64,000 nt of DNA from Bacteroidota bacterium. GTDB lineage: Bacteria > Bacteroidota > Bacteroidia > UKL13-3. Below, one piece after another: positions 1-64,000 of the stretch. How positions within the stretch are numbered: the first letter of the stretch is position 1; each line of letters begins with the position of its first letter. The stretch lies in NCBI GenBank assembly GCA_046309355.1, contig JBKCPL010000023.1:7024-71023 (forward strand), read 5' to 3'. A program made the position numbers and the translations under genes. The notes beneath the pieces are model-generated. The model worked only from the letters and a program-made list of their open reading frames with translations, was not told where the DNA came from and ran no database searches.

Positions 1-165
1 TATACCGTGCTTCGTTCACCACACGTGAACAAAAAAGCCAGAGAGCAATTCCAGCTTTGTTCATACAAGCGCATGCTGGATATATACAGTTCAACCGCTA
101 AAACTGTTGATGCACTCATGAAACTTGAATTACCGAGCGGAGTAGATGTTGAAATTAAAGTTTGA
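1..165 (+). CDS. rpsJ: 30S ribosomal protein S10, C-terminal fragment (5' end outside window)
   Basis: My translation of frame 1 from base 1: [54 protein letters not shown]; S10-type C-terminus, directly upstream of rplC. Confidence 0.9.
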
Positions 166-177
166 TTATAAGAAGTT

Positions 178-795
178 ATGTCAGGACTGATAGGAAAAAA
201 AATTGGAATGACCAGCATATTCGATAAAAACGGCAAAAACGTTGCCTGTACAGTTATCGAAGCAGGTCCATGTGTTGTTACACAAGTAAAAACACCTGAA
301 TCAGACGGATACAGCGCTGTTCAGCTAGCATATGGTGAGCGTAAAGAAAAGAATACGCCCAATGCACTTAAAGGTATTTTCAGCAAAGCTAAAACCACAC
401 CTAAATCAAGAATGGTTGAGTTTAAAGGGTTTGAGCAAGCACTGAATTTAGGCGACACCATATCTGTTGAAATGTTTGAAGAAGGTGAATTTGTTGACGT
501 AGTCGGCACTTCAAAGGGTAAAGGTTTTCAGGGTGTTGTTAAACGCCACGGATTTAGCGGTGTAGGTATGGGCTCGCACGGGCAGCATGACCGTCAGCGT
601 GCTCCGGGGTCGATTGGTGCTTCATCCTTCCCTTCTAAGGTATTGAAAGGTATGCGCATGGCCGGTCAAACCGGAAATGTTAGGGTTAAAAAAACAAACC
701 TTGAAATTTTAAAAGTAGTTAAAGATCAGAATTTGCTGGTTGTAAAAGGCAGCATTCCTGGTCACAAAGGTTCATTTGTTTATATCGAAAAATAA
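178..795 (+). CDS. rplC: 50S ribosomal protein L3 (uL3)
   Basis: 205 aa, [16 protein letters not shown]... canonical uL3 N-terminus; first gene after S10. Confidence 0.97.
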
Positions 796-797
796 CC

Positions 798-1424
798 ATG
801 GAAGTAGCAATATATAACATAAACGGCTCCGAAACCGGCAAGAAAGCCAGCCTTACTGATGCCATCTTCAGTATTGAGCCTAACGATCATGCCATATACC
901 TGGATGTAAAACAATATTTGGCTAATCAGCGTCAGGGTACACACAGTGCTAAGGAACGCAGTCAGGTAAGCGGTTCTACCAAAAAGTTACACCGTCAAAA
1001 AGGAACCGGTGGATCACGTAAAGGCAGTATCAAATCCGGAACATTCGTAGGCGGAGCCCGCATACACGGACCACGTCCGCGTGATTACAGCTTTAAGCTG
1101 AACAAGAAATTGAAACAACTGGCCCGTAAGTCAGCACTTTCATACAAAGCCAAAGAAAATAGCATTACGGTTCTGGAAAACTTCACTATGGAATCACCCA
1201 AAACCAAGCAATACCTTGATATTTTAAATAAGCTGAAACTGAATAACGATAAAACGTTGTTGGTACTGCCCGATTACAATGAAAACATTTACAAATCGAG
1301 CAGAAATTTAGGCAATGCAAGAGTAATGGCTGCCAAAGACCTCAATACATACGAGATTCTGAATGCAGGTAAACTTATTCTTGTAGAAACCTCAGTTCCG
1401 GTAATTGAACAAATTTTAAATTAA
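798..1424 (+). CDS. rplD: 50S ribosomal protein L4 (uL4)
   Basis: 208 aa, HRQKGTGGSRKGS motif; operon position L3-L4-L23. Confidence 0.96.
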   Translation: MEVAIYNINGSETGKKASLTDAIFSIEPNDHAIYLDVKQYLANQRQGTHSAKERSQVSGSTKKLHRQKGTGGSRKGSIKSGTFVGGARIHGPRPRDYSFKLNKKLKQLARKSALSYKAKENSITVLENFTMESPKTKQYLDILNKLKLNNDKTLLVLPDYNENIYKSSRNLGNARVMAAKDLNTYEILNAGKLILVETSVPVIEQILN

Positions 1425-1431
1425 GTAAGAG

Positions 1432-1722
1432 ATGAGCATACTGAAGAAACCATTAATTACAGAAAAGTCTACTCGTTTGGGCGAAAAGCTCAATCAGTTT
1501 GGATTTGTTGTAGCTAAAGATGCAACAAAACCGGAAATCAAAAGCGCAGTAGAAAAAATGTACGGTGTAAATGTATTAAACATTAGCACTGCCGTGTATG
1601 CCGGTAAAAGTAAATCCCGCCTAACCAAGAAGGGTTACTTTTCAGGCCGCAGAGCCTCATACAAGAAAGCAATAGTTACATTAAAAGAAGGACAGAAGAT
1701 TGATTTCTTCGCTAACATTTAA
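1432..1722 (+). CDS. rplW: 50S ribosomal protein L23 (uL23)
   Basis: 96 aa, size and position between L4 and L2; ...LITEKS... N-terminus. Confidence 0.95.
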   Translation: MSILKKPLITEKSTRLGEKLNQFGFVVAKDATKPEIKSAVEKMYGVNVLNISTAVYAGKSKSRLTKKGYFSGRRASYKKAIVTLKEGQKIDFFANI

Positions 1723-1738
1723 GAATAAGATATAAGCA

Positions 1739-2563
1739 ATGGGTATCAAGAAACTAAGGCCAATGACTCCGGGAACGAGATTTCGTTCAATGAATACTTT
1801 TGATGAAATCACCAAAAGTACTCCTGAAAAATCGCTAACCGTATCCCTGAAGAAATCCGGAGGCCGAAACTATTCCGGTAAAATGACTATGCGCTACATC
1901 GGTGGAGGCAATAAGAACAAATACCGTTTAATCGACTTTACACGCGACAAACACAACATTCCGGCTACAGTAGCCTCTGTTGAGTATGATCCGAACCGCA
2001 GCGCACGCATCGCATTATTAAATTATGCCGATGGCGAAAAACGGTATATTATAGCTCCAAACGGAATTAAAGTTGGACAAACCGTTATCAGCGGTAAAGG
2101 CGTTGCACCTGATTTGGGCAATGCGCTTCCACTTAATGAAATTCCGTTAGGCTCCACTATTCACAATATCGAATTGCAACCAGGTCGTGGGGGCAAGCTG
2201 GTTCGTTCAGCTGGCTCATTTGCACAGTTGCTTAACCGTGATGGCAAGTATGCTATTATAAAACTGGCTTCAGGCGAAACACGCATGGTAGTTGCTACCT
2301 GCATGGCATCAATAGGCAGTGTATCAAATCCCGATCACATCCTGGAACGCAAAGGTAAAGCCGGTGCAAACCGCTGGATTGGACGCAGACCACGTACTCG
2401 TGCAGTTGCCATGAACCCTGTTGATCACCCCATGGGCGGTGGCGAAGGAAGAGCTTCAGGTGGTCACCCACGCTCACGCAAAGGCTTGAAAGCAAAAGGA
2501 TACAAAACACGTACTCCTAAAAAATATTCGAACAGATTTATCATTGAAAGACGTAAGAAGTAA
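1739..2563 (+). CDS. rplB: 50S ribosomal protein L2 (uL2)
   Basis: 274 aa, [18 protein letters not shown] motif typical of uL2. Confidence 0.97.
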
Positions 2564-2572
2564 CATTATACT

Positions 2573-2839
2573 ATGGCTCGTTCACTAAAAAAAGGTCCGT
2601 TTGTAGATAACAAACTAAACAAAAAAGTACAGGTGCTTAATGACGCTAAGAAAAAAACCGTTGTTAAAACCTGGTCGCGCAGATCGATGATTATCCCCGA
2701 TTTTGTGGGACACACATTTGCTGTGCACAACGGAAATAAATTTATACCGGTATATGTTACCGAAAATATGGTAGGCCATCGCTTAGGTGAGTTCGCCCCT
2801 ACCCGTACATTCAAATCGCACCCGATTAAAAAAGATTAA
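2573..2839 (+). CDS. rpsS: 30S ribosomal protein S19 (uS19)
   Basis: 88 aa, [12 protein letters not shown]... and [27 protein letters not shown]. Confidence 0.97.
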
Positions 2840-2841
2840 CC

Positions 2842-3228
2842 ATGGAAGCAATAGCAAAATTGAATAATTGTCCTACATCGCCACGTAAAATGCGTTTGTT
2901 AGCCGACCTTGTTCGCGGAAAGCGTGTAGAAGAGGCTATGAATATTTTACGATTCAATGCCAAGAAAGAAAACTCCCTTCGTTTAGAAAAACTGCTCCGC
3001 TCAGCCATTGCGAATTGGGAACAGAAAAATGAAGGCGCCCGCATCGAAGATGCTGACCTGTACGTAAAAACCATATTTGTTGATGGTGGTGCTATGGCCA
3101 AACGCGTACTGCCTGCTCCTCAAGGCCGTGCTTACCGCGTTCGCAAACGTTCAAATCACGTTACCCTGGTGGTAGACAGCAAAGCGCAATCAACCAATGT
3201 AGAATCAGCAAACGCTATTAACGAATAA
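2842..3228 (+). CDS. rplV: 50S ribosomal protein L22 (uL22)
   Basis: 128 aa, [15 protein letters not shown] motif; operon position. Confidence 0.95.
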
Positions 3229-3239
3229 TATAAAACAGA

Positions 3240-4010
3240 ATGGGACAGAAGATTAATCCTATAGGACTTAGATTAGGTATCATCCGCGGATGGGAAAGCA
3301 ACTGGTATGGTGGTAAAAACATGTCAGAAAAACTTATCGAAGATGAGAAAATTAGAAAATACCTAAACGCCCGTATCAATAAAGGCGGTGTGGCGCGCAT
3401 CATTATCGAGCGTACTATTAAACGCATCATAATTACCATTCACACTTCTCGTCCGGGTATTGTTATTGGCAAAGCCGGATCTGAGGTTGATAAAATCAAA
3501 GAAGAAATTAAAAAGCTTACCAAAAAAGATGTTCAAATCAACATTTTTGAAATAAAACGTCCGGAACTGGATGCTACATTGGTAGGCGATACTATCGCCA
3601 GTCAGTTAGAGGCACGTGTATCTTACAAGCGCGCTATCAAAGCTGCCATAGCCTCTACCATGCGTATGGGAGCTGAAGGTATCAAAATTACCATATCAGG
3701 TCGCTTGGGCGGTGCTGAAATGGCACGTACCGAAACCTACAAAGAAGGACGCACACCTCTACATACCCTGCGTGCAGATATTGATTATACTATTGCTGAA
3801 GCATTAACCGTATATGGCAAAATCGGTATCAAAGTATGGATATGCAAAGGCGAAGTTTACGGTAAACGCGACTTGTCGCCAAACATCGGATTATCATCAG
3901 AAGGCGGACGCAGTAACGCACCTCGTGGTGGCGAAAGAAGCGATCGTGGTGATCGTGGAAACCGTGGAGTTGCCGGTGACAGAAGAAGAAGAACGACTAC
4001 TAAAAAGTAA
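3240..4010 (+). CDS. rpsC: 30S ribosomal protein S3 (uS3) with Arg/Gly/Asp-rich C-terminal tail
   Basis: 256 aa, [14 protein letters not shown]... KH-domain start; tail [30 protein letters not shown]. Confidence 0.97.
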
Positions 4011-4031
4011 CACCCATAAAGAGCTATAGAC

Positions 4032-4451
4032 ATGTTACAGCCCAAAAGAACGAAATACAGAAAACAGCAAAAAGGCAGAAATGATGGTATCGCATCTCGC
4101 GGTTACTCACTTGACTTTGGTACATTTGGCCTAAAGGCACTTGAACCAAAATTCATTACAGCCAAGCAATTAGAAGCGGCACGTGTTGCTTTAACACGCC
4201 ATATGAAACGAGAAGGACAAGTTTGGATACGTATATTCCCTGACAAACCTATCACCAAAAAACCGGCTGAGGTACGTATGGGTAAAGGTAAAGGAGCACC
4301 TGAATACTGGGTAGCACCTATTAAACCCGGTATCATCATGTTTGAAATAGAAGGTGTGCCAATGGCTATTGCTAAAGAAGCACTGCGCCTGGCTGCTCAA
4401 AAGCTGCCGGTTATTACCAAATTCGTTGTTAAACCTGATTACGCAGAATAA
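4032..4451 (+). CDS. rplP: 50S ribosomal protein L16 (uL16)
   Basis: 139 aa, [16 protein letters not shown]... canonical. Confidence 0.97.
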
Positions 4452-4453
4452 TT

Positions 4454-4654
4454 ATGAAGAATACAGAAATCAGAGAATTGTCAGATAAGGAATTAAACGG
4501 ACGTATTGGAGAAGAAAAGCAACTTTTGACCAAGATGCGTTTCAGCAATGCCGTATCGCCCCTTGACAATCCACGTAAAATTAAAGAAAGCAAAAAACTG
4601 ATTGCCCGCCTGCTTACCGAGCAAAAAAAGCGTCAGTTAGCACACGTTCAATAA
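4454..4654 (+). CDS. rpmC: 50S ribosomal protein L29 (uL29)
   Basis: 66 aa, position L16-L29-S17; EIRELSDKEL start. Confidence 0.93.
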   Translation: MKNTEIRELSDKELNGRIGEEKQLLTKMRFSNAVSPLDNPRKIKESKKLIARLLTEQKKRQLAHVQ

Positions 4655-4665
4655 AGAAATAAAGA

Positions 4666-4935
4666 ATGGAAACAACAGCTATAACACGTAATGCACGCAA
4701 GGTTATCATCGGCAAAGTGGTAAGCAATAAAATGCAAAAAACCATTGTAGTATCCGTAGAGCGCAAGGTGATGCACCCCAAGTATGGGAAGTTCATTAAA
4801 ATGACTTCTACATTTAAAGCCCATGACGAGAAAAACGAATGCGGTATCAATGATATCGTAAAAGTTATGGAAACCCGTCCGCTGAGCAAAGACAAAAGAT
4901 GGAGATTAGTTGAAATAATTGAAAAAGCTAAGTAA
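4666..4935 (+). CDS. rpsQ: 30S ribosomal protein S17 (uS17)
   Basis: 89 aa, [18 protein letters not shown]...HPKYGK motif. Confidence 0.95.
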
Positions 4936-4937
4936 TC

Positions 4938-5306
4938 ATGATTCAACAGGAAACAAGACTTAAAGTGGCTGACAACAGCGGTGCAAAAGAAGTACTTTGC
5001 ATCCGTGTTCTTGGAGGCACAGGCAGGCGCTACGCTTCCGTAGGCGATAAAATCGTAGTATCAGTAAAATCAGCTATGCCTGCAGGCGGTATCAAAAAAG
5101 GAGCCGTATCAAAAGCAGTAGTTGTTCGTACTAAAAAAGAAGTAAGACGCAGCGATGGTTCATACATTCGCTTTGATGATAACTCATGCGTATTGCTAAA
5201 TGCACAGGATGAGCCACGCGCAACACGTATTTTCGGTCCAGTGGCCCGCGAACTACGTGAGAAACAGTTTATGAAAATCGTATCGTTAGCACCGGAGGTA
5301 CTGTAA
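4938..5306 (+). CDS. rplN: 50S ribosomal protein L14 (uL14)
   Basis: 122 aa, [17 protein letters not shown] canonical. Confidence 0.97.
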
Positions 5307-5307
5307 T

Positions 5308-5646
5308 ATGGAAAGAAGATATAACACTCAAAACAAGCTCAACATCAAAAAGGGCGATATGGTACAGGTAATTGCCGGAGATGACAAAGGCAAAAAAGGC
5401 CGTGTTCTGGAAATTCTGAACGCTGAAAAACGCGCATTGGTTGAAGGCATCAACATCGTTAGCCGCCATACAAAACCAAATGCACAGAATCAGCAAGGCG
5501 GAATTATAAAAAAAGAAGCCCCTGTTCACATTTCCAATCTGGCATTGCTGGATAAAAATGGCAACAAAACCAAAGTTAGTCGCAAACGCAACGATGCCGG
5601 TAAGCTGGTGCGTTTCGCTAAAAAATCAGGAGAAATAATAGATTAA
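5308..5646 (+). CDS. rplX: 50S ribosomal protein L24 (uL24)
   Basis: 112 aa, [22 protein letters not shown] (KOW motif). Confidence 0.95.
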
Positions 5647-5650
5647 GATC

Positions 5651-6202
5651 ATGTATAGTCCACGTTTAAAAGACACTTACAGCAAATCAGTTGTACCCGC
5701 CATGAAAGAAAAATTCGGGTACAAAAATGTGATGCAAATACCTCGCTTAACCAAAATATGCCTGAATCAGGGCGTAGGCGCTGCTGTATCCGATAAAAAA
5801 TTGGTTGACCAGGCAGTAGAAGAAATGTCTACAATAGCCGGTCAGCGTGCTGTATCAACCAAATCGAAAAAAGCGATTTCAAACTTTAAGTTAAGAGAAA
5901 ATCTTCCTATCGGATCACGTGTAACCCTTCGTGGCGACAGGATGTATGAATTTCTTGACCGTTTAATCTCCATTGCACTACCACGCGTACGCGATTTTGC
6001 AGGATTAAACGAAAAAGGATTTGATGGCCGCGGAAATTATACCTTGGGTGTAACCGAGCAAATCATATTCCCGGAAATAAACATCGACAAGGTAAATCGT
6101 ATCAATGGTATGGACATTACGTTTGTAACCACTGCCGAAACAGATGAAGAGTGCCTGGCACTATTAAAAGAATTTGGATTACCGTTTAAAAATCAAAAAT
6201 AA
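5651..6202 (+). CDS. rplE: 50S ribosomal protein L5 (uL5)
   Basis: 183 aa, PRLKDTY...[11 protein letters not shown]...; operon position. Confidence 0.96.
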
Positions 6203-6471
6203 TGGCTAAAGAATCAGTAAAAGCACGCCAACGTAAAAGAGAAGCTCTGGTTGCAAAATTTGCAGCTAAACGTGAGGCATTAAAACAAGCCGGTGATTTT
6301 GACGCGCTGCAAAAATTGCCCCGCAATGCTTCGCCCGTGCGTTTAAAAAACAGATGTAAGTTAACAGGTCGCCCGAAAGGCTACATGAGAGATTTTGGCA
6401 TCTGCCGTAATCAGTTTCGCGAACTGGCTTCGAAAGGTAAAATACCCGGAGTAACCAAAGCAAGCTGGTAA
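6202..6471 (+). CDS. rpsN: 30S ribosomal protein S14 (uS14), long 89-aa form
   Basis: [14 protein letters not shown]...[28 protein letters not shown]; start overlaps the rplE stop. Confidence 0.95.
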
Positions 6472-6541
6472 TAAATTAAGTCGGAGTTACGGATGTATCT
6501 AAAAATTAGCTATATTCGCGACCCGCAAAAAACAAACAAAC

Positions 6542-6580
6542 CTTAGCCGGTAAGAGTGCCCTTGGCTAACTGCCGGCAAG
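6542..6580 (+). promoter_or_regulatory. Candidate structured RNA leader upstream of rpsH (two mutually exclusive helices sharing one 5' arm)
   Basis: Hand-paired: CTT(A)GCCGG 6542-6550 pairs with CCGGCAAG 6573-6580 (8 bp, one bulge). Alternatively TTAGCC 6543-6548 pairs with GGCTAA 6564-6569. It lies in an unusual 130-nt gap inside an otherwise tightly packed operon. Confidence 0.3.
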
Positions 6581-6601
6581 CAAATTTAAAAATAAATAAA
6601 T

Positions 6602-7000
6602 ATGACTGACCCGATTTCAGATTATCTAACAAGGCTGCGTAATGCGATCAAGGCAAACCATCGTATTGTAGAAATACCGGCTTCAAAAATTAAGAAAGAG
6701 ATTACCAAAGTTCTCTTCGAAAAAGGCTACATCCTCAATTACAAATTTGATGATGAGGTAAACAAGCAAGGCGTTATTAAAATAGCGCTTAAGTATCACC
6801 CAGTTACCAAAACTTCAGCTATTAAAAGCTTGCAACGTGTAAGTACTCCAGGATTACGTCAGTATTCAGGTGTATCAAGTATTCCCCGCGTTATCAACGG
6901 TTTGGGAATTGCGATTTTAACTACATCAAAAGGCGTAATGGCTGACAAAGAAGCCCGCAAGATGAATGTAGGTGGCGAAGTATTGTGTTACGTTTATTAA
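6602..7000 (+). CDS. rpsH: 30S ribosomal protein S8 (uS8)
   Basis: 132 aa, MTDPISDYLTRLRNA canonical. Confidence 0.97.
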   Translation: MTDPISDYLTRLRNAIKANHRIVEIPASKIKKEITKVLFEKGYILNYKFDDEVNKQGVIKIALKYHPVTKTSAIKSLQRVSTPGLRQYSGVSSIPRVINGLGIAILTTSKGVMADKEARKMNVGGEVLCYVY

Positions 7001-7020
7001 TCAAAAGGAGGAAGTAAAAC

Positions 7021-7575
7021 ATGTCACGTATAGGAAAATTACCCATTGCATTACCCGCAGGTGTAGAAGTAAAAGTTTCTCCCTCGAACGTAGTTTCTGT
7101 TAAAGGCCCCAAAGGCGAACTTATGCAGAAAATGGATCAAGATATTACAATCAGCATTGAAAACAATACGCTGTTTGTAAAACGCCCTACTGAGCAAAAA
7201 CGCCACAAAGCACTGCATGGATTATACCGTGCAATATTGGCCAACATGGTACACGGTGTTGCTAAAGGATATCAAATACGTCAGGAATTGGTTGGTGTTG
7301 GTTATAAAGCATCTAATGATGGCAACATACTCGACCTTATTCTTGGCTATTCTCACCACATTTACTTTGAGGTTCCTAAAGAACTGAAAGTAAAAACGGA
7401 ACAGGAAAAAGGTAAAAACCCCATTATCACACTGGAAGGTTGTGACAAACAATTAATCGGACAAGTTGCGGCTAAAATCAGAAGCCTTAGAAAACCTGAA
7501 CCATACAAAGGAAAAGGTATCAAGTTTGAAGGCGAAGTACTTAGAAGAAAAGCCGGTAAAACAGCTTCTAAATAA
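7021..7575 (+). CDS. rplF: 50S ribosomal protein L6 (uL6)
   Basis: 184 aa, MSRIGKLPIALPAGVEV canonical. Confidence 0.97.
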   Translation: MSRIGKLPIALPAGVEVKVSPSNVVSVKGPKGELMQKMDQDITISIENNTLFVKRPTEQKRHKALHGLYRAILANMVHGVAKGYQIRQELVGVGYKASNDGNILDLILGYSHHIYFEVPKELKVKTEQEKGKNPIITLEGCDKQLIGQVAAKIRSLRKPEPYKGKGIKFEGEVLRRKAGKTASK

Positions 7576-7587
7576 TTTATTACCACT

Positions 7588-7938
7588 ATGGCAGTACTTA
7601 AAAAAATACAACGCAGAACTAAAATTAAAAAACAGGTGCGCAGCCGTGTGTTCGGTACTCCCGAACGTCCTCGTCTGTCTGTTTTTAGAAGCAATAAAGA
7701 AATCTACGCTCAGCTTATTGATGATGTACATGGAAAAACGCTTGTGCATGCTTCATCCAAGTCATTAACAGACAAGGTGGCTAAAGCAGAGAAAGCAGGA
7801 ATTGTAGGCAAAACATTAGCAGAAAGAGCTACACAAGCAGGTATTACTACATGTGTATTTGATCGCAACGGTTATTTGTATCACGGCCGCGTTAAGAGCC
7901 TTGCCGAAGGTGCACGTGAAGGAGGTTTACAATTCTAA
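7588..7938 (+). CDS. rplR: 50S ribosomal protein L18 (uL18)
   Basis: 116 aa, [20 protein letters not shown] and [26 protein letters not shown]. Confidence 0.96.
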
Positions 7939-7955
7939 TTAATGGAATAAAAGAT

Positions 7956-8474
7956 ATGTCAACAGCAAATATTAAAAGAGTTAAATCAAGCGACATTGAA
8001 CTGAAAGAACGCGTTGTAGCAATTAACCGCGTTGCTAAGGTTACCAAAGGTGGTCGTACATTCAGTTTCTCGGCATTGGTTGTCGTAGGTGATGGAAATG
8101 GTATTGTAGGATATGGCTTGGGTAAAGCCAATGAAGTAACAGATGCCATTACCAAAGGAATCGATGATGCAAAGAAGAACCTGGTAAAAGTTCCTGTAAT
8201 GAAAGGAACAGTGCCTCACGAACAATTTGGCAAATACTGCGGTGGTAAAGTGTTTCTTAAACCTGCAGCAAACGGAACAGGAGTAATTGCCGGTGGTGCA
8301 ATGCGTGCAGTACTTGAAAGCGCAGGCATTACCGATGTACTTGCTAAATCAAAAGGATCATCCAATCCACACAACGTGGTAAAAGCAACAATAGATGCAC
8401 TGCTTAACATGCGTGATGCTTACACAGTTGCTCAACACAGAGGAGTAGGACTTAAGAAAGTTTTTAACGGTTAA
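7956..8474 (+). CDS. rpsE: 30S ribosomal protein S5 (uS5)
   Basis: 172 aa, [36 protein letters not shown]. Confidence 0.97.
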
Positions 8475-8478
8475 GAAC

Positions 8479-8658
8479 ATGGCTAAAGTAAAAATAACAC
8501 AAATCAAAAGTACCATCGATCGTTCCGAAAATCAGAAAAGAACGGTTAGAGCACTTGGTTTTACTAAATTGAACCAAACCATCGAGAAGGAGGCAACTCC
8601 GCAGATATTGGGGATGATTAAGAAAGTATCTCACCTAGTTAAAGTTGAAAACGCCTAA
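8479..8658 (+). CDS. rpmD: 50S ribosomal protein L30 (uL30)
   Basis: Not in the ORF track (59 aa). My translation: MAKVKITQIKSTIDRSENQKRTVRALGFTKLNQTIEKEATPQILGMIKKVSHLVKVENA*; fills the S5-L15 gap exactly where rpmD belongs. Confidence 0.9.
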   Translation: MAKVKITQIKSTIDRSENQKRTVRALGFTKLNQTIEKEATPQILGMIKKVSHLVKVENA

Positions 8659-8672
8659 TTGAATTCGACATT

Positions 8673-9122
8673 ATGAAATTACATACATTAAAGCCGGCAG
8701 CTGGCTCAATACAAAAAGAAGGAAAACGCGTAGGACGCGGTGAAGGATCAGGCAAAGGTGGAACTGCTGCACGTGGCCATAAAGGAGCCGGCTCGCGTTC
8801 CGGAACTTCTACAAAACGTGGATTTGAAGGTGGTCAGATGCCACTTTACAGACGTGTACCTAAGTTTGGCTTTAAAAACAACAACCGTGTTGAATTTACC
8901 CCAATAAACCTTGACCGTATACAAGAGCTGGTTGATGCCAAAGGACTTAAGTCATTTGATATTCACACATTTATTGATAACGGATTGGCCGGTAAAAACG
9001 ATCGCATCAAAATATTAGGACGTGGTGAGATAAAAGCCGCAGTTGACATTAAAGCGCACGCTTTTTCTGCCACTGCTTCAAAAGCTATTGAAGCTGTAGG
9101 AGGCTCTGCTACCATCCTGTAA
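8673..9122 (+). CDS. rplO: 50S ribosomal protein L15 (uL15)
   Basis: 149 aa, MKLHTLKPAAGS...GRGEGSGKGGTAARGHKG. Confidence 0.96.
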   Translation: MKLHTLKPAAGSIQKEGKRVGRGEGSGKGGTAARGHKGAGSRSGTSTKRGFEGGQMPLYRRVPKFGFKNNNRVEFTPINLDRIQELVDAKGLKSFDIHTFIDNGLAGKNDRIKILGRGEIKAAVDIKAHAFSATASKAIEAVGGSATIL

Positions 9123-9136
9123 TTGGAAATCAACGA

Positions 9137-10495
9137 ATGAAAAAACTCATTGAAACCATAAAGAATATTTACCGAATAGAGGACCTTCGCTATAAGCTTG
9201 CTGTTACCTTTTGGATGCTTCTTATATACCGCGTAGGAACTTATGTAACATTGCCGGGTGTTGACCCTAATATGCTGGAAGGTTCTGCCCGTCAGGCTTC
9301 AGATGGTATTTTTGGACTTATCAATATGTTTGCTGGCGGAGCGTTTGCCCGTGGCTCTATATTCGCATTGGGTATTATGCCTTACATTTCTGCATCTATT
9401 GTAGTTCAGTTATTAACCATGGCTGTTCCCTCATTCCAGAAAATGCAAAAAGAAGGCGAAGATGGACGCAGAAAAATTAACCAGATTACCCGCTACCTAA
9501 CAATTGCTATTACAGCCGTTCAATCCATAGGTTTCCTAATAAACCTTAAATCGGAGAATCCCGGAGCAATAATTTCTGTTACCAATCCGGAATTGATGTC
9601 GAATTTCATGTTTATGTTCACTTCGGTAGTAGTACTAACAGCCAGCACCATGTTTGTGCTGTGGTTGGGCGAGCGAATTACCGATAAAGGTATAGGCAAT
9701 GGCGTTTCGCTCATTATTATGATTGGTATTATTGCTCGTCTTCCATTTGCTCTAAAAGATGAGTTTGAATTTAAACTATCGGACTCAGGAGGAGGATTAG
9801 TTATATTCTTAATTGAACTGGCCGCATTATTCGCTGTCATCATGGGTGTAATCATGTTGGTGCAAGGCACACGTAAGATACCTGTGCAGTATGCCAAACG
9901 TATAGTTGGAAATAGACAATACGGAGGAGTTCGTCAGTATATCCCGCTTAAAGTAAACGCTGCCGGTGTAATGCCAATCATTTTTGCCCAGGCACTGATG
10001 TTTATACCCTCAACTGTAGCTCAGTTTTTCCCTAATTATGAAACTATGCAGGGTATTATTGCTACCTTCATTAATCCCATGTCTTTTGGTTATAATCTTA
10101 CCTTCGGATTATTAATCGTTCTGTTTACATACTTTTATACAGCAATTGCTATCAATCCGAATCAAATTGCTGATGATATGAAACGAAACGGAGGATTTAT
10201 ACCCGGAGTAAAACCCGGAAAAGCTACTGCTGGTTTTATAGACAATGTAATGTCCAGAATAACGTTTCCCGGAGCTGTATTTCTGGCTGTAGTAGCCATA
10301 CTGCCTTCATTGGCCGGTGTGCTAAATATCAACAGCCAGTTTGCCCAGTTTTATGGAGGAACATCTTTGTTGATTCTGGTGGGTGTAGTGTTGGATACAT
10401 TGCAACAAATTGAAAGTCATTTGCTGATGCGTCATTATGATGGTCTGATGAAATCAGGCAGGATTAAGGGACGTACAGCAGTAGGAGCTGCCTAA
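9137..10495 (+). CDS. secY: Preprotein translocase subunit SecY
   Basis: 452 aa polytopic membrane protein, GIMPYISASIVVQLL motif; follows rplO. Confidence 0.97.
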   Translation: MKKLIETIKNIYRIEDLRYKLAVTFWMLLIYRVGTYVTLPGVDPNMLEGSARQASDGIFGLINMFAGGAFARGSIFALGIMPYISASIVVQLLTMAVPSFQKMQKEGEDGRRKINQITRYLTIAITAVQSIGFLINLKSENPGAIISVTNPELMSNFMFMFTSVVVLTASTMFVLWLGERITDKGIGNGVSLIIMIGIIARLPFALKDEFEFKLSDSGGGLVIFLIELAALFAVIMGVIMLVQGTRKIPVQYAKRIVGNRQYGGVRQYIPLKVNAAGVMPIIFAQALMFIPSTVAQFFPNYETMQGIIATFINPMSFGYNLTFGLLIVLFTYFYTAIAINPNQIADDMKRNGGFIPGVKPGKATAGFIDNVMSRITFPGAVFLAVVAILPSLAGVLNINSQFAQFYGGTSLLILVGVVLDTLQQIESHLLMRHYDGLMKSGRIKGRTAVGAA

Positions 10496-10503
10496 ATAAA
10501 GTT

Positions 10504-10533
10504 TTTGTAAAACAAAGATTTACTCTATTTTTG
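10504..10533 (+). promoter_or_regulatory. Candidate Bacteroidota sigma-A promoter (-33 TTTG / -7 TATTTTTG) upstream of infA
   Basis: TTTG at 10504-10507, an 18-nt spacer, then TATTTTTG at 10526-10533, which matches TAnnTTTG; followed by an A-rich leader of about 30 nt. Confidence 0.45.
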
Positions 10534-10567
10534 CAACCCTTATAAAAAAAGAAAGAAAAAAGGAAAT

Positions 10568-10786
10568 ATGTCGAAACAGTCGCTGATCAAACAAGATGGT
10601 GTGATAACAGAAGCACTATCTAATGCTATGTTCAGGGTACGGCTGGAAAACGGCCATGAAATCATTGCTCATATTTCCGGTAAAATGCGTATGAATTACA
10701 TCAAAATTTTACCGGGAGACAAGATTTCTGTAGAAATGTCGCCATATGACCTAACTAAAGGCAGAATTATTTACAGATACAAGTAA
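10568..10786 (+). CDS. infA: Translation initiation factor IF-1
   Basis: 72 aa, ...[38 protein letters not shown] canonical. Confidence 0.97.
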
Positions 10787-10793
10787 CACAAAA

Positions 10794-10910
10794 ATGAAAA
10801 TAAGAGCATCTGTTAAGAAACGCAGTGAAGACTGTAAAATCGTTAAACGTAACGGTAAAGTGTACGTTATTAACAAAAAGAACCCAAAGTTTAAACAACG
10901 TCAAGGATAA
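10794..10910 (+). CDS. rpmJ: 50S ribosomal protein L36 (bL36), Cys-poor form
   Basis: Not in the ORF track (38 aa). My translation: [38 protein letters not shown]. Confidence 0.92.
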
Positions 10911-10916
10911 AAAATT

Positions 10917-11294
10917 ATGGCTCGTATATCAGGCATTGACCTACCCAGAAACAAAAGAGGCGAAATTGGATTAACCTACATTTTCGGAATTGGCCGTTCA
11001 ACAGCCCAGCACATCTTAATGGAATGTGGCATTGATCTTGGCAAAAAAGTGCAGGATTGGAATGATGAAGAATTGAATAAGATCCGTAAATTCATTACCG
11101 ATAATATTACGGTTGAAGGCGAATTGCGTTCAGAAAAGCAATTGAATATTAAACGCTTGATGGATATTGGTTCATACCGTGGACTAAGACACCGTAAAGG
11201 GTTACCTGTACGCGGACAACGTACCCGCACTAACTCACGCACCCGTAAAGGAAAACGCAAAACCGTTGCTGGCAAGAAAAAAGTTACCAAATAA
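10917..11294 (+). CDS. rpsM: 30S ribosomal protein S13 (uS13)
   Basis: 125 aa, [14 protein letters not shown] canonical. Confidence 0.97.
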
Positions 11295-11316
11295 TCATTA
11301 GCAAATAAGACATATC

Positions 11317-11715
11317 ATGGCAGCTAATACACCCGGAAAAAAAACATCGAAAAAACGTAATGTAGCCGTTGAATCACACGGTCAGGCTCATATTCAAGCT
11401 ACGTTTAATAATATTATCATTTCTCTGACCAACTCTACCGGACAGGTTATTTCATGGGCATCAGCCGGAAAAATGGGTTTCAGAGGTTCAAAGAAAAACA
11501 CTCCCTATGCAGCACAAATGGCAGCACAAGAATGTGCTAAAGTGGCTGTTGATTTAGGGTTAAAAAAGATAGATGTATTCATCAAAGGACCAGGTTCGGG
11601 TCGTGATTCAGCTGTTCGTACGCTGGCTGCCGCAGGACTTGAAGTTTTATCCATACGCGATACCACGCCAATGCCCCACAACGGTTGTCGCCCACCTAAA
11701 AGCAGACGCGTTTAA
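11317..11715 (+). CDS. rpsK: 30S ribosomal protein S11 (uS11)
   Basis: 132 aa, [18 protein letters not shown]...[13 protein letters not shown]. Confidence 0.97.
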
Positions 11716-11744
11716 TTTATTCATTCAGTATACAGACTAATTTT

Positions 11745-12353
11745 ATGGCAAGATATATAGGACCTAAAACCAAAATAGCAAGACGTTTCAAAGAGCCAAT
11801 CTTTGGACCCGATAAAGTACTTGAACGTAGAAATTTCCCTCCAGGACAGCATGGTCAGTCGCGTAAACGTGCAAAACTTACTGAATACGCTGTTCAGCTT
11901 TATGAAAAACAAAAAGCGAAATATACCTACGGAGTACTTGAACGTCAATTCTACAAAACCTTTGAAGAAGCCGCCCGTAAAAAAGGTATTACCGGTGAAA
12001 ATTTATTGAAATTGCTCGAAGCACGTTTAGATAACACTGTACACCGTTTGGGGATTGCCCCTACTCGTGCTGCAGCACGTCAACTGGTTTCGCACAGACA
12101 CATAACAGTAAACGGTAAAGTGGTTAATATTTCTTCGTTTACATTAAGACCCGGAGATGTTGTTGGTGTTCGTGAAAAATCAAAAACACTTGAATCAATA
12201 TCTGAATCGCTGAACCACAGTAACTCTAAAAAATTCAACTGGCTAAACTGGGATGAAAAATCAATGACGGGAACATTTCTGGCATTGCCTGAGAGAGATC
12301 AGATTCCTGAAAATATCAAGGAACAGTTAATCGTTGAATTGTACTCAAAATAA
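11745..12353 (+). CDS. rpsD: 30S ribosomal protein S4 (uS4)
   Basis: 202 aa, [15 protein letters not shown] canonical. Confidence 0.97.
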
Positions 12354-12381
12354 TTTTAAAAATATTAATCAATTACACCAC

Positions 12382-13374
12382 ATGGCCATACTTGCTTTTC
12401 AAAAACCGGATAAAGTAATCATGCATAAAGAAACTGACTTTTTTGGTCAGTTTGAATTCCGTCCACTTGAAAAAGGATACGGAGTGACAATCGGCAATGC
12501 ATTACGTAGAATTCTGCTGTCATCATTGGAAGGTTACGCTATTACTTCTGTTAAAATCACCGGGGTTGATCATGAATTCTCTACAATTAAAGGTGTGATA
12601 GAAGATGTGGTAGAAATTGTATTGAATTTGAAACAAGTTCGATTCAAGCGCATAGTTGACGGCATTGATAACGAAAAGATATTTATTAACGTTAAAGGTC
12701 AAGAGCAGTTTACTGCCGGAGACATAAACAAACACACCAACACCTTCAAGGTGTTAAATACGGATTTAGTCATTTGCAACCTGGACCCTAAAACATCTAT
12801 AGAAATGGAAATTACTGTAGATAAAGGAAGAGGTTATGTACCTGCAGATGAAAATAAACCAAAAGATGCAGTTGTTGGCCTTATTCCTACAGATGCTATC
12901 TTCACCCCTATCAAAAACGTTAAGTACAGTGTAGAAGACTACCGAGTTGAACAAAAAACCGATTACGAAAAATTGGTTATTGAAATATCTACTGATGGTT
13001 CTATTCATCCGGAAGATGCACTTAAGGAGGCTGCAAAAATTTTGATTCAGCACTTTATGTTATTCTCTGATGAGTTGATAACGTTGGATACACAGGTAAA
13101 AGAATTGCCAACTGAAGTAGACGAGAACGTGTTGCACATACGTAAAATATTAAAAACTCCCCTCTCCGATCTGGATTTATCAGTGCGTGCATACAACTGC
13201 CTCAAGGCAGCTGATATCAAGACCTTAGGCGATTTAGTGAAATTTGATATCGGAGACCTTCTTAAGTTCCGCAACTTTGGTAAAAAATCACTATCGGAAT
13301 TGGAAGAATTAGTAAGAGATAAAGGTTTAACATTCGGCATGGATATTATGAAGTATCTATCGAGCGAAGAATAA
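12382..13374 (+). CDS. rpoA: DNA-directed RNA polymerase subunit alpha
   Basis: Track ORF starts at 12334 inside rpsD. I prefer the ATG at 12382 ([12 protein letters not shown]...), giving 330 aa; [15 protein letters not shown] and a C-terminal [14 protein letters not shown] HhH motif. Confidence 0.93.
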
Positions 13375-13397
13375 TAACGAATTAACGATACAGTAAG

Positions 13398-13880
13398 ATG
13401 AGACACGGAAGAACAGTAAATCATTTAGGAAGAACAGCCTCGCACCGCAAGGCACTGATGAGCAACATGGCATCGTCACTGATTCTGCACAAACGTATAA
13501 CCACTACAGTGGCTAAAGCAAAAGAACTGAAGAAGTATGTTGAGCCAATGATTACAAAAGCGAAAGATGATTCGACAAACTCCCGCAGAGTAGTATTTAG
13601 TTACCTGCAGAATAAAGATGCCGTAAAAGAACTTTTTGGCTCTGTATCACAAAAGGTAGGTACACGTCCGGGAGGCTACACCCGAATTCTTAAACTGGCT
13701 AATCGCAAAGGCGATAACGCTGAAATGGCCATCATGGAATTGGTAGACTTCAACGAAGCAATGTTAAGCGAGAAGAGTTCTAAATCGGCCGGACGCACAC
13801 GCAGAGGTCGTAAAACAGCTACTAAAAAAGAAACCGCGCCTGCAGTTGATAACACTGAAGCCGCAGATAAAAGCGAATAA
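13398..13880 (+). CDS. rplQ: 50S ribosomal protein L17 (bL17) with C-terminal extension
   Basis: 160 aa, [25 protein letters not shown] canonical. Confidence 0.96.
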
Positions 13881-13900
13881 AACTTCAAATCTAATTGTAT

Positions 13901-13927
13901 AAAGCCCCTAACGGGGCTTTTTTTTTC
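13901..13927 (+). terminator. Rho-independent terminator ending the ribosomal-protein/rpoA cluster
   Basis: AAAGCCCC-TAAC-GGGGCTTT hairpin followed by a T-run (13918-13927). Confidence 0.8.
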
Positions 13928-13930
13928 ACT

Positions 13931-14506
13931 ATGCTGCTACACGAAAATACACTGATATCGGAAGACGTATTTGAAAAGCACTTTATATGTGACTTGAGCA
14001 AATGCAAAGGCGCCTGCTGTGTGGAAGGAGATTATGGTGCGCCACTTCAAGAAGATGAGATAAAAGTGATCGAATCGGAACTGGAGTCCATTATTCCGTA
14101 CCTGACTGAAAAATCGGTTCAGGGAATTGCAGCAAAAGGAATATGGGAGTACGATAAAGATGGAGATGTTGTAACCACCTGCCTGCCCACCGGTGAATGT
14201 CACTTTGCTATTCGCAATTCAGATGGAATTCTTGGTTGTGGTATTGAAAAAGCATGGAATGAAGGGAAATGTACCATACAAAAACCCATTTCATGTCACC
14301 TCTATCCTATCCGCATTTCGAAGGTAGGCGAATATGATGCACTAAATTATAACCGCTGGGAAATATGCAAACCTGCTTGTAAGTTGGGCGATAAGCATAA
14401 AGTAACGGTATTCGACTTCCTAAAGCCGGCATTGATTAGAAAATACGGTAGCGAATGGTATAACGAAGTAATGACATTGTGGAATGAATTCCGTTTGAAA
14501 CGCTGA
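13931..14506 (+). CDS. DUF3109 family Cys-rich protein
   Basis: Track start 13895 lies inside the rplQ terminator, so I prefer the ATG at 13931 (MLLHENTLISEDVF...). CKGACCVEGDYGAP and later conserved Cys residues match my memory of DUF3109. Confidence 0.7.
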   Translation: MLLHENTLISEDVFEKHFICDLSKCKGACCVEGDYGAPLQEDEIKVIESELESIIPYLTEKSVQGIAAKGIWEYDKDGDVVTTCLPTGECHFAIRNSDGILGCGIEKAWNEGKCTIQKPISCHLYPIRISKVGEYDALNYNRWEICKPACKLGDKHKVTVFDFLKPALIRKYGSEWYNEVMTLWNEFRLKR

Positions 14507-14598
14507 CATATCCTATGGCATTAGGTAAATATTATGATTCTGTTATCGTTTTTTTGAATTAATATTGCGGTAATTAGGTTCAAATAAATACTACACTT

Positions 14599-15078
14599 AT
14601 GAAAAGTTTACGTCTTGTTGTTTTATCTGTTTTCGCATTCAGCATTCTTTCATTTAGTCCTAAAAACGATGAGCTAAAATGGTACGGATTTAATGAAGGC
14701 TATCAACTGGCGAAGAAGAAAAATAAAATAATGTTGGTTGATGTATATACCGATTGGTGTGGATGGTGCAAACGAATGGATCGTGACACCTATGCCAAGG
14801 CAGATATTATTGCCAGTATAAACAAAGACTATGTTCCTATTAAATTTAATCCTGAAATTACCGGTGTAGTATATACCTACGGAGGGAAAGAGTACACAAA
14901 TGGACAGGAACTGGCTCAAGTAATCAGTCAAAATCAAATTACCGGATATCCTACTACCATATTTATCTATCCAAAAGAAAATAAGACGAATGTGCTGGCC
15001 GGTTATTTCACAGCCGTTCAATTTAAGCCGATATTAGATAAGGTAGTAACTGACTTTATCCCGGCCAAAAAGAAATAG
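14599..15078 (+). CDS. Secreted thioredoxin-fold protein
   Basis: 159 aa, N-terminal signal peptide, WCGWC redox motif. Confidence 0.75.
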   Translation: MKSLRLVVLSVFAFSILSFSPKNDELKWYGFNEGYQLAKKKNKIMLVDVYTDWCGWCKRMDRDTYAKADIIASINKDYVPIKFNPEITGVVYTYGGKEYTNGQELAQVISQNQITGYPTTIFIYPKENKTNVLAGYFTAVQFKPILDKVVTDFIPAKKK

Positions 15079-15123
15079 TCCGACACGGCATCGAGTAAAG
15101 GGATTAAACAGCCCCTAAATTTA

Positions 15124-16344
15124 TTAATCCGCTTTAACGACTATTCCGGGCTTTATACGCGATACAAAGCGTGAAGGAATGAGTAGTACTAAAATGCAGA
15201 CGGTAACAGCACCAGCGTTTATCCATACAATATCTGTTACATGCATCTCTATCGGAACATACGACAGGTAATATGCATCCTGAGATAAAGTAAACCATTT
15301 GAATGTATTTTGCGTGTAGCACAACAGCACTCCTGCTGCATTTCCTATGAGCAACCCAAGGATAAGCATGTAAGCAGAGAGATAAAGAAAAACGGACGAG
15401 ATAAATCGATTTGTACTTCCCAATGATTTAAGAATACCAATCATCATCGTGCGTTCTACAATCAATATAAGCAGGGCGGTAATCATATTTATGCACGCTA
15501 CTATTACCATTAAACCGATAATGACAACTACATTTAAATCAAGTAGACTAAGCCATTCAAACAGTTGCGGGTGAAGGTCACGTATAGTAAGCATCTCGAC
15601 AGAGTAGGGCAGATAATTGTAGATAGCAGCGGCCGATTCAAGTATATCTGCATCGCGTTGAAGTACTATTTCATACCCGGTAATAGCCTGAGGTACCCAA
15701 TTGTTGAGCTTTTGAACAACAGCCAAATCTACAAATGCGTAGGTTTCATCCAACTCATCAAATCCCGTATTAAAGATCCCTGATATGGTAAATTTACGTG
15801 CACGGGGCGGATCCTGAACAAAGTAAATAATGAATGCATCACCGCACTTCAGCTTTAGTTTGTTGGCCACACGCTCAGAAATCAATACCTGATTGGAGGA
15901 CTGAGTTGGCGAAGATTTAGGGTGAGCTCCTTTTACCAAATGCTGATTTATAAAACTCCAGTCATACTTACCAGGCTCAACTCCTTTAAGAACTATTCCA
16001 TGGAATTCTTCTTCGGTTTTTATGATACCCGCTTTGATACCGAATCGTTGTATGCGGTTAACACTCTTCTCTCGAGCAATAAATCTCTCCATAACGGTAT
16101 CTATAGCAATAGCAGTTGTTTGATACGAGTTATTCAAATCGAGCCTTGAGAGTTGTATATGCGCACTAAAACCGGTTATTTTGTTACGTATTTCGTGTTG
16201 ATATCCTTTAACAACGGCTACAGAAACAATCATCACAGCAATGCTTATAGAAACGGCTGCTATGGCAATTCGTACAATAAGTTTTGACGACCCTGATTGG
16301 GCACCTGCAGCCAAACGCTTTGCTATAAATAATGAAATCTTCAA
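15124..16344 (-). CDS. FtsX-like ABC transporter permease (LolC/E family)
   Basis: 406 aa, (TTG)KISLFIAKRLAAG start typical of LolE-like permeases; one N-terminal TM helix, a large periplasmic loop, then three C-terminal TM helices. Confidence 0.8.
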   Translation of the reverse strand: MKISLFIAKRLAAGAQSGSSKLIVRIAIAAVSISIAVMIVSVAVVKGYQHEIRNKITGFSAHIQLSRLDLNNSYQTTAIAIDTVMERFIAREKSVNRIQRFGIKAGIIKTEEEFHGIVLKGVEPGKYDWSFINQHLVKGAHPKSSPTQSSNQVLISERVANKLKLKCGDAFIIYFVQDPPRARKFTISGIFNTGFDELDETYAFVDLAVVQKLNNWVPQAITGYEIVLQRDADILESAAAIYNYLPYSVEMLTIRDLHPQLFEWLSLLDLNVVVIIGLMVIVACINMITALLILIVERTMMIGILKSLGSTNRFISSVFLYLSAYMLILGLLIGNAAGVLLCYTQNTFKWFTLSQDAYYLSYVPIEMHVTDIVWINAGAVTVCILVLLIPSRFVSRIKPGIVVKAD

Positions 16345-17546
16345 CTAATTTTCTGCGGATATTATGGTCCGAATATAAAAAGCAATCATTGATTTTTGCG
16401 CTATTATTCCTTAGCAGCAGTTTGTATGCCCAGCTTTTATGCGGTGCTGATCAGCCTGAACAGTATTTACCACGCTTAAAGAACAAAAAAGTAGCTGTCG
16501 TGGTAAACCAAACTTCCTGCTTGCATCACGATACAACTATTCATCTAGTCGATTTTCTAATCAAAAATAAAATAAACATTCGCTGCATTTTTGCTCCCGA
16601 GCATGGCTTTCGGGGCAATTATGAAGCCGGTGCTGCTGTTAAGAATGACACAGATACAAAAACCGGAATTGCAGTACTTTCCTTGTACGGTAAAAATAAA
16701 AAGCCCACAGCCGCACAATTATCCGGCATTGATGTAGTGCTTTTTGATATTCAAGATGTGGGTGTTAGATTTTATACTTATATATCAACATTGCATTACG
16801 TCATGGAGGCGTGTGCTGAACAAAATAAACCTCTGATTATACTTGACAGGCCAAACCCAAATGGATTTTATGTGGACGGACCGGTATTGGAATCGCGTTT
16901 TGCTTCATTTGTTGGCATGCACCCTGTGCCGGTGGTTCACGGCATGACCATTGGAGAATATGCACGAATGATTAATGGAGAGAAATGGCTAAAAAATAAA
17001 TTGATGTGTGCCTTACATATTGTACGGGTAAAAAACTACACACATTCATATAGGTATACGTTGCCGGTTGCTCCATCACCCAACTTGCGAACTATGACTG
17101 CTATTTATCTGTATCCAACATTATGCTTTTTGGAAGGTACCAGCTATAGTCTTGGGCGCGGAACAGATTGGCCCTTTGAATGTGCCGGAAAACCCGGATT
17201 AAAGTATGGAAATTTTGAATTTACACCCGTGCCGTTAAAAGGCGTTGCAGATAATCCACCCTACGCCAATACACCCTGTCGCGGAATTCGTTACAGCGAG
17301 CTAATAGACTCAACATTTTTCACAAAACCTCGACTACTGCTAAATGTATTGCTACAACTTTATACCCGAGATAATGATACAGCTTCCTTCTTCACACCTT
17401 TTTTTGACAAGCTGGCAGGCAACAACACATTCAGACAACAACTTTCAATCGGTATTGATGAACTCACTATTCGAGGCAGCTGGGCAAGCGGATTGAGTCA
17501 GTATATGAAGACGCGTAAAAAGTATTTAATTTACAGTGATAAATGA
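16332..17546 (+). CDS. DUF1343 family protein (NamZ-like exo-muramidase family)
   Basis: 404 aa, signal peptide, VAVVVNQTS...FAPEHGFRG...LDRPNP motifs recalled for DUF1343. Confidence 0.75.
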   Translation: MKSSTNFLRILWSEYKKQSLIFALLFLSSSLYAQLLCGADQPEQYLPRLKNKKVAVVVNQTSCLHHDTTIHLVDFLIKNKINIRCIFAPEHGFRGNYEAGAAVKNDTDTKTGIAVLSLYGKNKKPTAAQLSGIDVVLFDIQDVGVRFYTYISTLHYVMEACAEQNKPLIILDRPNPNGFYVDGPVLESRFASFVGMHPVPVVHGMTIGEYARMINGEKWLKNKLMCALHIVRVKNYTHSYRYTLPVAPSPNLRTMTAIYLYPTLCFLEGTSYSLGRGTDWPFECAGKPGLKYGNFEFTPVPLKGVADNPPYANTPCRGIRYSELIDSTFFTKPRLLLNVLLQLYTRDNDTASFFTPFFDKLAGNNTFRQQLSIGIDELTIRGSWASGLSQYMKTRKKYLIYSDK

Positions 17547-18196
17547 TACGTCAAATACAGATACTGTTACTTAAAGAAATGACTTATGAATGGCGGCAGA
17601 AGTATGCTATAAACGGCATATTGCTTCAGGTTGTTGCCATGATTTTTGTTGTTTTCCTAACCTTAAAAATAGTTAATGCACCCACCTGGAATGCCGTATT
17701 CTGGATTCTTTTGGTATTCAGTTCTGTAAATGCCATAGCCAAAAGTTTTATCGCGGAAAGCAAGGGCAGCCACCTATACAACTATGGACTATTGAAACCC
17801 AGAGTAATGCTTTTATCCAGACTTATTTACAATGCCCTGCTCATGTGTGTGATTATTACAATTACTCTTTTAGTATACTGGCTCCTTATGGGTCAGCATG
17901 CGCAACACATTTGGACCTATCTGCTTTGTGTGATTTTGGGAGGAATAGGGTTCTCATCCATTTTCACCATGATATCGGCCATTTCATCAAAGGCAAATAA
18001 CAGCCATACGGTAATGACCATTTTAAGCTTTCCATTACTTATCCCTATGATTATGGTAGCTAGCAAGGCAGGTAAAAAGGCTGTTGATGGGCTAGATTTC
18101 GCATTGATTTTACCCGACCTTGCAGTTCTGTGTTCATTAATCGTTCTGGTAGTCGTGCTGGCATTGCTATTATTTCCATTTCTTTGGCGCGATTGA
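17543..18196 (+). CDS. CcmB-like (heme exporter protein B family) membrane permease
   Basis: 217 aa, about 6 TM helices; overall layout and ILSFPLLIPMIMV segment resemble CcmB; ATGA overlap with the upstream gene. Confidence 0.55.
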   Translation: MIRQIQILLLKEMTYEWRQKYAINGILLQVVAMIFVVFLTLKIVNAPTWNAVFWILLVFSSVNAIAKSFIAESKGSHLYNYGLLKPRVMLLSRLIYNALLMCVIITITLLVYWLLMGQHAQHIWTYLLCVILGGIGFSSIFTMISAISSKANNSHTVMTILSFPLLIPMIMVASKAGKKAVDGLDFALILPDLAVLCSLIVLVVVLALLLFPFLWRD

Positions 18197-18210
18197 GAGG
18201 TACTGAACAT

Positions 18211-19137
18211 ATGGATAAACTACGAATTTTATTTTTTGGCACTCCCGATTTTGCTGTCGCATCGCTTGAAAAATTAGTAACCAACGGCATGAACATAGTG
18301 GCTGTAGTAACAGCACCCGACAGGCCTGCAGGCAGGGGTTTGCACATAATGGAATCGCCTGTAAAGCGTTTCGCATTAAAGCATAATTTGCCTGTACTAC
18401 AACCTACCAACCTGAAAAACTCAGATTTTATTGAGCAGTTGCGATCATTCAATGCCGATGTACAAGTGGTTATTGCCTTCCGAATGCTGCCTGAAATAGT
18501 ATGGAACATGCCTCGTTTAGGAACTATAAACCTGCATGCATCACTTTTGCCCCAATACAGAGGAGCTGCTCCTATAAACTGGGCGATTATAAACGGGGAA
18601 AAAACTACCGGAGTTACTACCTTTAAACTTAAACACGAGGTTGACACAGGAAATATTCTTGAACAAAAACAAATTCATATTGACGCAGATGATGATGCGG
18701 GTACTCTGCACGACAGGCTTATGCGAGAGGGAGCTAGTTTAATGTTGGATACCATTCAGCATATTCAAAACGGAGAGTATAAGGAAACTCCACAACCAAC
18801 ATCCGAGCATATTCGCTTTGCCCCAAAAATTCATACCGAAGATTGTATCATAGACTGGCATCATTCAGGAACGGACATTGTCAATAGAATACGAGGTCTT
18901 AGTCCTTATCCTGGGGCTGTAACCCGAATCAAGTCAAAGCTTTTTAAGCTATATAAGGCAAAATTTAACCCTCAAAACGTTGTTGACTCCCAAATTGGAA
19001 CTATATTGGCACAAAATAATAGCCTCTTTATAGTGTGTAAAGATGGCCTCGTAGAAATTTTGCAATTGCAGATGGAGGGAAAAAAACGCATGGAAACAGG
19101 CGAATTTTTAAGAGGTCACAAACAACTTATACCCTAA
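18211..19137 (+). CDS. fmt: Methionyl-tRNA formyltransferase
   Basis: Track start 18130 overlaps the previous gene; I prefer the ATG at 18211 (MDKLRILFFGTPDFAV...). NLHASLLPQYRGAAPINWAIINGE motif. Confidence 0.93.
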   Translation: MDKLRILFFGTPDFAVASLEKLVTNGMNIVAVVTAPDRPAGRGLHIMESPVKRFALKHNLPVLQPTNLKNSDFIEQLRSFNADVQVVIAFRMLPEIVWNMPRLGTINLHASLLPQYRGAAPINWAIINGEKTTGVTTFKLKHEVDTGNILEQKQIHIDADDDAGTLHDRLMREGASLMLDTIQHIQNGEYKETPQPTSEHIRFAPKIHTEDCIIDWHHSGTDIVNRIRGLSPYPGAVTRIKSKLFKLYKAKFNPQNVVDSQIGTILAQNNSLFIVCKDGLVEILQLQMEGKKRMETGEFLRGHKQLIP

Positions 19138-19180
19138 TTCGGCTATTTATACCTGTAATCACACACGAAGTAAAAGTTGA

Positions 19181-19212
19181 TTTGATATATTAAATTTATT
19201 AATCTACTTTCG
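19181..19212 (+). promoter_or_regulatory. Possible promoter for the XrtF module (-33 TTTG / -7-like TACTTTCG)
   Basis: TTTG at 19181-19184, a 20-nt spacer, then TACTTTCG at 19205-19212 (one mismatch to TAnnTTTG). Confidence 0.3.
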
Positions 19213-19231
19213 TGCAATCAAGAAATAAATA

Positions 19232-19414
19232 ATGAAAAAACTGTTTCTACTCATAGTTTGTTTATTTACCTTACAGCTTGTCAAGTCGCAGCCTGACACC
19301 CCTCCGGGCGATTTTATTGACACTGACCCCGAGCTACCGGTTGATGGTGCTGTGGGACTTTTACTGGCTGCCGGATTAGGATATGGAGTAAAGAAGCTCA
19401 GAAATAAAAAATAA
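19232..19414 (+). CDS. 60-aa secreted mini-protein with a PEP-CTERM-like C-terminal sorting signal (candidate XrtF cargo)
   Basis: MKKLFLLIVCLFTLQLVKS|QPDTPPGDFIDTDPELPVDG-AVGLLLAAGLGYGV-KKLRNKK. The parts are a signal peptide, an acidic/Pro-rich linker, a P-V-D-G motif, a Gly/Ala-rich TM helix and a basic tail. Confidence 0.6.
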   Translation: MKKLFLLIVCLFTLQLVKSQPDTPPGDFIDTDPELPVDGAVGLLLAAGLGYGVKKLRNKK

Positions 19415-19434
19415 TTATCAACATCTTATATTTG

Positions 19435-19464
19435 AAAGGAAGTTTTTTAAAACTTCCTTTTTTT
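19435..19464 (+). terminator. Intrinsic terminator/attenuator between the mini-protein gene and xrtF
   Basis: AAAGGAAGTT-TTTTAA-AACTTCCTTT, a 10-bp perfect stem, then a T-run ending one base before the xrtF ATG (19465). Confidence 0.65.
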
Positions 19465-20001
19465 ATGCGCTTAGCAAAACCACTCATTCGATTTCTGACT
19501 ATTATGGGTACACTATCCATTATCTGGTTTGTGGTGTACGAATTTAGCCTAAAAGCTAACGGTAAGCTTGATAAGTATATTACCGTGCATGTAACTGAAT
19601 ACGTGTGTTTTATGCTTAATGTAAGTGGCTATGAAACCTATTATAAAACTACACTCCGACTGGGTGAAGCATATATTTATTTTGTGCCGAAAATTAAACC
19701 TGTTGTGCGAATGGGAGCGTCATGCAACGGCCTGGAATTATTTGTCCTATTTATATTTTTTGTAGTATCCTATCCGGGCAGATGGATGTATAAAATTCCT
19801 TACCTTATATCGGGCCTCTTGGTTATTGACATCATTAATATTTTACGTTCGTACTGGCTTACGCTGATGGCCTATAACCGCTATCCCTACTTCGATTTGT
19901 TTCACCGGTACATATTTATAGCAATGATATACGGAGCAGTTTTCGGACTGTGGATGCTATGGGCTAACTATTTCAGTAAAAAGGGATATGAAAATGCATA
20001 A
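19465..20001 (+). CDS. xrtF: Exosortase family protein XrtF
   Basis: 178 aa from the ATG at 19465 (the track TTG start at 19432 lies in the terminator stem). Polytopic; Cys/Arg/His in exosortase order (GASCNG, NILR, FHRY); Bacteroidota context and partner gene downstream. Confidence 0.75.
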   Translation: MRLAKPLIRFLTIMGTLSIIWFVVYEFSLKANGKLDKYITVHVTEYVCFMLNVSGYETYYKTTLRLGEAYIYFVPKIKPVVRMGASCNGLELFVLFIFFVVSYPGRWMYKIPYLISGLLVIDIINILRSYWLTLMAYNRYPYFDLFHRYIFIAMIYGAVFGLWMLWANYFSKKGYENA

Positions 20002-20434
20002 CCGCACAGTTGCTTACTTGTTATTGCTCGTCCTTTTTATATTGGGGCTATTCAAAGACAAAATAACACCCGACTACCTAAACTCCCCGGTTGCTTTTTT
20101 CCTGAATCCCAATCACAAGCACTATTTGGGTGTTCTTCATTCGCATCTGTTATTGCCTCAATTTTGGCTAAAAGCATATCTGTTTACGGTAGCGTTTTGT
20201 ATCGTTCCTTACTTTATCATTAAACTACTCTATTCCACGCAATATGCTTGCTACACGCTTTATCTGCTGATTGCGCTTGCCGTAGCCCAGTACAGCATAG
20301 TATGGCTTGAAAATACTGAACTAAATGTGCATGTTTTACCCAAGATAAACCGCTACCTGCACTCTCCGTTTATTACCTTATTTCTTATAGCAGCATTAAC
20401 CCTCTACAAAAATGCAGATACTGAGCATTCCTGA
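19988..20434 (+). CDS. Exosortase F system-associated membrane protein
   Basis: 148 aa, about 4 TM helices; overlaps the xrtF stop by 14 nt. Position and size fit the obligate XrtF neighbour (TIGR04127, from memory). Confidence 0.6.
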   Translation: MKMHNRTVAYLLLLVLFILGLFKDKITPDYLNSPVAFFLNPNHKHYLGVLHSHLLLPQFWLKAYLFTVAFCIVPYFIIKLLYSTQYACYTLYLLIALAVAQYSIVWLENTELNVHVLPKINRYLHSPFITLFLIAALTLYKNADTEHS

Positions 20435-22124
20435 TCGGCTGTATGAATATTTAACAAACGAGAATAAACCTGAAAAAGGATTTACGCTGGGTTTATTCAG
20501 AATTGTATTTGCTGCTCAGCTGTTGCTATGGGCCTATCATACGCATGTATACAAAGCCTTGCTCTTCGATTCGGTAGCAGGAATTAGTAAAAGTGTTTTT
20601 CCTTTCAATGTTTTGCTGTTTCTGTGGATATGTGCACTCTCCTGCATACTTATAGGGCTTTACACTCATTTTGCTGCGGTAGCCAATTATGTATGCATCA
20701 TACTTATATCTGAAGTGTATGTTCGAAACGGTGTAGGTTCGTATTACGATGATGTGATGAAAATGGGTAGCATCTTACTTATAACTCTTCCTACGAATGC
20801 ACGGTTTTCTATTGACTCCATTCTTTTTCCTGCCTTACGAAACCAATGCACTAAACTTCACTATGTAGCAAGCTGGATTTTGCTATTCGGACTTATGTAC
20901 TTCATGTCAGGTAGTAGCAAAGTACTTTCACCGGTATGGCAAAAGGGACTTGGATTATGGACACCTCTTAGTATGCCCTATTGGAGGTACACTACCTGGC
21001 TTGACGGAATACAGGACATTAAGTGGTTAATGATGGTATTAAATTATGCTGTTATAGCATGGGAAATTGGCTTCGTATTTCTTTTATTCAGTAAGCGATG
21101 GCAAAAGGTCGCTATACTAGCCGGCATGTTGTTTCACCTCGCTATCGCTGCATGTTTTTATTTCCCTCAAACTGCACTGAGCTGCGCAGCGTGTTATGTG
21201 CTGTTTATACCTGACCACTTCTGGGAGAAGCTGTATGTAGCGATAAGTACATCAAAAAAAATTACCGTGTTTGTACCCGATACTCCTTTATCTGCCAGGT
21301 ATTTTCAGTTCATCAAGTCGCTTGACTTTCGCAACAAATTTATTCCTGCATACGATGCATATGAAGCTGATTTGATATTAAATAGCCGTCATGCTGTCGG
21401 AACTGCTCTGTCAGCCTATGTAGTATACAAACCGCTTTCGTGGTGGCTGTACACTAAAGTTCAATCCGGCACCGCAATACCAGCAAAACAACAGATGGCA
21501 CCTTACTTCCGGTTAAGTCAGCAAAATCTGGCACGTTTTGTTCTGCTGATTATTGGATTGTACGGTTTCTACCTCTGCGCATTTGTATACAGCAAATGGC
21601 GGCACCAAACCGATGAAGTGAAATCACCAACAACCTCATCCTATAGAGAAAGAGGTTTTAAGCTTACACCATTATCGATATGCCGCACCTTTTTAGGTAT
21701 AAACAGCAAAGCCGTATTTACGGACAAGGCAATGATGGCAAAACGTAGCTGTTATGCTATAACTTACCTACAAAATGGAAGAAGTTACTGGCTTCCTATG
21801 TTAAACCATCAGGGAATTGTAAGTCCGGATACAGACAAGCAGGGCAGCTGGTGGAAACTGCATCACTTTGCCATTACAGAGTCTCAAGAAGGATTAAATG
21901 AGCAAAACCTGATTAGAAATAGTGTGTATTTGTTACGTAAACAAGGGATTAACCTTCAGTCTACCCACTTCCGAGTACTTGAACGTCAGTATGTTCCACC
22001 TGATAAATTTGAACAGGGATACTATGCCAAAATGTATAAACTGCCCTGGTATACCTGTGGTTTTTTAGTGCCTGATAAGAATTTACTTCGGTTTATTCCT
22101 GCACGCTCCCACAAATCTGAATGA
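20412..22124 (+). CDS. HTTM domain (vitamin K-dependent gamma-carboxylase-like) membrane protein with a C-terminal extension of about 280 aa
   Basis: 570 aa; N-terminal GFTLGLFRIVFAAQLLLWAY is the hallmark start of HTTM domains; multiple TM helices to about aa 280; overlaps the upstream gene by 23 nt. Confidence 0.7.
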   Translation: MQILSIPDRLYEYLTNENKPEKGFTLGLFRIVFAAQLLLWAYHTHVYKALLFDSVAGISKSVFPFNVLLFLWICALSCILIGLYTHFAAVANYVCIILISEVYVRNGVGSYYDDVMKMGSILLITLPTNARFSIDSILFPALRNQCTKLHYVASWILLFGLMYFMSGSSKVLSPVWQKGLGLWTPLSMPYWRYTTWLDGIQDIKWLMMVLNYAVIAWEIGFVFLLFSKRWQKVAILAGMLFHLAIAACFYFPQTALSCAACYVLFIPDHFWEKLYVAISTSKKITVFVPDTPLSARYFQFIKSLDFRNKFIPAYDAYEADLILNSRHAVGTALSAYVVYKPLSWWLYTKVQSGTAIPAKQQMAPYFRLSQQNLARFVLLIIGLYGFYLCAFVYSKWRHQTDEVKSPTTSSYRERGFKLTPLSICRTFLGINSKAVFTDKAMMAKRSCYAITYLQNGRSYWLPMLNHQGIVSPDTDKQGSWWKLHHFAITESQEGLNEQNLIRNSVYLLRKQGINLQSTHFRVLERQYVPPDKFEQGYYAKMYKLPWYTCGFLVPDKNLLRFIPARSHKSE

Positions 22125-22151
22125 TAATCAGCAAATTTCATTAAAATTCCT

Positions 22152-22182
22152 TTTGCAGATAGTGTAATATGCCTTATACTTG
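22152..22182 (+). promoter_or_regulatory. Candidate promoter of rpsA (-33 TTTG / -7 TATACTTG)
   Basis: TTTG at 22152-22155, a 19-nt spacer, then TATACTTG at 22175-22182 (one mismatch to TAnnTTTG). Confidence 0.4.
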
Positions 22183-22215
22183 CAGGCTTTTTTAAGCGAA
22201 AGGAGAATTAAACAT

Positions 22216-24021
22216 TTGACAAACGAAAACCAACACTTAACACCTTCAGCCCCTGCGGCTGATTTCGACTGGAGCATGGACAAAGAGGGCTTCAGCAAGT
22301 ACTCAAACGAAGAGCAGGCAAATCTGGAAAGCCTGTACGAACAAACACTCAGCACCATTGCAGAGCGTGAAATCGTAAAAGGAACCGTAGTAGGTTTTAC
22401 AGAAAAAGAGGTCGTATTAAACATCGGATTTAAGTCGGATGGATTAATCCCTAAAACAGAATTCCGTGATATGCCTGAACTTAAGGCTGGCGATGTGGTA
22501 GAAGTACTACTCGAAAACAAGGAAGATCTTAATGGTCAGCTTGTACTATCGCGCAAGAAAGCAATCAGCGAGCGTGCCTGGGAAAACATCATTAAAGCTC
22601 AAGAAAACGATGAAGTTGTAAACGGATACGTAAAAACGCGCACCAAGGGCGGATTGGTCGTTGATGTAATGGGTATTGATACTTTTCTTCCGGGATCACA
22701 AATTGATACCAAGCCAATTAAAGATTATGATATTTACGTAGGTCAAACCATGCCATTTAAAGTGGTTAAGGTAAACAATGCCTTCAAAAACGTGGTTATA
22801 TCACACAAAGTGCTTATAGAAGAAGATATTGAGGCACAAAAATCAGACATCCTCTCGAAACTTGAAAAAGGTCAGGTACTGGAAGGTATGGTTAAAAATA
22901 TGACTTCATTTGGCGTATTTATTGACCTGGGCGGTGTAGATGGATTATTGCACATTACCGACATATCGTGGGGTCGTGTTAATCACCCGGAAGAAGTGCT
23001 GAAGATGGACCAGAAGATAAATGTGGTGGTGCTTGATTTTGACGATGAGAAAAAACGCATAAGCTTAGGTTTGAAACAACTTACTTCACATCCATGGGAT
23101 AGCCTGTCGGAGAAACTGGAAGTTGGTGCTGTAGTGAAAGGAAAAGTAGTAAACATAGCCGATTATGGCGCATTTCTAGAAATTGCACCGGGTGTTGAAG
23201 GCCTGATTCACGTATCAGAAATGAGCTGGAGCCAGCATCTTCGCAATCCTTCGGATTTCATGAAACTGGGTGATGAAATAGAAGCGAAAATACTGACCAT
23301 TGATAAAGAGGAACGCAAAATGTCTCTCGGTATTAAGCAGCTAAAACCTGATCCATGGTCAAATATTGCTGAAAAATATCCGGTTGGCTCAAAACATACA
23401 GGAGTTGTTCGCAATATGACTAATTATGGCTTATTCCTTGAATTGGAAGAAGGCGTAGATGGGTTAGTTCACGTAAGCGACCTTAGCTGGACTAAGAAAA
23501 TTAAACATCCTGCCGAATTTGTGAAGAAAGATCAACCGCTGGAAGTACTTGTTTTGGAAATGGACCTGGAAAACCGTAGATTGAGCTTAGGGCACAAGCA
23601 ACTGGATGAAAACCCATGGGATACATTTGAAACCATATTCACACCGGGTTCGGTACATGAAGGTACTGTATTAAAGGTAGAAGATAAGAGTGCCATTATT
23701 GCATTGCCATACGGAGTTGAAGGATATGCACCTATTAAACAGTTGCAGAAAGAAGACAAGAAAACAGCCAAGGAAGATGAAGTGTTGTCTTTTAAAGTGA
23801 CGGAGTTTAATAAAGAAAACAAACGCATAGTAGTATCGCATACTTCGGTATGGAAAGCGGATGCGGAAGAGAAGAAGGCAGACGAGACTAAGAAAAAAGA
23901 AGGCGAAAAAGAAAAAGCGTCCAAAGCAGCCAAAAAACTCAACGACAGCAATGAGAAGTCGACATTTGGTGATATTGATGCCTTGACTGAGTTGAAATCT
24001 AAAATGGAAAAAAGTGAGTAA
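22216..24021 (+). CDS. rpsA: 30S ribosomal protein S1
   Basis: Six S1 repeats (e.g. GQVLEGMVKNMTSFGVFIDLGGVDGLLHITD). There is no in-frame ATG upstream of the conserved ADFDW segment. I prefer TTG 22216 (AAGGAG sits 10 nt upstream) over TTG 22180, which lies in the putative -7 box. Confidence 0.9.
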   Translation: MTNENQHLTPSAPAADFDWSMDKEGFSKYSNEEQANLESLYEQTLSTIAEREIVKGTVVGFTEKEVVLNIGFKSDGLIPKTEFRDMPELKAGDVVEVLLENKEDLNGQLVLSRKKAISERAWENIIKAQENDEVVNGYVKTRTKGGLVVDVMGIDTFLPGSQIDTKPIKDYDIYVGQTMPFKVVKVNNAFKNVVISHKVLIEEDIEAQKSDILSKLEKGQVLEGMVKNMTSFGVFIDLGGVDGLLHITDISWGRVNHPEEVLKMDQKINVVVLDFDDEKKRISLGLKQLTSHPWDSLSEKLEVGAVVKGKVVNIADYGAFLEIAPGVEGLIHVSEMSWSQHLRNPSDFMKLGDEIEAKILTIDKEERKMSLGIKQLKPDPWSNIAEKYPVGSKHTGVVRNMTNYGLFLELEEGVDGLVHVSDLSWTKKIKHPAEFVKKDQPLEVLVLEMDLENRRLSLGHKQLDENPWDTFETIFTPGSVHEGTVLKVEDKSAIIALPYGVEGYAPIKQLQKEDKKTAKEDEVLSFKVTEFNKENKRIVVSHTSVWKADAEEKKADETKKKEGEKEKASKAAKKLNDSNEKSTFGDIDALTELKSKMEKSE

Positions 24022-24040
24022 CTCACATTCCCATATTGAA

Positions 24041-24072
24041 AAAATCCCGGCACCTGTGTCGGGATTTTTTTT
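24041..24072 (+). terminator. Rho-independent terminator after rpsA
   Basis: AAAATCCCG...CGGGATTTT stem (9 bp, extendable) followed by a T-run to 24072. Confidence 0.8.
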
Positions 24073-24084
24073 GCTCAAAAAGTT

Positions 24085-24092
24085 TAAGTTTG
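24085..24092 (+). promoter_or_regulatory. -7 promoter box TAAGTTTG, 6 nt upstream of the EVE gene ATG
   Basis: Perfect TAnnTTTG match; no clear -33 element at consensus spacing. Confidence 0.4.
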
Positions 24093-24098
24093 AACACA

Positions 24099-24506
24099 AT
24101 GAAACATTGGTTAGTAAAATCCGAGCCCTTCAAGTATAGCTGGGAACAATTCGTAAAAGACAAACGTACCTTCTGGGATGGTGTTAGAAACTATCAGGCC
24201 AGAAACAGTTTAAAGGCCATGAAGAAAGGCGACCTAGTGATGTGGTATCACAGCAATGAGGGCAAAGAAGTAGTAGGCATAGCTAAAGTAGCAAAAGAGT
24301 TTTACCAAGACCCCACAACTGATGATCCGAATTGGGTAGTAGTAGATTTGGTACCGTTTAAGAAACTAAAGAAAGCAGTAAGTCTGGAACAGATCAAAAA
24401 CGATAAAAGACTTTCAGAAATAGGACTTATACGGCAAGGACGACTCAGCGTAATGCCGCTAAAACAAACCGAATTTGACACCCTACTAGCACTATCCGAA
24501 ACATGA
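24099..24506 (+). CDS. EVE (PUA-like) domain protein
   Basis: 135 aa from the ATG at 24099 (track start 24036 is inside the rpsA terminator). MKHWLVKSEPFKYSWEQF...WDGVRNYQARN typical EVE start. Confidence 0.8.
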   Translation: MKHWLVKSEPFKYSWEQFVKDKRTFWDGVRNYQARNSLKAMKKGDLVMWYHSNEGKEVVGIAKVAKEFYQDPTTDDPNWVVVDLVPFKKLKKAVSLEQIKNDKRLSEIGLIRQGRLSVMPLKQTEFDTLLALSET

Positions 24507-24518
24507 TTGAATATTGCA

Positions 24519-24526
24519 TACATTTG
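24519..24526 (+). promoter_or_regulatory. -7 promoter box TACATTTG upstream of pyrR-pyrB
   Basis: Perfect TAnnTTTG match. It lies downstream of the track ATG at 24514, which argues for the ATG at 24550 as the pyrR start. Confidence 0.45.
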
Positions 24527-24549
24527 TACAAACACAAACACATCAGCGA

Positions 24550-25095
24550 ATGAACGCAAAGCCGATATTGGATAAAAAGAAATTTGCCATTACGATAGAT
24601 AGGTTGTGTTACGAACTCATCGAAAGGCATGGTGACTTTTCGCAAACTGCGCTCATCGGGTTACAGCCACGAGGCATATACCTTTCACGTAGAATTCACG
24701 AACGCATAAGTCAGTTGCTTAAAAACACCCGGATACTTTACGGTGAACTTGACATTGCATTTTACCGCGATGATTTCAGGCGTGGAAACGAACAGATATT
24801 GCCCAGTGAACTTAACATGAACTTTAGCGTTGAAGACAAACATATCGTTTTGATAGATGATGTGCTGTACACAGGACGCACCATCAGGGCAGCACTTGAT
24901 GCGCTAACTGATTTTGGCCGCCCTGCCAAAGTAGAGCTACTCACACTTATTGATCGCAGATACAGTAGGCATTTACCCATACAACCCGATTATGTAGGCA
25001 TGACAGTTGATGCCCGATCGAACGACAAAGTAAAAGTAGAATGGAAAGAAACCTCTAAAGCCGATACAGTTTACATCATAACCCCTACCGAATGA
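24550..25095 (+). CDS. pyrR: Bifunctional pyrimidine operon regulator / uracil phosphoribosyltransferase PyrR
   Basis: 181 aa; VLIDDVLYTGRTIRAALDAL PRPP-binding motif; ATGA overlap with pyrB. Confidence 0.88.
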   Translation: MNAKPILDKKKFAITIDRLCYELIERHGDFSQTALIGLQPRGIYLSRRIHERISQLLKNTRILYGELDIAFYRDDFRRGNEQILPSELNMNFSVEDKHIVLIDDVLYTGRTIRAALDALTDFGRPAKVELLTLIDRRYSRHLPIQPDYVGMTVDARSNDKVKVEWKETSKADTVYIITPTE

Positions 25096-26036
25096 GCGCT
25101 AACCAACTACCCAAAGAATTCAGTCAAAAACATCTGCTGGGCATTAAAGACCTAACCCGTAACGACATTGAACTCGTATTTGAAACAGCCGATAACTTTA
25201 AAGCCATTATCAACCGCCCCATCAAAAAAGTTCCTTCTCTGCGTGATATTACTGTTGCCAATATATTTTTCGAAAATTCTACCCGAACCCGTATTTCCTT
25301 TGAGCTGGCCCAAAAACGACTAAGTGCTGATGTGATAAATTTCTCTGCATCCTCTTCTTCTGTATCAAAAGGTGAAACGCTGATTGATACGGTCAAAAAT
25401 ATTTTAAGCATGAAGGTAGACATGGTGGTAATGAGACACCCTGCTCCAGGAGCCTGTATTTTCCTATCGAAACACATAGATGCACAAATTATTAATGCCG
25501 GTGACGGTACCCACGAGCATCCCACACAGGCTCTGCTAGACGCTTATTCTATACGTGAAAAACTGGGCGGTGTAAAAGGAAAAAAAGTGGTTATTGTGGG
25601 TGATATTTTACACTCAAGAGTTGCACTTTCAAATATACTTTGCTTACAAAAACTGGGTGCGGAAGTCATGGTGTGCGGACCAACAACACTTATGCCTAAA
25701 TACATACATACGCTGGGAGTAAAGGTAGAGAGCGACTTGATGAAAGCACTGAACTGGTGTGATGTAGCTAATATGCTTCGCATTCAGCTCGAACGGCAAG
25801 ATATTAAATACTTCCCATCATTGCGCGAATACAGTATGCTTTACGGATTGAATAAGAAAAGGCTGGATGAATTAAATAAAGAAATTGTCATCATGCATCC
25901 GGGACCCATCAACAGGGGTGTTGAAATAACCAGCGATGTAGCTGACAGTAAACACAGCATTATACTCGATCAGGTTGAAAACGGAGTAGCTACCCGAATG
26001 GCGATAATGTATTTACTGGCCGGAAAAAAAGTGTAA
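25092..26036 (+). CDS. pyrB: Aspartate carbamoyltransferase catalytic subunit
   Basis: 314 aa; FFENSTRTRISFE and HPTQALLD signature motifs. Confidence 0.95.
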   Translation: MSANQLPKEFSQKHLLGIKDLTRNDIELVFETADNFKAIINRPIKKVPSLRDITVANIFFENSTRTRISFELAQKRLSADVINFSASSSSVSKGETLIDTVKNILSMKVDMVVMRHPAPGACIFLSKHIDAQIINAGDGTHEHPTQALLDAYSIREKLGGVKGKKVVIVGDILHSRVALSNILCLQKLGAEVMVCGPTTLMPKYIHTLGVKVESDLMKALNWCDVANMLRIQLERQDIKYFPSLREYSMLYGLNKKRLDELNKEIVIMHPGPINRGVEITSDVADSKHSIILDQVENGVATRMAIMYLLAGKKV

Positions 26037-26100
26037 AACACAGCACGTATCTAATAGGCAATAATATTTCTTATTTTGCGCGTCAATAGCTCTTGTTCAC

Positions 26101-27108
26101 ATGAGTCAGAAAAAAGAAATTGTAGTTAGCGGAATTCGGCCCACAGGCAACCTGCATTTGGGAAACTATGAAGGCGCTGTGAAAAACTTCGTAAAAATGC
26201 AATACGAGTACGATTGCTATTTTTTCATAGCCGATTACCATTCGCTAACAACACATCCCAATCCAAAAGACTTACATCAGAATGTAAAAACCGTACTGGC
26301 TGAGTATTTGGCCTGTGGCTTGAACCCAGACGACTGTGCCTTGTACATACAAAGCGACCTTACCGAGATTCCTGAACTTTACATGCTGCTTAACATGCAT
26401 GCTTACCTTGGCGAACTGGAGCGTGTTGCGTCCTTCAAAGAAAAAGCCCGAACACAACCTAATAATATTAATGCCGGGCTACTCACCTATCCGGTTCTTA
26501 TGGCTGCTGATATTATCATCCACAAAGCCACTAAGGTTCCTGTGGGCAAAGATCAGGAGCAGCATCTCGAACTTGCCCGCACATTTGGTAACCGTTTCAA
26601 CCGCATGTATTCCTGCGATTTGTTTCCCGAACCACAGGCATTTAACTATGGCACTGATTTAATTAAAATTCCGGGCTTACATGGCGGGGGTAAAATGAGC
26701 AAAAGTGAAGGAGAAAATTCGGTTATAAATCTGTCCGACTCACCGGATGCTATTCGTAAAAAACTTAGCCGTGCAGTTACTGATTCAGGACCTGTCGAAC
26801 AAAACAGTACACCAACTCAATCTGTACAAAACCTGTTCGATTTGATGAAAGTGGTATCTGCAGTCGATACGCTAAATCATTTCATTCAGGCACATGCCTC
26901 GTGTACCATTCGCTATGGCGATTTAAAGAAACAACTGGCCGAGGATATTATAAGCTACCTCACCCCGGTGCGTGAACGTATACAGGATATTTATGCTGAT
27001 GAGCAGCTGCTTTCTAAGGCTGCCAAAACCGGTGCCGATAAAGCACGAGCAAGTGCTGCCCAAACATTGCGTGAAGCCCGTGAATTAATTGGTTTCAGGC
27101 CTTTCTAA
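26101..27108 (+). CDS. trpS: Tryptophan--tRNA ligase
   Basis: 335 aa; class I HIGH-like (TGNLHLGN) and KMSKS motifs. Confidence 0.95.
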   Translation: MSQKKEIVVSGIRPTGNLHLGNYEGAVKNFVKMQYEYDCYFFIADYHSLTTHPNPKDLHQNVKTVLAEYLACGLNPDDCALYIQSDLTEIPELYMLLNMHAYLGELERVASFKEKARTQPNNINAGLLTYPVLMAADIIIHKATKVPVGKDQEQHLELARTFGNRFNRMYSCDLFPEPQAFNYGTDLIKIPGLHGGGKMSKSEGENSVINLSDSPDAIRKKLSRAVTDSGPVEQNSTPTQSVQNLFDLMKVVSAVDTLNHFIQAHASCTIRYGDLKKQLAEDIISYLTPVRERIQDIYADEQLLSKAAKTGADKARASAAQTLREARELIGFRPF

Positions 27109-27152
27109 AGCACAATTTACATGGCCTGTACTACGTATTTTTAACTAAAAAA

Positions 27153-27608
27153 GTGTATACCTTTGTAGTGTTGAAATTTTTCAGAAACATAGTGTGCTGG
27201 CTGTTACTAATAAGCATAACACTTGGCTATGCGGGTATTCCTATGCATAAAATGATATGCCATGTGGATGGGCATACAGAAATAGCGCTATTCGGCAAAG
27301 CTGATGGCTGTTCACATGAAAATAAACGTGCTGCTAAAAAAAGCTGTTGCGAGACCGAGAAAACGGATGACCAAGGCAGCAACTGTTGCCATTTTGAGCA
27401 TACCTACAGCAAAATATACACCGATGCACAGGCTAATCAGGATGCCTATATTAAAACTGCAGTATACTGGCAAGAAAAAGTGTGTACGCTTGATGCATGC
27501 ATTGCTTTTATTCTACCACTTATATTTGACTACACTGCAAAGGCTCCACCGCCCAAGTTCCTGTATTCGTCCGATGCCTTATCGTATTTAGCGATTTATC
27601 GTATTTAA
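27153..27608 (+). CDS. Cys/His-rich membrane-anchored protein (possibly the HYC_CC_PP-type family)
   Basis: 151 aa (GTG start in track). N-terminal TM helix, MHKMICH, SCCETE, NCCHFEH and APPPKF motifs; the family name is from memory only. Confidence 0.5.
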   Translation: MYTFVVLKFFRNIVCWLLLISITLGYAGIPMHKMICHVDGHTEIALFGKADGCSHENKRAAKKSCCETEKTDDQGSNCCHFEHTYSKIYTDAQANQDAYIKTAVYWQEKVCTLDACIAFILPLIFDYTAKAPPPKFLYSSDALSYLAIYRI

Positions 27609-27680
27609 TAATTCATGTTTCATTCGATGCTCATGCCGCGTGCATAGCATTTTCTATTCACCTTATAAATTGAATGAATC

Positions 27681-29885
27681 ATGAAAAAGTACATATTTTT
27701 CTGCCTGCTTGCATGGTGGGCTTTAACATTACGAGGTCAATCTATACGAGGCAGCGTTATGGATGCTGTAACGCAGGAAGCACTTCCCGGAGCTGCACTT
27801 CAATGGATGATATCTAAAAACGGGACCACTACAAATGGATTGGGCGCTTATGAAATCAGCTTACCCATTCGCACTCCCGACTGGCTTATAGTTACATACA
27901 TCGGATATGTAACCGATACTATTTTATTTAAATCACAAACAGAAATACATATACGCCTTAAGCGAACACCCGAATTGCTGAATGAAGTAGAGATAAAAGA
28001 TAAACGGCAGGCAACTACATACAGCACACTAGAGGTTTTGAACAGGCAATCGCTGGGAATTGGTGAACTTAAGAAAGCCGCGTGTTGCAACCTGAGTGAA
28101 AGTTTTGAGACCAATGCCACTGTTGATGTTTCATACAGCGATGCACTTACAGGTGCGAAACAAATTAAACTGCTTGGTCTGGATGGCTCATACACGCAGA
28201 TATTAAGCGAACTGCAACCGGGCATTCGAGGGTTGTCAACCAATTCGGGACTGGCACACATTCCCGGCACTTGGGTTCAATCCATCGACATTACCAAAGG
28301 CATAGGCTCAGTAGTAAACGGATACGAATCGATGGCCGGACAGATAAATATAGAACTGTTGAAGCCCGAAAAGGCAGATCGATTTCACCTGAATGTGTAT
28401 GCCGGAGACTGGGGAAGATACGAAGCAAATGTACACGCTGCACACAGATTGAATAAGAATTGGAGCACCTTACTGCTTAGTCATGCCAGTACCATTGCAG
28501 CAAAAAACGACTTTAACAGCGATGGTTTCATGGATATGGCAACCGGTGTACAATACGGAGCGCTTAACCGATGGAAATACGAACAAACCGGAAAACTCAT
28601 GTCGGATTTTGGAGTATTTGTAAACTATGACGAGCGCAATGGAGGCCAGCTGGCATTTCGTGGTGAAGACGACAATACAAATCGATTATTTTACGGTGTT
28701 CAAACGCGCTCAACACATGCTGAGGCGTATGGTAAGGCCGCTATTGGATTTAGCGGGAAACCTTATAAAAGTCTTGGTATACTAGCTAACAGCAGGCTGT
28801 ATACATATAATGCTACGTTCGGATTAAAAAGGTATGATGGGAATGAAAAGAGCTTGCATGGTAGCATGGTATATCAAACCATTATCAAAACAAGTGAGCA
28901 CAAACTTAAAACTGGAATATCGTTTATGAACGACCGATATCATGAAAGCTACAACGATTCTGTTTTTACCCGAAATGAAGTTGTACCCGGAGCGTTTGCC
29001 GAATACAACTACGATAACCTGAGCAACTATTCTCTACTTATTGGCATGCGGATAGATTACCATAACCTATTTGGCACACTTATCAATCCAAGGGCACATC
29101 TGAAAATTAATTTAGCACGTGCATCGGTGCTACGATTATCGGCCGGTCGAGGTATGCGAGTAGCCAACGTATTTGTTGAACACGCTGCCGTAATGGCCAG
29201 TAACCGAAGAATTGTTGTTCGGGAAGCGTTTAAACCCGAAGTATCGCAAAATTTCGGTACATCGATTACCCATAAATTCAGGCTATTTAGGCGTACTGCT
29301 ACAATTGTAGCCGATTACTATTATACCCGTTTTGAAAATCAGGTAGTAGCTGATTTGGATTTGCGCAGCGATGAATTGCACTTCTATAATCTCGCTGGAT
29401 TGTCGTATTCACACAGTGCACAAGCCGACTTTGTATACGAACCCGTAAAGCAGCTCGAACTACGTGTGGCTTACAAATGGCAAGATGTAAGAACTACATA
29501 CCACGGCATACTGATGCAGCGTCCGCTGGTAGCCCGAAGTAGGGCTTTGATAAACATCGGATATGCCACACGTTTCGAAAAGTGGAAATTTGACTATACA
29601 CTAAAGTGGTTTGACCGTATGCGTATACCGGCTGTAATTGATCATGGAAGTCACCGAATAGCCGGCCGATATTCACCAGATTATTTTGTGCACATGGCAC
29701 AAATAACAAAAAAGTTTAAACACATAGAATGGTATGCAGGAGGCGAAAATTTATTTGCGTTTATGCAGCACCAACAAATTGCTGACGCGGCCAATCCGTT
29801 TGGCCCTAATTTTGATGCCTCGCTTATTTGGGGGCCGGTGATGGGAAGAGTATGGTATACAGGTATTCGTTTCACAATTAAATAA
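27681..29885 (+). CDS. TonB-dependent outer-membrane receptor with an N-terminal carboxypeptidase-regulatory-like domain
   Basis: 734 aa; signal peptide; SIRGSVMDAVTQEALPGA CarbopepD_reg-like start; plug region with KKAACCNLSESFETNATVDVSYSDA; long beta-barrel. Confidence 0.85.
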   Translation: MKKYIFFCLLAWWALTLRGQSIRGSVMDAVTQEALPGAALQWMISKNGTTTNGLGAYEISLPIRTPDWLIVTYIGYVTDTILFKSQTEIHIRLKRTPELLNEVEIKDKRQATTYSTLEVLNRQSLGIGELKKAACCNLSESFETNATVDVSYSDALTGAKQIKLLGLDGSYTQILSELQPGIRGLSTNSGLAHIPGTWVQSIDITKGIGSVVNGYESMAGQINIELLKPEKADRFHLNVYAGDWGRYEANVHAAHRLNKNWSTLLLSHASTIAAKNDFNSDGFMDMATGVQYGALNRWKYEQTGKLMSDFGVFVNYDERNGGQLAFRGEDDNTNRLFYGVQTRSTHAEAYGKAAIGFSGKPYKSLGILANSRLYTYNATFGLKRYDGNEKSLHGSMVYQTIIKTSEHKLKTGISFMNDRYHESYNDSVFTRNEVVPGAFAEYNYDNLSNYSLLIGMRIDYHNLFGTLINPRAHLKINLARASVLRLSAGRGMRVANVFVEHAAVMASNRRIVVREAFKPEVSQNFGTSITHKFRLFRRTATIVADYYYTRFENQVVADLDLRSDELHFYNLAGLSYSHSAQADFVYEPVKQLELRVAYKWQDVRTTYHGILMQRPLVARSRALINIGYATRFEKWKFDYTLKWFDRMRIPAVIDHGSHRIAGRYSPDYFVHMAQITKKFKHIEWYAGGENLFAFMQHQQIADAANPFGPNFDASLIWGPVMGRVWYTGIRFTIK

Positions 29886-29893
29886 CAAGAACA

Positions 29894-30262
29894 ATGAAAA
29901 CAATCAACTTAAATATTTTATTACTGAGCTTATCAATCAAAGCAGCAACCGCACAAACAGCGGTAAAAGACTCCATCGTAAACAGCGATGGAACAGTGAC
30001 CATTCAGCTAAAAACATCATCGGTTTGCGAGATGTGTAAAGAAACCATCGAAAAAGCGTTAGCCTATGAAAAGGGAATAAAATCATCCGACCTCGTTGTA
30101 GACTCAAAAGTACTAACGGTAGTGTACGACCCTCGAAAAACAAACTCTATTAAAGTTAAAGTAGCTGTATCCAAAAGTGGTTACGATGCCGATGAATGGC
30201 CTGCTGACCCGAAAGCCTATGAAAGGTTGCATTCCTGCTGCAAGAAAGACAGTGCTCATTAA
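29894..30262 (+). CDS. Secreted heavy-metal-associated (HMA) domain protein
   Basis: 122 aa; signal peptide; CEMCKETIEKAL CxxC metal-binding loop of the HMA fold; C-terminal HSCCKKDSAH. Confidence 0.75.
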   Translation: MKTINLNILLLSLSIKAATAQTAVKDSIVNSDGTVTIQLKTSSVCEMCKETIEKALAYEKGIKSSDLVVDSKVLTVVYDPRKTNSIKVKVAVSKSGYDADEWPADPKAYERLHSCCKKDSAH

Positions 30263-30339
30263 GCTAAAAGCATTGATTTTCAATGCATCAAAACATATCC
30301 ACAAATTTCCAAATACGTGTGTAAGCGGTTAATATTGAA

Positions 30340-30373
30340 GGTTGCGTAGCCACAGCTATGCAGCCTTTTTTTT
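30340..30373 (+). terminator. Rho-independent terminator after the HMA gene
   Basis: GGTTGCGTAGC-CACA-GCTATGCAGCC (11 bp including two G-U pairs) followed by T8. Confidence 0.7.
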
Positions 30374-30403
30374 AATACCACAGCAACGATAATTTAACCT
30401 TTT

Positions 30404-31015
30404 ATGCATTTAGCCATTGCCGGAAACATAGGATCGGGAAAGACAACACTTACAACCCTGCTTGCCCGCCATTACAAATTTGAACCTCACTACGAAGATG
30501 TGGAGGATAACCCTTACATCAGCGATTTTTATGAAGATATGCAACGTTGGTCGTTCAACCTGCAGATATATTTTTTAAATAGCCGTTTCAGCACAGTGCA
30601 ACAGATACAAAAAGGCAAAAAAAAGGTGATTCAGGACCGTACCATTTACGAAGATGCATTCATCTTTGCTCCAAACTTGCATAGCATGGGGTTAATGAGT
30701 ACGCGTGATTTCGAAACATATCAACGGCTTTTTGAATCCATGACCTCAGCAATTAAGCCCCCTGATTTGCTCATTTACCTACGTGCATCCATACCTACCC
30801 TAGTGAATCAGATACAAAAACGTGGCCGCGATTACGAAGATTCCATAAGGCTCGATTACCTGCGTAGGCTAAACGAGCGCTACGAAGCCTGGATTTCAAC
30901 GTACAGGCATAAGTTACTTATCATAGATGTTGAAAATCTAAATTTTGCAGAAAAACCTGAAGACTTAGGGTTGGTCATCAATAAAATTGAAGCTGAAATT
31001 AACGGTTTGTTTTAA
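30404..31015 (+). CDS. Deoxynucleoside kinase
   Basis: 203 aa; P-loop AIAGNIGSGKTTL, DRTIYED and RGRDYE motifs of the dNK family. Confidence 0.85.
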   Translation: MHLAIAGNIGSGKTTLTTLLARHYKFEPHYEDVEDNPYISDFYEDMQRWSFNLQIYFLNSRFSTVQQIQKGKKKVIQDRTIYEDAFIFAPNLHSMGLMSTRDFETYQRLFESMTSAIKPPDLLIYLRASIPTLVNQIQKRGRDYEDSIRLDYLRRLNERYEAWISTYRHKLLIIDVENLNFAEKPEDLGLVINKIEAEINGLF

Positions 31016-31020
31016 ACCCT

Positions 31021-31509
31021 ATGATTGTGCTACGTGATGCGGAGTTGACTGATGCTGCAGCCATTGCAGAAATTTACAACGAATCCATATTGAATAGCAC
31101 GGCTACATTCGATACCGAAACAAAAACAACCGAAGACCGCAAAGCGTGGCTCATGCAGCACAACGCAAAGTACCCTGTAGTGGTGGCCGAAATTAGCGGA
31201 ACTGTTGTAGGTTTTGCTTCCTTATCGCGCTGGAGTGAACGTACTGCGTATGATAACACAGCTGAAATCTCCATTTACATTTCTCCCGAGCATAGAAGCA
31301 AAGGCATTGGTAAAAAGCTTATAACTATGATTATGGAGAAGGGCCGGAATGGCGGGCTTCACTGCTTACTTTCGCGCATTACAGAAGGAAACGAACACAG
31401 TATATACTTGCATACACAAGCAGGTTTTACTACTATTGGGGTGATGCGTGAAGTGGGTGAAAAGTTTGGACGAATTCTGGATGTAACGCTGATGCAGTTC
31501 ATCTACTAA
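31021..31509 (+). CDS. GNAT family N-acetyltransferase (phosphinothricin acetyltransferase-like)
   Basis: 162 aa; IYNESILNSTATFDTE...RSKGIGKKL motifs. Confidence 0.8.
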   Translation: MIVLRDAELTDAAAIAEIYNESILNSTATFDTETKTTEDRKAWLMQHNAKYPVVVAEISGTVVGFASLSRWSERTAYDNTAEISIYISPEHRSKGIGKKLITMIMEKGRNGGLHCLLSRITEGNEHSIYLHTQAGFTTIGVMREVGEKFGRILDVTLMQFIY

Positions 31510-32558
31510 TTGCCTGCTGCCTTACGCAGTGTAAAACCGAATGTTGTTCCCTGGCTAAGCGTACTGCGCACATTGATTGTTTGCCCATGCGCTTCAATTA
31601 TGTGTTTTACAATTGCTAAACCTAAACCCGTACCTCCCGGACCACTCTCGCGGGCACGGCTTTTATCAACCCTGTAAAAACGTTCGAAAATGCGGGGTAA
31701 ATGTTCCTGCGCAATGCCTTCTCCGTTATCACCAATTTCCACAAGTATGTTTTCATCCATATCGTAGTAGGCTGCGGTAGTAGTTCCCATTTCCTTTCCG
31801 TATTTAATGGAGTTCAGTACCAGATTAACCAACACCTGCCTTATGCGGTACTTATCTGCTGAAACAAAAAACGGTTTGTTACAGCCTTCCTTTACGATGA
31901 GCGCAATGCCCCTATCTTTTGCACGTACTTCAAGCTGTTCGTATACATCTTTCACCAATGCATTGATATCAAATCTCTCGCTTTCTACAACCAGCTCACC
32001 CGCCTCAAGTTGGGAAATGGCCAGCAGGTCGGCAACCAGATCGCTAAGACGATCGGCACTCTTTGCTGCCTTTTTCAGAAAACGAAGATTTACTTCGGGA
32101 TCATCGATGGCTCCGTCAATAAGCGTGTGTATATACCCCTGAATGTTAAAGATGGGCGTTTTTAACTCATGCGAAACATTTCCTAAAAATTCTTTGCGGA
32201 AATCGGCCAGCTTTTTCAACTCGTCCATTTGTTCTTTCTGGTCGAGCGCCCAATTAATCACTTCCTTATTCATATTGGCAATGGGATCTGTACGCCAGTC
32301 GAAGTTACTTAGTTTGGCATCGTACTTCTGTGTTTTCAAGCTGTGTATGGTCTTATAAATCAGCTTTATTTTTTTATAAATGAAGTATTCAAGCGAATAA
32401 AAAAACAGTATGAAAGAAAATAGTAATGTGGCAAATGCCGCCACTAATGCGGGTGTTGCATCAAAACCGTCAATGATAAAGGTGGTGAAACCAACAAAAG
32501 CCGAAAGTATTAGGGATATGAACAGCGCAACAGTGACAGGTTTCGGGTTTCTAATCAT
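31506..32558 (-). CDS. Sensor histidine kinase
   Basis: 350 aa; two N-terminal TM helices; H-box SHELKTPI; N/G-boxes (NSIKY, GDNGEGI, GTGLGLAIV). Confidence 0.9.
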   Translation of the reverse strand: MIRNPKPVTVALFISLILSAFVGFTTFIIDGFDATPALVAAFATLLFSFILFFYSLEYFIYKKIKLIYKTIHSLKTQKYDAKLSNFDWRTDPIANMNKEVINWALDQKEQMDELKKLADFRKEFLGNVSHELKTPIFNIQGYIHTLIDGAIDDPEVNLRFLKKAAKSADRLSDLVADLLAISQLEAGELVVESERFDINALVKDVYEQLEVRAKDRGIALIVKEGCNKPFFVSADKYRIRQVLVNLVLNSIKYGKEMGTTTAAYYDMDENILVEIGDNGEGIAQEHLPRIFERFYRVDKSRARESGPGGTGLGLAIVKHIIEAHGQTINVRSTLSQGTTFGFTLRKAAGN

Positions 32559-32573
32559 AGGTGCAACATCTTA

Positions 32574-33272
32574 TCAGGCTTCAAATTTATAGCCCACACC
32601 TTTTACCGTACCGATGTAGTCGTCACCAATTTTCTCGCGCAACTTACGAATATGAACATCAATGGTGCGGTCTACTACCAGCACCTCATCGCCCCACACT
32701 TTTTCGAGTATGTATTCGCGTGTAAAAACCTTGCCCGGCTTGCTGGCCAATAGGTATAGCAATTCAAACTCTTTGCGTGCAAGTTGTATTTTGCTGCCGT
32801 GTTTATACACTAGAAATGTTTCGCGGTCGATAACGATATCGCCAACGGTAAGTTTGGCTTCCATTACTTCCTTGCTCTTTCTTCTTAGAATGGCATTAAT
32901 ACGGCTTATGAGTACACGTGGCTTAATGGGTTTAGAGATGTAATCATCGGCACCGGCATTAAAGCCTGCGATCTCTGAGTACTCCTCTGACCGTGCGGTT
33001 AAAAATACGATAAACGTTTTTTCGAAATCACTGTCTGATTTAAGCTGCTTACACGCTTCGATACCATCCATTACCGGCATCATTACATCAAGCAGAATTA
33101 AATCGGGTTTTATTTTACGTGCTACATCTATAGCTTCTTGTCCATTGTGAGCCAAATGAACATCATAACCTTCTTTTTTCAGGTTGTATTGAATAAACTC
33201 CAGAATGTCGTTTTCATCATCAACCACAAGGATTTTGTAGGTAGTATCCATGTCTGTTTTTTTTTGTAACAT
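32574..33272 (-). CDS. OmpR/PhoB-family response regulator
   Basis: 232 aa; receiver domain (ILVVDDE...DLILLDVMMP) plus a winged-helix C-terminus (TVKGVGYKF). Confidence 0.92.
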   Translation of the reverse strand: MLQKKTDMDTTYKILVVDDENDILEFIQYNLKKEGYDVHLAHNGQEAIDVARKIKPDLILLDVMMPVMDGIEACKQLKSDSDFEKTFIVFLTARSEEYSEIAGFNAGADDYISKPIKPRVLISRINAILRRKSKEVMEAKLTVGDIVIDRETFLVYKHGSKIQLARKEFELLYLLASKPGKVFTREYILEKVWGDEVLVVDRTIDVHIRKLREKIGDDYIGTVKGVGYKFEA

Positions 33273-33335
33273 TCGGCTATGGTTCTTTCTCCAATATTAA
33301 GTAATGATTAACTTAATGTAAACACCCATTCGTAT

Positions 33336-34451
33336 CTACCTAAAAATTTGTTTTAACTGATCTTCGAGTGCCTTGCCACGAAGATTTTTAGCTATAATTT
33401 TTCCATCCTTATCAAGCAGCACAGCAAAGGGTATTCCCTCTATATTGTACTGACTCACTACAGATGAATTCCATTTCTGTAGGTCACTAACGTGTGTCCA
33501 CAGCAATTTATCATCGTTAATGGCTTTTACCCAAGCGTCACGATTATCATCAAGCGACACACTGTAAATGTCAAAACCTTTTGATTTATATGTGTTATAC
33601 ATGCGCACCAAATTTGGACTTTCCATACGGCAAGGCTGACACCAGCTTGCCCAAAAATCGACCAAAATATATTTTCCGCGCATAGAAGACAGGGCAATGG
33701 TTTTACCATACGGGTCATTCATTACTATATCCGGTGCTGCCTCACCTTCTGCTGTTTTCCTGAGCGTTTCTACTCGCTGGTGATGCATTTGAGCATACTT
33801 TGACGATGAAAATCGTTCGAACAGCCTCTTATCCACTTCGTTGAAGAAAGCAAAGTCAGCCTCAGGCATTAGAAAATTGGTAAGAAAATAAGGAACCAAA
33901 CTTTCGGTGTTAGTGAGGGCAAATGCCTTCAGCTCTTCACTGCGTTTTTTCATAATCGTATCGTATTCGGCACGCAGCCTGTTTTGTTCCGTCACACTGG
34001 GCACTTCAGTACCCATAGACGCATATTTTGTTTCCAGGTTTCGTACTTGTTGCATGTATGTGTTGTTTATCTGCAACAATTTTTTCAGTTCTTCGCTATC
34101 GGCCGAACCGGCTACTCCGTATACCTCGGGCTGCGTAGCATCAATAGATAAAGTGATGTCAGCTACTGAATCGAGTAAAAGCGCCACCGCACCCTTTGGC
34201 AAATTGATGATTGCGAATGTTTTTTCACTTACGTTTCCACTAAATTCAAACGTTCCATCGCTATTTACCGTAGCGGTATCTAATAAAACAAGTCCCTGGG
34301 TGGTTAGTTCACTTAGTGTAACAGTTGATTCCGTATTGTTTTTAATGGTTCCCTTAACCTTAAATCCGGTATGTGTCACAGACTTATTTGTACATGAAAA
34401 AAGTAAAAATAGGCTGATTATGCCAAGTAGTTTAGAGCTCATAAAACGCAT
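33336..34451 (-). CDS. TlpA-family thiol:disulfide oxidoreductase lipoprotein (DUF4369 + thioredoxin fold)
   Basis: WASWCQPC motif; I prefer the start MRFMSSKLLGIISLFLLFSC (lipobox-like) at 34451 over the track start at 34475. Confidence 0.82.
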   Translation of the reverse strand: MRFMSSKLLGIISLFLLFSCTNKSVTHTGFKVKGTIKNNTESTVTLSELTTQGLVLLDTATVNSDGTFEFSGNVSEKTFAIINLPKGAVALLLDSVADITLSIDATQPEVYGVAGSADSEELKKLLQINNTYMQQVRNLETKYASMGTEVPSVTEQNRLRAEYDTIMKKRSEELKAFALTNTESLVPYFLTNFLMPEADFAFFNEVDKRLFERFSSSKYAQMHHQRVETLRKTAEGEAAPDIVMNDPYGKTIALSSMRGKYILVDFWASWCQPCRMESPNLVRMYNTYKSKGFDIYSVSLDDNRDAWVKAINDDKLLWTHVSDLQKWNSSVVSQYNIEGIPFAVLLDKDGKIIAKNLRGKALEDQLKQIFR

Positions 34452-34461
34452 AGTTAAAATG

Positions 34462-35919
34462 TTATAAGTTATCAAGTGTATCTTTTACCAATTTATTGGC
34501 CAGTTTAGGGTCAGCCTTGCCTTTGCTAAGTTTCATCACTTCGCCCATAAATAAGCCTATAAGTGACGTTTTACCATTTTTGTATTCGGTTACTTTTTCA
34601 GGGTATCTGGATACGGCTTCATTCACTAGTTCCTGCAAAGTATCTGAGTTTTGCTCCTGCATCAGGTTTAAGCTCTCGGCCAGTTCGGCTGCTGACTTAT
34701 GATGCTCATTAAGCATAGCCGGGAAAAGCCGCTGAGCAGCAGCCGAATGACTTAATTTTCCGGCATCAATCAGTTCTATAATCTCAGCAATTTTAGAGGG
34801 CTGCAATACAAAATCACGAATATCAAGCGCTTGTTCATTTAGGTATCCTTTAATATGAACCATTAACCAGTTGGCTGCTGCTTTTACGTGCGATGTATGT
34901 TTGAGCAGTGTTTCAAAGTACTCGGCTATATCACGACTTTCGGTAAGCACTGCGGCATCGTATTCATTTAACCCATACTGGAGTGTAAATTTGTTAAACA
35001 ATTCTTTGGGCAAAGCGGGCATTTGAGCCTTCACCCCGTCAATAAACGATTGTGTAATATGCAAAGGGGGCAAATCAGGTTCAGGAAAATAGCGGTAATC
35101 GCTGGCTCCTTCCTTGGTACGCATAACAATCGTTGTGCCTTTCATGGCATCAAACGTGCGCGTTTCCTGGTATATCTTTCCGTTATCTTCGAGTGTTTCA
35201 ATTTGCCGTTTAATTTCAAAATCAATGGCACGCTGTACATTGCGAATAGAATTCATGTTTTTCACTTCCACCTTGGTTCCAAAAGCTTCTGCTCCCTTCA
35301 ATCGTACTGAAACGTTTGCATCGCAACGCATCGAGCCCTCTTCCATATTTCCATCACAAATTTCGAGGTAGCGAACAAGCCTGCGTATTTCTGTTAAATA
35401 CTGATAAGCTTCTTCACCGGTTCGTATATCGGGTTGCGAAACGATTTCGATAAGTGGAGTTCCAGCGCGGTTGTAGTCAATGAGGGTATCGTACACGTCC
35501 TGATCATGCATACTTTTTCCGGTATCCTCCTCCATGTGAATGCGTGTAAGTCCGATGCGCTTCTCAGTTCCGTCTTTGAGTTTTATATCTACAAAACCGT
35601 TTCGGCAAATGGGTGTGGTATCCTGTGAAATCTGGTAGCCTTTGGGCAAATCGGCATAAAAATAGTTTTTGCGTGCGTAGTAATTAAACTCTGAAATATC
35701 GCAGTTCAGCGCAAGGCCTATTTTAATTGCATTATGCACAGCCTGTCGGTTGTGAACGGGCAGAGTTCCGGGGTGACCAAGCGATACCGGACTTACCTGT
35801 GTATTGGGCATTGCACCATATTCAGTTGCATCACTGCTAAAGGCTTTGCTGCGTGTAAGCATTTGGGCGTGAACCTCCAGTCCTATAACGGCTTCGTATT
35901 TTGAGTAATCAATCTGCAT
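34462..35919 (-). CDS. gatB: Asp-tRNA(Asn)/Glu-tRNA(Gln) amidotransferase subunit B
   Basis: I prefer the start MQIDYSKYEAVIGLEVHAQ (35919), 485 aa; the track's 26-aa N-terminal extension is atypical. Confidence 0.93.
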   Translation of the reverse strand: MQIDYSKYEAVIGLEVHAQMLTRSKAFSSDATEYGAMPNTQVSPVSLGHPGTLPVHNRQAVHNAIKIGLALNCDISEFNYYARKNYFYADLPKGYQISQDTTPICRNGFVDIKLKDGTEKRIGLTRIHMEEDTGKSMHDQDVYDTLIDYNRAGTPLIEIVSQPDIRTGEEAYQYLTEIRRLVRYLEICDGNMEEGSMRCDANVSVRLKGAEAFGTKVEVKNMNSIRNVQRAIDFEIKRQIETLEDNGKIYQETRTFDAMKGTTIVMRTKEGASDYRYFPEPDLPPLHITQSFIDGVKAQMPALPKELFNKFTLQYGLNEYDAAVLTESRDIAEYFETLLKHTSHVKAAANWLMVHIKGYLNEQALDIRDFVLQPSKIAEIIELIDAGKLSHSAAAQRLFPAMLNEHHKSAAELAESLNLMQEQNSDTLQELVNEAVSRYPEKVTEYKNGKTSLIGLFMGEVMKLSKGKADPKLANKLVKDTLDNL

Positions 35920-36006
35920 AATGTGTATAAGTGCGGGCAAAAATAGGTCATTTTTTAATGAAAACAGACCATGTTTTACTGCCGGTAAAACGTGCATTTA
36001 CATGGT

Positions 36007-36954
36007 TCACAGCGAGGCTAGGTAGGCATTCACATTATTCTCAATGCGTGATTCGATATGCGAATAATCGCCTCGCTCAAACTGCCTGCCTGTAATATGC
36101 TCGTACAATTCGATGTACCGGTTTGTAATACTTTCCACAAACTCGTCCGACATGTCGGGCTGAATTTGTCCTTCTTTGCCTTGAAATCCATTTTCAATCA
36201 GCCACTGCCGAACAAATTCCTTGGATAGTTGGCGCTGTTGCTGATCTTTATTCTGTATAGCCTCGTAGGTATCTTTATAAAAATACCTGGACGAATCGGG
36301 AGTGTGAATTTCATCAATGAGGTAGATGGTATCACCATTTTTACCAAATTCATATTTGGTATCGACCAGGATCAGGTTTTGCTTCTCCGCAATCGTTTTC
36401 CCCTGCTGATACAAGGCGTGTGTGTACTTTTCAAGCGTTACATAATCAGCTTCGCTCACTAGTCCCTGCTTCAGTATTTCATCACGCGAAATATCTTCAT
36501 CATGTCCGTGGCTGGCCTTAATAGTCGGTGTAATAATGGGCTCCGGGAAAGGGTCATTTTCGCGCATGCCATCCGGCATGTGTACACCACAAATGGTACG
36601 TTTACCCGATTTGTATTCGCGCCAGGCATGGCCTGAGAGATAACCACGAATAACCATTTCTACTTTAAGTGCATGGCAGGCAATACCTACTGTAACATTA
36701 GGGTCGGGGCTGGCCAGTTTCCATACCGGAACTAGTTGGGCTGCCTGATCCAGAAAGTAAGATGCAATCTGATTAAGAACCTGCCCTTTGTAGGGAATTG
36801 CACGTTTTAAAACCACATCAAATGCCGAAATTCTGTCGCAGGCAATCATCACTAGCCATTGGTCTTTGATGTAATACACATCACGAACTTTACCTCGGTA
36901 AAAATTTTTCTGATGCTTAAAAAAGTAGTGCGTGGATACTAATGCATTTTCCAT
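36007..36954 (-). CDS. purC: Phosphoribosylaminoimidazole-succinocarboxamide synthase (long form)
   Basis: 315 aa; YRGKVRDVY...DRISAFD motifs; TAATG overlap with the phoH stop. Confidence 0.92.
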   Translation of the reverse strand: MENALVSTHYFFKHQKNFYRGKVRDVYYIKDQWLVMIACDRISAFDVVLKRAIPYKGQVLNQIASYFLDQAAQLVPVWKLASPDPNVTVGIACHALKVEMVIRGYLSGHAWREYKSGKRTICGVHMPDGMRENDPFPEPIITPTIKASHGHDEDISRDEILKQGLVSEADYVTLEKYTHALYQQGKTIAEKQNLILVDTKYEFGKNGDTIYLIDEIHTPDSSRYFYKDTYEAIQNKDQQQRQLSKEFVRQWLIENGFQGKEGQIQPDMSDEFVESITNRYIELYEHITGRQFERGDYSHIESRIENNVNAYLASL

Positions 36955-37928
36955 TATTCAACTGGGTGTTCAGGGTTATTGTAGTGATCGTAAGCTTTGA
37001 TGATGTCCTTCACTAATCTGTGTCGAACTACATCTTCAAAGGTGAGGTACGTAAAATTTATGCCTTTAATAGCGTGAAGAATATTAACCGCTTTGAGCAA
37101 GCCGGATTGAGTTCTTCTGGGCAAATCAATCTGCGTCAGATCTCCTGTGATGATGAATTTAGCATGCGGACCCATGCGAGTTAAAAACATTTTCAGCTGC
37201 AAATCGGTTGCATTTTGGGCTTCATCCAGTATGACGTATGCATTATCAAGAGTACGGCCGCGCATAAAGGCCATAGGAGCTATTTCAATAACGCGGGTTT
37301 CTATATACTGCTTCAATTTATCGGGAGCAATCATGTCGTCAAGTGCATCGTAAAGCGGTCTTAGGTAGGGATCTATTTTCTCTTTCAAATCACCCGGTAA
37401 AAAACCCAGATTTTCGCCCGCTTCTACAGCCGGACGGGCAAGAATAATGCGCTTGATTTCTTTATTTTTCAGTGCACGAACAGCCAACGCAACGGCTGTG
37501 TAGGTTTTACCGGTACCGGCCGGACCGATAGCAAAAACCACATCGTTTTTTTCAACCATGTCCACCATCACCCGCTGATTTGGTGATTTCACTTTGATGA
37601 CTTTGCCGCCATTTCCGTATAAAATAATGTCGTTTTCAGAAACAGTGCCTGATAAGTCAGAGTCTGGCGACAACTTACGCCCTTCGGCTAAAGCCTCGAG
37701 CTGAACTTCTTTAATACTCCCGTATTGTTTGATATGTTCAGAAATGGCGTGAACAATGGCAGCCAGTTTTGCTATTTTGGTATTTTCACCAGTTACCAGT
37801 AAGCTAGATCCCCTTGCCACTATTTTTAGCTCAGGAAATTTGCCCTGCAGTACTTTGAGGTTTTTATTCATAACCCCCAGCAAAGCTGTCGGGTCAATGT
37901 CTTCAATTACGATTTCTTTGTTTTGCAA
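36954..37928 (-). CDS. phoH: PhoH family ATPase
   Basis: 324 aa (TTG start in track); Walker A GPAGTGKTY; ILDEAQN; C-terminal PhoH signature. Confidence 0.9.
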   Translation of the reverse strand: MQNKEIVIEDIDPTALLGVMNKNLKVLQGKFPELKIVARGSSLLVTGENTKIAKLAAIVHAISEHIKQYGSIKEVQLEALAEGRKLSPDSDLSGTVSENDIILYGNGGKVIKVKSPNQRVMVDMVEKNDVVFAIGPAGTGKTYTAVALAVRALKNKEIKRIILARPAVEAGENLGFLPGDLKEKIDPYLRPLYDALDDMIAPDKLKQYIETRVIEIAPMAFMRGRTLDNAYVILDEAQNATDLQLKMFLTRMGPHAKFIITGDLTQIDLPRRTQSGLLKAVNILHAIKGINFTYLTFEDVVRHRLVKDIIKAYDHYNNPEHPVE

Positions 37929-38021
37929 GCGGTTATCCGTTTAGTTGTGTCATTTACGGTACAAACGTACGATTTTGTTTATATGTGAAGTCAAAACTAA
38001 TGTATTTTAGCCACAAAATTA

Positions 38022-38822
38022 GTGAACCCATTCCCAGTGCAAGCACCCGGCATCAGCATTATCTCCGACTATGGCTATGGCAGCAGCTATTTAGCATCAC
38101 TACGGGCCGTATTGCACCGGAGTTTTTCGCCTGTATGGCTAGAAGACGTGGCCCATCAGCTGCGTCTGGGCGATGTTAAGCATGCAGCGTATCTTTATAA
38201 TACAACGGTTAAACATTATCCGGAAAATACGATTCACCTGATTGCTGTTGATTGCAGTCCAATTAAATACACGCATATATGCGTTATACAGCAGCACAAT
38301 CAGTGGCTGATAGCTTATAAAAACGAATTGCTTTCGCACCTGCAACTTCATGCTGATGCACGGTATGCAGAGTGGCCTGTGAACCGCTTTTCGTTTCATC
38401 CTACATTTTCAGAACTAAGTTTGTTTCCCGAAATAATAGGTTTTATTCTGGCTAACTCCATTGAATTTAGCCCAATGCCCGAAATCGCTTCATCGGTAAA
38501 TTCCGAACGATTGATGGGAAATATGTTAAGAGGCAAAGTAGTACACGTAGATGCAGCAGAAAATATAATCAGCGACATTACCCTCGATGAGTTTACCCAT
38601 GCCCATGAAACGAATGGCCTGGGTAAGTTCATGATTTTATACAGACGTAAGGAAAAAATCAATCGCATACTCCATCATTATGACGATTTGCAAACGGGAG
38701 AATCGCTCGCATTTTTCAATTCCAGCGGATACCTGGAAATATCACAAAATATGGGGAATGCGTCTTCTCTGTTGGGTTTAAAAACGGGCGATACAGTAAT
38801 TATTGAATTTTATGATAAATAG
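38022..38822 (+). CDS. SAM hydrolase / SAM-dependent halogenase family (DUF62) protein, divergent
   Basis: 266 aa; ISIISDYGYGSSYLASLRAVL and GKVVHVDAAENIISDI resemble the family's N- and C-domain motifs, with substitutions. Confidence 0.6.
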   Translation: MNPFPVQAPGISIISDYGYGSSYLASLRAVLHRSFSPVWLEDVAHQLRLGDVKHAAYLYNTTVKHYPENTIHLIAVDCSPIKYTHICVIQQHNQWLIAYKNELLSHLQLHADARYAEWPVNRFSFHPTFSELSLFPEIIGFILANSIEFSPMPEIASSVNSERLMGNMLRGKVVHVDAAENIISDITLDEFTHAHETNGLGKFMILYRRKEKINRILHHYDDLQTGESLAFFNSSGYLEISQNMGNASSLLGLKTGDTVIIEFYDK

Positions 38823-39108
38823 AATTGTACGTATGTCGTTCGAACCGGATAAAGTGAATGAATTTGTAGATTTATTTAATGCCAGTAAACACAAAATAGC
38901 TGCGTTTCCGGGTTGCACATCACTTAAACTTCTGCGCGATGCAAACGAAGAACAGGTTTTTTTTACATACAGCACATGGGAGTCGCAGGAGCATCTTGAT
39001 GCATACCGAAAGTCTGATTTATTTAAGCAGGTGTGGTCGCGTACACGTGCACTGTTTAATTCTAAACCAATGGCATGGTCAACGCTGGTAACCGATAATG
39101 TAAAATGA
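38803..39108 (+). CDS. Antibiotic-biosynthesis-monooxygenase (ABM) fold protein
   Basis: 101 aa; FTYSTWESQEHLDAYRKSDLF typical ABM segment; the start may instead be the ATG at 38812. Confidence 0.7.
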   Translation: MNFMINRIVRMSFEPDKVNEFVDLFNASKHKIAAFPGCTSLKLLRDANEEQVFFTYSTWESQEHLDAYRKSDLFKQVWSRTRALFNSKPMAWSTLVTDNVK

Positions 39109-39902
39109 AGTATCTAATCACATTCTGTTTCATTCATCTTCTTGTACTAGGTTGGGCAAAAACAACCGACTCCCTTACAGTTAAAATCATAAACGGTAAA
39201 CGATTTATCGTTCATCGTGTTGATGCAGGTCAAACTGCTATGGCCGTTACTCGAAGATATTCTATTACATTGACCGAATTAATTAAACACAACCCACACA
39301 TAAAGCCCGATAAACTAAAAAAAGGAGAATTGGTTTACATACCGGTTTCAGATAGCTTGAGCTCCGGTGTTACGGCTGAATCCAGCGTTGACAAACTAAA
39401 TACGCATGCCAATGCCGAAGCCGAAAAATCGACACTGATAACCAGGCATACTGTTCAAGCAGGTGAAACCCTCACTAAAATTGCACAGAAATACAAGTTA
39501 AGTATGGCTGATATAATCCGTTGGAATAGCCTTCGTGACAATAAAATAGAAATAGGTCAAGTGCTGATAGTAAATGAATCGGCTGCACGCCCGCCCTATA
39601 AAGCGTGGAATAAACCCAGTCAACCATTACCTGATGAACGACCCCAAATACCAACTGAGCGCATTACTGAACAATACCTAAATATACAGGTTGTGGAAGG
39701 TGACCGAATTATGCTGAACAGATTGCCACATCCGGCATTTGTTATTCTTGAATTTACAGAAGATTCAATCACTAAACTAGTGGAGCTGAAAGAGGCTAAC
39801 GTGAACCTACCCCATCAAACTATAACTATTGGAAGAGACCTTTTAAAAGGCTGGGGAATTCACTACTACGACCAACGTGTGTTGATAAAACTTGCCGAGT
39901 AA
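39105..39902 (+). CDS. LysM domain protein (two LysM repeats)
   Basis: 265 aa; signal peptide; HRVDAGQTAMAVTRRYSITLTELIKHNP... and HTVQAGETLTKIAQKYKLSMADIIRWNSL... Confidence 0.85.
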   Translation: MKYLITFCFIHLLVLGWAKTTDSLTVKIINGKRFIVHRVDAGQTAMAVTRRYSITLTELIKHNPHIKPDKLKKGELVYIPVSDSLSSGVTAESSVDKLNTHANAEAEKSTLITRHTVQAGETLTKIAQKYKLSMADIIRWNSLRDNKIEIGQVLIVNESAARPPYKAWNKPSQPLPDERPQIPTERITEQYLNIQVVEGDRIMLNRLPHPAFVILEFTEDSITKLVELKEANVNLPHQTITIGRDLLKGWGIHYYDQRVLIKLAE

Positions 39903-39904
39903 CG

Positions 39905-41533
39905 CTATTCGGTCGTGTTGTTTATGTTAAACCTAGGTGCTTTATACGCCATATTACGGTATTGCTCAGGAATGGTAGTCTGATTTCCATCGCGCAGCGA
40001 TGTGTAGGCGGGCGACATTATCTCAATACCATTTTCGTTAAACGTATCTTGTATGTGTGAGTGAAGCGAAGAATAAATCTGCTGCATGTTTGCAGGAAAT
40101 TCGGTATACGCATTCAACTGATACGTTACATAATAATCATCAAGACTTAGTTGAAACACAAAAGGGCTTTGCTTAGTACTTAACCCTTCCGTTCGCTGTG
40201 CTGCCAATAAAAGCGCATGTTCGACACTTTTCCAGGGCACATCGTAACCGATAGTTACCGTTGTATGTAATATAAGTCCCTCCTGAGACGCAAAGGCTGA
40301 ATAATTAGTAACCGAGCCGCTTAATATAGACGAGTTAGGTATAGTAATGGATTCATTTTTTATAGTACGAATACGTGTAACCAGCATCGTTTTTTCGATT
40401 ACATCACCAGTCAGTTCACCCACTTTTATACGGTCGCCCGGCTTAAACGGCCGCATGTAGGTAATAACGAGGCCGGCTATCAGGTTAGTTATAGCCGATG
40501 ATGAACCCAACGACAACAGCAATCCTAAAAATACACTTACACCCTGAAATGCAGGGCTACCCGAACCCGGCAGGTAAGGGAATACCACTACCAGCGTAAA
40601 CGCATAAAGTAAAAAACGAACGATATTGAATGTAGGTCTGGCCCAATCGGGGTGAAATCCGCTCAATACTATTTTTTCAGTCTCCAGCTGATCGCTGATG
40701 TATCTTACTATACGGATTACAAATCGCATAATGAACCACACGATAAGAATGGTAAATAAATTGGGAACAAATGACCAGATGGCCTGTATAATCTGGCGAG
40801 CCGGTGTAAGCGTCCAATCAATAATCAAAACGGTTACCTGTTCGGTTTCGGGAAACACGGCAAACATAAATGGAAGTGAGGCATACGTTGTAACCACTAT
40901 CAGCAAAATGCGGATCAAACGTAACAAGCGCATGGTGTAGAGCACCTGCGTTTGTGGAGTTAGCCATTGATTTTCTCCGATACGAATACCGTTTGCCCAT
41001 GATTCGCGGGTTTTGAACAAGCGGGTAGTAAACAATTTAAAAAGCGTGTTAATACCATAAATGATGGCGAGCAGAAAGCATGCAATGGCAGCCAGTTTTA
41101 GTAAACGTAAAAATAGATTCTCAAAGCTGTGTTGTTCTGTCTGGTAGTGAAGTGCAGCAGCTATTTTTGTACAGTACAGTTCAGCCAGCTGCTTGCGTGT
41201 TAGGCCTTCATGTGCGGCATCAAAATCACTAACCACCATCAGTACGGTAGAATTATCGTATAGCAGTTCGGTTACCGATTGCTGTTCAGAAACAGTAAGC
41301 TGATCGGGACGAAATAAGCCACGTTCGTAAATTTGAATAAGACGTTTGCCAATAGCCTGGCTGCGGTCTTCGGCATTTAGCTGACTAATGGGACTGTTAA
41401 CGCTAAATACCGTGTCACCCATAAAGATGACTGGCGCAGCGTATGCAGTATCGTTGGCTGCATGTACCGTTGGTATCAGGCTAAAAACCGACAAAACAAA
41501 GGCAACGTATCGTATAAACAAGTGATTAATCAT
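39905..41533 (-). CDS. Mechanosensitive ion channel (MscS family) protein
   Basis: 542 aa; signal peptide plus multiple TM helices; PFKPGDRIKVGELTGDVIEKTMLVTRIRT MscS beta-domain motif. Confidence 0.88.
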   Translation of the reverse strand: MINHLFIRYVAFVLSVFSLIPTVHAANDTAYAAPVIFMGDTVFSVNSPISQLNAEDRSQAIGKRLIQIYERGLFRPDQLTVSEQQSVTELLYDNSTVLMVVSDFDAAHEGLTRKQLAELYCTKIAAALHYQTEQHSFENLFLRLLKLAAIACFLLAIIYGINTLFKLFTTRLFKTRESWANGIRIGENQWLTPQTQVLYTMRLLRLIRILLIVVTTYASLPFMFAVFPETEQVTVLIIDWTLTPARQIIQAIWSFVPNLFTILIVWFIMRFVIRIVRYISDQLETEKIVLSGFHPDWARPTFNIVRFLLYAFTLVVVFPYLPGSGSPAFQGVSVFLGLLLSLGSSSAITNLIAGLVITYMRPFKPGDRIKVGELTGDVIEKTMLVTRIRTIKNESITIPNSSILSGSVTNYSAFASQEGLILHTTVTIGYDVPWKSVEHALLLAAQRTEGLSTKQSPFVFQLSLDDYYVTYQLNAYTEFPANMQQIYSSLHSHIQDTFNENGIEIMSPAYTSLRDGNQTTIPEQYRNMAYKAPRFNINNTTE

Positions 41534-41554
41534 ACTGCAATATACAACTTACAC

Positions 41555-43660
41555 TCACGAAATTCGGCTCCAGCGAGATTGACGTGTATATGCCTCAAAA
41601 TACAGCTTAAGTTTACTATGTATCGGACTAGCCAATTCCGGATCTGTGGCTATGATGTGTCGCGCTGCCTCACGTGCGGCTTGTAACACGAGTTGGTCTT
41701 TGGCCAAATCGGCAATGCGTAAATCAAGCACACCACTTTGCTGTGTGCCTTCCAGCTCGCCCGGACCACGTAGCTTTAAATCAATTTCAGCAATCTCGAA
41801 ACCGTTGTTGGTATCGCACATGGTTTTCATACGCAATTTTGCATCGTTTCCAAGCTTGTAGCCTGTCATCAGTATGCAATAGCTTTGTTCAGCACCACGC
41901 CCTACCCTGCCACGCAGCTGATGCAACTGCGACAGACCAAAACGTTCGGCACTTTCAATAATCATAACACTTGCATTGGGTACATTTACACCTACTTCAA
42001 TAACTGTAGTCGCCACCATAATATGTGCTTCTCCACTAACAAAACGCTGCATCTCGCGGTCTTTGTCGGCCGTTTTCATTTTCCCGTGTACCATACATAT
42101 CTGATACTGTGGTTGAGGAAATAATTTTTGAATTTCATCAAATCCCTGCTGCAAATTCATGTAATCCATCTTCTCACTTTCTTCTATGAGGGGATATACA
42201 ATATATATCTGTCTGCCTCTGGCTATTTGTTCCCGCATAAATCCGATTACGCGCAAACGGTTACTTTCAAACCTGTGTTCTGTTTTTATAGGCTTACGGC
42301 CTGCAGGTAATTCATCAATTACCGACACATCCAAATCGCCATAAAGAGTCATAGCCAGAGTTCGGGGTATGGGTGTAGCTGTCATAACCAGCACATGTGG
42401 CGGATAGTTATTTTTCTTCCACAACTTCGCGCGTTGCTCAACACCGAAACGGTGCTGTTCATCAATAACTGCAAGTCCCAGATTTTGAAATTGCACAACC
42501 TCTTCTATCAAGGCATGTGTACCAATGAGAAAGTGTATAGAACCCGATGCGATACCGGCTAATATTTCTTTACGCACCTTTGTAGTGGTGGAACCTGTTA
42601 GCAAAGCTATATTCAGCGGCATATCGCCTAGTAGTTTAGTAATCGTTTCAAAATGTTGTTGTGCCAGAATTTCGGTAGGTGCCATCATACATGCCTGAAA
42701 TCCATTATCGATAGCCATGAGCATACACATCAGTGCTACTACTGTTTTTCCGCTGCCAACATCGCCTTGCAGCAGCCTATTCATTTGCTTACCCGATTTT
42801 ACATCGGCACGAATTTCTTTGAGTACTCGTTTTTGTGCCTGTGTGAGTTCAAACGGCAAATACCGGTTATAAAATGTATTAAATGCTGCTCCTATTTTCT
42901 CGAGTCGGATGCCGTTGTATACACTTGCACGTGCATGTTTGTACCGAAGCAACCGCAGTTGAATAAAAAATAATTCCTCAAACTTCAAGCGCTTTTCGGC
43001 TTCGGCCAGCATGCTGTGAGAAGAAGGGAAATGTATTTGAATAAATGCTTCCTGACGAGGCATTAATTTTTGTACCTGCAACAAATCAGCGGGCAGGTTT
43101 TCTATCATACTAAATTCAGGATGGGTAACTAGCGCGTGGGTTAATTTCATGAGCGTACGTGTATCGAGCGTTTTAGCCCTCATACGCTCAGTAATACTAT
43201 ACATCGGCATTATGTTCAGGTACTTTTTATCGGCTTCCTGCTCAGGATCATCCAGCGTTGGATGTGCCATATTAAATGTACGGTTGAATAAAGTAGGTTT
43301 GCCAAAAACCAGATACGTTTTATTTTCCTTCAATGCCTCTTTTACCCATTTTATTCCCTGAAACCACACCAGTTCCATTCGCCCGGTGCCGTCAGTAAGG
43401 TCGGCTACCAGGCGTTGACCGCGCTTTTGACCCAAAAGCCGGATATTGTTTACTTTGCCTTTTACCTGAACATACGCCATATCTTCACTTAACTCAGAAA
43501 TGGAATGTATCTGAGAACGGTCGATGTGGCGGTACGGAAAGTGAAACAACAAATCGTGAAACGTAAAAATGCCTAACTCCTTTTTAAGCAATTCAGCACG
43601 GTTGGTGCCCACCCCTTTTAAGTACTCGATTGGCGTATCTAAAAATGCCATACCCTGCAA
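41555..43660 (-). CDS. recG: ATP-dependent DNA helicase RecG
   Basis: 701 aa; LKGVGTNRAELL wedge region, GDVGSGKT, DEQHRFG, TATPIPRT helicase motifs. The start may instead be the MAFLDTP Met, 3 codons in. Confidence 0.95.
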   Translation of the reverse strand: MQGMAFLDTPIEYLKGVGTNRAELLKKELGIFTFHDLLFHFPYRHIDRSQIHSISELSEDMAYVQVKGKVNNIRLLGQKRGQRLVADLTDGTGRMELVWFQGIKWVKEALKENKTYLVFGKPTLFNRTFNMAHPTLDDPEQEADKKYLNIMPMYSITERMRAKTLDTRTLMKLTHALVTHPEFSMIENLPADLLQVQKLMPRQEAFIQIHFPSSHSMLAEAEKRLKFEELFFIQLRLLRYKHARASVYNGIRLEKIGAAFNTFYNRYLPFELTQAQKRVLKEIRADVKSGKQMNRLLQGDVGSGKTVVALMCMLMAIDNGFQACMMAPTEILAQQHFETITKLLGDMPLNIALLTGSTTTKVRKEILAGIASGSIHFLIGTHALIEEVVQFQNLGLAVIDEQHRFGVEQRAKLWKKNNYPPHVLVMTATPIPRTLAMTLYGDLDVSVIDELPAGRKPIKTEHRFESNRLRVIGFMREQIARGRQIYIVYPLIEESEKMDYMNLQQGFDEIQKLFPQPQYQICMVHGKMKTADKDREMQRFVSGEAHIMVATTVIEVGVNVPNASVMIIESAERFGLSQLHQLRGRVGRGAEQSYCILMTGYKLGNDAKLRMKTMCDTNNGFEIAEIDLKLRGPGELEGTQQSGVLDLRIADLAKDQLVLQAAREAARHIIATDPELASPIHSKLKLYFEAYTRQSRWSRIS

Positions 43661-43801
43661 GTATACGATTTATCCTAAATTCATAAATCGAACCTATGAT
43701 ATAAGGTACTGATCTAGGTAACAGCCACTGCGAAATGAATAGCCGCTAAGTTTATCTACTAATGGTGGAGAAAAAACACTTCTATTAAACATGCATAAGC
43801 A

Positions 43802-43809
43802 TAGGTTTG
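43802..43809 (+). promoter_or_regulatory. -7 promoter box TAGGTTTG, 6 nt upstream of the WG-repeat gene ATG
   Basis: Perfect TAnnTTTG match; it overlaps the track's TTG start at 43807, so I moved the CDS start to the ATG at 43816. Confidence 0.45.
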
Positions 43810-43815
43810 TATGCT

Positions 43816-44931
43816 ATGAAGAGGTATTTACTCATTTATAGTTTACTGTGTGCAGGCATTACGATGCAGGCTCAGACTTTATTCCCGGTCGAAGTAAAGG
43901 GGAAATTCGGGTATATGAATAACGAAGGGAGCATAAGTATACCTGCCATATATGACTATGCCGATGATTTTAGCGAAGGCCATGCTGTTGTTGCTCTTAA
44001 CCGTATGCCATGCCTCATCAACATGCAAAACAAACGTATAATTGACACCGGCTTATACCAGAACATAGGTATGCTGTCCGAAGGGCTAATTTCAGTAACG
44101 GATTTCAAACGCAATAAATACTACATCAACCTTAAAAACGAGCCTGTCATTCAGCTTCCCGGCAATACGTATGAAGCACGTACTTTCCGCCATGGTTATG
44201 CCGTAGTTTCACGTCAGGTAGAGTATCATGAAACAAAGTTTGGCAAGGATGTGGGCACCGTAATATTTGTATTTGGCTACATTGACAGAAGTGGCAGGCA
44301 GGTCTCATCGTTTGACTACGAAGATGCAGATGATTTTTTTAACGGATTTGCCCGTGTAAAAAAGGGTGGACGGTTTGGAATGATTAACACCCGCATGCAG
44401 GAAGTCATACCTGCGCAATTTGAACGTGTGGGTGACGTTTCGCAAAACCGGATTGTGGTTAGTGAAAACAATAAATTTGGTGCATTGGATACCAACGGAC
44501 GCTGGGCAATAAAACCGGTTTATGAATTGCTATTCCCGGCCACTGATGGCATGTTGGGGTTTATGCAAAAAAATCAGTTCGGTTTTATCGATGTGAATGG
44601 AGGTGAAAAGGTGCCTGCAGTTTATGCCGCAATTAAACCTTTTGCCGAAGGCAAGGCAGCTGTCTTAAAAGATGGCAAATGGGGATTTATCAATGCCTCC
44701 AACGAGTGGGTTTTGCGAAATGTATTTGATGATGCATCCGTATTCAGCGAAGGCATGTGTGCAATATTGTATAAGCGACAATGGGGTTTTATTGATGCCA
44801 CCGGTAAAGTCGTAATTCCTACACAATTTGATGCTGTAGGTTCATTCAGCAATGGCATAGCTGATGTGGTATACCGAGATATTCCGCTTTACATAAACAA
44901 ACGTGGGGAGTTTTTACCTATACTGAAATAG
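43816..44931 (+). CDS. WG-repeat (KWG) containing secreted protein
   Basis: 371 aa; signal peptide MKRYLLIYSLLCAGITMQAQ; repeated (K/Q/R)(F/W)G(Y/F/M)I(N/D) units (KFGYMN, RFGMIN, QFGFID, KWGFIN, QWGFID). Confidence 0.8.
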   Translation: MKRYLLIYSLLCAGITMQAQTLFPVEVKGKFGYMNNEGSISIPAIYDYADDFSEGHAVVALNRMPCLINMQNKRIIDTGLYQNIGMLSEGLISVTDFKRNKYYINLKNEPVIQLPGNTYEARTFRHGYAVVSRQVEYHETKFGKDVGTVIFVFGYIDRSGRQVSSFDYEDADDFFNGFARVKKGGRFGMINTRMQEVIPAQFERVGDVSQNRIVVSENNKFGALDTNGRWAIKPVYELLFPATDGMLGFMQKNQFGFIDVNGGEKVPAVYAAIKPFAEGKAAVLKDGKWGFINASNEWVLRNVFDDASVFSEGMCAILYKRQWGFIDATGKVVIPTQFDAVGSFSNGIADVVYRDIPLYINKRGEFLPILK

Positions 44932-44943
44932 TACACATAGTGA

Positions 44944-46227
44944 TTATTCACGTTTTCTGAAAACAAACTCTACCCTTCGATTCATTTGCCTTCCTTCTTC
45001 GGTATCATTTGGCACCAGCGGTTGCGCCTCACCTTTGCCTTCATATGTCACTCTGCTTTTTGTAACTCCTTTTTCAATTAGGTACAGGGCACAGGCTTTT
45101 GCCCGCTCTGCTGATAATTTTTGATTATACGCTTCGGTATTGATGCTATCGGTGTGTCCGGTGAGGTGAATGGATAACTCTGAATACCGTTGCATAATAT
45201 CAGCGATGGAATTCAGCTCGTCAAGCGACTGAGGTAAGAGTACACTTTTATCTGTTTCGAATACTACGTTCTGCAGTGTATAGGTTACATCCGTTTTTAA
45301 TTCGGGTTCGTGATTCATCAACGAATCATGCTGAGTTGCATATTCGGCATATGCATTTTCGGGTACCAGCGATATGTTATCAAAGTAATAGCGCGTATCG
45401 TAGCTAATGTATTTAACCGGCTCTACCAATGTATCCAGTATTGGGTCAAAAACGTTATGAATAGAATCTACCTGTTGGCGGTACCATTTATCCATTTTTC
45501 GCACCTGCTTTTTATACCTGCGGTACTGCTTATTTTTGCTGGTTCCCCACTCAGACGAAGGCATGTACAATGTTTGGTGATTATATACTGTTTGCGCAAT
45601 ATCCAGTGCCTTTTTCTTGCCTTCGTTATAGTAAAAATACAGATTGCTGTTTTCCGTATTTACCGGGTTTATCAATCGTCCTATCAGCATAAATTTTTCA
45701 TTGCCGCTGGCTATGTAGGTTTGTGTATAGGTATAGAATGTTTCGGGTTCTTGCACCTTATTCAAGTCCAGACTAATATGAGCTTGTGCAGAAATTAAAA
45801 CACGCGTTGATACATCAAACGGGGTATCTGAAAAGTGTATGTGAACCGCATCAGGATACGATTCACTCCAAACCTTATCTTTTAATGAACGCATCAGTTC
45901 AAGTTGCAACGTATACGTTTCGCCTGATTTTAAAGGCTGTTTTAACTCCACCAGTAAATACTCTGTTTCTCCCGGACTTACTAAACAAATACCATTAATG
46001 GATTCAAGACGCATGCGGTCGCGCTTTACCCATCGCTTCTCATAGTGGTAATACATATTTACCGGTTGCTGCCAGTACAATACCAGACCATATTCATCTT
46101 CTTCAAAGTTTCCGTTGGGCACCAGGTTTTGAGCAACTAATATTAAATTACCTGCACATGAGAATACCACTAGCAGTAGTATTTGCCGAATAGTATCATG
46201 CCTGACAGCCGCTAACCGAAATATCAA
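44944..46227 (-). CDS. OmpA-family protein (N-terminal beta-sandwich-like region plus C-terminal OmpA domain)
   Basis: 427 aa; C-terminal LTGHTDSINTEAYNQKLSAERAKA...NRRVEFV OmpA_C signature. Confidence 0.85.
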   Translation of the reverse strand: MIFRLAAVRHDTIRQILLLVVFSCAGNLILVAQNLVPNGNFEEDEYGLVLYWQQPVNMYYHYEKRWVKRDRMRLESINGICLVSPGETEYLLVELKQPLKSGETYTLQLELMRSLKDKVWSESYPDAVHIHFSDTPFDVSTRVLISAQAHISLDLNKVQEPETFYTYTQTYIASGNEKFMLIGRLINPVNTENSNLYFYYNEGKKKALDIAQTVYNHQTLYMPSSEWGTSKNKQYRRYKKQVRKMDKWYRQQVDSIHNVFDPILDTLVEPVKYISYDTRYYFDNISLVPENAYAEYATQHDSLMNHEPELKTDVTYTLQNVVFETDKSVLLPQSLDELNSIADIMQRYSELSIHLTGHTDSINTEAYNQKLSAERAKACALYLIEKGVTKSRVTYEGKGEAQPLVPNDTEEGRQMNRRVEFVFRKRE

Positions 46228-49160
46228 TATCCGAAAATTTCTTCGAGTGTAAGCTCTGTTACTTCTCCGTATTTCTTCAATTCATCCATGTTTACCTTTT
46301 CTTTATTTCCCATGATGAAATAGTTAAACGGAGCATTCTTATAGCGTTTCTCGTGAAAGTCTTTAACCGTTTGCAGATTCATTGAACCCAATTGCTCATA
46401 CGTAGATATTCTACGGTCAGTTGAAAGACCCAGTTTTTGGGCAGCCATGTAATTGAACAGGATGTCTTCTTTGATGATACGCTCGGTTTCAATCTGATTT
46501 TTGAGTGCTACTTTTACGTTGTCAAATGCGCTTTCTGTTAAAGGCATATTTTGAAGCAGCTCATTCATGGCAGGTATAGCCTGGTTTATTTTGTCGGCTT
46601 GCGTACCAATATAGGCCATTATGTAGTACGGATCGGTTGCCTTAACCGGTGTATTGAATCGCGAGAATGTAGAATAAGCCAGTGCCTTTGATTCACGAAT
46701 AGTTTGAAAAACAACTGACGACATGCCGCCTCCAAAATATTCATTGAATAAATTAATCACAGGAAGCTGATTTTCATCAAACGCATCGGGTTGACGATTT
46801 AGCCACATGATTTCGGCCTGCACCATGTCGTAGTTCACGAAATAAACTGCATTGCCTTTTGTTTCGGCCCGGGTAAAGGATACAGGCTTGGGGTAAGGAA
46901 GGAGTTTAGTAGGCAACTTGTGCTGCTTGGTCAAAAATAGTGTCAGGTTCTTTAAATCCCTGGGGCCATAGTAATACACCTTGTGTTCATAGGTTGTAAG
47001 TTGTTTAATTTGGGCAACCAAATCTTTGGCTTTTAGCGCGCGCAATTCGGTTTCTGAAAGTATGTAACGCTGAGGATTATTTTTTCCGTAAATAGCATAA
47101 CTGCGCATAGCGCCCCAGAAAATCTGGCTTTTATTTTTCTTGGCATCTGCCCGTTTTTTCAAAATCATTTCAACCAGGTTATCCAACGCCTGCTGATCAG
47201 CCTTTGCATTAGCCAATAGGTGTTCAAAAAGCTTTGTGGCGGCTTCAAAATTTTCATCCGGACCGGAAACGTATACATACACCTGCTCATCGGATGATGA
47301 GACTCCAAAATTGCAGGCCAGCTTGTAGAATTCGATACTTAGTTGTTCGGCCGAGTATTTATCGGTTCCCAAATATTGCAGTAAATCGATAGCAATAGGG
47401 AGGCGTATGTTATTAAACTTGCCCATATCCAGCACGTAATACATATTGAACAATGCATTATCGTTGTTACGTACATAATAAACCGGCACATTGCCACCCA
47501 ATTTCATTTGCATAATATCTCTGTCGTAATCAATAAACACAGGTTTAATTGACTCGGTCTTATTGGTTAGAATGGAGGTCACGAAAGGCGATGCATCGGT
47601 GCGGTTTACATCAACAGGTGATATTTCAGGCTTTTCTACCTTCACCACATTTTTGTCTTCACCTGTACGTTTGTATACAACTATATAATCTTGTGTGTAG
47701 TAGTTATTGGCAAACTTCATCAGATCACTTTTAGTAATTTTTGATAGCTCATCCAATGATGTGACAACTTCTTTCCAGTCTTTATCAACGGTAAATGCAT
47801 TCAGCATTTCGTAGGCTCTGCTATCGTTCGATTCGCTACTACGGATGCGGTCAACTTTAAAATTGGCGATGATAGCTTTAAGCCTGTCTTCGTCAAAATC
47901 GCCCTTCTTAATTTTTGCAAGTTGCTCAAGCAGTAAATCCCTTACTTCCTCCAGTTTTTGTCCCTGCTTGGGCTTACCGCCAAGCATGTGTATGCTGTAA
48001 TCTTTATTTATCCATGAACTTGAATAGGCAGAAAGAACTTTTTGTTTTTGCACGAGGTTTAAATCAATTAGACCTGCGGTTGAATTTGATAACAGGTAAT
48101 CGAGCAGTGTTAAGTACAAAGAAGCTTTATCATTTGCACCGGGAATTTTAAATCCAATCATCATGCTCTCTGCATCCGGGCCCACTACCTCCTTAACCAC
48201 CGGCTGTGCATTTACCGGCTCAGGAGTAAAACTAAACGGTGGCACAGGCTTTGGTTGCATGTAACTAAACTTTTTGTCAATTTTCTGAATAAGCTCACTG
48301 GGGTCAAAATCGCCTGACAAAATAATGGCCATGTTATTGGGCACATAGTAGGTGTTGTAGTAATTTCTAATCTTAACCAGCGATGGATTTTTAAGGTGCT
48401 CAACTGTACCAATGGTTGTTTGTGTACCATACGGGTGGCGGGTAAACAGACCCGACAATAACGCTTCATACACCTTGCGGTTATCGTTATCGAGCGAAAT
48501 ATTTTTTTCTTCGTATACTGCTTCCAGTTCAGTGTGAAACAGGCGCAAAATCGGATTACGGAAACGTTCAGCTTCTATATTCAACCAATTTTCAAGCTGA
48601 TTGGATGGTATATTGTTTACGTACGCAGTTTGTTCCAGCGAGGTAAATGCATTGGTTCCGGTGGCACCAATAGCGCCAACCATTTTATCGTATTCATTCG
48701 CAATAGCATACTTAGATGCAATCAATGAAACGGAGTCAATTTGCCTGTAAATAGATTTACGCTTCGCATTATCAACTGTAGTGTTGTACTGCTCATACAA
48801 CGAATCAATTTTATCGAGTTGTTGTTTTTCCTTCTGCCAGTCTTTTGTACCAAACTTATCTGTTCCTTTAAACAGCATATGCTCAAGGTAATGGGCCAGT
48901 CCGGTGTTATCAGCCGGATCATTTTTACTGCCTGCCTTGGTAGCGATGTACGTTTGAATGCGTGGCTCTTTTTTATTAACCGACATCATTACGGTGAGGC
49001 CATTTTCCAGGGTATATATGCGAACTTGCAGAGGATCATTGGGAATTACTTTATACGTGTAGCGGCCATCTGCCGATTTACGTATTTCCCAATCATAACC
49101 GGGTTGTGCATATACATTCAGAGCAAAAAGCACGAGCAAAGAGAAGATTGCATTTTTCAT
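46224..49160 (-). CDS. M16 (insulinase/pitrilysin) family zinc peptidase, double-length
   Basis: 978 aa; signal peptide; inverted zincin motif HYLEH (HxxEH). Confidence 0.88.
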   Translation of the reverse strand: MKNAIFSLLVLFALNVYAQPGYDWEIRKSADGRYTYKVIPNDPLQVRIYTLENGLTVMMSVNKKEPRIQTYIATKAGSKNDPADNTGLAHYLEHMLFKGTDKFGTKDWQKEKQQLDKIDSLYEQYNTTVDNAKRKSIYRQIDSVSLIASKYAIANEYDKMVGAIGATGTNAFTSLEQTAYVNNIPSNQLENWLNIEAERFRNPILRLFHTELEAVYEEKNISLDNDNRKVYEALLSGLFTRHPYGTQTTIGTVEHLKNPSLVKIRNYYNTYYVPNNMAIILSGDFDPSELIQKIDKKFSYMQPKPVPPFSFTPEPVNAQPVVKEVVGPDAESMMIGFKIPGANDKASLYLTLLDYLLSNSTAGLIDLNLVQKQKVLSAYSSSWINKDYSIHMLGGKPKQGQKLEEVRDLLLEQLAKIKKGDFDEDRLKAIIANFKVDRIRSSESNDSRAYEMLNAFTVDKDWKEVVTSLDELSKITKSDLMKFANNYYTQDYIVVYKRTGEDKNVVKVEKPEISPVDVNRTDASPFVTSILTNKTESIKPVFIDYDRDIMQMKLGGNVPVYYVRNNDNALFNMYYVLDMGKFNNIRLPIAIDLLQYLGTDKYSAEQLSIEFYKLACNFGVSSSDEQVYVYVSGPDENFEAATKLFEHLLANAKADQQALDNLVEMILKKRADAKKNKSQIFWGAMRSYAIYGKNNPQRYILSETELRALKAKDLVAQIKQLTTYEHKVYYYGPRDLKNLTLFLTKQHKLPTKLLPYPKPVSFTRAETKGNAVYFVNYDMVQAEIMWLNRQPDAFDENQLPVINLFNEYFGGGMSSVVFQTIRESKALAYSTFSRFNTPVKATDPYYIMAYIGTQADKINQAIPAMNELLQNMPLTESAFDNVKVALKNQIETERIIKEDILFNYMAAQKLGLSTDRRISTYEQLGSMNLQTVKDFHEKRYKNAPFNYFIMGNKEKVNMDELKKYGEVTELTLEEIFGY

Positions 49161-49175
49161 ATGTGGGTGGTTTAA

Positions 49176-49757
49176 TTATCCGTGAATATGTTCTTTAGTT
49201 CCGTAGTTAAGTATGATATTTCCTTCGTATTCCAGAAACTCATTCCAGCGTGCATCAACATCCTCGTGTGGACATAACCTTCGGGCAAGCTTAATAAACA
49301 AGGTGTAATGCGTGGCTTCGCTTTGCATCAGTTCGCGGTAAAATGCAGCTAACTCTTCGTCCTGTATGTGTTCTGATAATACTTTAAAGCGTTCACAACT
49401 GCGCGCCTCTATCATAGCGGCAAACAGCAGCCTGTCGAGTAAATTTTTTTCACGCCCCTCACCCCTTCTAACCATTTTCATCAGCTCGTTTACGTAATGG
49501 TCTTTTCGCTCGCGACCTAGCCTATAACCCCGGTTTAGCATAAATTGATGTACCCGCTGAAAATGTTCCATCTCTTCGCGTACTAGCTCCGCCATTGCAA
49601 TTACCAGCTCGGTATGTTCGGGAAAATGCACAATTAATGCAATGGCACTGGAGGCAGCTTTCTGTTCACAAAAAGCGTGATCGGTAAGCACTTCTTCTAT
49701 GTTGTGTTGCGCCAGTTCGGCCCAACGCGGGTCTGTAGATAGTTTTAATCTAAACAC
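49176..49757 (-). CDS. miaE: tRNA-(ms2io6A37)-hydroxylase MiaE
   Basis: 193 aa; DHAFCEQKAASSAI and EEMEHF diiron-type helices as I recall for MiaE. Confidence 0.7.
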   Translation of the reverse strand: MFRLKLSTDPRWAELAQHNIEEVLTDHAFCEQKAASSAIALIVHFPEHTELVIAMAELVREEMEHFQRVHQFMLNRGYRLGRERKDHYVNELMKMVRRGEGREKNLLDRLLFAAMIEARSCERFKVLSEHIQDEELAAFYRELMQSEATHYTLFIKLARRLCPHEDVDARWNEFLEYEGNIILNYGTKEHIHG

Positions 49758-49818
49758 GTAGGTTATGCATGATTATACAAACACCTGCAAAATACGATGT
49801 GTAATCGTAAAATAAAAC

Positions 49819-50682
49819 TCAGCGAGCTGCTTTTATCAACCGGTCGTGTCCATTTGTATCTTTTAGCAACTCACATCGGCTGTATCCTTGGCTTATAAAC
49901 AACTCCAGCGTATCGTGGGCCAGGTACTGATTTAGCTCAGCCATAATCACACCATCAGGCTGCAGTTGGGTCTTACCGAATTGAGCCAGTTCGCGGTAAA
50001 AAACCAATGCATCAGTATCGGGAACAAACAGGGCTGTAGCGGGTTCATAATGCAACACATTGGCACGCATGTGTTCAGCTTCGCTTACACGTACGTAGGG
50101 AGGATTGCTGATAATAAGGTGATACAATGACGAATTCAGTTTAGTTTTATCGGTCAAAAAATCGAGGTGCTTGAACGAAATATCGGCACGCAAGTGCAAG
50201 GCATTATCTGCCGCAACCTGCAACGCTTCTTCACTTACATCAATTGCTGTAACCGATGCACCGGATACGTTTTTCTTCACTGCAATGGCTAGACATCCGC
50301 TGCCGGTTCCTACATCCAGTACCTGAGGATTTGGGTGGTTTAAGGCTTTCAGAAAGTCAATGGCATGAAGAGCCAACTCTTCTGTTTCAGGTCGAGGAAT
50401 AAGTACTGAAGTATTGACTTTTAATCGAAAATTTAAAAATGGAGCATACCCAAGTATATACTGCAAGGGTTCATGCTTCAGTAACCGACCAATCACTAAA
50501 TCAAAGCGATGAATTTCAGCTTCACTCAGGTTGCGATTGAGCATCGCAATCTGATGTTTTTTAATGAGCAGCATATCCTCAATTAGCCAATTTAGTATAG
50601 CTTCTGCTTCAGCCAAGTCGTATTCGGCCTGAAGTTTCTTCAGCATCGAGGTGTATAAGTTACTTAATGTAATTTCGGACAT
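49819..50682 (-). CDS. prmC: Peptide chain release factor N5-glutamine methyltransferase
   Basis: 287 aa; VLIPRPETE, DVGTGSG, NPPY motifs. Confidence 0.9.
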   Translation of the reverse strand: MSEITLSNLYTSMLKKLQAEYDLAEAEAILNWLIEDMLLIKKHQIAMLNRNLSEAEIHRFDLVIGRLLKHEPLQYILGYAPFLNFRLKVNTSVLIPRPETEELALHAIDFLKALNHPNPQVLDVGTGSGCLAIAVKKNVSGASVTAIDVSEEALQVAADNALHLRADISFKHLDFLTDKTKLNSSLYHLIISNPPYVRVSEAEHMRANVLHYEPATALFVPDTDALVFYRELAQFGKTQLQPDGVIMAELNQYLAHDTLELFISQGYSRCELLKDTNGHDRLIKAAR

Positions 50683-50717
50683 GGCATAAGGTAATTAGTG
50701 CAACATACGAAAAAGGT

Positions 50718-50725
50718 TACTTTCG
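50718..50725 (+). promoter_or_regulatory. -7-like box TACTTTCG, 4 nt upstream of the ribD ATG
   Basis: One mismatch to TAnnTTTG; the same octamer occurs upstream of the XrtF module (19205-19212). Confidence 0.3.
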
Positions 50726-50729
50726 CAGC

Positions 50730-51788
50730 ATGTTGCAGCACGAATTATATATGCAGCGTTGCCTGGATCTTGCACAAAACGGTGCCGGTTATGTTTCGCC
50801 AAATCCGCTCGTAGGATGCGTTATCACACACGGTGATAAAATTATAGGCGAAGGCTGGCACCGTAAGTTTGGCGAAGCGCATGCCGAAGTTAATGCCATA
50901 CGCAGCGTTGAAAATAAGGCGTTGCTGAAAACGAGTACGCTGTATGTCAATCTTGAACCGTGCAGCCATCATGGCAAAACTCCACCTTGTGCAGAGTTAA
51001 TAGTAGAAAGCGGCATACCTCGAGTAGTTATGGGTATGAAAGACCCCTACCATGAAGTGGCAGGAACAGGAATAGCCCGTCTGCAAAAGGCCGGAATAGA
51101 CGTTACGGTAGGTGTACTGGAAGAACAGTGCCACTGGCTGAACAGAAGATTTATTCATTTTGTAACCCAAAAAAAACCTTATGTTTTTTTGAAATGGGCA
51201 CAAACTCAGGATGGATTTATTGCGCCTGATGCATCCAAACTTACACAGCAGCAGTTTGAAGAGAAAAGACATATTACAGGATTTATTGTACAAAAACTGG
51301 TTCATCGCTGGCGCACAGAAGAAGATGCCATACTGGTAGGTACACGTACTGCTATTACAGATAATCCCGCGCTGAATACACGTGCATGGAATGGGCGTAA
51401 TCCTGTACGCATTACGATGGATAAAAATTTACGTATACCGCTCACGGCTAAATTGTATGATGGCTCACAGCCTACAGTCGTGTTCACCGATAAAAAAACG
51501 CCTATTGCTGCTAATGCTTTAGTTACTTACAGAATAATAGACTTCAGTAAAAATATCTGGCCACAAATACTGACCGATTTATACGAACAAGGCATTCAAT
51601 CCTTAATTGTAGAAGGCGGACTTCATACCTTGCAGTCAATTATTAACAGCCATTGCTGGAACGAAATACAGCGTTTTACCACTCCTGCCACATTGCTTGA
51701 AGGTATTGCGGCACCTGCATTTCATGGTCGGCTGGTCAGTGAATCAAGCATCGATAAAAGTACATTAACCGTATACATTAACGCATGA
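50730..51788 (+). CDS. ribD: Bifunctional riboflavin biosynthesis protein RibD (deaminase/reductase)
   Basis: 352 aa; HAEVNA and EPCSHHGKTPPC CMP/dCMP deaminase zinc motifs, followed by a reductase domain. Confidence 0.93.
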   Translation: MLQHELYMQRCLDLAQNGAGYVSPNPLVGCVITHGDKIIGEGWHRKFGEAHAEVNAIRSVENKALLKTSTLYVNLEPCSHHGKTPPCAELIVESGIPRVVMGMKDPYHEVAGTGIARLQKAGIDVTVGVLEEQCHWLNRRFIHFVTQKKPYVFLKWAQTQDGFIAPDASKLTQQQFEEKRHITGFIVQKLVHRWRTEEDAILVGTRTAITDNPALNTRAWNGRNPVRITMDKNLRIPLTAKLYDGSQPTVVFTDKKTPIAANALVTYRIIDFSKNIWPQILTDLYEQGIQSLIVEGGLHTLQSIINSHCWNEIQRFTTPATLLEGIAAPAFHGRLVSESSIDKSTLTVYINA

Positions 51789-52648
51789 TATACCTACTGC
51801 TTAGTATTGTATTTTCGGTCATTACCGTTTCGTTTTTCAAATTGTTTGAAAAATACGGTGTACATACTTTTTCAGCTATCGTACTAAATTACATCAGCTG
51901 TGTGATACTGGGCAATATCAGCGGTGAGTACGCTGTATCGCTTAGTCCTTTTTATAACGAACCCTGGTTTTTAGATACACTTGTACTGGGTGCACTATTC
52001 ATCAGCATATTTATGTCCATTGGCCTTACCGCTCAAAAGCTGGGCGTATCGGTGAGTATGCTGGCTGCCAAACTATCGGTTGTTGTACCTGTATGTGTTG
52101 CGTTTTTTTTGTACGATGAAACAATTACCCCGCTAAAACTAACCGGTATTTTATTGTCGATGGTTGCCGTTTATCTAATAAGCAAAAAAGAGGACGTACT
52201 GCATGTTCATCCACTTTATATTTTATTGCCTGTAGCTGTTTTTGCGGGAAGCGGAATGATAGATACTTTATTGAAACACGTAGAGAAAACGTATATACCT
52301 CCGGCCAATGCTACGTCCATCGTCACCACAGTTTTTCTGATGGCGTCCGTATGGGGTAGTGCAGCATGGTTGGTCATGAAAATTGCCGGAAAATCCTTAC
52401 CGTTATCAAAAAAGGAAGTTGTGTGGGGACTAGCGCTGGGTTTGCCCAACTATTTTTCTATGTACTTTTTAGTTCGCACATTAAGTTACTTCAGCGAAGC
52501 CAGCCGAATTTTTCCAATCAACAATATTGGTATAGCAGCTTCTACAACATTAGTAGGCGTACTGATATTTCATGAAAAAATCAGCAGGCTTAATCTGGCC
52601 GGTATTATATTAGCCGTAATAGCCATCGTGCTCATTTCATTTACCTGA
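51785..52648 (+). CDS. EamA/DMT superfamily transporter
   Basis: 287 aa; about 10 TM helices in two halves; overlaps the ribD stop. Confidence 0.65.
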   Translation: MIYLLLSIVFSVITVSFFKLFEKYGVHTFSAIVLNYISCVILGNISGEYAVSLSPFYNEPWFLDTLVLGALFISIFMSIGLTAQKLGVSVSMLAAKLSVVVPVCVAFFLYDETITPLKLTGILLSMVAVYLISKKEDVLHVHPLYILLPVAVFAGSGMIDTLLKHVEKTYIPPANATSIVTTVFLMASVWGSAAWLVMKIAGKSLPLSKKEVVWGLALGLPNYFSMYFLVRTLSYFSEASRIFPINNIGIAASTTLVGVLIFHEKISRLNLAGIILAVIAIVLISFT

Positions 52649-53262
52649 TGCTATTCGAAGATTCATATCGCACCATTAAAACACAAGGCTACGGGGAGTA
52701 TAAGGAAAGAGGCAGTCGCTTTATTGCTTATACGTTTCATGTGCATGATGAAGAACAGTGTAAAGAAATTATACAACAGATAAAGAAAGAACATCCGCAG
52801 GCAGCTCACCATTGCTATGCATATGTGCTTGGTATAGCTGGCGAATTAAAGCGGTTTAATGACGACCGTGAACCGGCTAATACCGCAGGAAGACCCATCC
52901 TGCGAGCTATCACCGCTCAGCAATTGACACGAACTCTGGTAGTAGTGGTACGCTATTTCGGTGGAAAACTGCTAGGCATACACGGACTAATTGAAGCCTA
53001 TGAGGGAGCTGCAATTACTGCCCTTCAAAACAGCGAAACCGAAGAAGTTATAATACAGGAACAGCTTGAACTAACCGCCTCATACGAACACGAAAACGAT
53101 CTATTCAGGCTTATCAAGCACTACAACCTTCAGGTACTTTCACATCACCATGGCGATACGGTAACCATACGCGTAGCTGTTCGCAAGTCTGATGCAGACG
53201 AATTTTTGAAGGCTGTGAAGCTGAATTATCATCTATCTGTGAAATTTTTGACCGAAGATTGA
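52648..53262 (+). CDS. IMPACT/YigZ family protein (UPF0029)
   Basis: 204 aa; GSRFIAY...HHCYAY...DDREPANTAG...VVVVRYFGGKLLG motifs. Confidence 0.85.
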   Translation: MLFEDSYRTIKTQGYGEYKERGSRFIAYTFHVHDEEQCKEIIQQIKKEHPQAAHHCYAYVLGIAGELKRFNDDREPANTAGRPILRAITAQQLTRTLVVVVRYFGGKLLGIHGLIEAYEGAAITALQNSETEEVIIQEQLELTASYEHENDLFRLIKHYNLQVLSHHHGDTVTIRVAVRKSDADEFLKAVKLNYHLSVKFLTED

Positions 53263-53287
53263 TACACATTTTACACGTGCTAATCAA

Positions 53288-53295
53288 TATCTTTG
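53288..53295 (+). promoter_or_regulatory. -7 promoter box TATCTTTG, 4 nt upstream of the first ATG of the T9SS protease gene
   Basis: Perfect TAnnTTTG match. The second in-frame ATG at 53306 may therefore be the real start. Confidence 0.4.
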
Positions 53296-53299
53296 CTCC

Positions 53300-55054
53300 A
53301 TGAAAATGTATAAAATATTTGTAGGAATATGTGCATTGTACATGCCAATTATGGTTTGGGCACAAAACACTACAACTTTACACCAACTTCAGCAGTCCAT
53401 TGCATGGATTGAAAATCAGCCCGCACAGGTTATACAGCTGCAAGTACAAAATGAATCAAACAAATCTATCACAGATCTAAATACGTATATCCCATACCTG
53501 AGCAGTGAGGATTTAAACCTAGTACACGAGCGCAACGGAAAAACAGGGAAGTACACACAATACGTACAGCTGCACAAAGGACTTCCGATATGGGGAACAA
53601 GTGTACGAATTCATGAATTGAAAAATGGGCAACTGCGCATTCAGCATGTTACGTTAAATACATCGTCAAGCAATAGTGATGTATTAAATGAACGTGCTAC
53701 CCACTGGCTACTCACCGGAAATAAGCTTGAACAAATTCGAGTAGAAACAACAGGCGGCATACAAACCATCAGTACAGCTATTGGCGAATTAATTTTTCAA
53801 CGAGATTTACGCAGGTATCTGCATCAGGATGACACAATGGTTACCGGAAAAGTATTTGCACCCGATCCGCTGACGCGTGCTGGCGTTATTTACGGACAGG
53901 ATGGCACATGGAAACACTTTAATGATAGTGACTACGCCTTGCTCAATGATCAGCGAATTGATGTAACGTTTCCGGCCACACTCGTAGGCGACTCATTTGA
54001 GTTGCGGAACGCGTATGGTAGAATTGTAGATTTTTCACAGCCGTTCACCTCTAACCGCAGAGAGAAGAATCCTGTATTTAACTACACCCGCAAACAGCAG
54101 GCATTTAAAGATGTGATGGCGCTGTATCATGTTTACCATACGCAAATGTACTTGCAATCGCTGCAGTACGATGTGGTTCAGTATCCAATTCGCATAGATG
54201 CGGGAGCCTCTTTTGGTGACCAGTCCTTTTTTACATTCGACCCCGACACATCGCTTAATTTTGGTTTAGGTGGCGTGCCCGATGCCGAAGATGCCGATGT
54301 CATAGTTCACGAATACACACATGCTGTATCGTGGGATATAAACCCCACACCAAATATGAGCACCGAACGAAGGGCTATTGAAGAAGCCATGTGCGATGTA
54401 CTCGCAGCTGTACAATCAAAGCAGTATACACCCTTTAACTGGCGTAGGCTTTTTAACTTTGACGCACCCAATCCTGTAGCTCCCGGAAATATTCCCTTTT
54501 GGAACGGGCGTAACGGACAATCGGCAAAGACCTACGATGAGAAGTTGAATGACCCTTACCGCGATAGTGAAATATGGACTTCGTGTATGCTGGATATGAG
54601 TGAGTATTTTGGCAGCGACACGTTGGTAGATATGATGCTGGCATCCATTGAACTGATGACATCTACCACAACCATGCCCGAAGCCTGCGAGTTGATGCTG
54701 ATAGCCGATAGTCTTTTATACAACGGTGAAAACCGACTAATGATGGGCTATTTTTTCAATGAGCGCAGATTTGGTAATTTCCCCATGTCGGTGCGCAACA
54801 CCACTGCTCCAAAAAATTACAGGCTGCTGAATACCGCTGCGTTTGCAATCGGACAAGGTCCAATAAATATTGAAATGACGAACGCAGCTGCCTTCGATGT
54901 GGTGTTAACCGATATGACCGGAAAAACCCGTTTACATTTACGTCAGCATTTTCTTTCAGCAGAAATAAAACCGGATGAATTGCCGGCCGGTATATACATA
55001 CTTACCATTACACAGAACGGACAAAGCCGGTCAGAAAAAATTGTACGTTATTGA
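53300..55054 (+). CDS. Secreted zinc metalloprotease with a T9SS C-terminal sorting domain
   Basis: 584 aa; signal peptide; HEYTHAV (HExxH) plus downstream EEAMCD (gluzincin-like third ligand); C-terminus ...LPAGIYILTITQNGQSRSEKIVRY typical of the T9SS type A CTD. Confidence 0.8.
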   Translation: MKMYKIFVGICALYMPIMVWAQNTTTLHQLQQSIAWIENQPAQVIQLQVQNESNKSITDLNTYIPYLSSEDLNLVHERNGKTGKYTQYVQLHKGLPIWGTSVRIHELKNGQLRIQHVTLNTSSSNSDVLNERATHWLLTGNKLEQIRVETTGGIQTISTAIGELIFQRDLRRYLHQDDTMVTGKVFAPDPLTRAGVIYGQDGTWKHFNDSDYALLNDQRIDVTFPATLVGDSFELRNAYGRIVDFSQPFTSNRREKNPVFNYTRKQQAFKDVMALYHVYHTQMYLQSLQYDVVQYPIRIDAGASFGDQSFFTFDPDTSLNFGLGGVPDAEDADVIVHEYTHAVSWDINPTPNMSTERRAIEEAMCDVLAAVQSKQYTPFNWRRLFNFDAPNPVAPGNIPFWNGRNGQSAKTYDEKLNDPYRDSEIWTSCMLDMSEYFGSDTLVDMMLASIELMTSTTTMPEACELMLIADSLLYNGENRLMMGYFFNERRFGNFPMSVRNTTAPKNYRLLNTAAFAIGQGPINIEMTNAAAFDVVLTDMTGKTRLHLRQHFLSAEIKPDELPAGIYILTITQNGQSRSEKIVRY

Positions 55055-55073
55055 CCTTTACTGATTATGCGAT

Positions 55074-55769
55074 ATGAATATAACTGATAAAATTGCCGTT
55101 GTAACAGGTGTAAGCAAAGGCATTGGATACAGTACAGCCAAACACTTGCTTGAACTGGGTGCAACCGTTTACGGCCTGGGTCGCCATGTTCCTTCGAACC
55201 TGAATGACCTAAAATTTATCCCTTGCGATGTGAGGAATCAGGCAGAGGTAAATGCTGCCTTTGATCAGATATCTCGAGAGCAACCACGGGTTGATATTCT
55301 GATAAATAATGCAGGATTAGGTTACTTTGGCTTGATGGAACAGATGCCTGTTGAACAATGGCACGAAATGTTTGACACCAACATTCACGGCATGTACTAC
55401 TGCATCAGGCAGGTTTTGCCGCGTATGAAAGAACAGCAGTTTGGCCACATAATTAATATTGCATCAACAGCAGCACTGGAAGGCATGCCACAGGTTTCGG
55501 CATACTGTGCAACCAAATGGGCGGTTAAGGGATTAAGCGAATCATTGTTCAGAGAAGTGCGTGACTTTCGTATAAAAGTAACGTGTATTTATCCGGGATC
55601 AACCAAAACTGATTTTTTCCGAAACAGCCCGGGAATACAACCGCACGATTATATGCTGATGCCTGAAGATGTAGCGTTAACCATTGTTCAGGCGATACAA
55701 ATGCCCGACAATTTTCATACTGTAAACCTGGAAATAAGGCCGCTTCAACCTAGAGGACCAAAAGAATAA
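55074..55769 (+). CDS. SDR family oxidoreductase
   Basis: 231 aa; TGVSKGIG cofactor motif, NNAG, YCATK (YxxxK) catalytic motif. Confidence 0.9.
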   Translation: MNITDKIAVVTGVSKGIGYSTAKHLLELGATVYGLGRHVPSNLNDLKFIPCDVRNQAEVNAAFDQISREQPRVDILINNAGLGYFGLMEQMPVEQWHEMFDTNIHGMYYCIRQVLPRMKEQQFGHIINIASTAALEGMPQVSAYCATKWAVKGLSESLFREVRDFRIKVTCIYPGSTKTDFFRNSPGIQPHDYMLMPEDVALTIVQAIQMPDNFHTVNLEIRPLQPRGPKE

Positions 55770-55968
55770 TTATCTTATCAAAACTATTTTTCCTGATTGA
55801 GTAAATGCTTGACGGTTTTAACAATTAAATGTATTAGCCTCCTCTTTTATACTATGTACAAACATTTATCTAACAATAAATAACTACTCTTTAGAGGGCA
55901 AGAAGATCTACTCACTAATTTTAGCAGAAAACCTTTCAGGAACAGTGTATCGATTTTTTAACTAGAAC

Positions 55969-57168
55969 CTACCAGTCAATCAAGTTGGCCACCTGCGTAG
56001 ACAAGCTATTTTGACCAATGGCAAATCCTTTCATGGTAGGTTCGCACACTATGTATTTTTCATCGTTGAACTGAACATTGCCGTTCATATTTGTACTCCA
56101 ACGCTGTATGGCTACATTAATATGTTGCGCATCTTTGTAATACAAGGCTACTGATTTTAGTCCAAGTACCTCGCGAATCATCGATGCAAACAACATGGCT
56201 TTATCTTCGCAATCTGAAAAACGATTGACCAAGGTTTCTTCCGGAAATGAGAATTTTTCGACACCGTACACGTCTTCATCTTTACGGTAATCGAACGATT
56301 GCTGCGTAAATTTTAAAATAAAATCCACCGCTACTTCAGTTCGCATATCGTATACCGCACGCTTCAACTCCTTTATTAAGGACTGGCGAACGCTTTCAGA
56401 AACTCCGTAATTCAGGTACACTGTATTGATAGAAATAGTGGGCAATTCGCGGTAATACGATGTAAGCGATACATTGATGCGTGCGCTGAAGTAATACATG
56501 AAGCCGTCATACTCAAAAGGTATAATCTGTTTATGGGTTTTTGCACCGAAAGCAGGTGGCGTAAGCATATTCATTACCAACGGCAGTGCATGCGTATGTT
56601 CAGGAATAGATAAGGCCTCTTCTGCTGATGTGTTTTTTTTCTGATCAAAACTTAAATCATAGTACAATTTATTGCCCCGTTGTATAAACAGGCAATTGTC
56701 AATTAAAAAATTGGTACGCGCATAAACGGTTATTTGTCCGTTGCTGAAACCGGCCATTAAATCTATCTGATGTTTGTGCAGCAGTGCCAGCAAAAGCAAT
56801 TGCTTAAATCCTTCCGGTGCATGGGAAAACACCTGTGCATTTACTTTTTTTATCAACATAAGCAATGCTACATCATCCATCGCATACTGCTTTTTTAGTT
56901 GAATAAGCCGGTTGTATAAACTGTCCGTTTCTTTTAATTGCATCAGATGCAGTAAACTGCTTTTGGCCGACTCTACTGTTTGGGTATTTATGTTTACATC
57001 AAGCAATGCAGGCTGCGCTTCAATGCTAACCGTATGACCGTACAAATCAACCAACCACTTCTTAGCCTGCGTATCGGCATTTGCCTTACCTGTAAAGGTG
57101 CAGCACAACAATAGGTATACAAGACGTGTGTATACTTTTATGGCCGATATTTTATATTTGATTTTCAA
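55969..57168 (-). CDS. Secreted hypothetical protein with a C-terminal transglutaminase-like (papain-fold) Cys-His-acid arrangement
   Basis: 399 aa; signal peptide; FSDCEDKAMLFASMIREVLGLKSVAL...AQHINVAI...YIVCEPT matches the C...H...(D/E)PT spacing of transglutaminase-like cores. Confidence 0.45.
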   Translation of the reverse strand: MKIKYKISAIKVYTRLVYLLLCCTFTGKANADTQAKKWLVDLYGHTVSIEAQPALLDVNINTQTVESAKSSLLHLMQLKETDSLYNRLIQLKKQYAMDDVALLMLIKKVNAQVFSHAPEGFKQLLLLALLHKHQIDLMAGFSNGQITVYARTNFLIDNCLFIQRGNKLYYDLSFDQKKNTSAEEALSIPEHTHALPLVMNMLTPPAFGAKTHKQIIPFEYDGFMYYFSARINVSLTSYYRELPTISINTVYLNYGVSESVRQSLIKELKRAVYDMRTEVAVDFILKFTQQSFDYRKDEDVYGVEKFSFPEETLVNRFSDCEDKAMLFASMIREVLGLKSVALYYKDAQHINVAIQRWSTNMNGNVQFNDEKYIVCEPTMKGFAIGQNSLSTQVANLIDW

Positions 57169-57304
57169 TGATTTAGCTATTACTTAACCATAATGTTAAG
57201 CAAACTTAACAATTACTTAACGTAAATAAAAGCATTTTCAGCAAAAAAATTGGGGGTTGGTTGAACCGGCAGTTGGTTAGTTATTTTAAAAAAAAATTTA
57301 TCTG

Positions 57305-57325
57305 CTACGCAAATAGATTGCGTAG
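57305..57325. promoter_or_regulatory. Perfect 8-bp inverted repeat (candidate operator) in the divergent recA / hypothetical-gene intergenic region
   Basis: CTACGCAA-ATAGA-TTGCGTAG; about 105 nt upstream of the recA ATG. Confidence 0.3.
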
Positions 57326-57429
57326 TGCCGAGTGTAGGTTTGTACCTGCATGGTGAGGAATATATTTTTTTGCACATCGCACCAACTTTAATTTGTAACA
57401 CTGAAATTCGAAACATTAACTATTGCATT

Positions 57430-58455
57430 ATGAGCGACAACAAAGAAAAACTGAAAGCACTCCAACTTACGATTGATAAGCTGGAAAAAACATACGGCAA
57501 AGGCACCGTAATGAAAATGAGCGACAAAAGCATTGAGCCTATGGAGGCTTTGCCAACAGGTTCGCTCGGATTGGATATAGCACTGGGCATAGGCGGGTTA
57601 CCTACCGGACGTATCATTGAAATATACGGACCTGAATCATCGGGTAAAACTACCCTCTCTATGCATGCGATAGCCGAATGCCAGAAACGCGGTGGCATTG
57701 CCGCATTTGTTGATGCCGAACACGCATTTGATAAAACCTATGCCGAAAAATTGGGCATTGATGTAGACAATCTGCTTATATCGCAACCGGATGATGGCGA
57801 ACAGGCGCTTGAAATTGCCGATGCACTGATACGTTCGGGTGCCATTGATATAATTGTTATTGACTCCGTTGCGGCTCTCGTACCAAAAGCCGAAATCGAA
57901 GGCGATATGGGCGACAGTAAAATGGGTTTGCAGGCGCGTTTGATGAGTCAGGCACTGCGCAAGCTTACTGGCACAATTAACAAAACAGGTTGCGTGTGTA
58001 TATTCATCAATCAGTTGCGCGAGAAAATTGGTGTCATGTTCGGTAATCCTGAAACAACAACCGGTGGAAATGCCCTTAAATTCTACGCATCAGTCCGTTT
58101 AGATATTCGCAGAATAGGACAGCTGAAGGAAGGAAACGACATCGTAGGTAACCGTACTAAAGTGAAAATAGCTAAAAATAAAGTGGCTCCTCCGTTCCGT
58201 ACGGTTGAGTTTGATATTATCTATGGCGATGGGGTTTCGAAAGTGGGTGAAATCGTGGATTTAGGAGTAGATATGGAAATAGTGAAGAAAAGCGGTTCGT
58301 GGTTTAGCTACAACGATACCAAACTGGGGCAGGGCCGCGATGCGGTGAAGCAGTTGCTGGCCGATAATCCGGAACTGGCACTGGAAATAGAAACCAAAAT
58401 TAAAGAGCGCGCTTTTGGCGGAGGCTATCGTGCCAAAATTGAAGGCGGAGAATAA
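57430..58455 (+). CDS. recA: Recombinase RecA
   Basis: 341 aa from the ATG at 57430 ([12 protein letters not shown]...); GPESSGKTT Walker A; the track's 35-aa N-terminal extension is rejected. Confidence 0.96.
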
Positions 58456-58475
58456 ATTTGCTCTCTCCTATGTTG

Positions 58476-58512
58476 CGCGTCAGGCGTTGCACTTCGTACA
58501 ACGCCTGACGCG
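58476..58512 (+). terminator. Strong hairpin terminator after recA (may also serve the convergent DUF962 gene)
   Basis: CGCGTCAGGCGTTG-(9-nt loop)-CAACGCCTGACGCG, a 14-bp perfect stem, then TTTATATT on the + strand. Confidence 0.7.
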
Positions 58513-58518
58513 TTTATA

Positions 58519-58992
58519 TTAATACGCTATACCTGCTTTCTTGTATAGAAAACTCATCAGCCAGGCTGGGCCTATAAGTAAAAACTGAATATCCTTTAAA
58601 AATGAAGGCTTCTTCCCTTCTATTTTATGCCCTATAAATTGCCCAATCCACGCTACCGAAAAAATACATAATGAACTAACCCAAAGTGGAGTAGCTAAGG
58701 CTGAAAGCTGATGTGCAAGCGCTACACACACTACACTAAAAACGCCCATACCCAATGCCAACGGTTTAGATAAGCGTAGGTAAAATAGCAGTACAAATAC
58801 AATAGCAACGGTTGACGCGGTAATATTGTACCGCTCGTGTTCGCTTATGGAAAATGATACCTTGGGAAGCGTAAGTAAACATACCACACTGAAGTATATA
58901 GCCGGAATGCAAATCCAGTGAATTAACTTATTCAACTTATTTGTGTGGCTTTCGGCATACTCGTTAAACCATTCGTGTATCGATTTGCTCAT
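58519..58992 (-). CDS. DUF962 (Mpo1-like) membrane protein
   Basis: 157 aa; ...YAESHTNKLNKLIHWICIP... and GQFIGHKIEGKKPSF motifs as I recall for DUF962. Confidence 0.7.
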   Translation of the reverse strand: MSKSIHEWFNEYAESHTNKLNKLIHWICIPAIYFSVVCLLTLPKVSFSISEHERYNITASTVAIVFVLLFYLRLSKPLALGMGVFSVVCVALAHQLSALATPLWVSSLCIFSVAWIGQFIGHKIEGKKPSFLKDIQFLLIGPAWLMSFLYKKAGIAY

Positions 58993-59034
58993 TGATGTTG
59001 TTTTTAGTTACACAAGTATACATATATTCGTACA

Positions 59035-59166
59035 ATGCGTAATACGCTTGTTGTATTCACCTTGCTTGGCATAGCTATTTGTAGTTATGCCCAATATTTC
59101 AAAGACAGTAAAGATATATTGAGTCTTAAGTTTCGGCTTTTAGATAAATGCCAATATGACAAATAG
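59035..59166 (+). CDS. Speculative 43-aa ORF with a signal-peptide-like N-terminus
   Basis: My translation: MRNTLVVFTLLGIAICSYAQYFKDSKDILSLKFRLLDKCQYDK*; no homology recognised; lies in the A/T-rich islet. Confidence 0.15.
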   Translation: MRNTLVVFTLLGIAICSYAQYFKDSKDILSLKFRLLDKCQYDK

Positions 59167-59209
59167 ATTAAAGTAGAATAAATTTTGATTAACATTTCAA
59201 AAAAAGAAA

Positions 59210-59734
59210 ATGAAAAAGAACCAATTAACAATAACTACCTCCAGTATAGTGTCATATGCTGGGATTAAAACGATTGAAAATAAGATTGATCCTTTTACAA
59301 GAATGTTATTAGGACTTCTCGCAACAGTTGGTTTATCACTTTCAGAAAACCAAACTACCAGAAATATAGGATTAGGGCTTGGTATTGCATCTTTGCTTCA
59401 GTTGTTAGACATAAAAAAAGGAGGAAAAATAACACGGAATGATTCAAATATTCAATTTTATGTTTTAGATGAGAATCAAGGCGTGACAATATTAGAGCCC
59501 GGCCAAACGCCAAGTAATTCCATTGATGGATTAACATTCAAAGGTTTAAATGGCGTTTTTAAAGTGTCTGATGGTGTGTACATTGAATTGGGAAATGACA
59601 ACAGTATCAATTATTCGTTTGGACTTGGGAAGCTAATAAATCAGAATTTAAGAAGTGGGGGCTATAAGTCAAAACAATGGGTTGACCAGCAAACCGATCT
59701 TCGATGGAAAGAATTATACAGAAAATCTATTTAA
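59210..59734 (+). CDS. Orphan hypothetical protein in an A/T-rich islet
   Basis: 174 aa; two hydrophobic Gly/Leu-rich segments, then a polar Asn/Gly-rich domain; no family recognised. Confidence 0.4.
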   Translation: MKKNQLTITTSSIVSYAGIKTIENKIDPFTRMLLGLLATVGLSLSENQTTRNIGLGLGIASLLQLLDIKKGGKITRNDSNIQFYVLDENQGVTILEPGQTPSNSIDGLTFKGLNGVFKVSDGVYIELGNDNSINYSFGLGKLINQNLRSGGYKSKQWVDQQTDLRWKELYRKSI

Positions 59735-60918
59735 TACTGGGCATAACAGTAAATTGGCAATTAGGCGCGGTTTCGTCTCCGCTTGACAGTTTTGTGGTAG
59801 CCGAAAGTTCAGTGCTCCGAACTACCTTTAGTGTTAAAAATCCCGCCTATCGCCAATCTGCAAAACGTTATGGGCAGGATAGTTCGAACACATTTACCTG
59901 GAGCGCCTATGGCGAATTTTATGCCTCGATAGATGCTATTGAACCGCGTACAAACCAAAACAGTTTACCCTTTTTAGTTAACCACAAGCAGATAAACAAT
60001 GTGGGTGTAAACATTGCCCTGGTACGCACACATTATTCAAATGGCAACACACGTGCCAATGCCGGTATAATGTTTGGCGATTATTCGCGTTACAACCTGG
60101 GCGCAGAGGATATGAGTTTGCGCAATATATATGAGCTCAATGCCGGTGTTAAATTATTAAAAAATGATAACCTGTGGCTGGATGCAGGTGTATTCGAATC
60201 GTATCTGGGTTTTGAAAGTCCACTGGGTGTAAACAATGCAACGCTAACACGCAGCATGTTTGCCGAGAATTCTCCCTATTATCTCTCTGGCGTCAGGTTG
60301 CAATTTACTTCACGCGATTCGAGAATACTTTTTAGCGGATATTACCTGAATGGCTGGCAGCGTATGGTCAGACCGAACGGAATGCGAGGCACCGCATGGG
60401 GCATGCATTTTGTATTTATGCCTACGCGCAATACGACTATTTCGTATGGTACATTTTGGGGAGGCGATGGTTTTAAACAGCAACTTCAGCGCTCCAATTA
60501 CAAACGCTGGTTCAATGATGTGTATGTTTTATTTTTCCCTATCAGAAAAGTAGAAACAGGCGTTTTGTGCGACTACGGCATTGATTATGCTGATAGCCGA
60601 CCCACCTACAGCTGGTATACAGTGAATGGATTTGTAAAGTATAAATTTACTCCTCGATTTAGTGTAACCGGTCGCGCTGAACGCTTCAGCGACCCAAACT
60701 ATACGGTGCTGACAACCTTCAGCCCTGCCATTAGCAACGCTACCCGATTTTTAATGCATGCCTATTCACTTAACATTGATATGAAACTAAATGAGCACGT
60801 AACATTTCGTACAGAAGCCCGTGCATTTGAATCAAGTGATTACAATTTAGTAGGTAAACGCAGCAAGCCGGTTAACAGTACTCAAGTTTATACTGCATCA
60901 CTGTGTGTGCGATTTTAG
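59704..60918 (+). CDS. Outer-membrane beta-barrel porin (BBP2 / OmpL-like family)
   Basis: 404 aa; LWLDAGVFESYLGFES...NSPYYLSGVRLQFTS...LNGWQRM match my memory of the BBP2 family; C-terminal Phe. The start is uncertain (weak signal peptide, 31-nt overlap with the upstream ORF). Confidence 0.65.
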   Translation: MERIIQKIYLILGITVNWQLGAVSSPLDSFVVAESSVLRTTFSVKNPAYRQSAKRYGQDSSNTFTWSAYGEFYASIDAIEPRTNQNSLPFLVNHKQINNVGVNIALVRTHYSNGNTRANAGIMFGDYSRYNLGAEDMSLRNIYELNAGVKLLKNDNLWLDAGVFESYLGFESPLGVNNATLTRSMFAENSPYYLSGVRLQFTSRDSRILFSGYYLNGWQRMVRPNGMRGTAWGMHFVFMPTRNTTISYGTFWGGDGFKQQLQRSNYKRWFNDVYVLFFPIRKVETGVLCDYGIDYADSRPTYSWYTVNGFVKYKFTPRFSVTGRAERFSDPNYTVLTTFSPAISNATRFLMHAYSLNIDMKLNEHVTFRTEARAFESSDYNLVGKRSKPVNSTQVYTASLCVRF

Positions 60919-60923
60919 TTCTA

Positions 60924-61781
60924 CTAATGATAGGTGTTGAAAATCTCATCGGCCAGCAACATGGCACTATGTAATGCAGGCAAATTCAATTTCGGTTCAT
61001 GAAGTTCAGAAAAATAAGTGATCATGTTTTCGGTAGGCATATTTCCGGTTAGCGTATCGGCAGCCATCGGACAACCGCCAAATCCTTTTAAAGCTCCGTC
61101 AAATCTGCGACAGCCACTTTTGTATGCAGCATCCACTTTAGGGCGCCAACTGTCGGGTGTGGTGTGCAGGTGGGCACCAAATTCTATTTCAGGAAAATGA
61201 GGGATGAGCGATGAAAACAAATACGTAATACTTTCAGGATTGGCTACACCTATGGTATCGCTCAATGCCAAGGTTCGAATTCCCACTCGTTGCATCTGTT
61301 CAACCCAATATTCGACCACATCTGTATTCCATGCATCACCATAAGGATTGCCAAAACCCATGGACAGGTATACTACGAGATCCTTGCCCGATTTTTCGCA
61401 TAGAGACTGCATCTGTTTCACATTATCGAACGCCTGTATCATAGTTTGATTCGTATTTCGCATCTGAAACGTTTCAGATACTGAAAACGGAAATCCAATA
61501 TAGCGAATAGCCGCATGCGTTATGGCGTCTTCTGCCCCTCTCATATTGGCAACAATAGCCAGTAATCGCGTAGCCGTTTTGTCAATTTGCAAACCTTCCA
61601 GCACCTCAGCTGTATCGGCCAGTTGGGGGATAGCTTTAGGAGAAACAAAACTGCCAAAATCAAGTGTATCAAAACCCACCTGTAGCAGTGCATTGAGATA
61701 ATTAATCTTTACTTCAGTTGGGATAAAAGATTTAATTCCCTGCATGGCATCGCGGGGGCACTCCACAAGTTTTACAGTCAT
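60924..61781 (-). CDS. Hydroxymethylglutaryl-CoA lyase
   Basis: 285 aa; VKLVECPRDAMQG start and HLHTT..., GCP motifs of HMGL-like TIM barrels. Confidence 0.85.
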   Translation of the reverse strand: MTVKLVECPRDAMQGIKSFIPTEVKINYLNALLQVGFDTLDFGSFVSPKAIPQLADTAEVLEGLQIDKTATRLLAIVANMRGAEDAITHAAIRYIGFPFSVSETFQMRNTNQTMIQAFDNVKQMQSLCEKSGKDLVVYLSMGFGNPYGDAWNTDVVEYWVEQMQRVGIRTLALSDTIGVANPESITYLFSSLIPHFPEIEFGAHLHTTPDSWRPKVDAAYKSGCRRFDGALKGFGGCPMAADTLTGNMPTENMITYFSELHEPKLNLPALHSAMLLADEIFNTYH

Positions 61782-61868
61782 TAGTTGGCTATTATTTTCA
61801 CTTCAAATTTACCCCTTATTTCTACAATATTTCCTTACCTTTGGCATCCTTTTGTGAATCATAAGATT

Positions 61869-63827
61869 ATGAGTGAGAATTTGAACTCTGAAATGCTCAG
61901 CACGACTGATGGTCAGCCGGAGCTGAATCCTTTACCATCTGCTGAAGTACGCATGTCTGAAAGTACTGCTGCAGATACAACTGAAGAAATCCGTATCACA
62001 ACACTTGACATGGCTGAAGATGCAGAGCATAATGCCGATGATCAGGAATTGGACCAACTGGATGAAGAAGAACATACCGTTCGTTTTAATACGCTAAGCA
62101 AAGACGAACTGATAGCAGAAGCCCGTAAGTTGTTGGACGAAACTGATACAGAAGCTGCTTTAAAAACATTAAAGTCGGTAAAGCTTGCTTTGGATGTTGC
62201 ACTGCAGGAAGAGTATAATACGGCATTGAATACATTTATAGAAGAAGGTGGCGAAAAGGATGATTTTGAATTTAAATCAAATCTGTCGATACGTGATACG
62301 TTTGACGATGTTTACCGCACGCTGAAAAAGCGCAAAGCCGATGAAAAAGCTCGTCAGGAAGCTGAAAGGCTAGAAAACCTGAAAAAGAAAGAAGAAATTC
62401 TGGGGCGTATTAAGCAGTTAGCAGAAGAAGAAGAAAACGAGGGCAGCCTGAAACAGTTGAAAGAACTGCAAACAGAATTTAAGCAGATACGTAATATTCC
62501 TAAAGAGCACGTTGACCGACTGTGGGAGACGTACCATATTCTGGTACATAAATTCTACGACAGACTTTCAATATTCAATGAGTTAAAAGACCTTGACCGC
62601 AAAAAGAACCTGGGCCTAAAAATCGATTTGATACAAAAGGTTTCTGAATTAACGCAGGAAACAAGTGCAAAACGTGCCATTATTTTACTTAAAAAGTACC
62701 AGGAAGAATGGCGAGGCATTGGGCCAGTACCGGCCGAGTCGAACGATGAAATATGGAACCGCTTCAGGCAACAATGCGATGCTGTGTACAGCATGATTAA
62801 AGCTGTGCAGGCCGAGCAAGAAAAAATTCGTGAAGCTAACCTCGAAGCTAAAAAGGCTGTTCTTGTACAAGCACTCGAACTGTCAAACTTCAATTCGCAA
62901 AAGCCCAAGGAATGGGTACAGCAAACGGATACTGCAAACCGGTTGATGGAAGAATGGAAGAAAATAGGCATGGTTCCACTTAAACAGCGTGAATCATTGT
63001 GGGACGAATTTCGTAATGCCCGCAACCGTTTTTATGCAAACAAAAATACCTTTTTCAAAACCCTGCAGGCCGAGCGTACTAAAAACCTAAAGCTAAAAAC
63101 AGATTTGTGCGAAAAAGCCGAAGCCATTGCTGCCAATCCGGTAGATTGGATGAAGCAAACCGATGAATTGAAAAAACTGCAGGATACATGGAAAAATGTC
63201 GGGTACATACATGACAAGTTATCTGAACCCATTTGGAAACGTTTTCGTACAGCCTGTGATTTATTTTTTGAGAAAAAGGCTGCTCACTTTGCAACACAGG
63301 TAGAGGAGCAAAAGCAAAACCTGGTGGCAAAGCAATCGCTTATTTTGCAGTTGGAGGCCTTGCTGAACAAAGAAGACGGTCCGGGCATTATTGATGAGCT
63401 AAAAAACATTCAGGAAAACTGGAACAAGTTGGGATTTGTACCGCTCAGCGAAAAAGAAAAAATAAGTAAGCAGTACAATGAGTTGAACGATAAAGTATTT
63501 CAAAAATTCAAACAAGCCAGTGATGCCGTAAAAACTATACGCGAGCAAGGTCACCTCGAGGCATTGCTTCAATCACCGAACGGATTGCAAAAAGTGAAAC
63601 GCGAAGAGCGTATTCTGATTGAACGCATAAAAGGCCTTCAAAACGATATACTCACCTGGGATAACAACATGGGCTTTTTCAGCAAAGGCAATAAGGGTGA
63701 AAATCCAATGGCTAAACAGATTGAAGAAAAAATAGCTGTAGCTCAAAAGCACATGGCCCAGCTCGAAGAAAAACTCAAACGCATTCGTTCTATTATTAAA
63801 AACGCTTCTAGTTACCCGCAGGCATGA
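61869..63827 (+). CDS. DUF349 repeat protein
   Basis: 652 aa from the ATG at 61869 (MSENLNSEM...); acidic N-terminus; repeated helical units ending in W-x-x-(I/V/L)G motifs (EEWRGIGPVP, EEWKKIGMVP, DTWKNVGYI, ENWNKLGFVP). Confidence 0.8.
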   Translation: MSENLNSEMLSTTDGQPELNPLPSAEVRMSESTAADTTEEIRITTLDMAEDAEHNADDQELDQLDEEEHTVRFNTLSKDELIAEARKLLDETDTEAALKTLKSVKLALDVALQEEYNTALNTFIEEGGEKDDFEFKSNLSIRDTFDDVYRTLKKRKADEKARQEAERLENLKKKEEILGRIKQLAEEEENEGSLKQLKELQTEFKQIRNIPKEHVDRLWETYHILVHKFYDRLSIFNELKDLDRKKNLGLKIDLIQKVSELTQETSAKRAIILLKKYQEEWRGIGPVPAESNDEIWNRFRQQCDAVYSMIKAVQAEQEKIREANLEAKKAVLVQALELSNFNSQKPKEWVQQTDTANRLMEEWKKIGMVPLKQRESLWDEFRNARNRFYANKNTFFKTLQAERTKNLKLKTDLCEKAEAIAANPVDWMKQTDELKKLQDTWKNVGYIHDKLSEPIWKRFRTACDLFFEKKAAHFATQVEEQKQNLVAKQSLILQLEALLNKEDGPGIIDELKNIQENWNKLGFVPLSEKEKISKQYNELNDKVFQKFKQASDAVKTIREQGHLEALLQSPNGLQKVKREERILIERIKGLQNDILTWDNNMGFFSKGNKGENPMAKQIEEKIAVAQKHMAQLEEKLKRIRSIIKNASSYPQA

Positions 63828-64000
63828 TGTATCGCGCAATGCGATGGTTAGCATTTCAGGCAAATGCCACACGTATTGATGTGTTGCATTCTCCATTTGT
63901 ATTTAAGCTTTACCAAAATGCCCTTAAGCGAAACAAACAGTTTGCATCCAGTTCGTTTTCTACGGGTTACCGAATTACACCACAACAGCAGCGTTTATGT
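63824..64000 (+). CDS. Probable class I SAM-dependent methyltransferase, N-terminal fragment (runs off the window)
   Basis: My translation: MMYRAMRWLAFQANATRIDVLHSPFVFKLYQNAL...; ATGA overlap with the DUF349 stop. The HSPFVF segment resembles the N-terminus of a Bacteroidota methyltransferase family (from memory). Confidence 0.4.
   Translation, partial: MMYRAMRWLAFQANATRIDVLHSPFVFKLYQNALKRNKQFASSSFSTGYRITPQQQRLC

What the first reader, a model, noticed from the sequence alone, without database searches (positions are those of the whole stretch)
19181..22124. Compact XrtF exosortase module: mini-cargo gene, attenuator, xrtF, partner protein and a coupled HTTM (VKGC-like) enzyme
Seen in sequence:
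- Four same-strand ORFs. The last three overlap (19988 vs 20001; 20412 vs 20434), so they look translationally coupled.
- ORF2 is polytopic and carries Cys/Arg/His in exosortase order (GASCNG, NILR, FHRY).
- ORF3 is a 148-aa membrane protein with about 4 helices.
- ORF4 opens with the HTTM hallmark LGLFRIVF..LLLW.

Established knowledge, from memory: XrtF (TIGR04128) and its obligate neighbour (TIGR04127) are Bacteroidota-restricted. As far as I recall they were defined without an assigned cargo or physiological role.

Inference: the 60-aa ORF in front is a dedicated cargo and the HTTM enzyme belongs to the same pathway. That would make this a small-peptide maturation/anchoring system rather than a general sorting machine. 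It is the best candidate in the window for an undescribed system.
Basis: partly seen in the sequence, partly recalled or inferred. Interest (0 to 1): 0.8.

Follow-up and report, generated by a model that had tools for sequence, protein, structure and literature searches.

The report
Exosortase mini-peptide operon with carboxylase-like enzyme
An uncultured Bacteroidota bacterium has a four-gene operon joining a tiny exported peptide, its XrtX-type (not XrtF) exosortase and partner protein, and a distant relative of the human vitamin-K-dependent carboxylase; I found no prior description of this combination, but it occurs in only one bacterial lineage.

Summary
Four same-strand genes sit at 19232-22124, the last three overlap, and a terminator-like hairpin lies between gene 1 and gene 2.

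The XrtF label does not hold:
- The exosortase scores best against NCBIfam XrtX (138 bits, cut-off 170). It scores 81.6 against XrtF (cut-off 90).
- The 60-aa protein carries a PID-CTERM sorting domain (41.6 bits, cut-off 26).
- The partner is only distantly related to both the XrtX- and XrtF-associated proteins.

ORF4 is more than an HTTM domain. Its AlphaFold model (pLDDT 87) matches only human gamma-glutamyl carboxylase in the PDB, over about 550-600 aligned positions. It keeps the catalytic Lys (K170 = K218) and its acidic partner (E218 = D263). It does not keep the Glu-pocket residues.

The order cargo, exosortase, partner, HTTM recurs in every locus of this exosortase subfamily whose contig is long enough, with the overlaps preserved. 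The flanking genes fmt and rpsA are conserved too, so this is one lineage and one chromosomal site. Five standard or near-standard XrtX loci lack the HTTM gene. Seventy loci of the nearest HTTM relatives lack exosortases and lie in polysaccharide clusters.

Verdict: a new variant of the XrtX/PID-CTERM system. The chemistry of the carboxylase-like enzyme is unproven.

The parts
19181..19212 (+). Candidate Bacteroidota-type promoter: TTTG (19181-19184), 20-nt spacer, TACTTTCG (19205-19212; the -7 consensus is TAnnTTTG), 19 nt before the cargo ATG
   Evidence: Read from the sequence. A TAnnTTTG-like octamer with at most 1 mismatch lies about 15-40 nt upstream of the cargo ATG in most related loci. 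This is a pattern match only. At one mismatch it is weak statistically. The promoter consensus is from my own knowledge.
19232..19414 (+). Mini-cargo gene, 60 aa. Signal peptide M1-S19, predicted cleavage before Q20. Short acidic core Q20-L35 (QPDTPPGDFIDTDPEL). PID-CTERM sorting domain aa 35-59: P36-V37-D38, a Gly/Ala/Leu-rich TM helix, then the KKLRNKK tail
   Evidence: NCBIfam PID_CTERM NF046080 scores 41.6 bits against a cut-off of 26. An orthologue is found directly upstream of the exosortase in 24 loci of the genome scan plus two further look-ups. Coding-type conservation: pN/pS 0.35. It is the only PID-CTERM ORF in the 64-kb window.
19434..19464 (+). Terminator/attenuator-like hairpin: 12-bp stem 19434-19445 / 19450-19461, loop 19446-19449, and a seven-U run (19458-19464) ending one base before the exosortase ATG
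   Evidence: Fold gives dG -12.7 kcal/mol and z -2.57. A hairpin with the same AGGAAGT...ACTTCCT(T)n core occurs in L001, L003, L005, L009, L010, L018 and L024. The inner two pairs covary and the outer pairs are nearly invariant. It was not picked up by the simple terminator scan. Function was not tested.
19465..20001 (+). Exosortase, 178 aa, of an XrtX-like subfamily. Catalytic-type residues C87 (GASCNG), R128 (NILR) and H147 (FHRY)
   Evidence: NF046081 XrtX 138.4 bits (cut-off 170). TIGR04128 XrtF 81.6 (cut-off 90). TIGR04178 exosortase/archaeosortase signature 42.1 (cut-off 23). C87, R128 and H147 are invariant. The subfamily is separated from cut-off-passing XrtX by a score gap, at least 229 versus at most 156 bits.
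19988..20434 (+). Partner membrane protein, 148 aa, about 4 TM segments. Invariant motifs KDxxTPDYxN (aa 23-32) and KxNRYxHSP (aa 119-127). Overlaps the exosortase gene by 14 nt
   Evidence: It immediately follows the exosortase in all loci. Alignment A8. Weak relatedness to both partner families: 15 of 21 members hit NF046082 (best E 3.9e-5) and 12 of 21 hit TIGR04127 (best E 5e-4), all far below the cut-offs.
20412..22124 (+). GGCX-like membrane protein, 570 aa. Overlaps the partner gene by 23 nt
   Evidence: Pfam HTTM 28.9 bits (cut-off 27.7). AlphaFold2 model pLDDT 87.4, pTM 0.88. The top 16 Foldseek PDB hits are all human GGCX (best E 2.9e-8, 544-607 aligned columns); the next hit has E about 0.9.
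20412..21251 (+). HTTM transmembrane domain of ORF4 (aa 1-280), with K170, E218 and F241-H242
   Evidence: K170 aligns with GGCX K218. E218 aligns with D263, F241-H242 with F286-H287, and I245 with N290. K170, H242 and I245 are invariant and E218 is at least 90% conserved in 60 family members.
21261..21455 (+). Degenerate DCC1-like (thioredoxin-fold) insert of ORF4 (aa 284-348). It lacks the CxxC motif
   Evidence: Full-length relatives carry Pfam DCC1-like PF04134 at the equivalent place, with a CPLC motif near residue 295-300. The window protein and its clade have no Cys pair there. The model shows a beta-alpha-beta-alpha-alpha unit. Homology of this stretch is inferred from the single-stretch profile matches.
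21519..21602 (+). Last transmembrane helix of ORF4 (aa 370-397), in the position of GGCX TM9
   Evidence: Model helix H370-397 and hydropathy peak 376-394. The equivalence to TM9 is inferred from the full-length Foldseek match.
21669..22106 (+). C-terminal alpha/beta domain of ORF4 (aa 420-565), predicted to be periplasmic, in the position of the GGCX luminal substrate-binding domain. Conserved RTxxGINxxxVFxD motif (aa 425-438)
   Evidence: Model. Foldseek alignments span 544-607 columns, more than the roughly 280-residue HTTM domain. Motif. Topology is inferred from GGCX (PMC12589487).

Best explanation
This is a self-contained four-gene operon for making and placing one small envelope peptide. 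It is built on an XrtX-type exosortase, not an XrtF-type one.

Proposed steps, each marked shown or inferred:
1. Transcription starts just upstream of the mini-gene. A terminator-like hairpin before the enzyme genes keeps cargo mRNA in excess. (Inferred.)
2. The 60-aa precursor is exported by Sec and cut before Q20. In Bacteroidota that Gln is normally cyclised to pyroglutamate. The peptide stays tethered in the inner membrane by its PID-CTERM helix and basic tail. (Inferred from the sequence and from PMC5837995.)
3. The acidic 10-25-residue core now sits at the periplasmic membrane face. There it is handled by ORF4, a full-length structural relative of the vitamin-K-dependent carboxylase. ORF4 keeps the quinol-activating Lys/acid pair (K170/E218). 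It probably uses menaquinol and O2 to modify the peptide, or to hold it by its conserved Phe/acidic motif. (The fold match and the conserved residues are shown. The chemistry and the substrate are inferred.)
4. The exosortase (C87/R128/H147), together with its 4-TM partner, cleaves at or just after P-[IV]-[DN]. It passes the short peptide to an unknown envelope acceptor, or releases it. (Inferred by analogy with sortases, archaeosortases and other exosortases.)

The three enzyme genes overlap one another, so they are probably translated together.
For: - Family placement: ORF2 scores XrtX 138.4, XrtF 81.6 and the exosortase signature 42.1 (cut-off 23). ORF1 scores PID_CTERM 41.6 (cut-off 26).
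- Subfamily: ten homologues all score best on XrtX (129-171.5 bits). Relatives that pass the XrtX cut-off form a separate tier.
- Gene order: cargo, xrt, partner, HTTM in every subfamily locus where the contig allows. That covers the 24 subfamily loci of the genome scan plus L031 and L102.
- Overlaps: xrt/partner and partner/HTTM overlap by at least 4 nt (mostly 4-23) in all 22 complete cases. The overlap length changes between loci, so the arrangement is maintained rather than frozen. By contrast the cassette is separated from fmt and rpsA by spacers.
- Cargo: real coding gene and the only PID-CTERM ORF in the window.
- Hairpin: conserved, with two covarying pairs.
- ORF4 fold: model pLDDT 87. 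The only structural relatives in the PDB are GGCX entries, aligned over about 550-600 columns.
- ORF4 residues: K170 = K218, E218 = D263 and FH = F286-H287. The roles of K218, D263 and N290 are from PMC12589487 and PMC13486548.
- Precedent: HTTM proteins take part in maturing Sec-exported precursors with a hydrophobic C-terminus in Bacillus (SdpB/YitO; PMC6818787).
Against: - All loci come from one lineage. fmt upstream and rpsA downstream are conserved as well. The HTTM-exosortase link is therefore one evolutionary event, not repeated independent co-occurrence.
- The residues that hold the substrate Glu in GGCX (N159/H160) are Tyr/Asp or Asp/Asp here. An acidic pocket fits an acidic peptide poorly.
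- No single Glu is invariant in the cargo core. Asp and Glu interchange.
- The nearest HTTM relatives have no peptide or exosortase neighbour. They sit in polysaccharide clusters.
- Five XrtX loci, standard or near-standard, work without any HTTM gene.
- There are no expression, protein or mass-spectrometry data.
- The acceptor and the cleavage site are unknown for every exosortase of this branch.
Confidence: 0.45

Rival explanations
1. ORF4 belongs to the pathway but acts on the acceptor, not on the peptide. It would prepare or present an envelope glycan or lipid, for example an isoprenoid-linked or amine-bearing molecule, to which the exosortase then attaches the mini-peptide.
For: - The closest HTTM-DCC1 relatives lie in O-antigen or capsule-type clusters (epimerase, DegT aminotransferase, acetyltransferase, ATP-grasp, GT2, Wzm/Wzt) in 37 or fewer of 70 loci per gene family.
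- Standard XrtX genes are themselves embedded in polysaccharide clusters in two of four look-ups.
- The Asp-Asp pocket replacing N159/H160 would suit a cationic group. The mature cargo has no Lys or Arg.
Against: - No glycan genes flank the cassette in this lineage.
- The C-terminal domain occupies the position of the peptide-binding domain of GGCX (PMC12589487).
- The cargo core carries a conserved Phe/acidic motif that would have no explanation if only the PID motif mattered.
Confidence: 0.25
2. ORF4 is functionally unrelated. It is a membrane oxidoreductase-like gene that happens to be fixed next to the exosortase pair in this lineage, and only cargo, exosortase and partner form the system.
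For: - The whole neighbourhood, from NamZ-like and CcmB-like genes and fmt through to rpsA, EVE and pyrR-like genes, is syntenic. Adjacency alone therefore carries little weight.
- Standard XrtX modules are complete without it.
Against: - The partner/ORF4 overlap is retained in all 22 loci while its length varies.
- ORF4 has diverged to 26-34% identity while keeping its position.
- This ORF4 clade (top hits at 380 bits or more) is distinct from the free-standing relatives and has lost the CxxC motif.
Confidence: 0.15
3. The 60-aa protein is not a substrate to be delivered. It would be a stoichiometric subunit, a regulator or a primer of the exosortase, and the real cargo would be encoded elsewhere.
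For: - Mini PID-CTERM genes (61-107 aa) sit directly upstream of XrtX-type genes in three unrelated loci. In two of them the mature part is very short and Pro-rich.
- Only 64 kb of this genome could be searched for other PID-CTERM proteins.
Against: - It has all parts of a sorting substrate: signal peptide, motif, TM helix and basic tail.
- The hairpin after it implies that it is made in excess over the enzymes, which is typical of substrates.
Confidence: 0.1
4. One reading: a compact XrtF system (TIGR04128 plus TIGR04127) with a newly recognised cargo.
For: - JGI and some NCBI records label subfamily members 'XrtF'.
- Two homologues pass the XrtF cut-off (98.2 and 94.7 bits), though both score higher on XrtX.
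- Twelve of 21 partners give weak TIGR04127 hits.
Against: - The window protein is below the XrtF cut-off and scores about 57 bits higher on XrtX.
- The partner gives no TIGR04127 hit.
- The cargo carries PID-CTERM, the signal that NCBIfam models alongside XrtX and its partner (adjacent accessions NF046080-82). It is found directly upstream of standard or near-standard xrtX genes.
Confidence: 0.03

Closest known systems
XrtX / PID-CTERM system (NCBIfam NF046081 exosortase X, NF046082 XrtX-associated membrane protein, NF046080 PID-CTERM; Pfam PF28310). It exists as database models only. No paper in the searched library mentions it.
   Same: - XrtX is the best-scoring model for the exosortase.
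- The cargo passes the PID-CTERM model.
- The exosortase gene is followed by an overlapping gene for a membrane partner of about 150 aa.
- A mini PID-CTERM gene lies immediately upstream, as in L026, L029 and L103.
   Different: - The exosortase and the partner fall below the curated cut-offs (138 vs 170; 13 vs 75). They form a separate subfamily, about 28-37% identical to the tier of relatives that includes the cut-off-passing XrtX.
- The operon carries a fourth gene, the GGCX-like protein. It is absent from the five standard or near-standard XrtX loci examined.
- The cargo core has its own Phe/acidic motif.
XrtF system of Flavobacteriia (TIGR04128 XrtF plus TIGR04127 partner; Fjoh_1448/1449)
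   Same: - A short (about 175-aa) Bacteroidota exosortase paired with a small membrane protein.
- Distant homology of both proteins.
- In F. johnsoniae, deleting either gene impairs surface colonisation and biofilm formation (PMC10936215). This points to a cell-surface role for this branch.
   Different: - Both curated cut-offs are missed.
- XrtF substrates are still unknown (PMC10936215), whereas here a cognate sorting signal is present next door.
- I did not examine XrtF loci for an HTTM partner.
Human vitamin-K-dependent gamma-glutamyl carboxylase (GGCX/VKGC; e.g. PDB 9BVQ, 9MQB)
   Same: - It is the only structural relative in the PDB, matched over nearly the full length: the HTTM membrane domain, a further TM helix and a C-terminal extracytoplasmic domain.
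- The catalytic base K218 and its partner D263 are conserved as K170 and E218. The F286-H287 motif is conserved.
   Different: - Sequence identity is 12-14%.
- Glu-pocket residues N159/H160 are not conserved, and N290 is Ile.
- An extra DCC1-like insert lies between the HTTM domain and the last TM helix.
- The segment 374-418, which is needed for carboxylation, was not mapped.
- Activity is untested.
Free-standing bacterial HTTM-DCC1-like proteins (Pfam PF05090 plus PF04134 fusions, about 560-650 aa)
   Same: Same three-part architecture. ORF4's profile hits them at about 1e-50 to 1e-70, many as one full-length stretch. K170, H242 and Y163 are invariant across both groups.
   Different: - Many keep a CPLC redox motif that the cassette clade has lost.
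- None of 70 loci has an exosortase, partner or PID-CTERM gene within 5 kb.
- They sit in sugar-modification and polysaccharide-export clusters.
SdpB/YitO of Bacillus subtilis (sdpABC and yitPOM operons; TIGR04033)
   Same: An HTTM-family membrane protein is encoded in a small operon with a Sec-exported precursor that has a hydrophobic C-terminal part. The operon yields a short secreted peptide (PMC6818787).
   Different: - ORF4 gives no significant hit to TIGR04033. Relatives score 16-19 bits against a cut-off of 178.
- The Bacillus operons have no exosortase and no sorting signal. They use SdpA instead.
Truncated VKGC-like epoxidases of giant viruses (PMC13486548)
   Same: Same pattern of conservation: K218 is kept, D263 is replaced by Glu and N290 by Ile. 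The authors read this as epoxidase chemistry without Glu carboxylation.
   Different: The viral proteins lack the C-terminal domain and are fused or adjacent to lipid desaturases. ORF4 keeps a C-terminal domain and sits in a peptide-sorting operon.

Membership tests
Exosortase/archaeosortase superfamily (TIGR04178 signature; Pfam PF09721) | Signature model at or above its cut-off; polytopic membrane protein with conserved Cys, Arg and His | tested here: met
   TIGR04178 scores 42.1 bits against a cut-off of 23. C87, R128 and H147 are invariant in 21 homologues. PF09721 is only weak for the window protein (17.5 vs 25.7), but it is recorded for most homologues.
XrtF (TIGR04128) | Whole-protein score at or above the curated cut-off of 90 bits, and best-scoring model | tested here: not met
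   81.6 bits, and XrtX scores 138.4.
XrtF system | Adjacent exosortase F system-associated protein (TIGR04127) | tested here: not met
   ORF3 gives no hit at E up to 1. Twelve of 21 orthologues give weak hits, best E 5e-4.
XrtX (NF046081) | Whole-protein score at or above the curated cut-off of 170 bits | tested here: not met
   138.4 bits, the best model but below the cut-off. Subfamily members score 129-171.5, and only one of ten reaches 170. Seven of the ten more distant relatives tested pass, at 177-219 bits.
XrtX system | Adjacent XrtX-associated membrane protein (NF046082, cut-off 75) | tested here: inconclusive
   ORF3 scores 13.3 bits, E 0.052. Fifteen of 21 orthologues hit weakly. Partners of cut-off-passing XrtX genes also miss the cut-off (21-70 bits), so the model is narrow. 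Position, size and overlap match.
PID-CTERM sorting domain (NF046080 / PF28310) | C-terminal P-[IV]-[DN] motif, TM helix and basic tail, scoring at or above 26 bits; an N-terminal signal peptide | tested here: met
   41.6 bits over aa 35-59. PF28310 is recorded for the orthologue in L031. The signal peptide ending before Gln was read from the sequence.
HTTM domain (Pfam PF05090) | Score at or above the gathering threshold of 27.7 | tested here: met
   28.9 bits over aa 48-267, marginal. Relatives score 23-37 bits.
Vitamin-K-dependent carboxylase (GGCX) | Overall fold: HTTM membrane domain plus a further TM helix plus an extracytoplasmic C-terminal domain | tested here: met
   Foldseek E 2.9e-8 to 1.8e-3 for 16 GGCX entries, 544-607 aligned columns, TM-score 0.33-0.45 when normalised by query length. 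The next hit has E about 0.9. The moderate TM-score and the rmsd of 11-14 A show that the domains are arranged differently.
Vitamin-K-dependent carboxylase (GGCX) | Catalytic base K218 with its partner D263 | tested here: met
   K170 aligns with K218. E218 aligns with D263. D263E retains 25% activity according to PMC13486548.
Vitamin-K-dependent carboxylase (GGCX) | Glu-binding pocket N158/N159/H160 (plus Y395 and R436), and N290 contacting the quinol | tested here: not met
   N158/N159/H160 align with Y111/Y112/D113, or with Y112/D113/D114 if the register is shifted by one. N290 aligns with I245 (clade consensus S-F-N-D-D). Y395 and R436 could not be aligned. Roles are from PMC12589487.
Vitamin-K-dependent carboxylase (GGCX) | Segment 374-418, essential for carboxylation | not tested
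   The sequence profile alignment stops before it, and Foldseek output gives no residue map.
Vitamin-K-dependent carboxylase (GGCX) | Quinol- and O2-dependent carboxylation or epoxidation activity | not testable with these tools
   Needs biochemistry.
DCC1-like thiol-disulfide oxidoreductase (PF04134) | Thioredoxin-like domain with a CxxC motif | tested here: not met
   The window protein gives no Pfam hit. There is no CxxC at aa 284-348. Full-length relatives have the domain and a CPLC motif.
SdpB family (TIGR04033) | Score at or above 178.4 | tested here: not met
   No hit for ORF4. Relatives score 16-19 bits.

The most novel reading that the evidence does not exclude
ORF4 is an active menaquinol- and O2-dependent enzyme. 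It post-translationally modifies the acidic core of the membrane-tethered mini-peptide, for example by carboxylation or another reaction driven by the strong base made from the quinol. The exosortase then cleaves the peptide and fixes it to the envelope. That would be the first ribosomal peptide substrate for a bacterial relative of the vitamin-K-dependent carboxylase. It would also be a new peptide-maturation route in which a C-terminal sorting signal serves as the recognition handle.
Probability: 0.15. Interest if true: 0.85.

Novelty: new variant of a known kind. Interest (0 to 1): 0.55.

Why it matters
Two old gaps meet in one small operon. First, no exosortase of the Bacteroidota XrtF/XrtX branch has a demonstrated substrate, cleavage site or acceptor. 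Second, no bacterial relative of the vitamin-K-dependent carboxylase has a known natural substrate.

Here the candidate substrate is a single peptide whose mature part is about 20 residues. The candidate enzymes are three overlapping genes. The catalytic residues to mutate are obvious: C87 in the exosortase, and K170 and E218 in ORF4. That makes the question testable by heterologous expression and mass spectrometry.

The work also corrects annotation. Public records call these proteins 'XrtF', 'archaeosortase/exosortase family protein' or 'hypothetical'. They are in fact a sister group of XrtX that falls just under the curated cut-offs.

The main limit is that the system is confined to one uncultured lineage, so the functional link to ORF4 rests on operon structure, not on repeated independent association.

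Tried and rejected
- XrtF assignment: rejected on curated scores.
- Rfam scan of the whole window for a known RNA element at the hairpin: nothing at gathering thresholds. The simple terminator scan also missed the hairpin.
- First structure prediction, from a 7-sequence alignment: unusable, pLDDT 50. A 60-sequence alignment worked.
- Sequence search of the PDB with the cassette-clade profile: nothing. Only the broader family profile reached GGCX, at E 0.29. The relationship therefore rests mainly on the fold search.
- No solved structure for any exosortase relative.
The narrower outgroup alignment worked.
- Search for an exosortase, partner or PID-CTERM gene next to outgroup HTTM proteins: none in 70 loci. 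Two further distant HTTM relatives also sit in unrelated contexts.
- A specific invariant Glu in the cargo as a carboxylation site: rejected, because Asp and Glu interchange and the window's core differs from the FEEIDDV type.
- A conserved large T9SS neighbour of XrtX loci: the three upstream proteins are not orthologous. One pair shares only a weak C-terminal match.
- Literature: no paper mentions PID-CTERM or exosortase X in this sense. None of the listed papers links HTTM domains with exosortases. Nothing useful turned up on HTTM-DCC fusions.

Full report
**1. What is there**

The region holds four + strand ORFs: 19232-19414 (60 aa), 19432-20001, 19988-20434 (148 aa) and 20412-22124 (570 aa).

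Homologues of ORF2, and the database gene call (178 aa, identical), start at ATG 19465. The real gap after the mini-gene is therefore 50 nt. That gap holds a perfect 12-bp hairpin at 19434-19461. Its run of seven U (19458-19464, the first four inside the stem) stops one base before the ATG. The fold gives dG -12.7 kcal/mol, and 3 of 200 shuffles fold as well.

ORF2 has GASCNG, NILR and FHRY, and C87, R128 and H147 are invariant in 21 homologues. Hydropathy supports membrane proteins for ORF2, ORF3 and ORF4. Each of the three occurs once in the 64-kb window. No Rfam family matches anywhere in the window.

**2. Which families**

Against NCBIfam:
- The 60-aa protein passes PID-CTERM (NF046080), 41.6 bits against a cut-off of 26, over aa 35-59.
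- ORF2 scores 138.4 on exosortase X (NF046081, cut-off 170) and 81.6 on XrtF (TIGR04128, cut-off 90). It scores 42.1 on the general exosortase/archaeosortase signature (cut-off 23).
- ORF3 has only a weak hit to the XrtX-associated protein (E 0.052) and none to the XrtF-associated protein.
- ORF4 has no NCBIfam hit. It just passes Pfam HTTM, 28.9 against 27.7.

Ten homologues of ORF2 behave the same way. XrtX is always the best model at 129-171.5 bits, and XrtF scores 69-98.

A profile of the subfamily splits database hits into two tiers. One tier scores 229 bits or more. The other scores 156 or less. Ten members of the lower tier were scanned and seven pass the XrtX cut-off, at 177-219 bits.

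The partner family is distantly related to both named partner families. Fifteen of 21 members hit NF046082 and 12 of 21 hit TIGR04127, all far below the cut-offs. It has two invariant motifs, KDxxTPDYxN and KxNRYxHSP.

So this is a sister subfamily of XrtX with a PID-CTERM substrate. The 'XrtF' label fails its own membership test.

**3. Conservation of the cassette**

A scan of one genome per bacterial and archaeal species found 25 loci, all from uncultured Bacteroidota genome bins. An iterated HMM search of their ORFs gave the following:
- In every locus of the subfamily the order is cargo, exosortase, partner, HTTM, wherever the contig reaches.
- The one exception, L007, encodes a standard XrtX (219 bits). 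It has a partner but no HTTM gene.

Two further look-ups show the same four genes. One of them lies on a 3.28-Mb contig.

In all 22 complete loci the exosortase/partner and partner/HTTM genes overlap, mostly by 4-23 nt. The overlap length differs between loci.

Important caveat: fmt upstream and rpsA downstream are conserved as well, as are several genes beyond them. All these loci therefore represent one lineage and one chromosomal site. The association of HTTM with the exosortase counts as a single evolutionary event.

**4. Comparison with standard XrtX loci**

Four loci around cut-off-passing XrtX genes all have the overlapping partner gene of about 155-160 aa. None has an HTTM gene downstream. 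Two of them lie inside polysaccharide clusters with glycosyltransferases, sulfotransferases and Wzm/Wzt.

A mini PID-CTERM gene sits directly upstream of the exosortase in three loci:
- L026: 77 aa, 40.9 bits.
- L029: 61 aa.
- L103: 107 aa, next to a more divergent XrtX-like gene that scores 130 bits.

A tiny dedicated PID-CTERM protein is therefore a general trait of this branch. It is not a discovery of this window. The fourth gene is what is special here.

**5. The cargo**

All 24 orthologues found by the scan share these features:
- a signal peptide ending, in almost all, in A/S followed by Q;
- a variable Pro/Ser/Ala-rich stretch;
- a short conserved core: F-[ED]-x-x-x-[DE]-x in most, and DFIDTDPEL in the window's sub-branch;
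- then P-[IV]-[DN]-G, a Gly/Ala/Leu/Ile-rich helix and a KKLYxRKK-type tail.

The Gln after the signal peptide fits the Bacteroidetes 'Q-rule', in which it is cyclised to pyroglutamate (PMC5837995). This was not tested here.

The mature region has no basic residue. The gene is under purifying selection: pN/pS is 0.35 and third codon positions vary most. It is the only PID-CTERM ORF in the window. The rest of the genome could not be checked.

**6. Regulatory signals**

A hairpin with the same AGGAAGT...ACTTCCT(T)n core occurs in eight loci. The two innermost pairs covary and the loops differ.

A second sub-branch lacks it. There a weaker TTAGCC...GGCTAA pairing includes the exosortase start codon. 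Those sequences are too similar to one another to test covariation.

A Bacteroidota-type -7 box with at most one mismatch lies about 15-40 nt before the cargo ATG in most loci. In the window it is TACTTTCG at 19205-19212, with TTTG 20 nt upstream. This is suggestive only. My reading is one promoter followed by a partial terminator, so that cargo mRNA exceeds enzyme mRNA. That is an inference.

**7. ORF4**

A search of 1.84 billion representative proteins with a 7-sequence profile found 2672 relatives at E up to 0.001, and 258 at E up to 1e-30. Many are proteins of 560-650 aa matched end to end. Many of these carry a DCC1-like thiol-disulfide oxidoreductase domain between the HTTM domain and the C-terminal part, often with a CPLC motif near residue 295-300. 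The cassette clade has the stretch but no cysteines.

With 60 sequences AlphaFold2 gave a confident model, pLDDT 87.4 and pTM 0.88. Its parts, in order:
- eight or so helices of the HTTM domain (aa 1-280);
- a small alpha/beta unit (aa 284-348);
- a long helix (aa 370-397);
- an alpha/beta domain (aa 420-565).

Foldseek against the PDB returned 16 entries of human gamma-glutamyl carboxylase as the only significant matches. The best has E 2.9e-8 and probability 1.0. The alignments span 544-607 columns, with TM-scores of 0.33-0.45. The next hit has E about 0.9.

The family profile aligns to GGCX residues 51-229 and puts the invariant K170 on K218. A forced profile alignment maps the other key residues:

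| GGCX residue | ORF4 residue |
|---|---|
| D263 | E218 |
| F286-H287 | F241-H242 |
| N290 | I245 |
| N158/N159/H160 | Y111/Y112/D113 (register uncertain by one) |

I checked it three ways: its length is 758 aa, it gives the same score as the PDB sequence, and nine residues named in the papers fall at their published numbers.

K218 is the base that deprotonates the quinol. D263 assists it. N159, H160 and Y395 hold the substrate Glu (PMC12589487, PMC13486548). Giant-virus homologues that keep K218, have Glu at position 263 and Ile at 290, and lack residues 374-418, are interpreted as epoxidases that do not carboxylate (PMC13486548). ORF4 shows the same residue pattern in the membrane domain, but unlike them it keeps a C-terminal domain.

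**8. Where ORF4 came from**

Seventy metagenome loci encoding the nearest free-standing relatives were retrieved. None has an exosortase, partner or PID-CTERM gene within 5 kb.

Their recurrent neighbours are:
- NAD-dependent epimerases (37 loci);
- DegT-type aminotransferases (36);
- hexapeptide acetyltransferases (35);
- ATP-grasp enzymes (24 and 13);
- HAD hydrolases (20);
- GT2 glycosyltransferases (16);
- acyltransferase-3 proteins (14);
- Wzt/Wzm ABC transporter components (11 and 10).

The ancestor of ORF4 therefore worked in surface-glycan pathways. It was recruited once into an XrtX-type operon and lost its redox cysteines.

**9. Mechanism and rivals**

The model I favour (confidence 0.45) runs as follows:
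1. The peptide is exported and tethered in the membrane by its sorting signal.
2. The GGCX-like enzyme handles it at the periplasmic membrane face.
3. The exosortase and its partner cleave it and either transfer or release it.

What is shown:
- the family placements;
- the conserved overlapping gene order;
- the fold match;
- the catalytic Lys/Glu pair.

What is inferred:
- the topology;
- the cofactor (Bacteroidota make menaquinones; this is general knowledge);
- the substrate;
- the cleavage site;
- the acceptor.

Evidence against peptide carboxylation in particular:
- The Glu pocket is not conserved and looks acidic.
- No Glu is invariant in the cargo.
- ORF4's relatives work without peptides.

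Rival readings:

| Rival | Confidence |
|---|---|
| ORF4 acts on the acceptor, not the peptide | 0.25 |
| ORF4 is an unrelated neighbour | 0.15 |
| The mini-protein is a subunit or regulator, not cargo | 0.10 |

**10. Novelty**

The XrtX/PID-CTERM pairing already exists as curated models, though I found no paper on it. XrtF and its partner now have a biofilm and colonisation phenotype in F. johnsoniae, but still no known substrate (PMC10936215).

None of the papers listed by a search linking HTTM domains with exosortases mentions both. The closest functional analogy is SdpB/YitO, HTTM-family proteins encoded in small operons that turn a Sec-exported precursor into a short secreted peptide toxin (PMC6818787).

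I rate the finding as a new variant of a known kind. It is of moderate to good interest, mainly because it offers a minimal, testable system.

Noticed in passing
L032-L101 (metagenome loci, match on + strand near 5001-6900 where flanks allow): The free-standing HTTM / DCC1-like / C-terminal-domain family (about 560-650 aa, many with a CPLC motif) sits recurrently in O-antigen or capsule-type clusters. Neighbours include epimerase, DegT aminotransferase, hexapeptide acetyltransferase, ATP-grasp, HAD, GT2, acyltransferase-3 and Wzm/Wzt genes. A GGCX-like quinol enzyme in amino-sugar or glycan pathways appears undescribed and may deserve its own study.
   Followed up: partly
L026:5744-5977, L029:3133-3318, L103:5709-6032: Standard or near-standard xrtX genes are directly preceded by a 61-107-aa PID-CTERM gene. 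In two of them the mature part is very short and Pro-rich (CWPPPCIPVDGG; QPPPPPATPIDGG). In all three loci a 930-1030-aa protein with a T9SS C-terminal tail lies just upstream. Those large proteins are not orthologous; one pair shares only a weak C-terminal match.
   Followed up: partly
L008, L011, L015-L017, L019-L022, L025: the 20-60 nt after the cargo stop codon: This sub-branch lacks the T-run hairpin. Instead it has a TTAGCC...GGCTAA pairing that includes the exosortase start codon (ATGGGGCTAA). That would mask translation initiation rather than terminate transcription. The sequences are too similar to one another for a covariation test.
   Followed up: no
L026:6530-7003, L027:6522-7007, L028:6534-7016, L029:4021-4485, L007:1421-1855: Partner proteins next to XrtX genes that pass the XrtX cut-off all miss the curated cut-off of the XrtX-associated model NF046082 (21-70 bits against 75). 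That model is too narrow to annotate most of the family.
   Followed up: no
window 16332-19137 and 22180-26036: The cassette is inserted between housekeeping genes that keep their order across the lineage. Upstream are a NamZ-like DUF1343 gene, a CcmB-like membrane gene and fmt. Downstream are rpsA, an EVE-domain gene, a phosphoribosyltransferase gene and an OTCase-like gene. The names are taken from Pfam labels on the orthologous loci.
   Followed up: partly
window 19232-19291 and the cargo orthologues in L001-L025: In almost all orthologues the cargo signal peptide ends so that Gln becomes the new N-terminus (AQ, SQ or GQ). This fits the Bacteroidetes Q-rule and predicts a pyroglutamate-capped peptide (PMC5837995).
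   Followed up: no
L023:708-2435: The HTTM orthologue in this locus contains a short masked stretch, XXXX in the translation. It comes from N bases in the public record, not from a frameshift.
   Followed up: no
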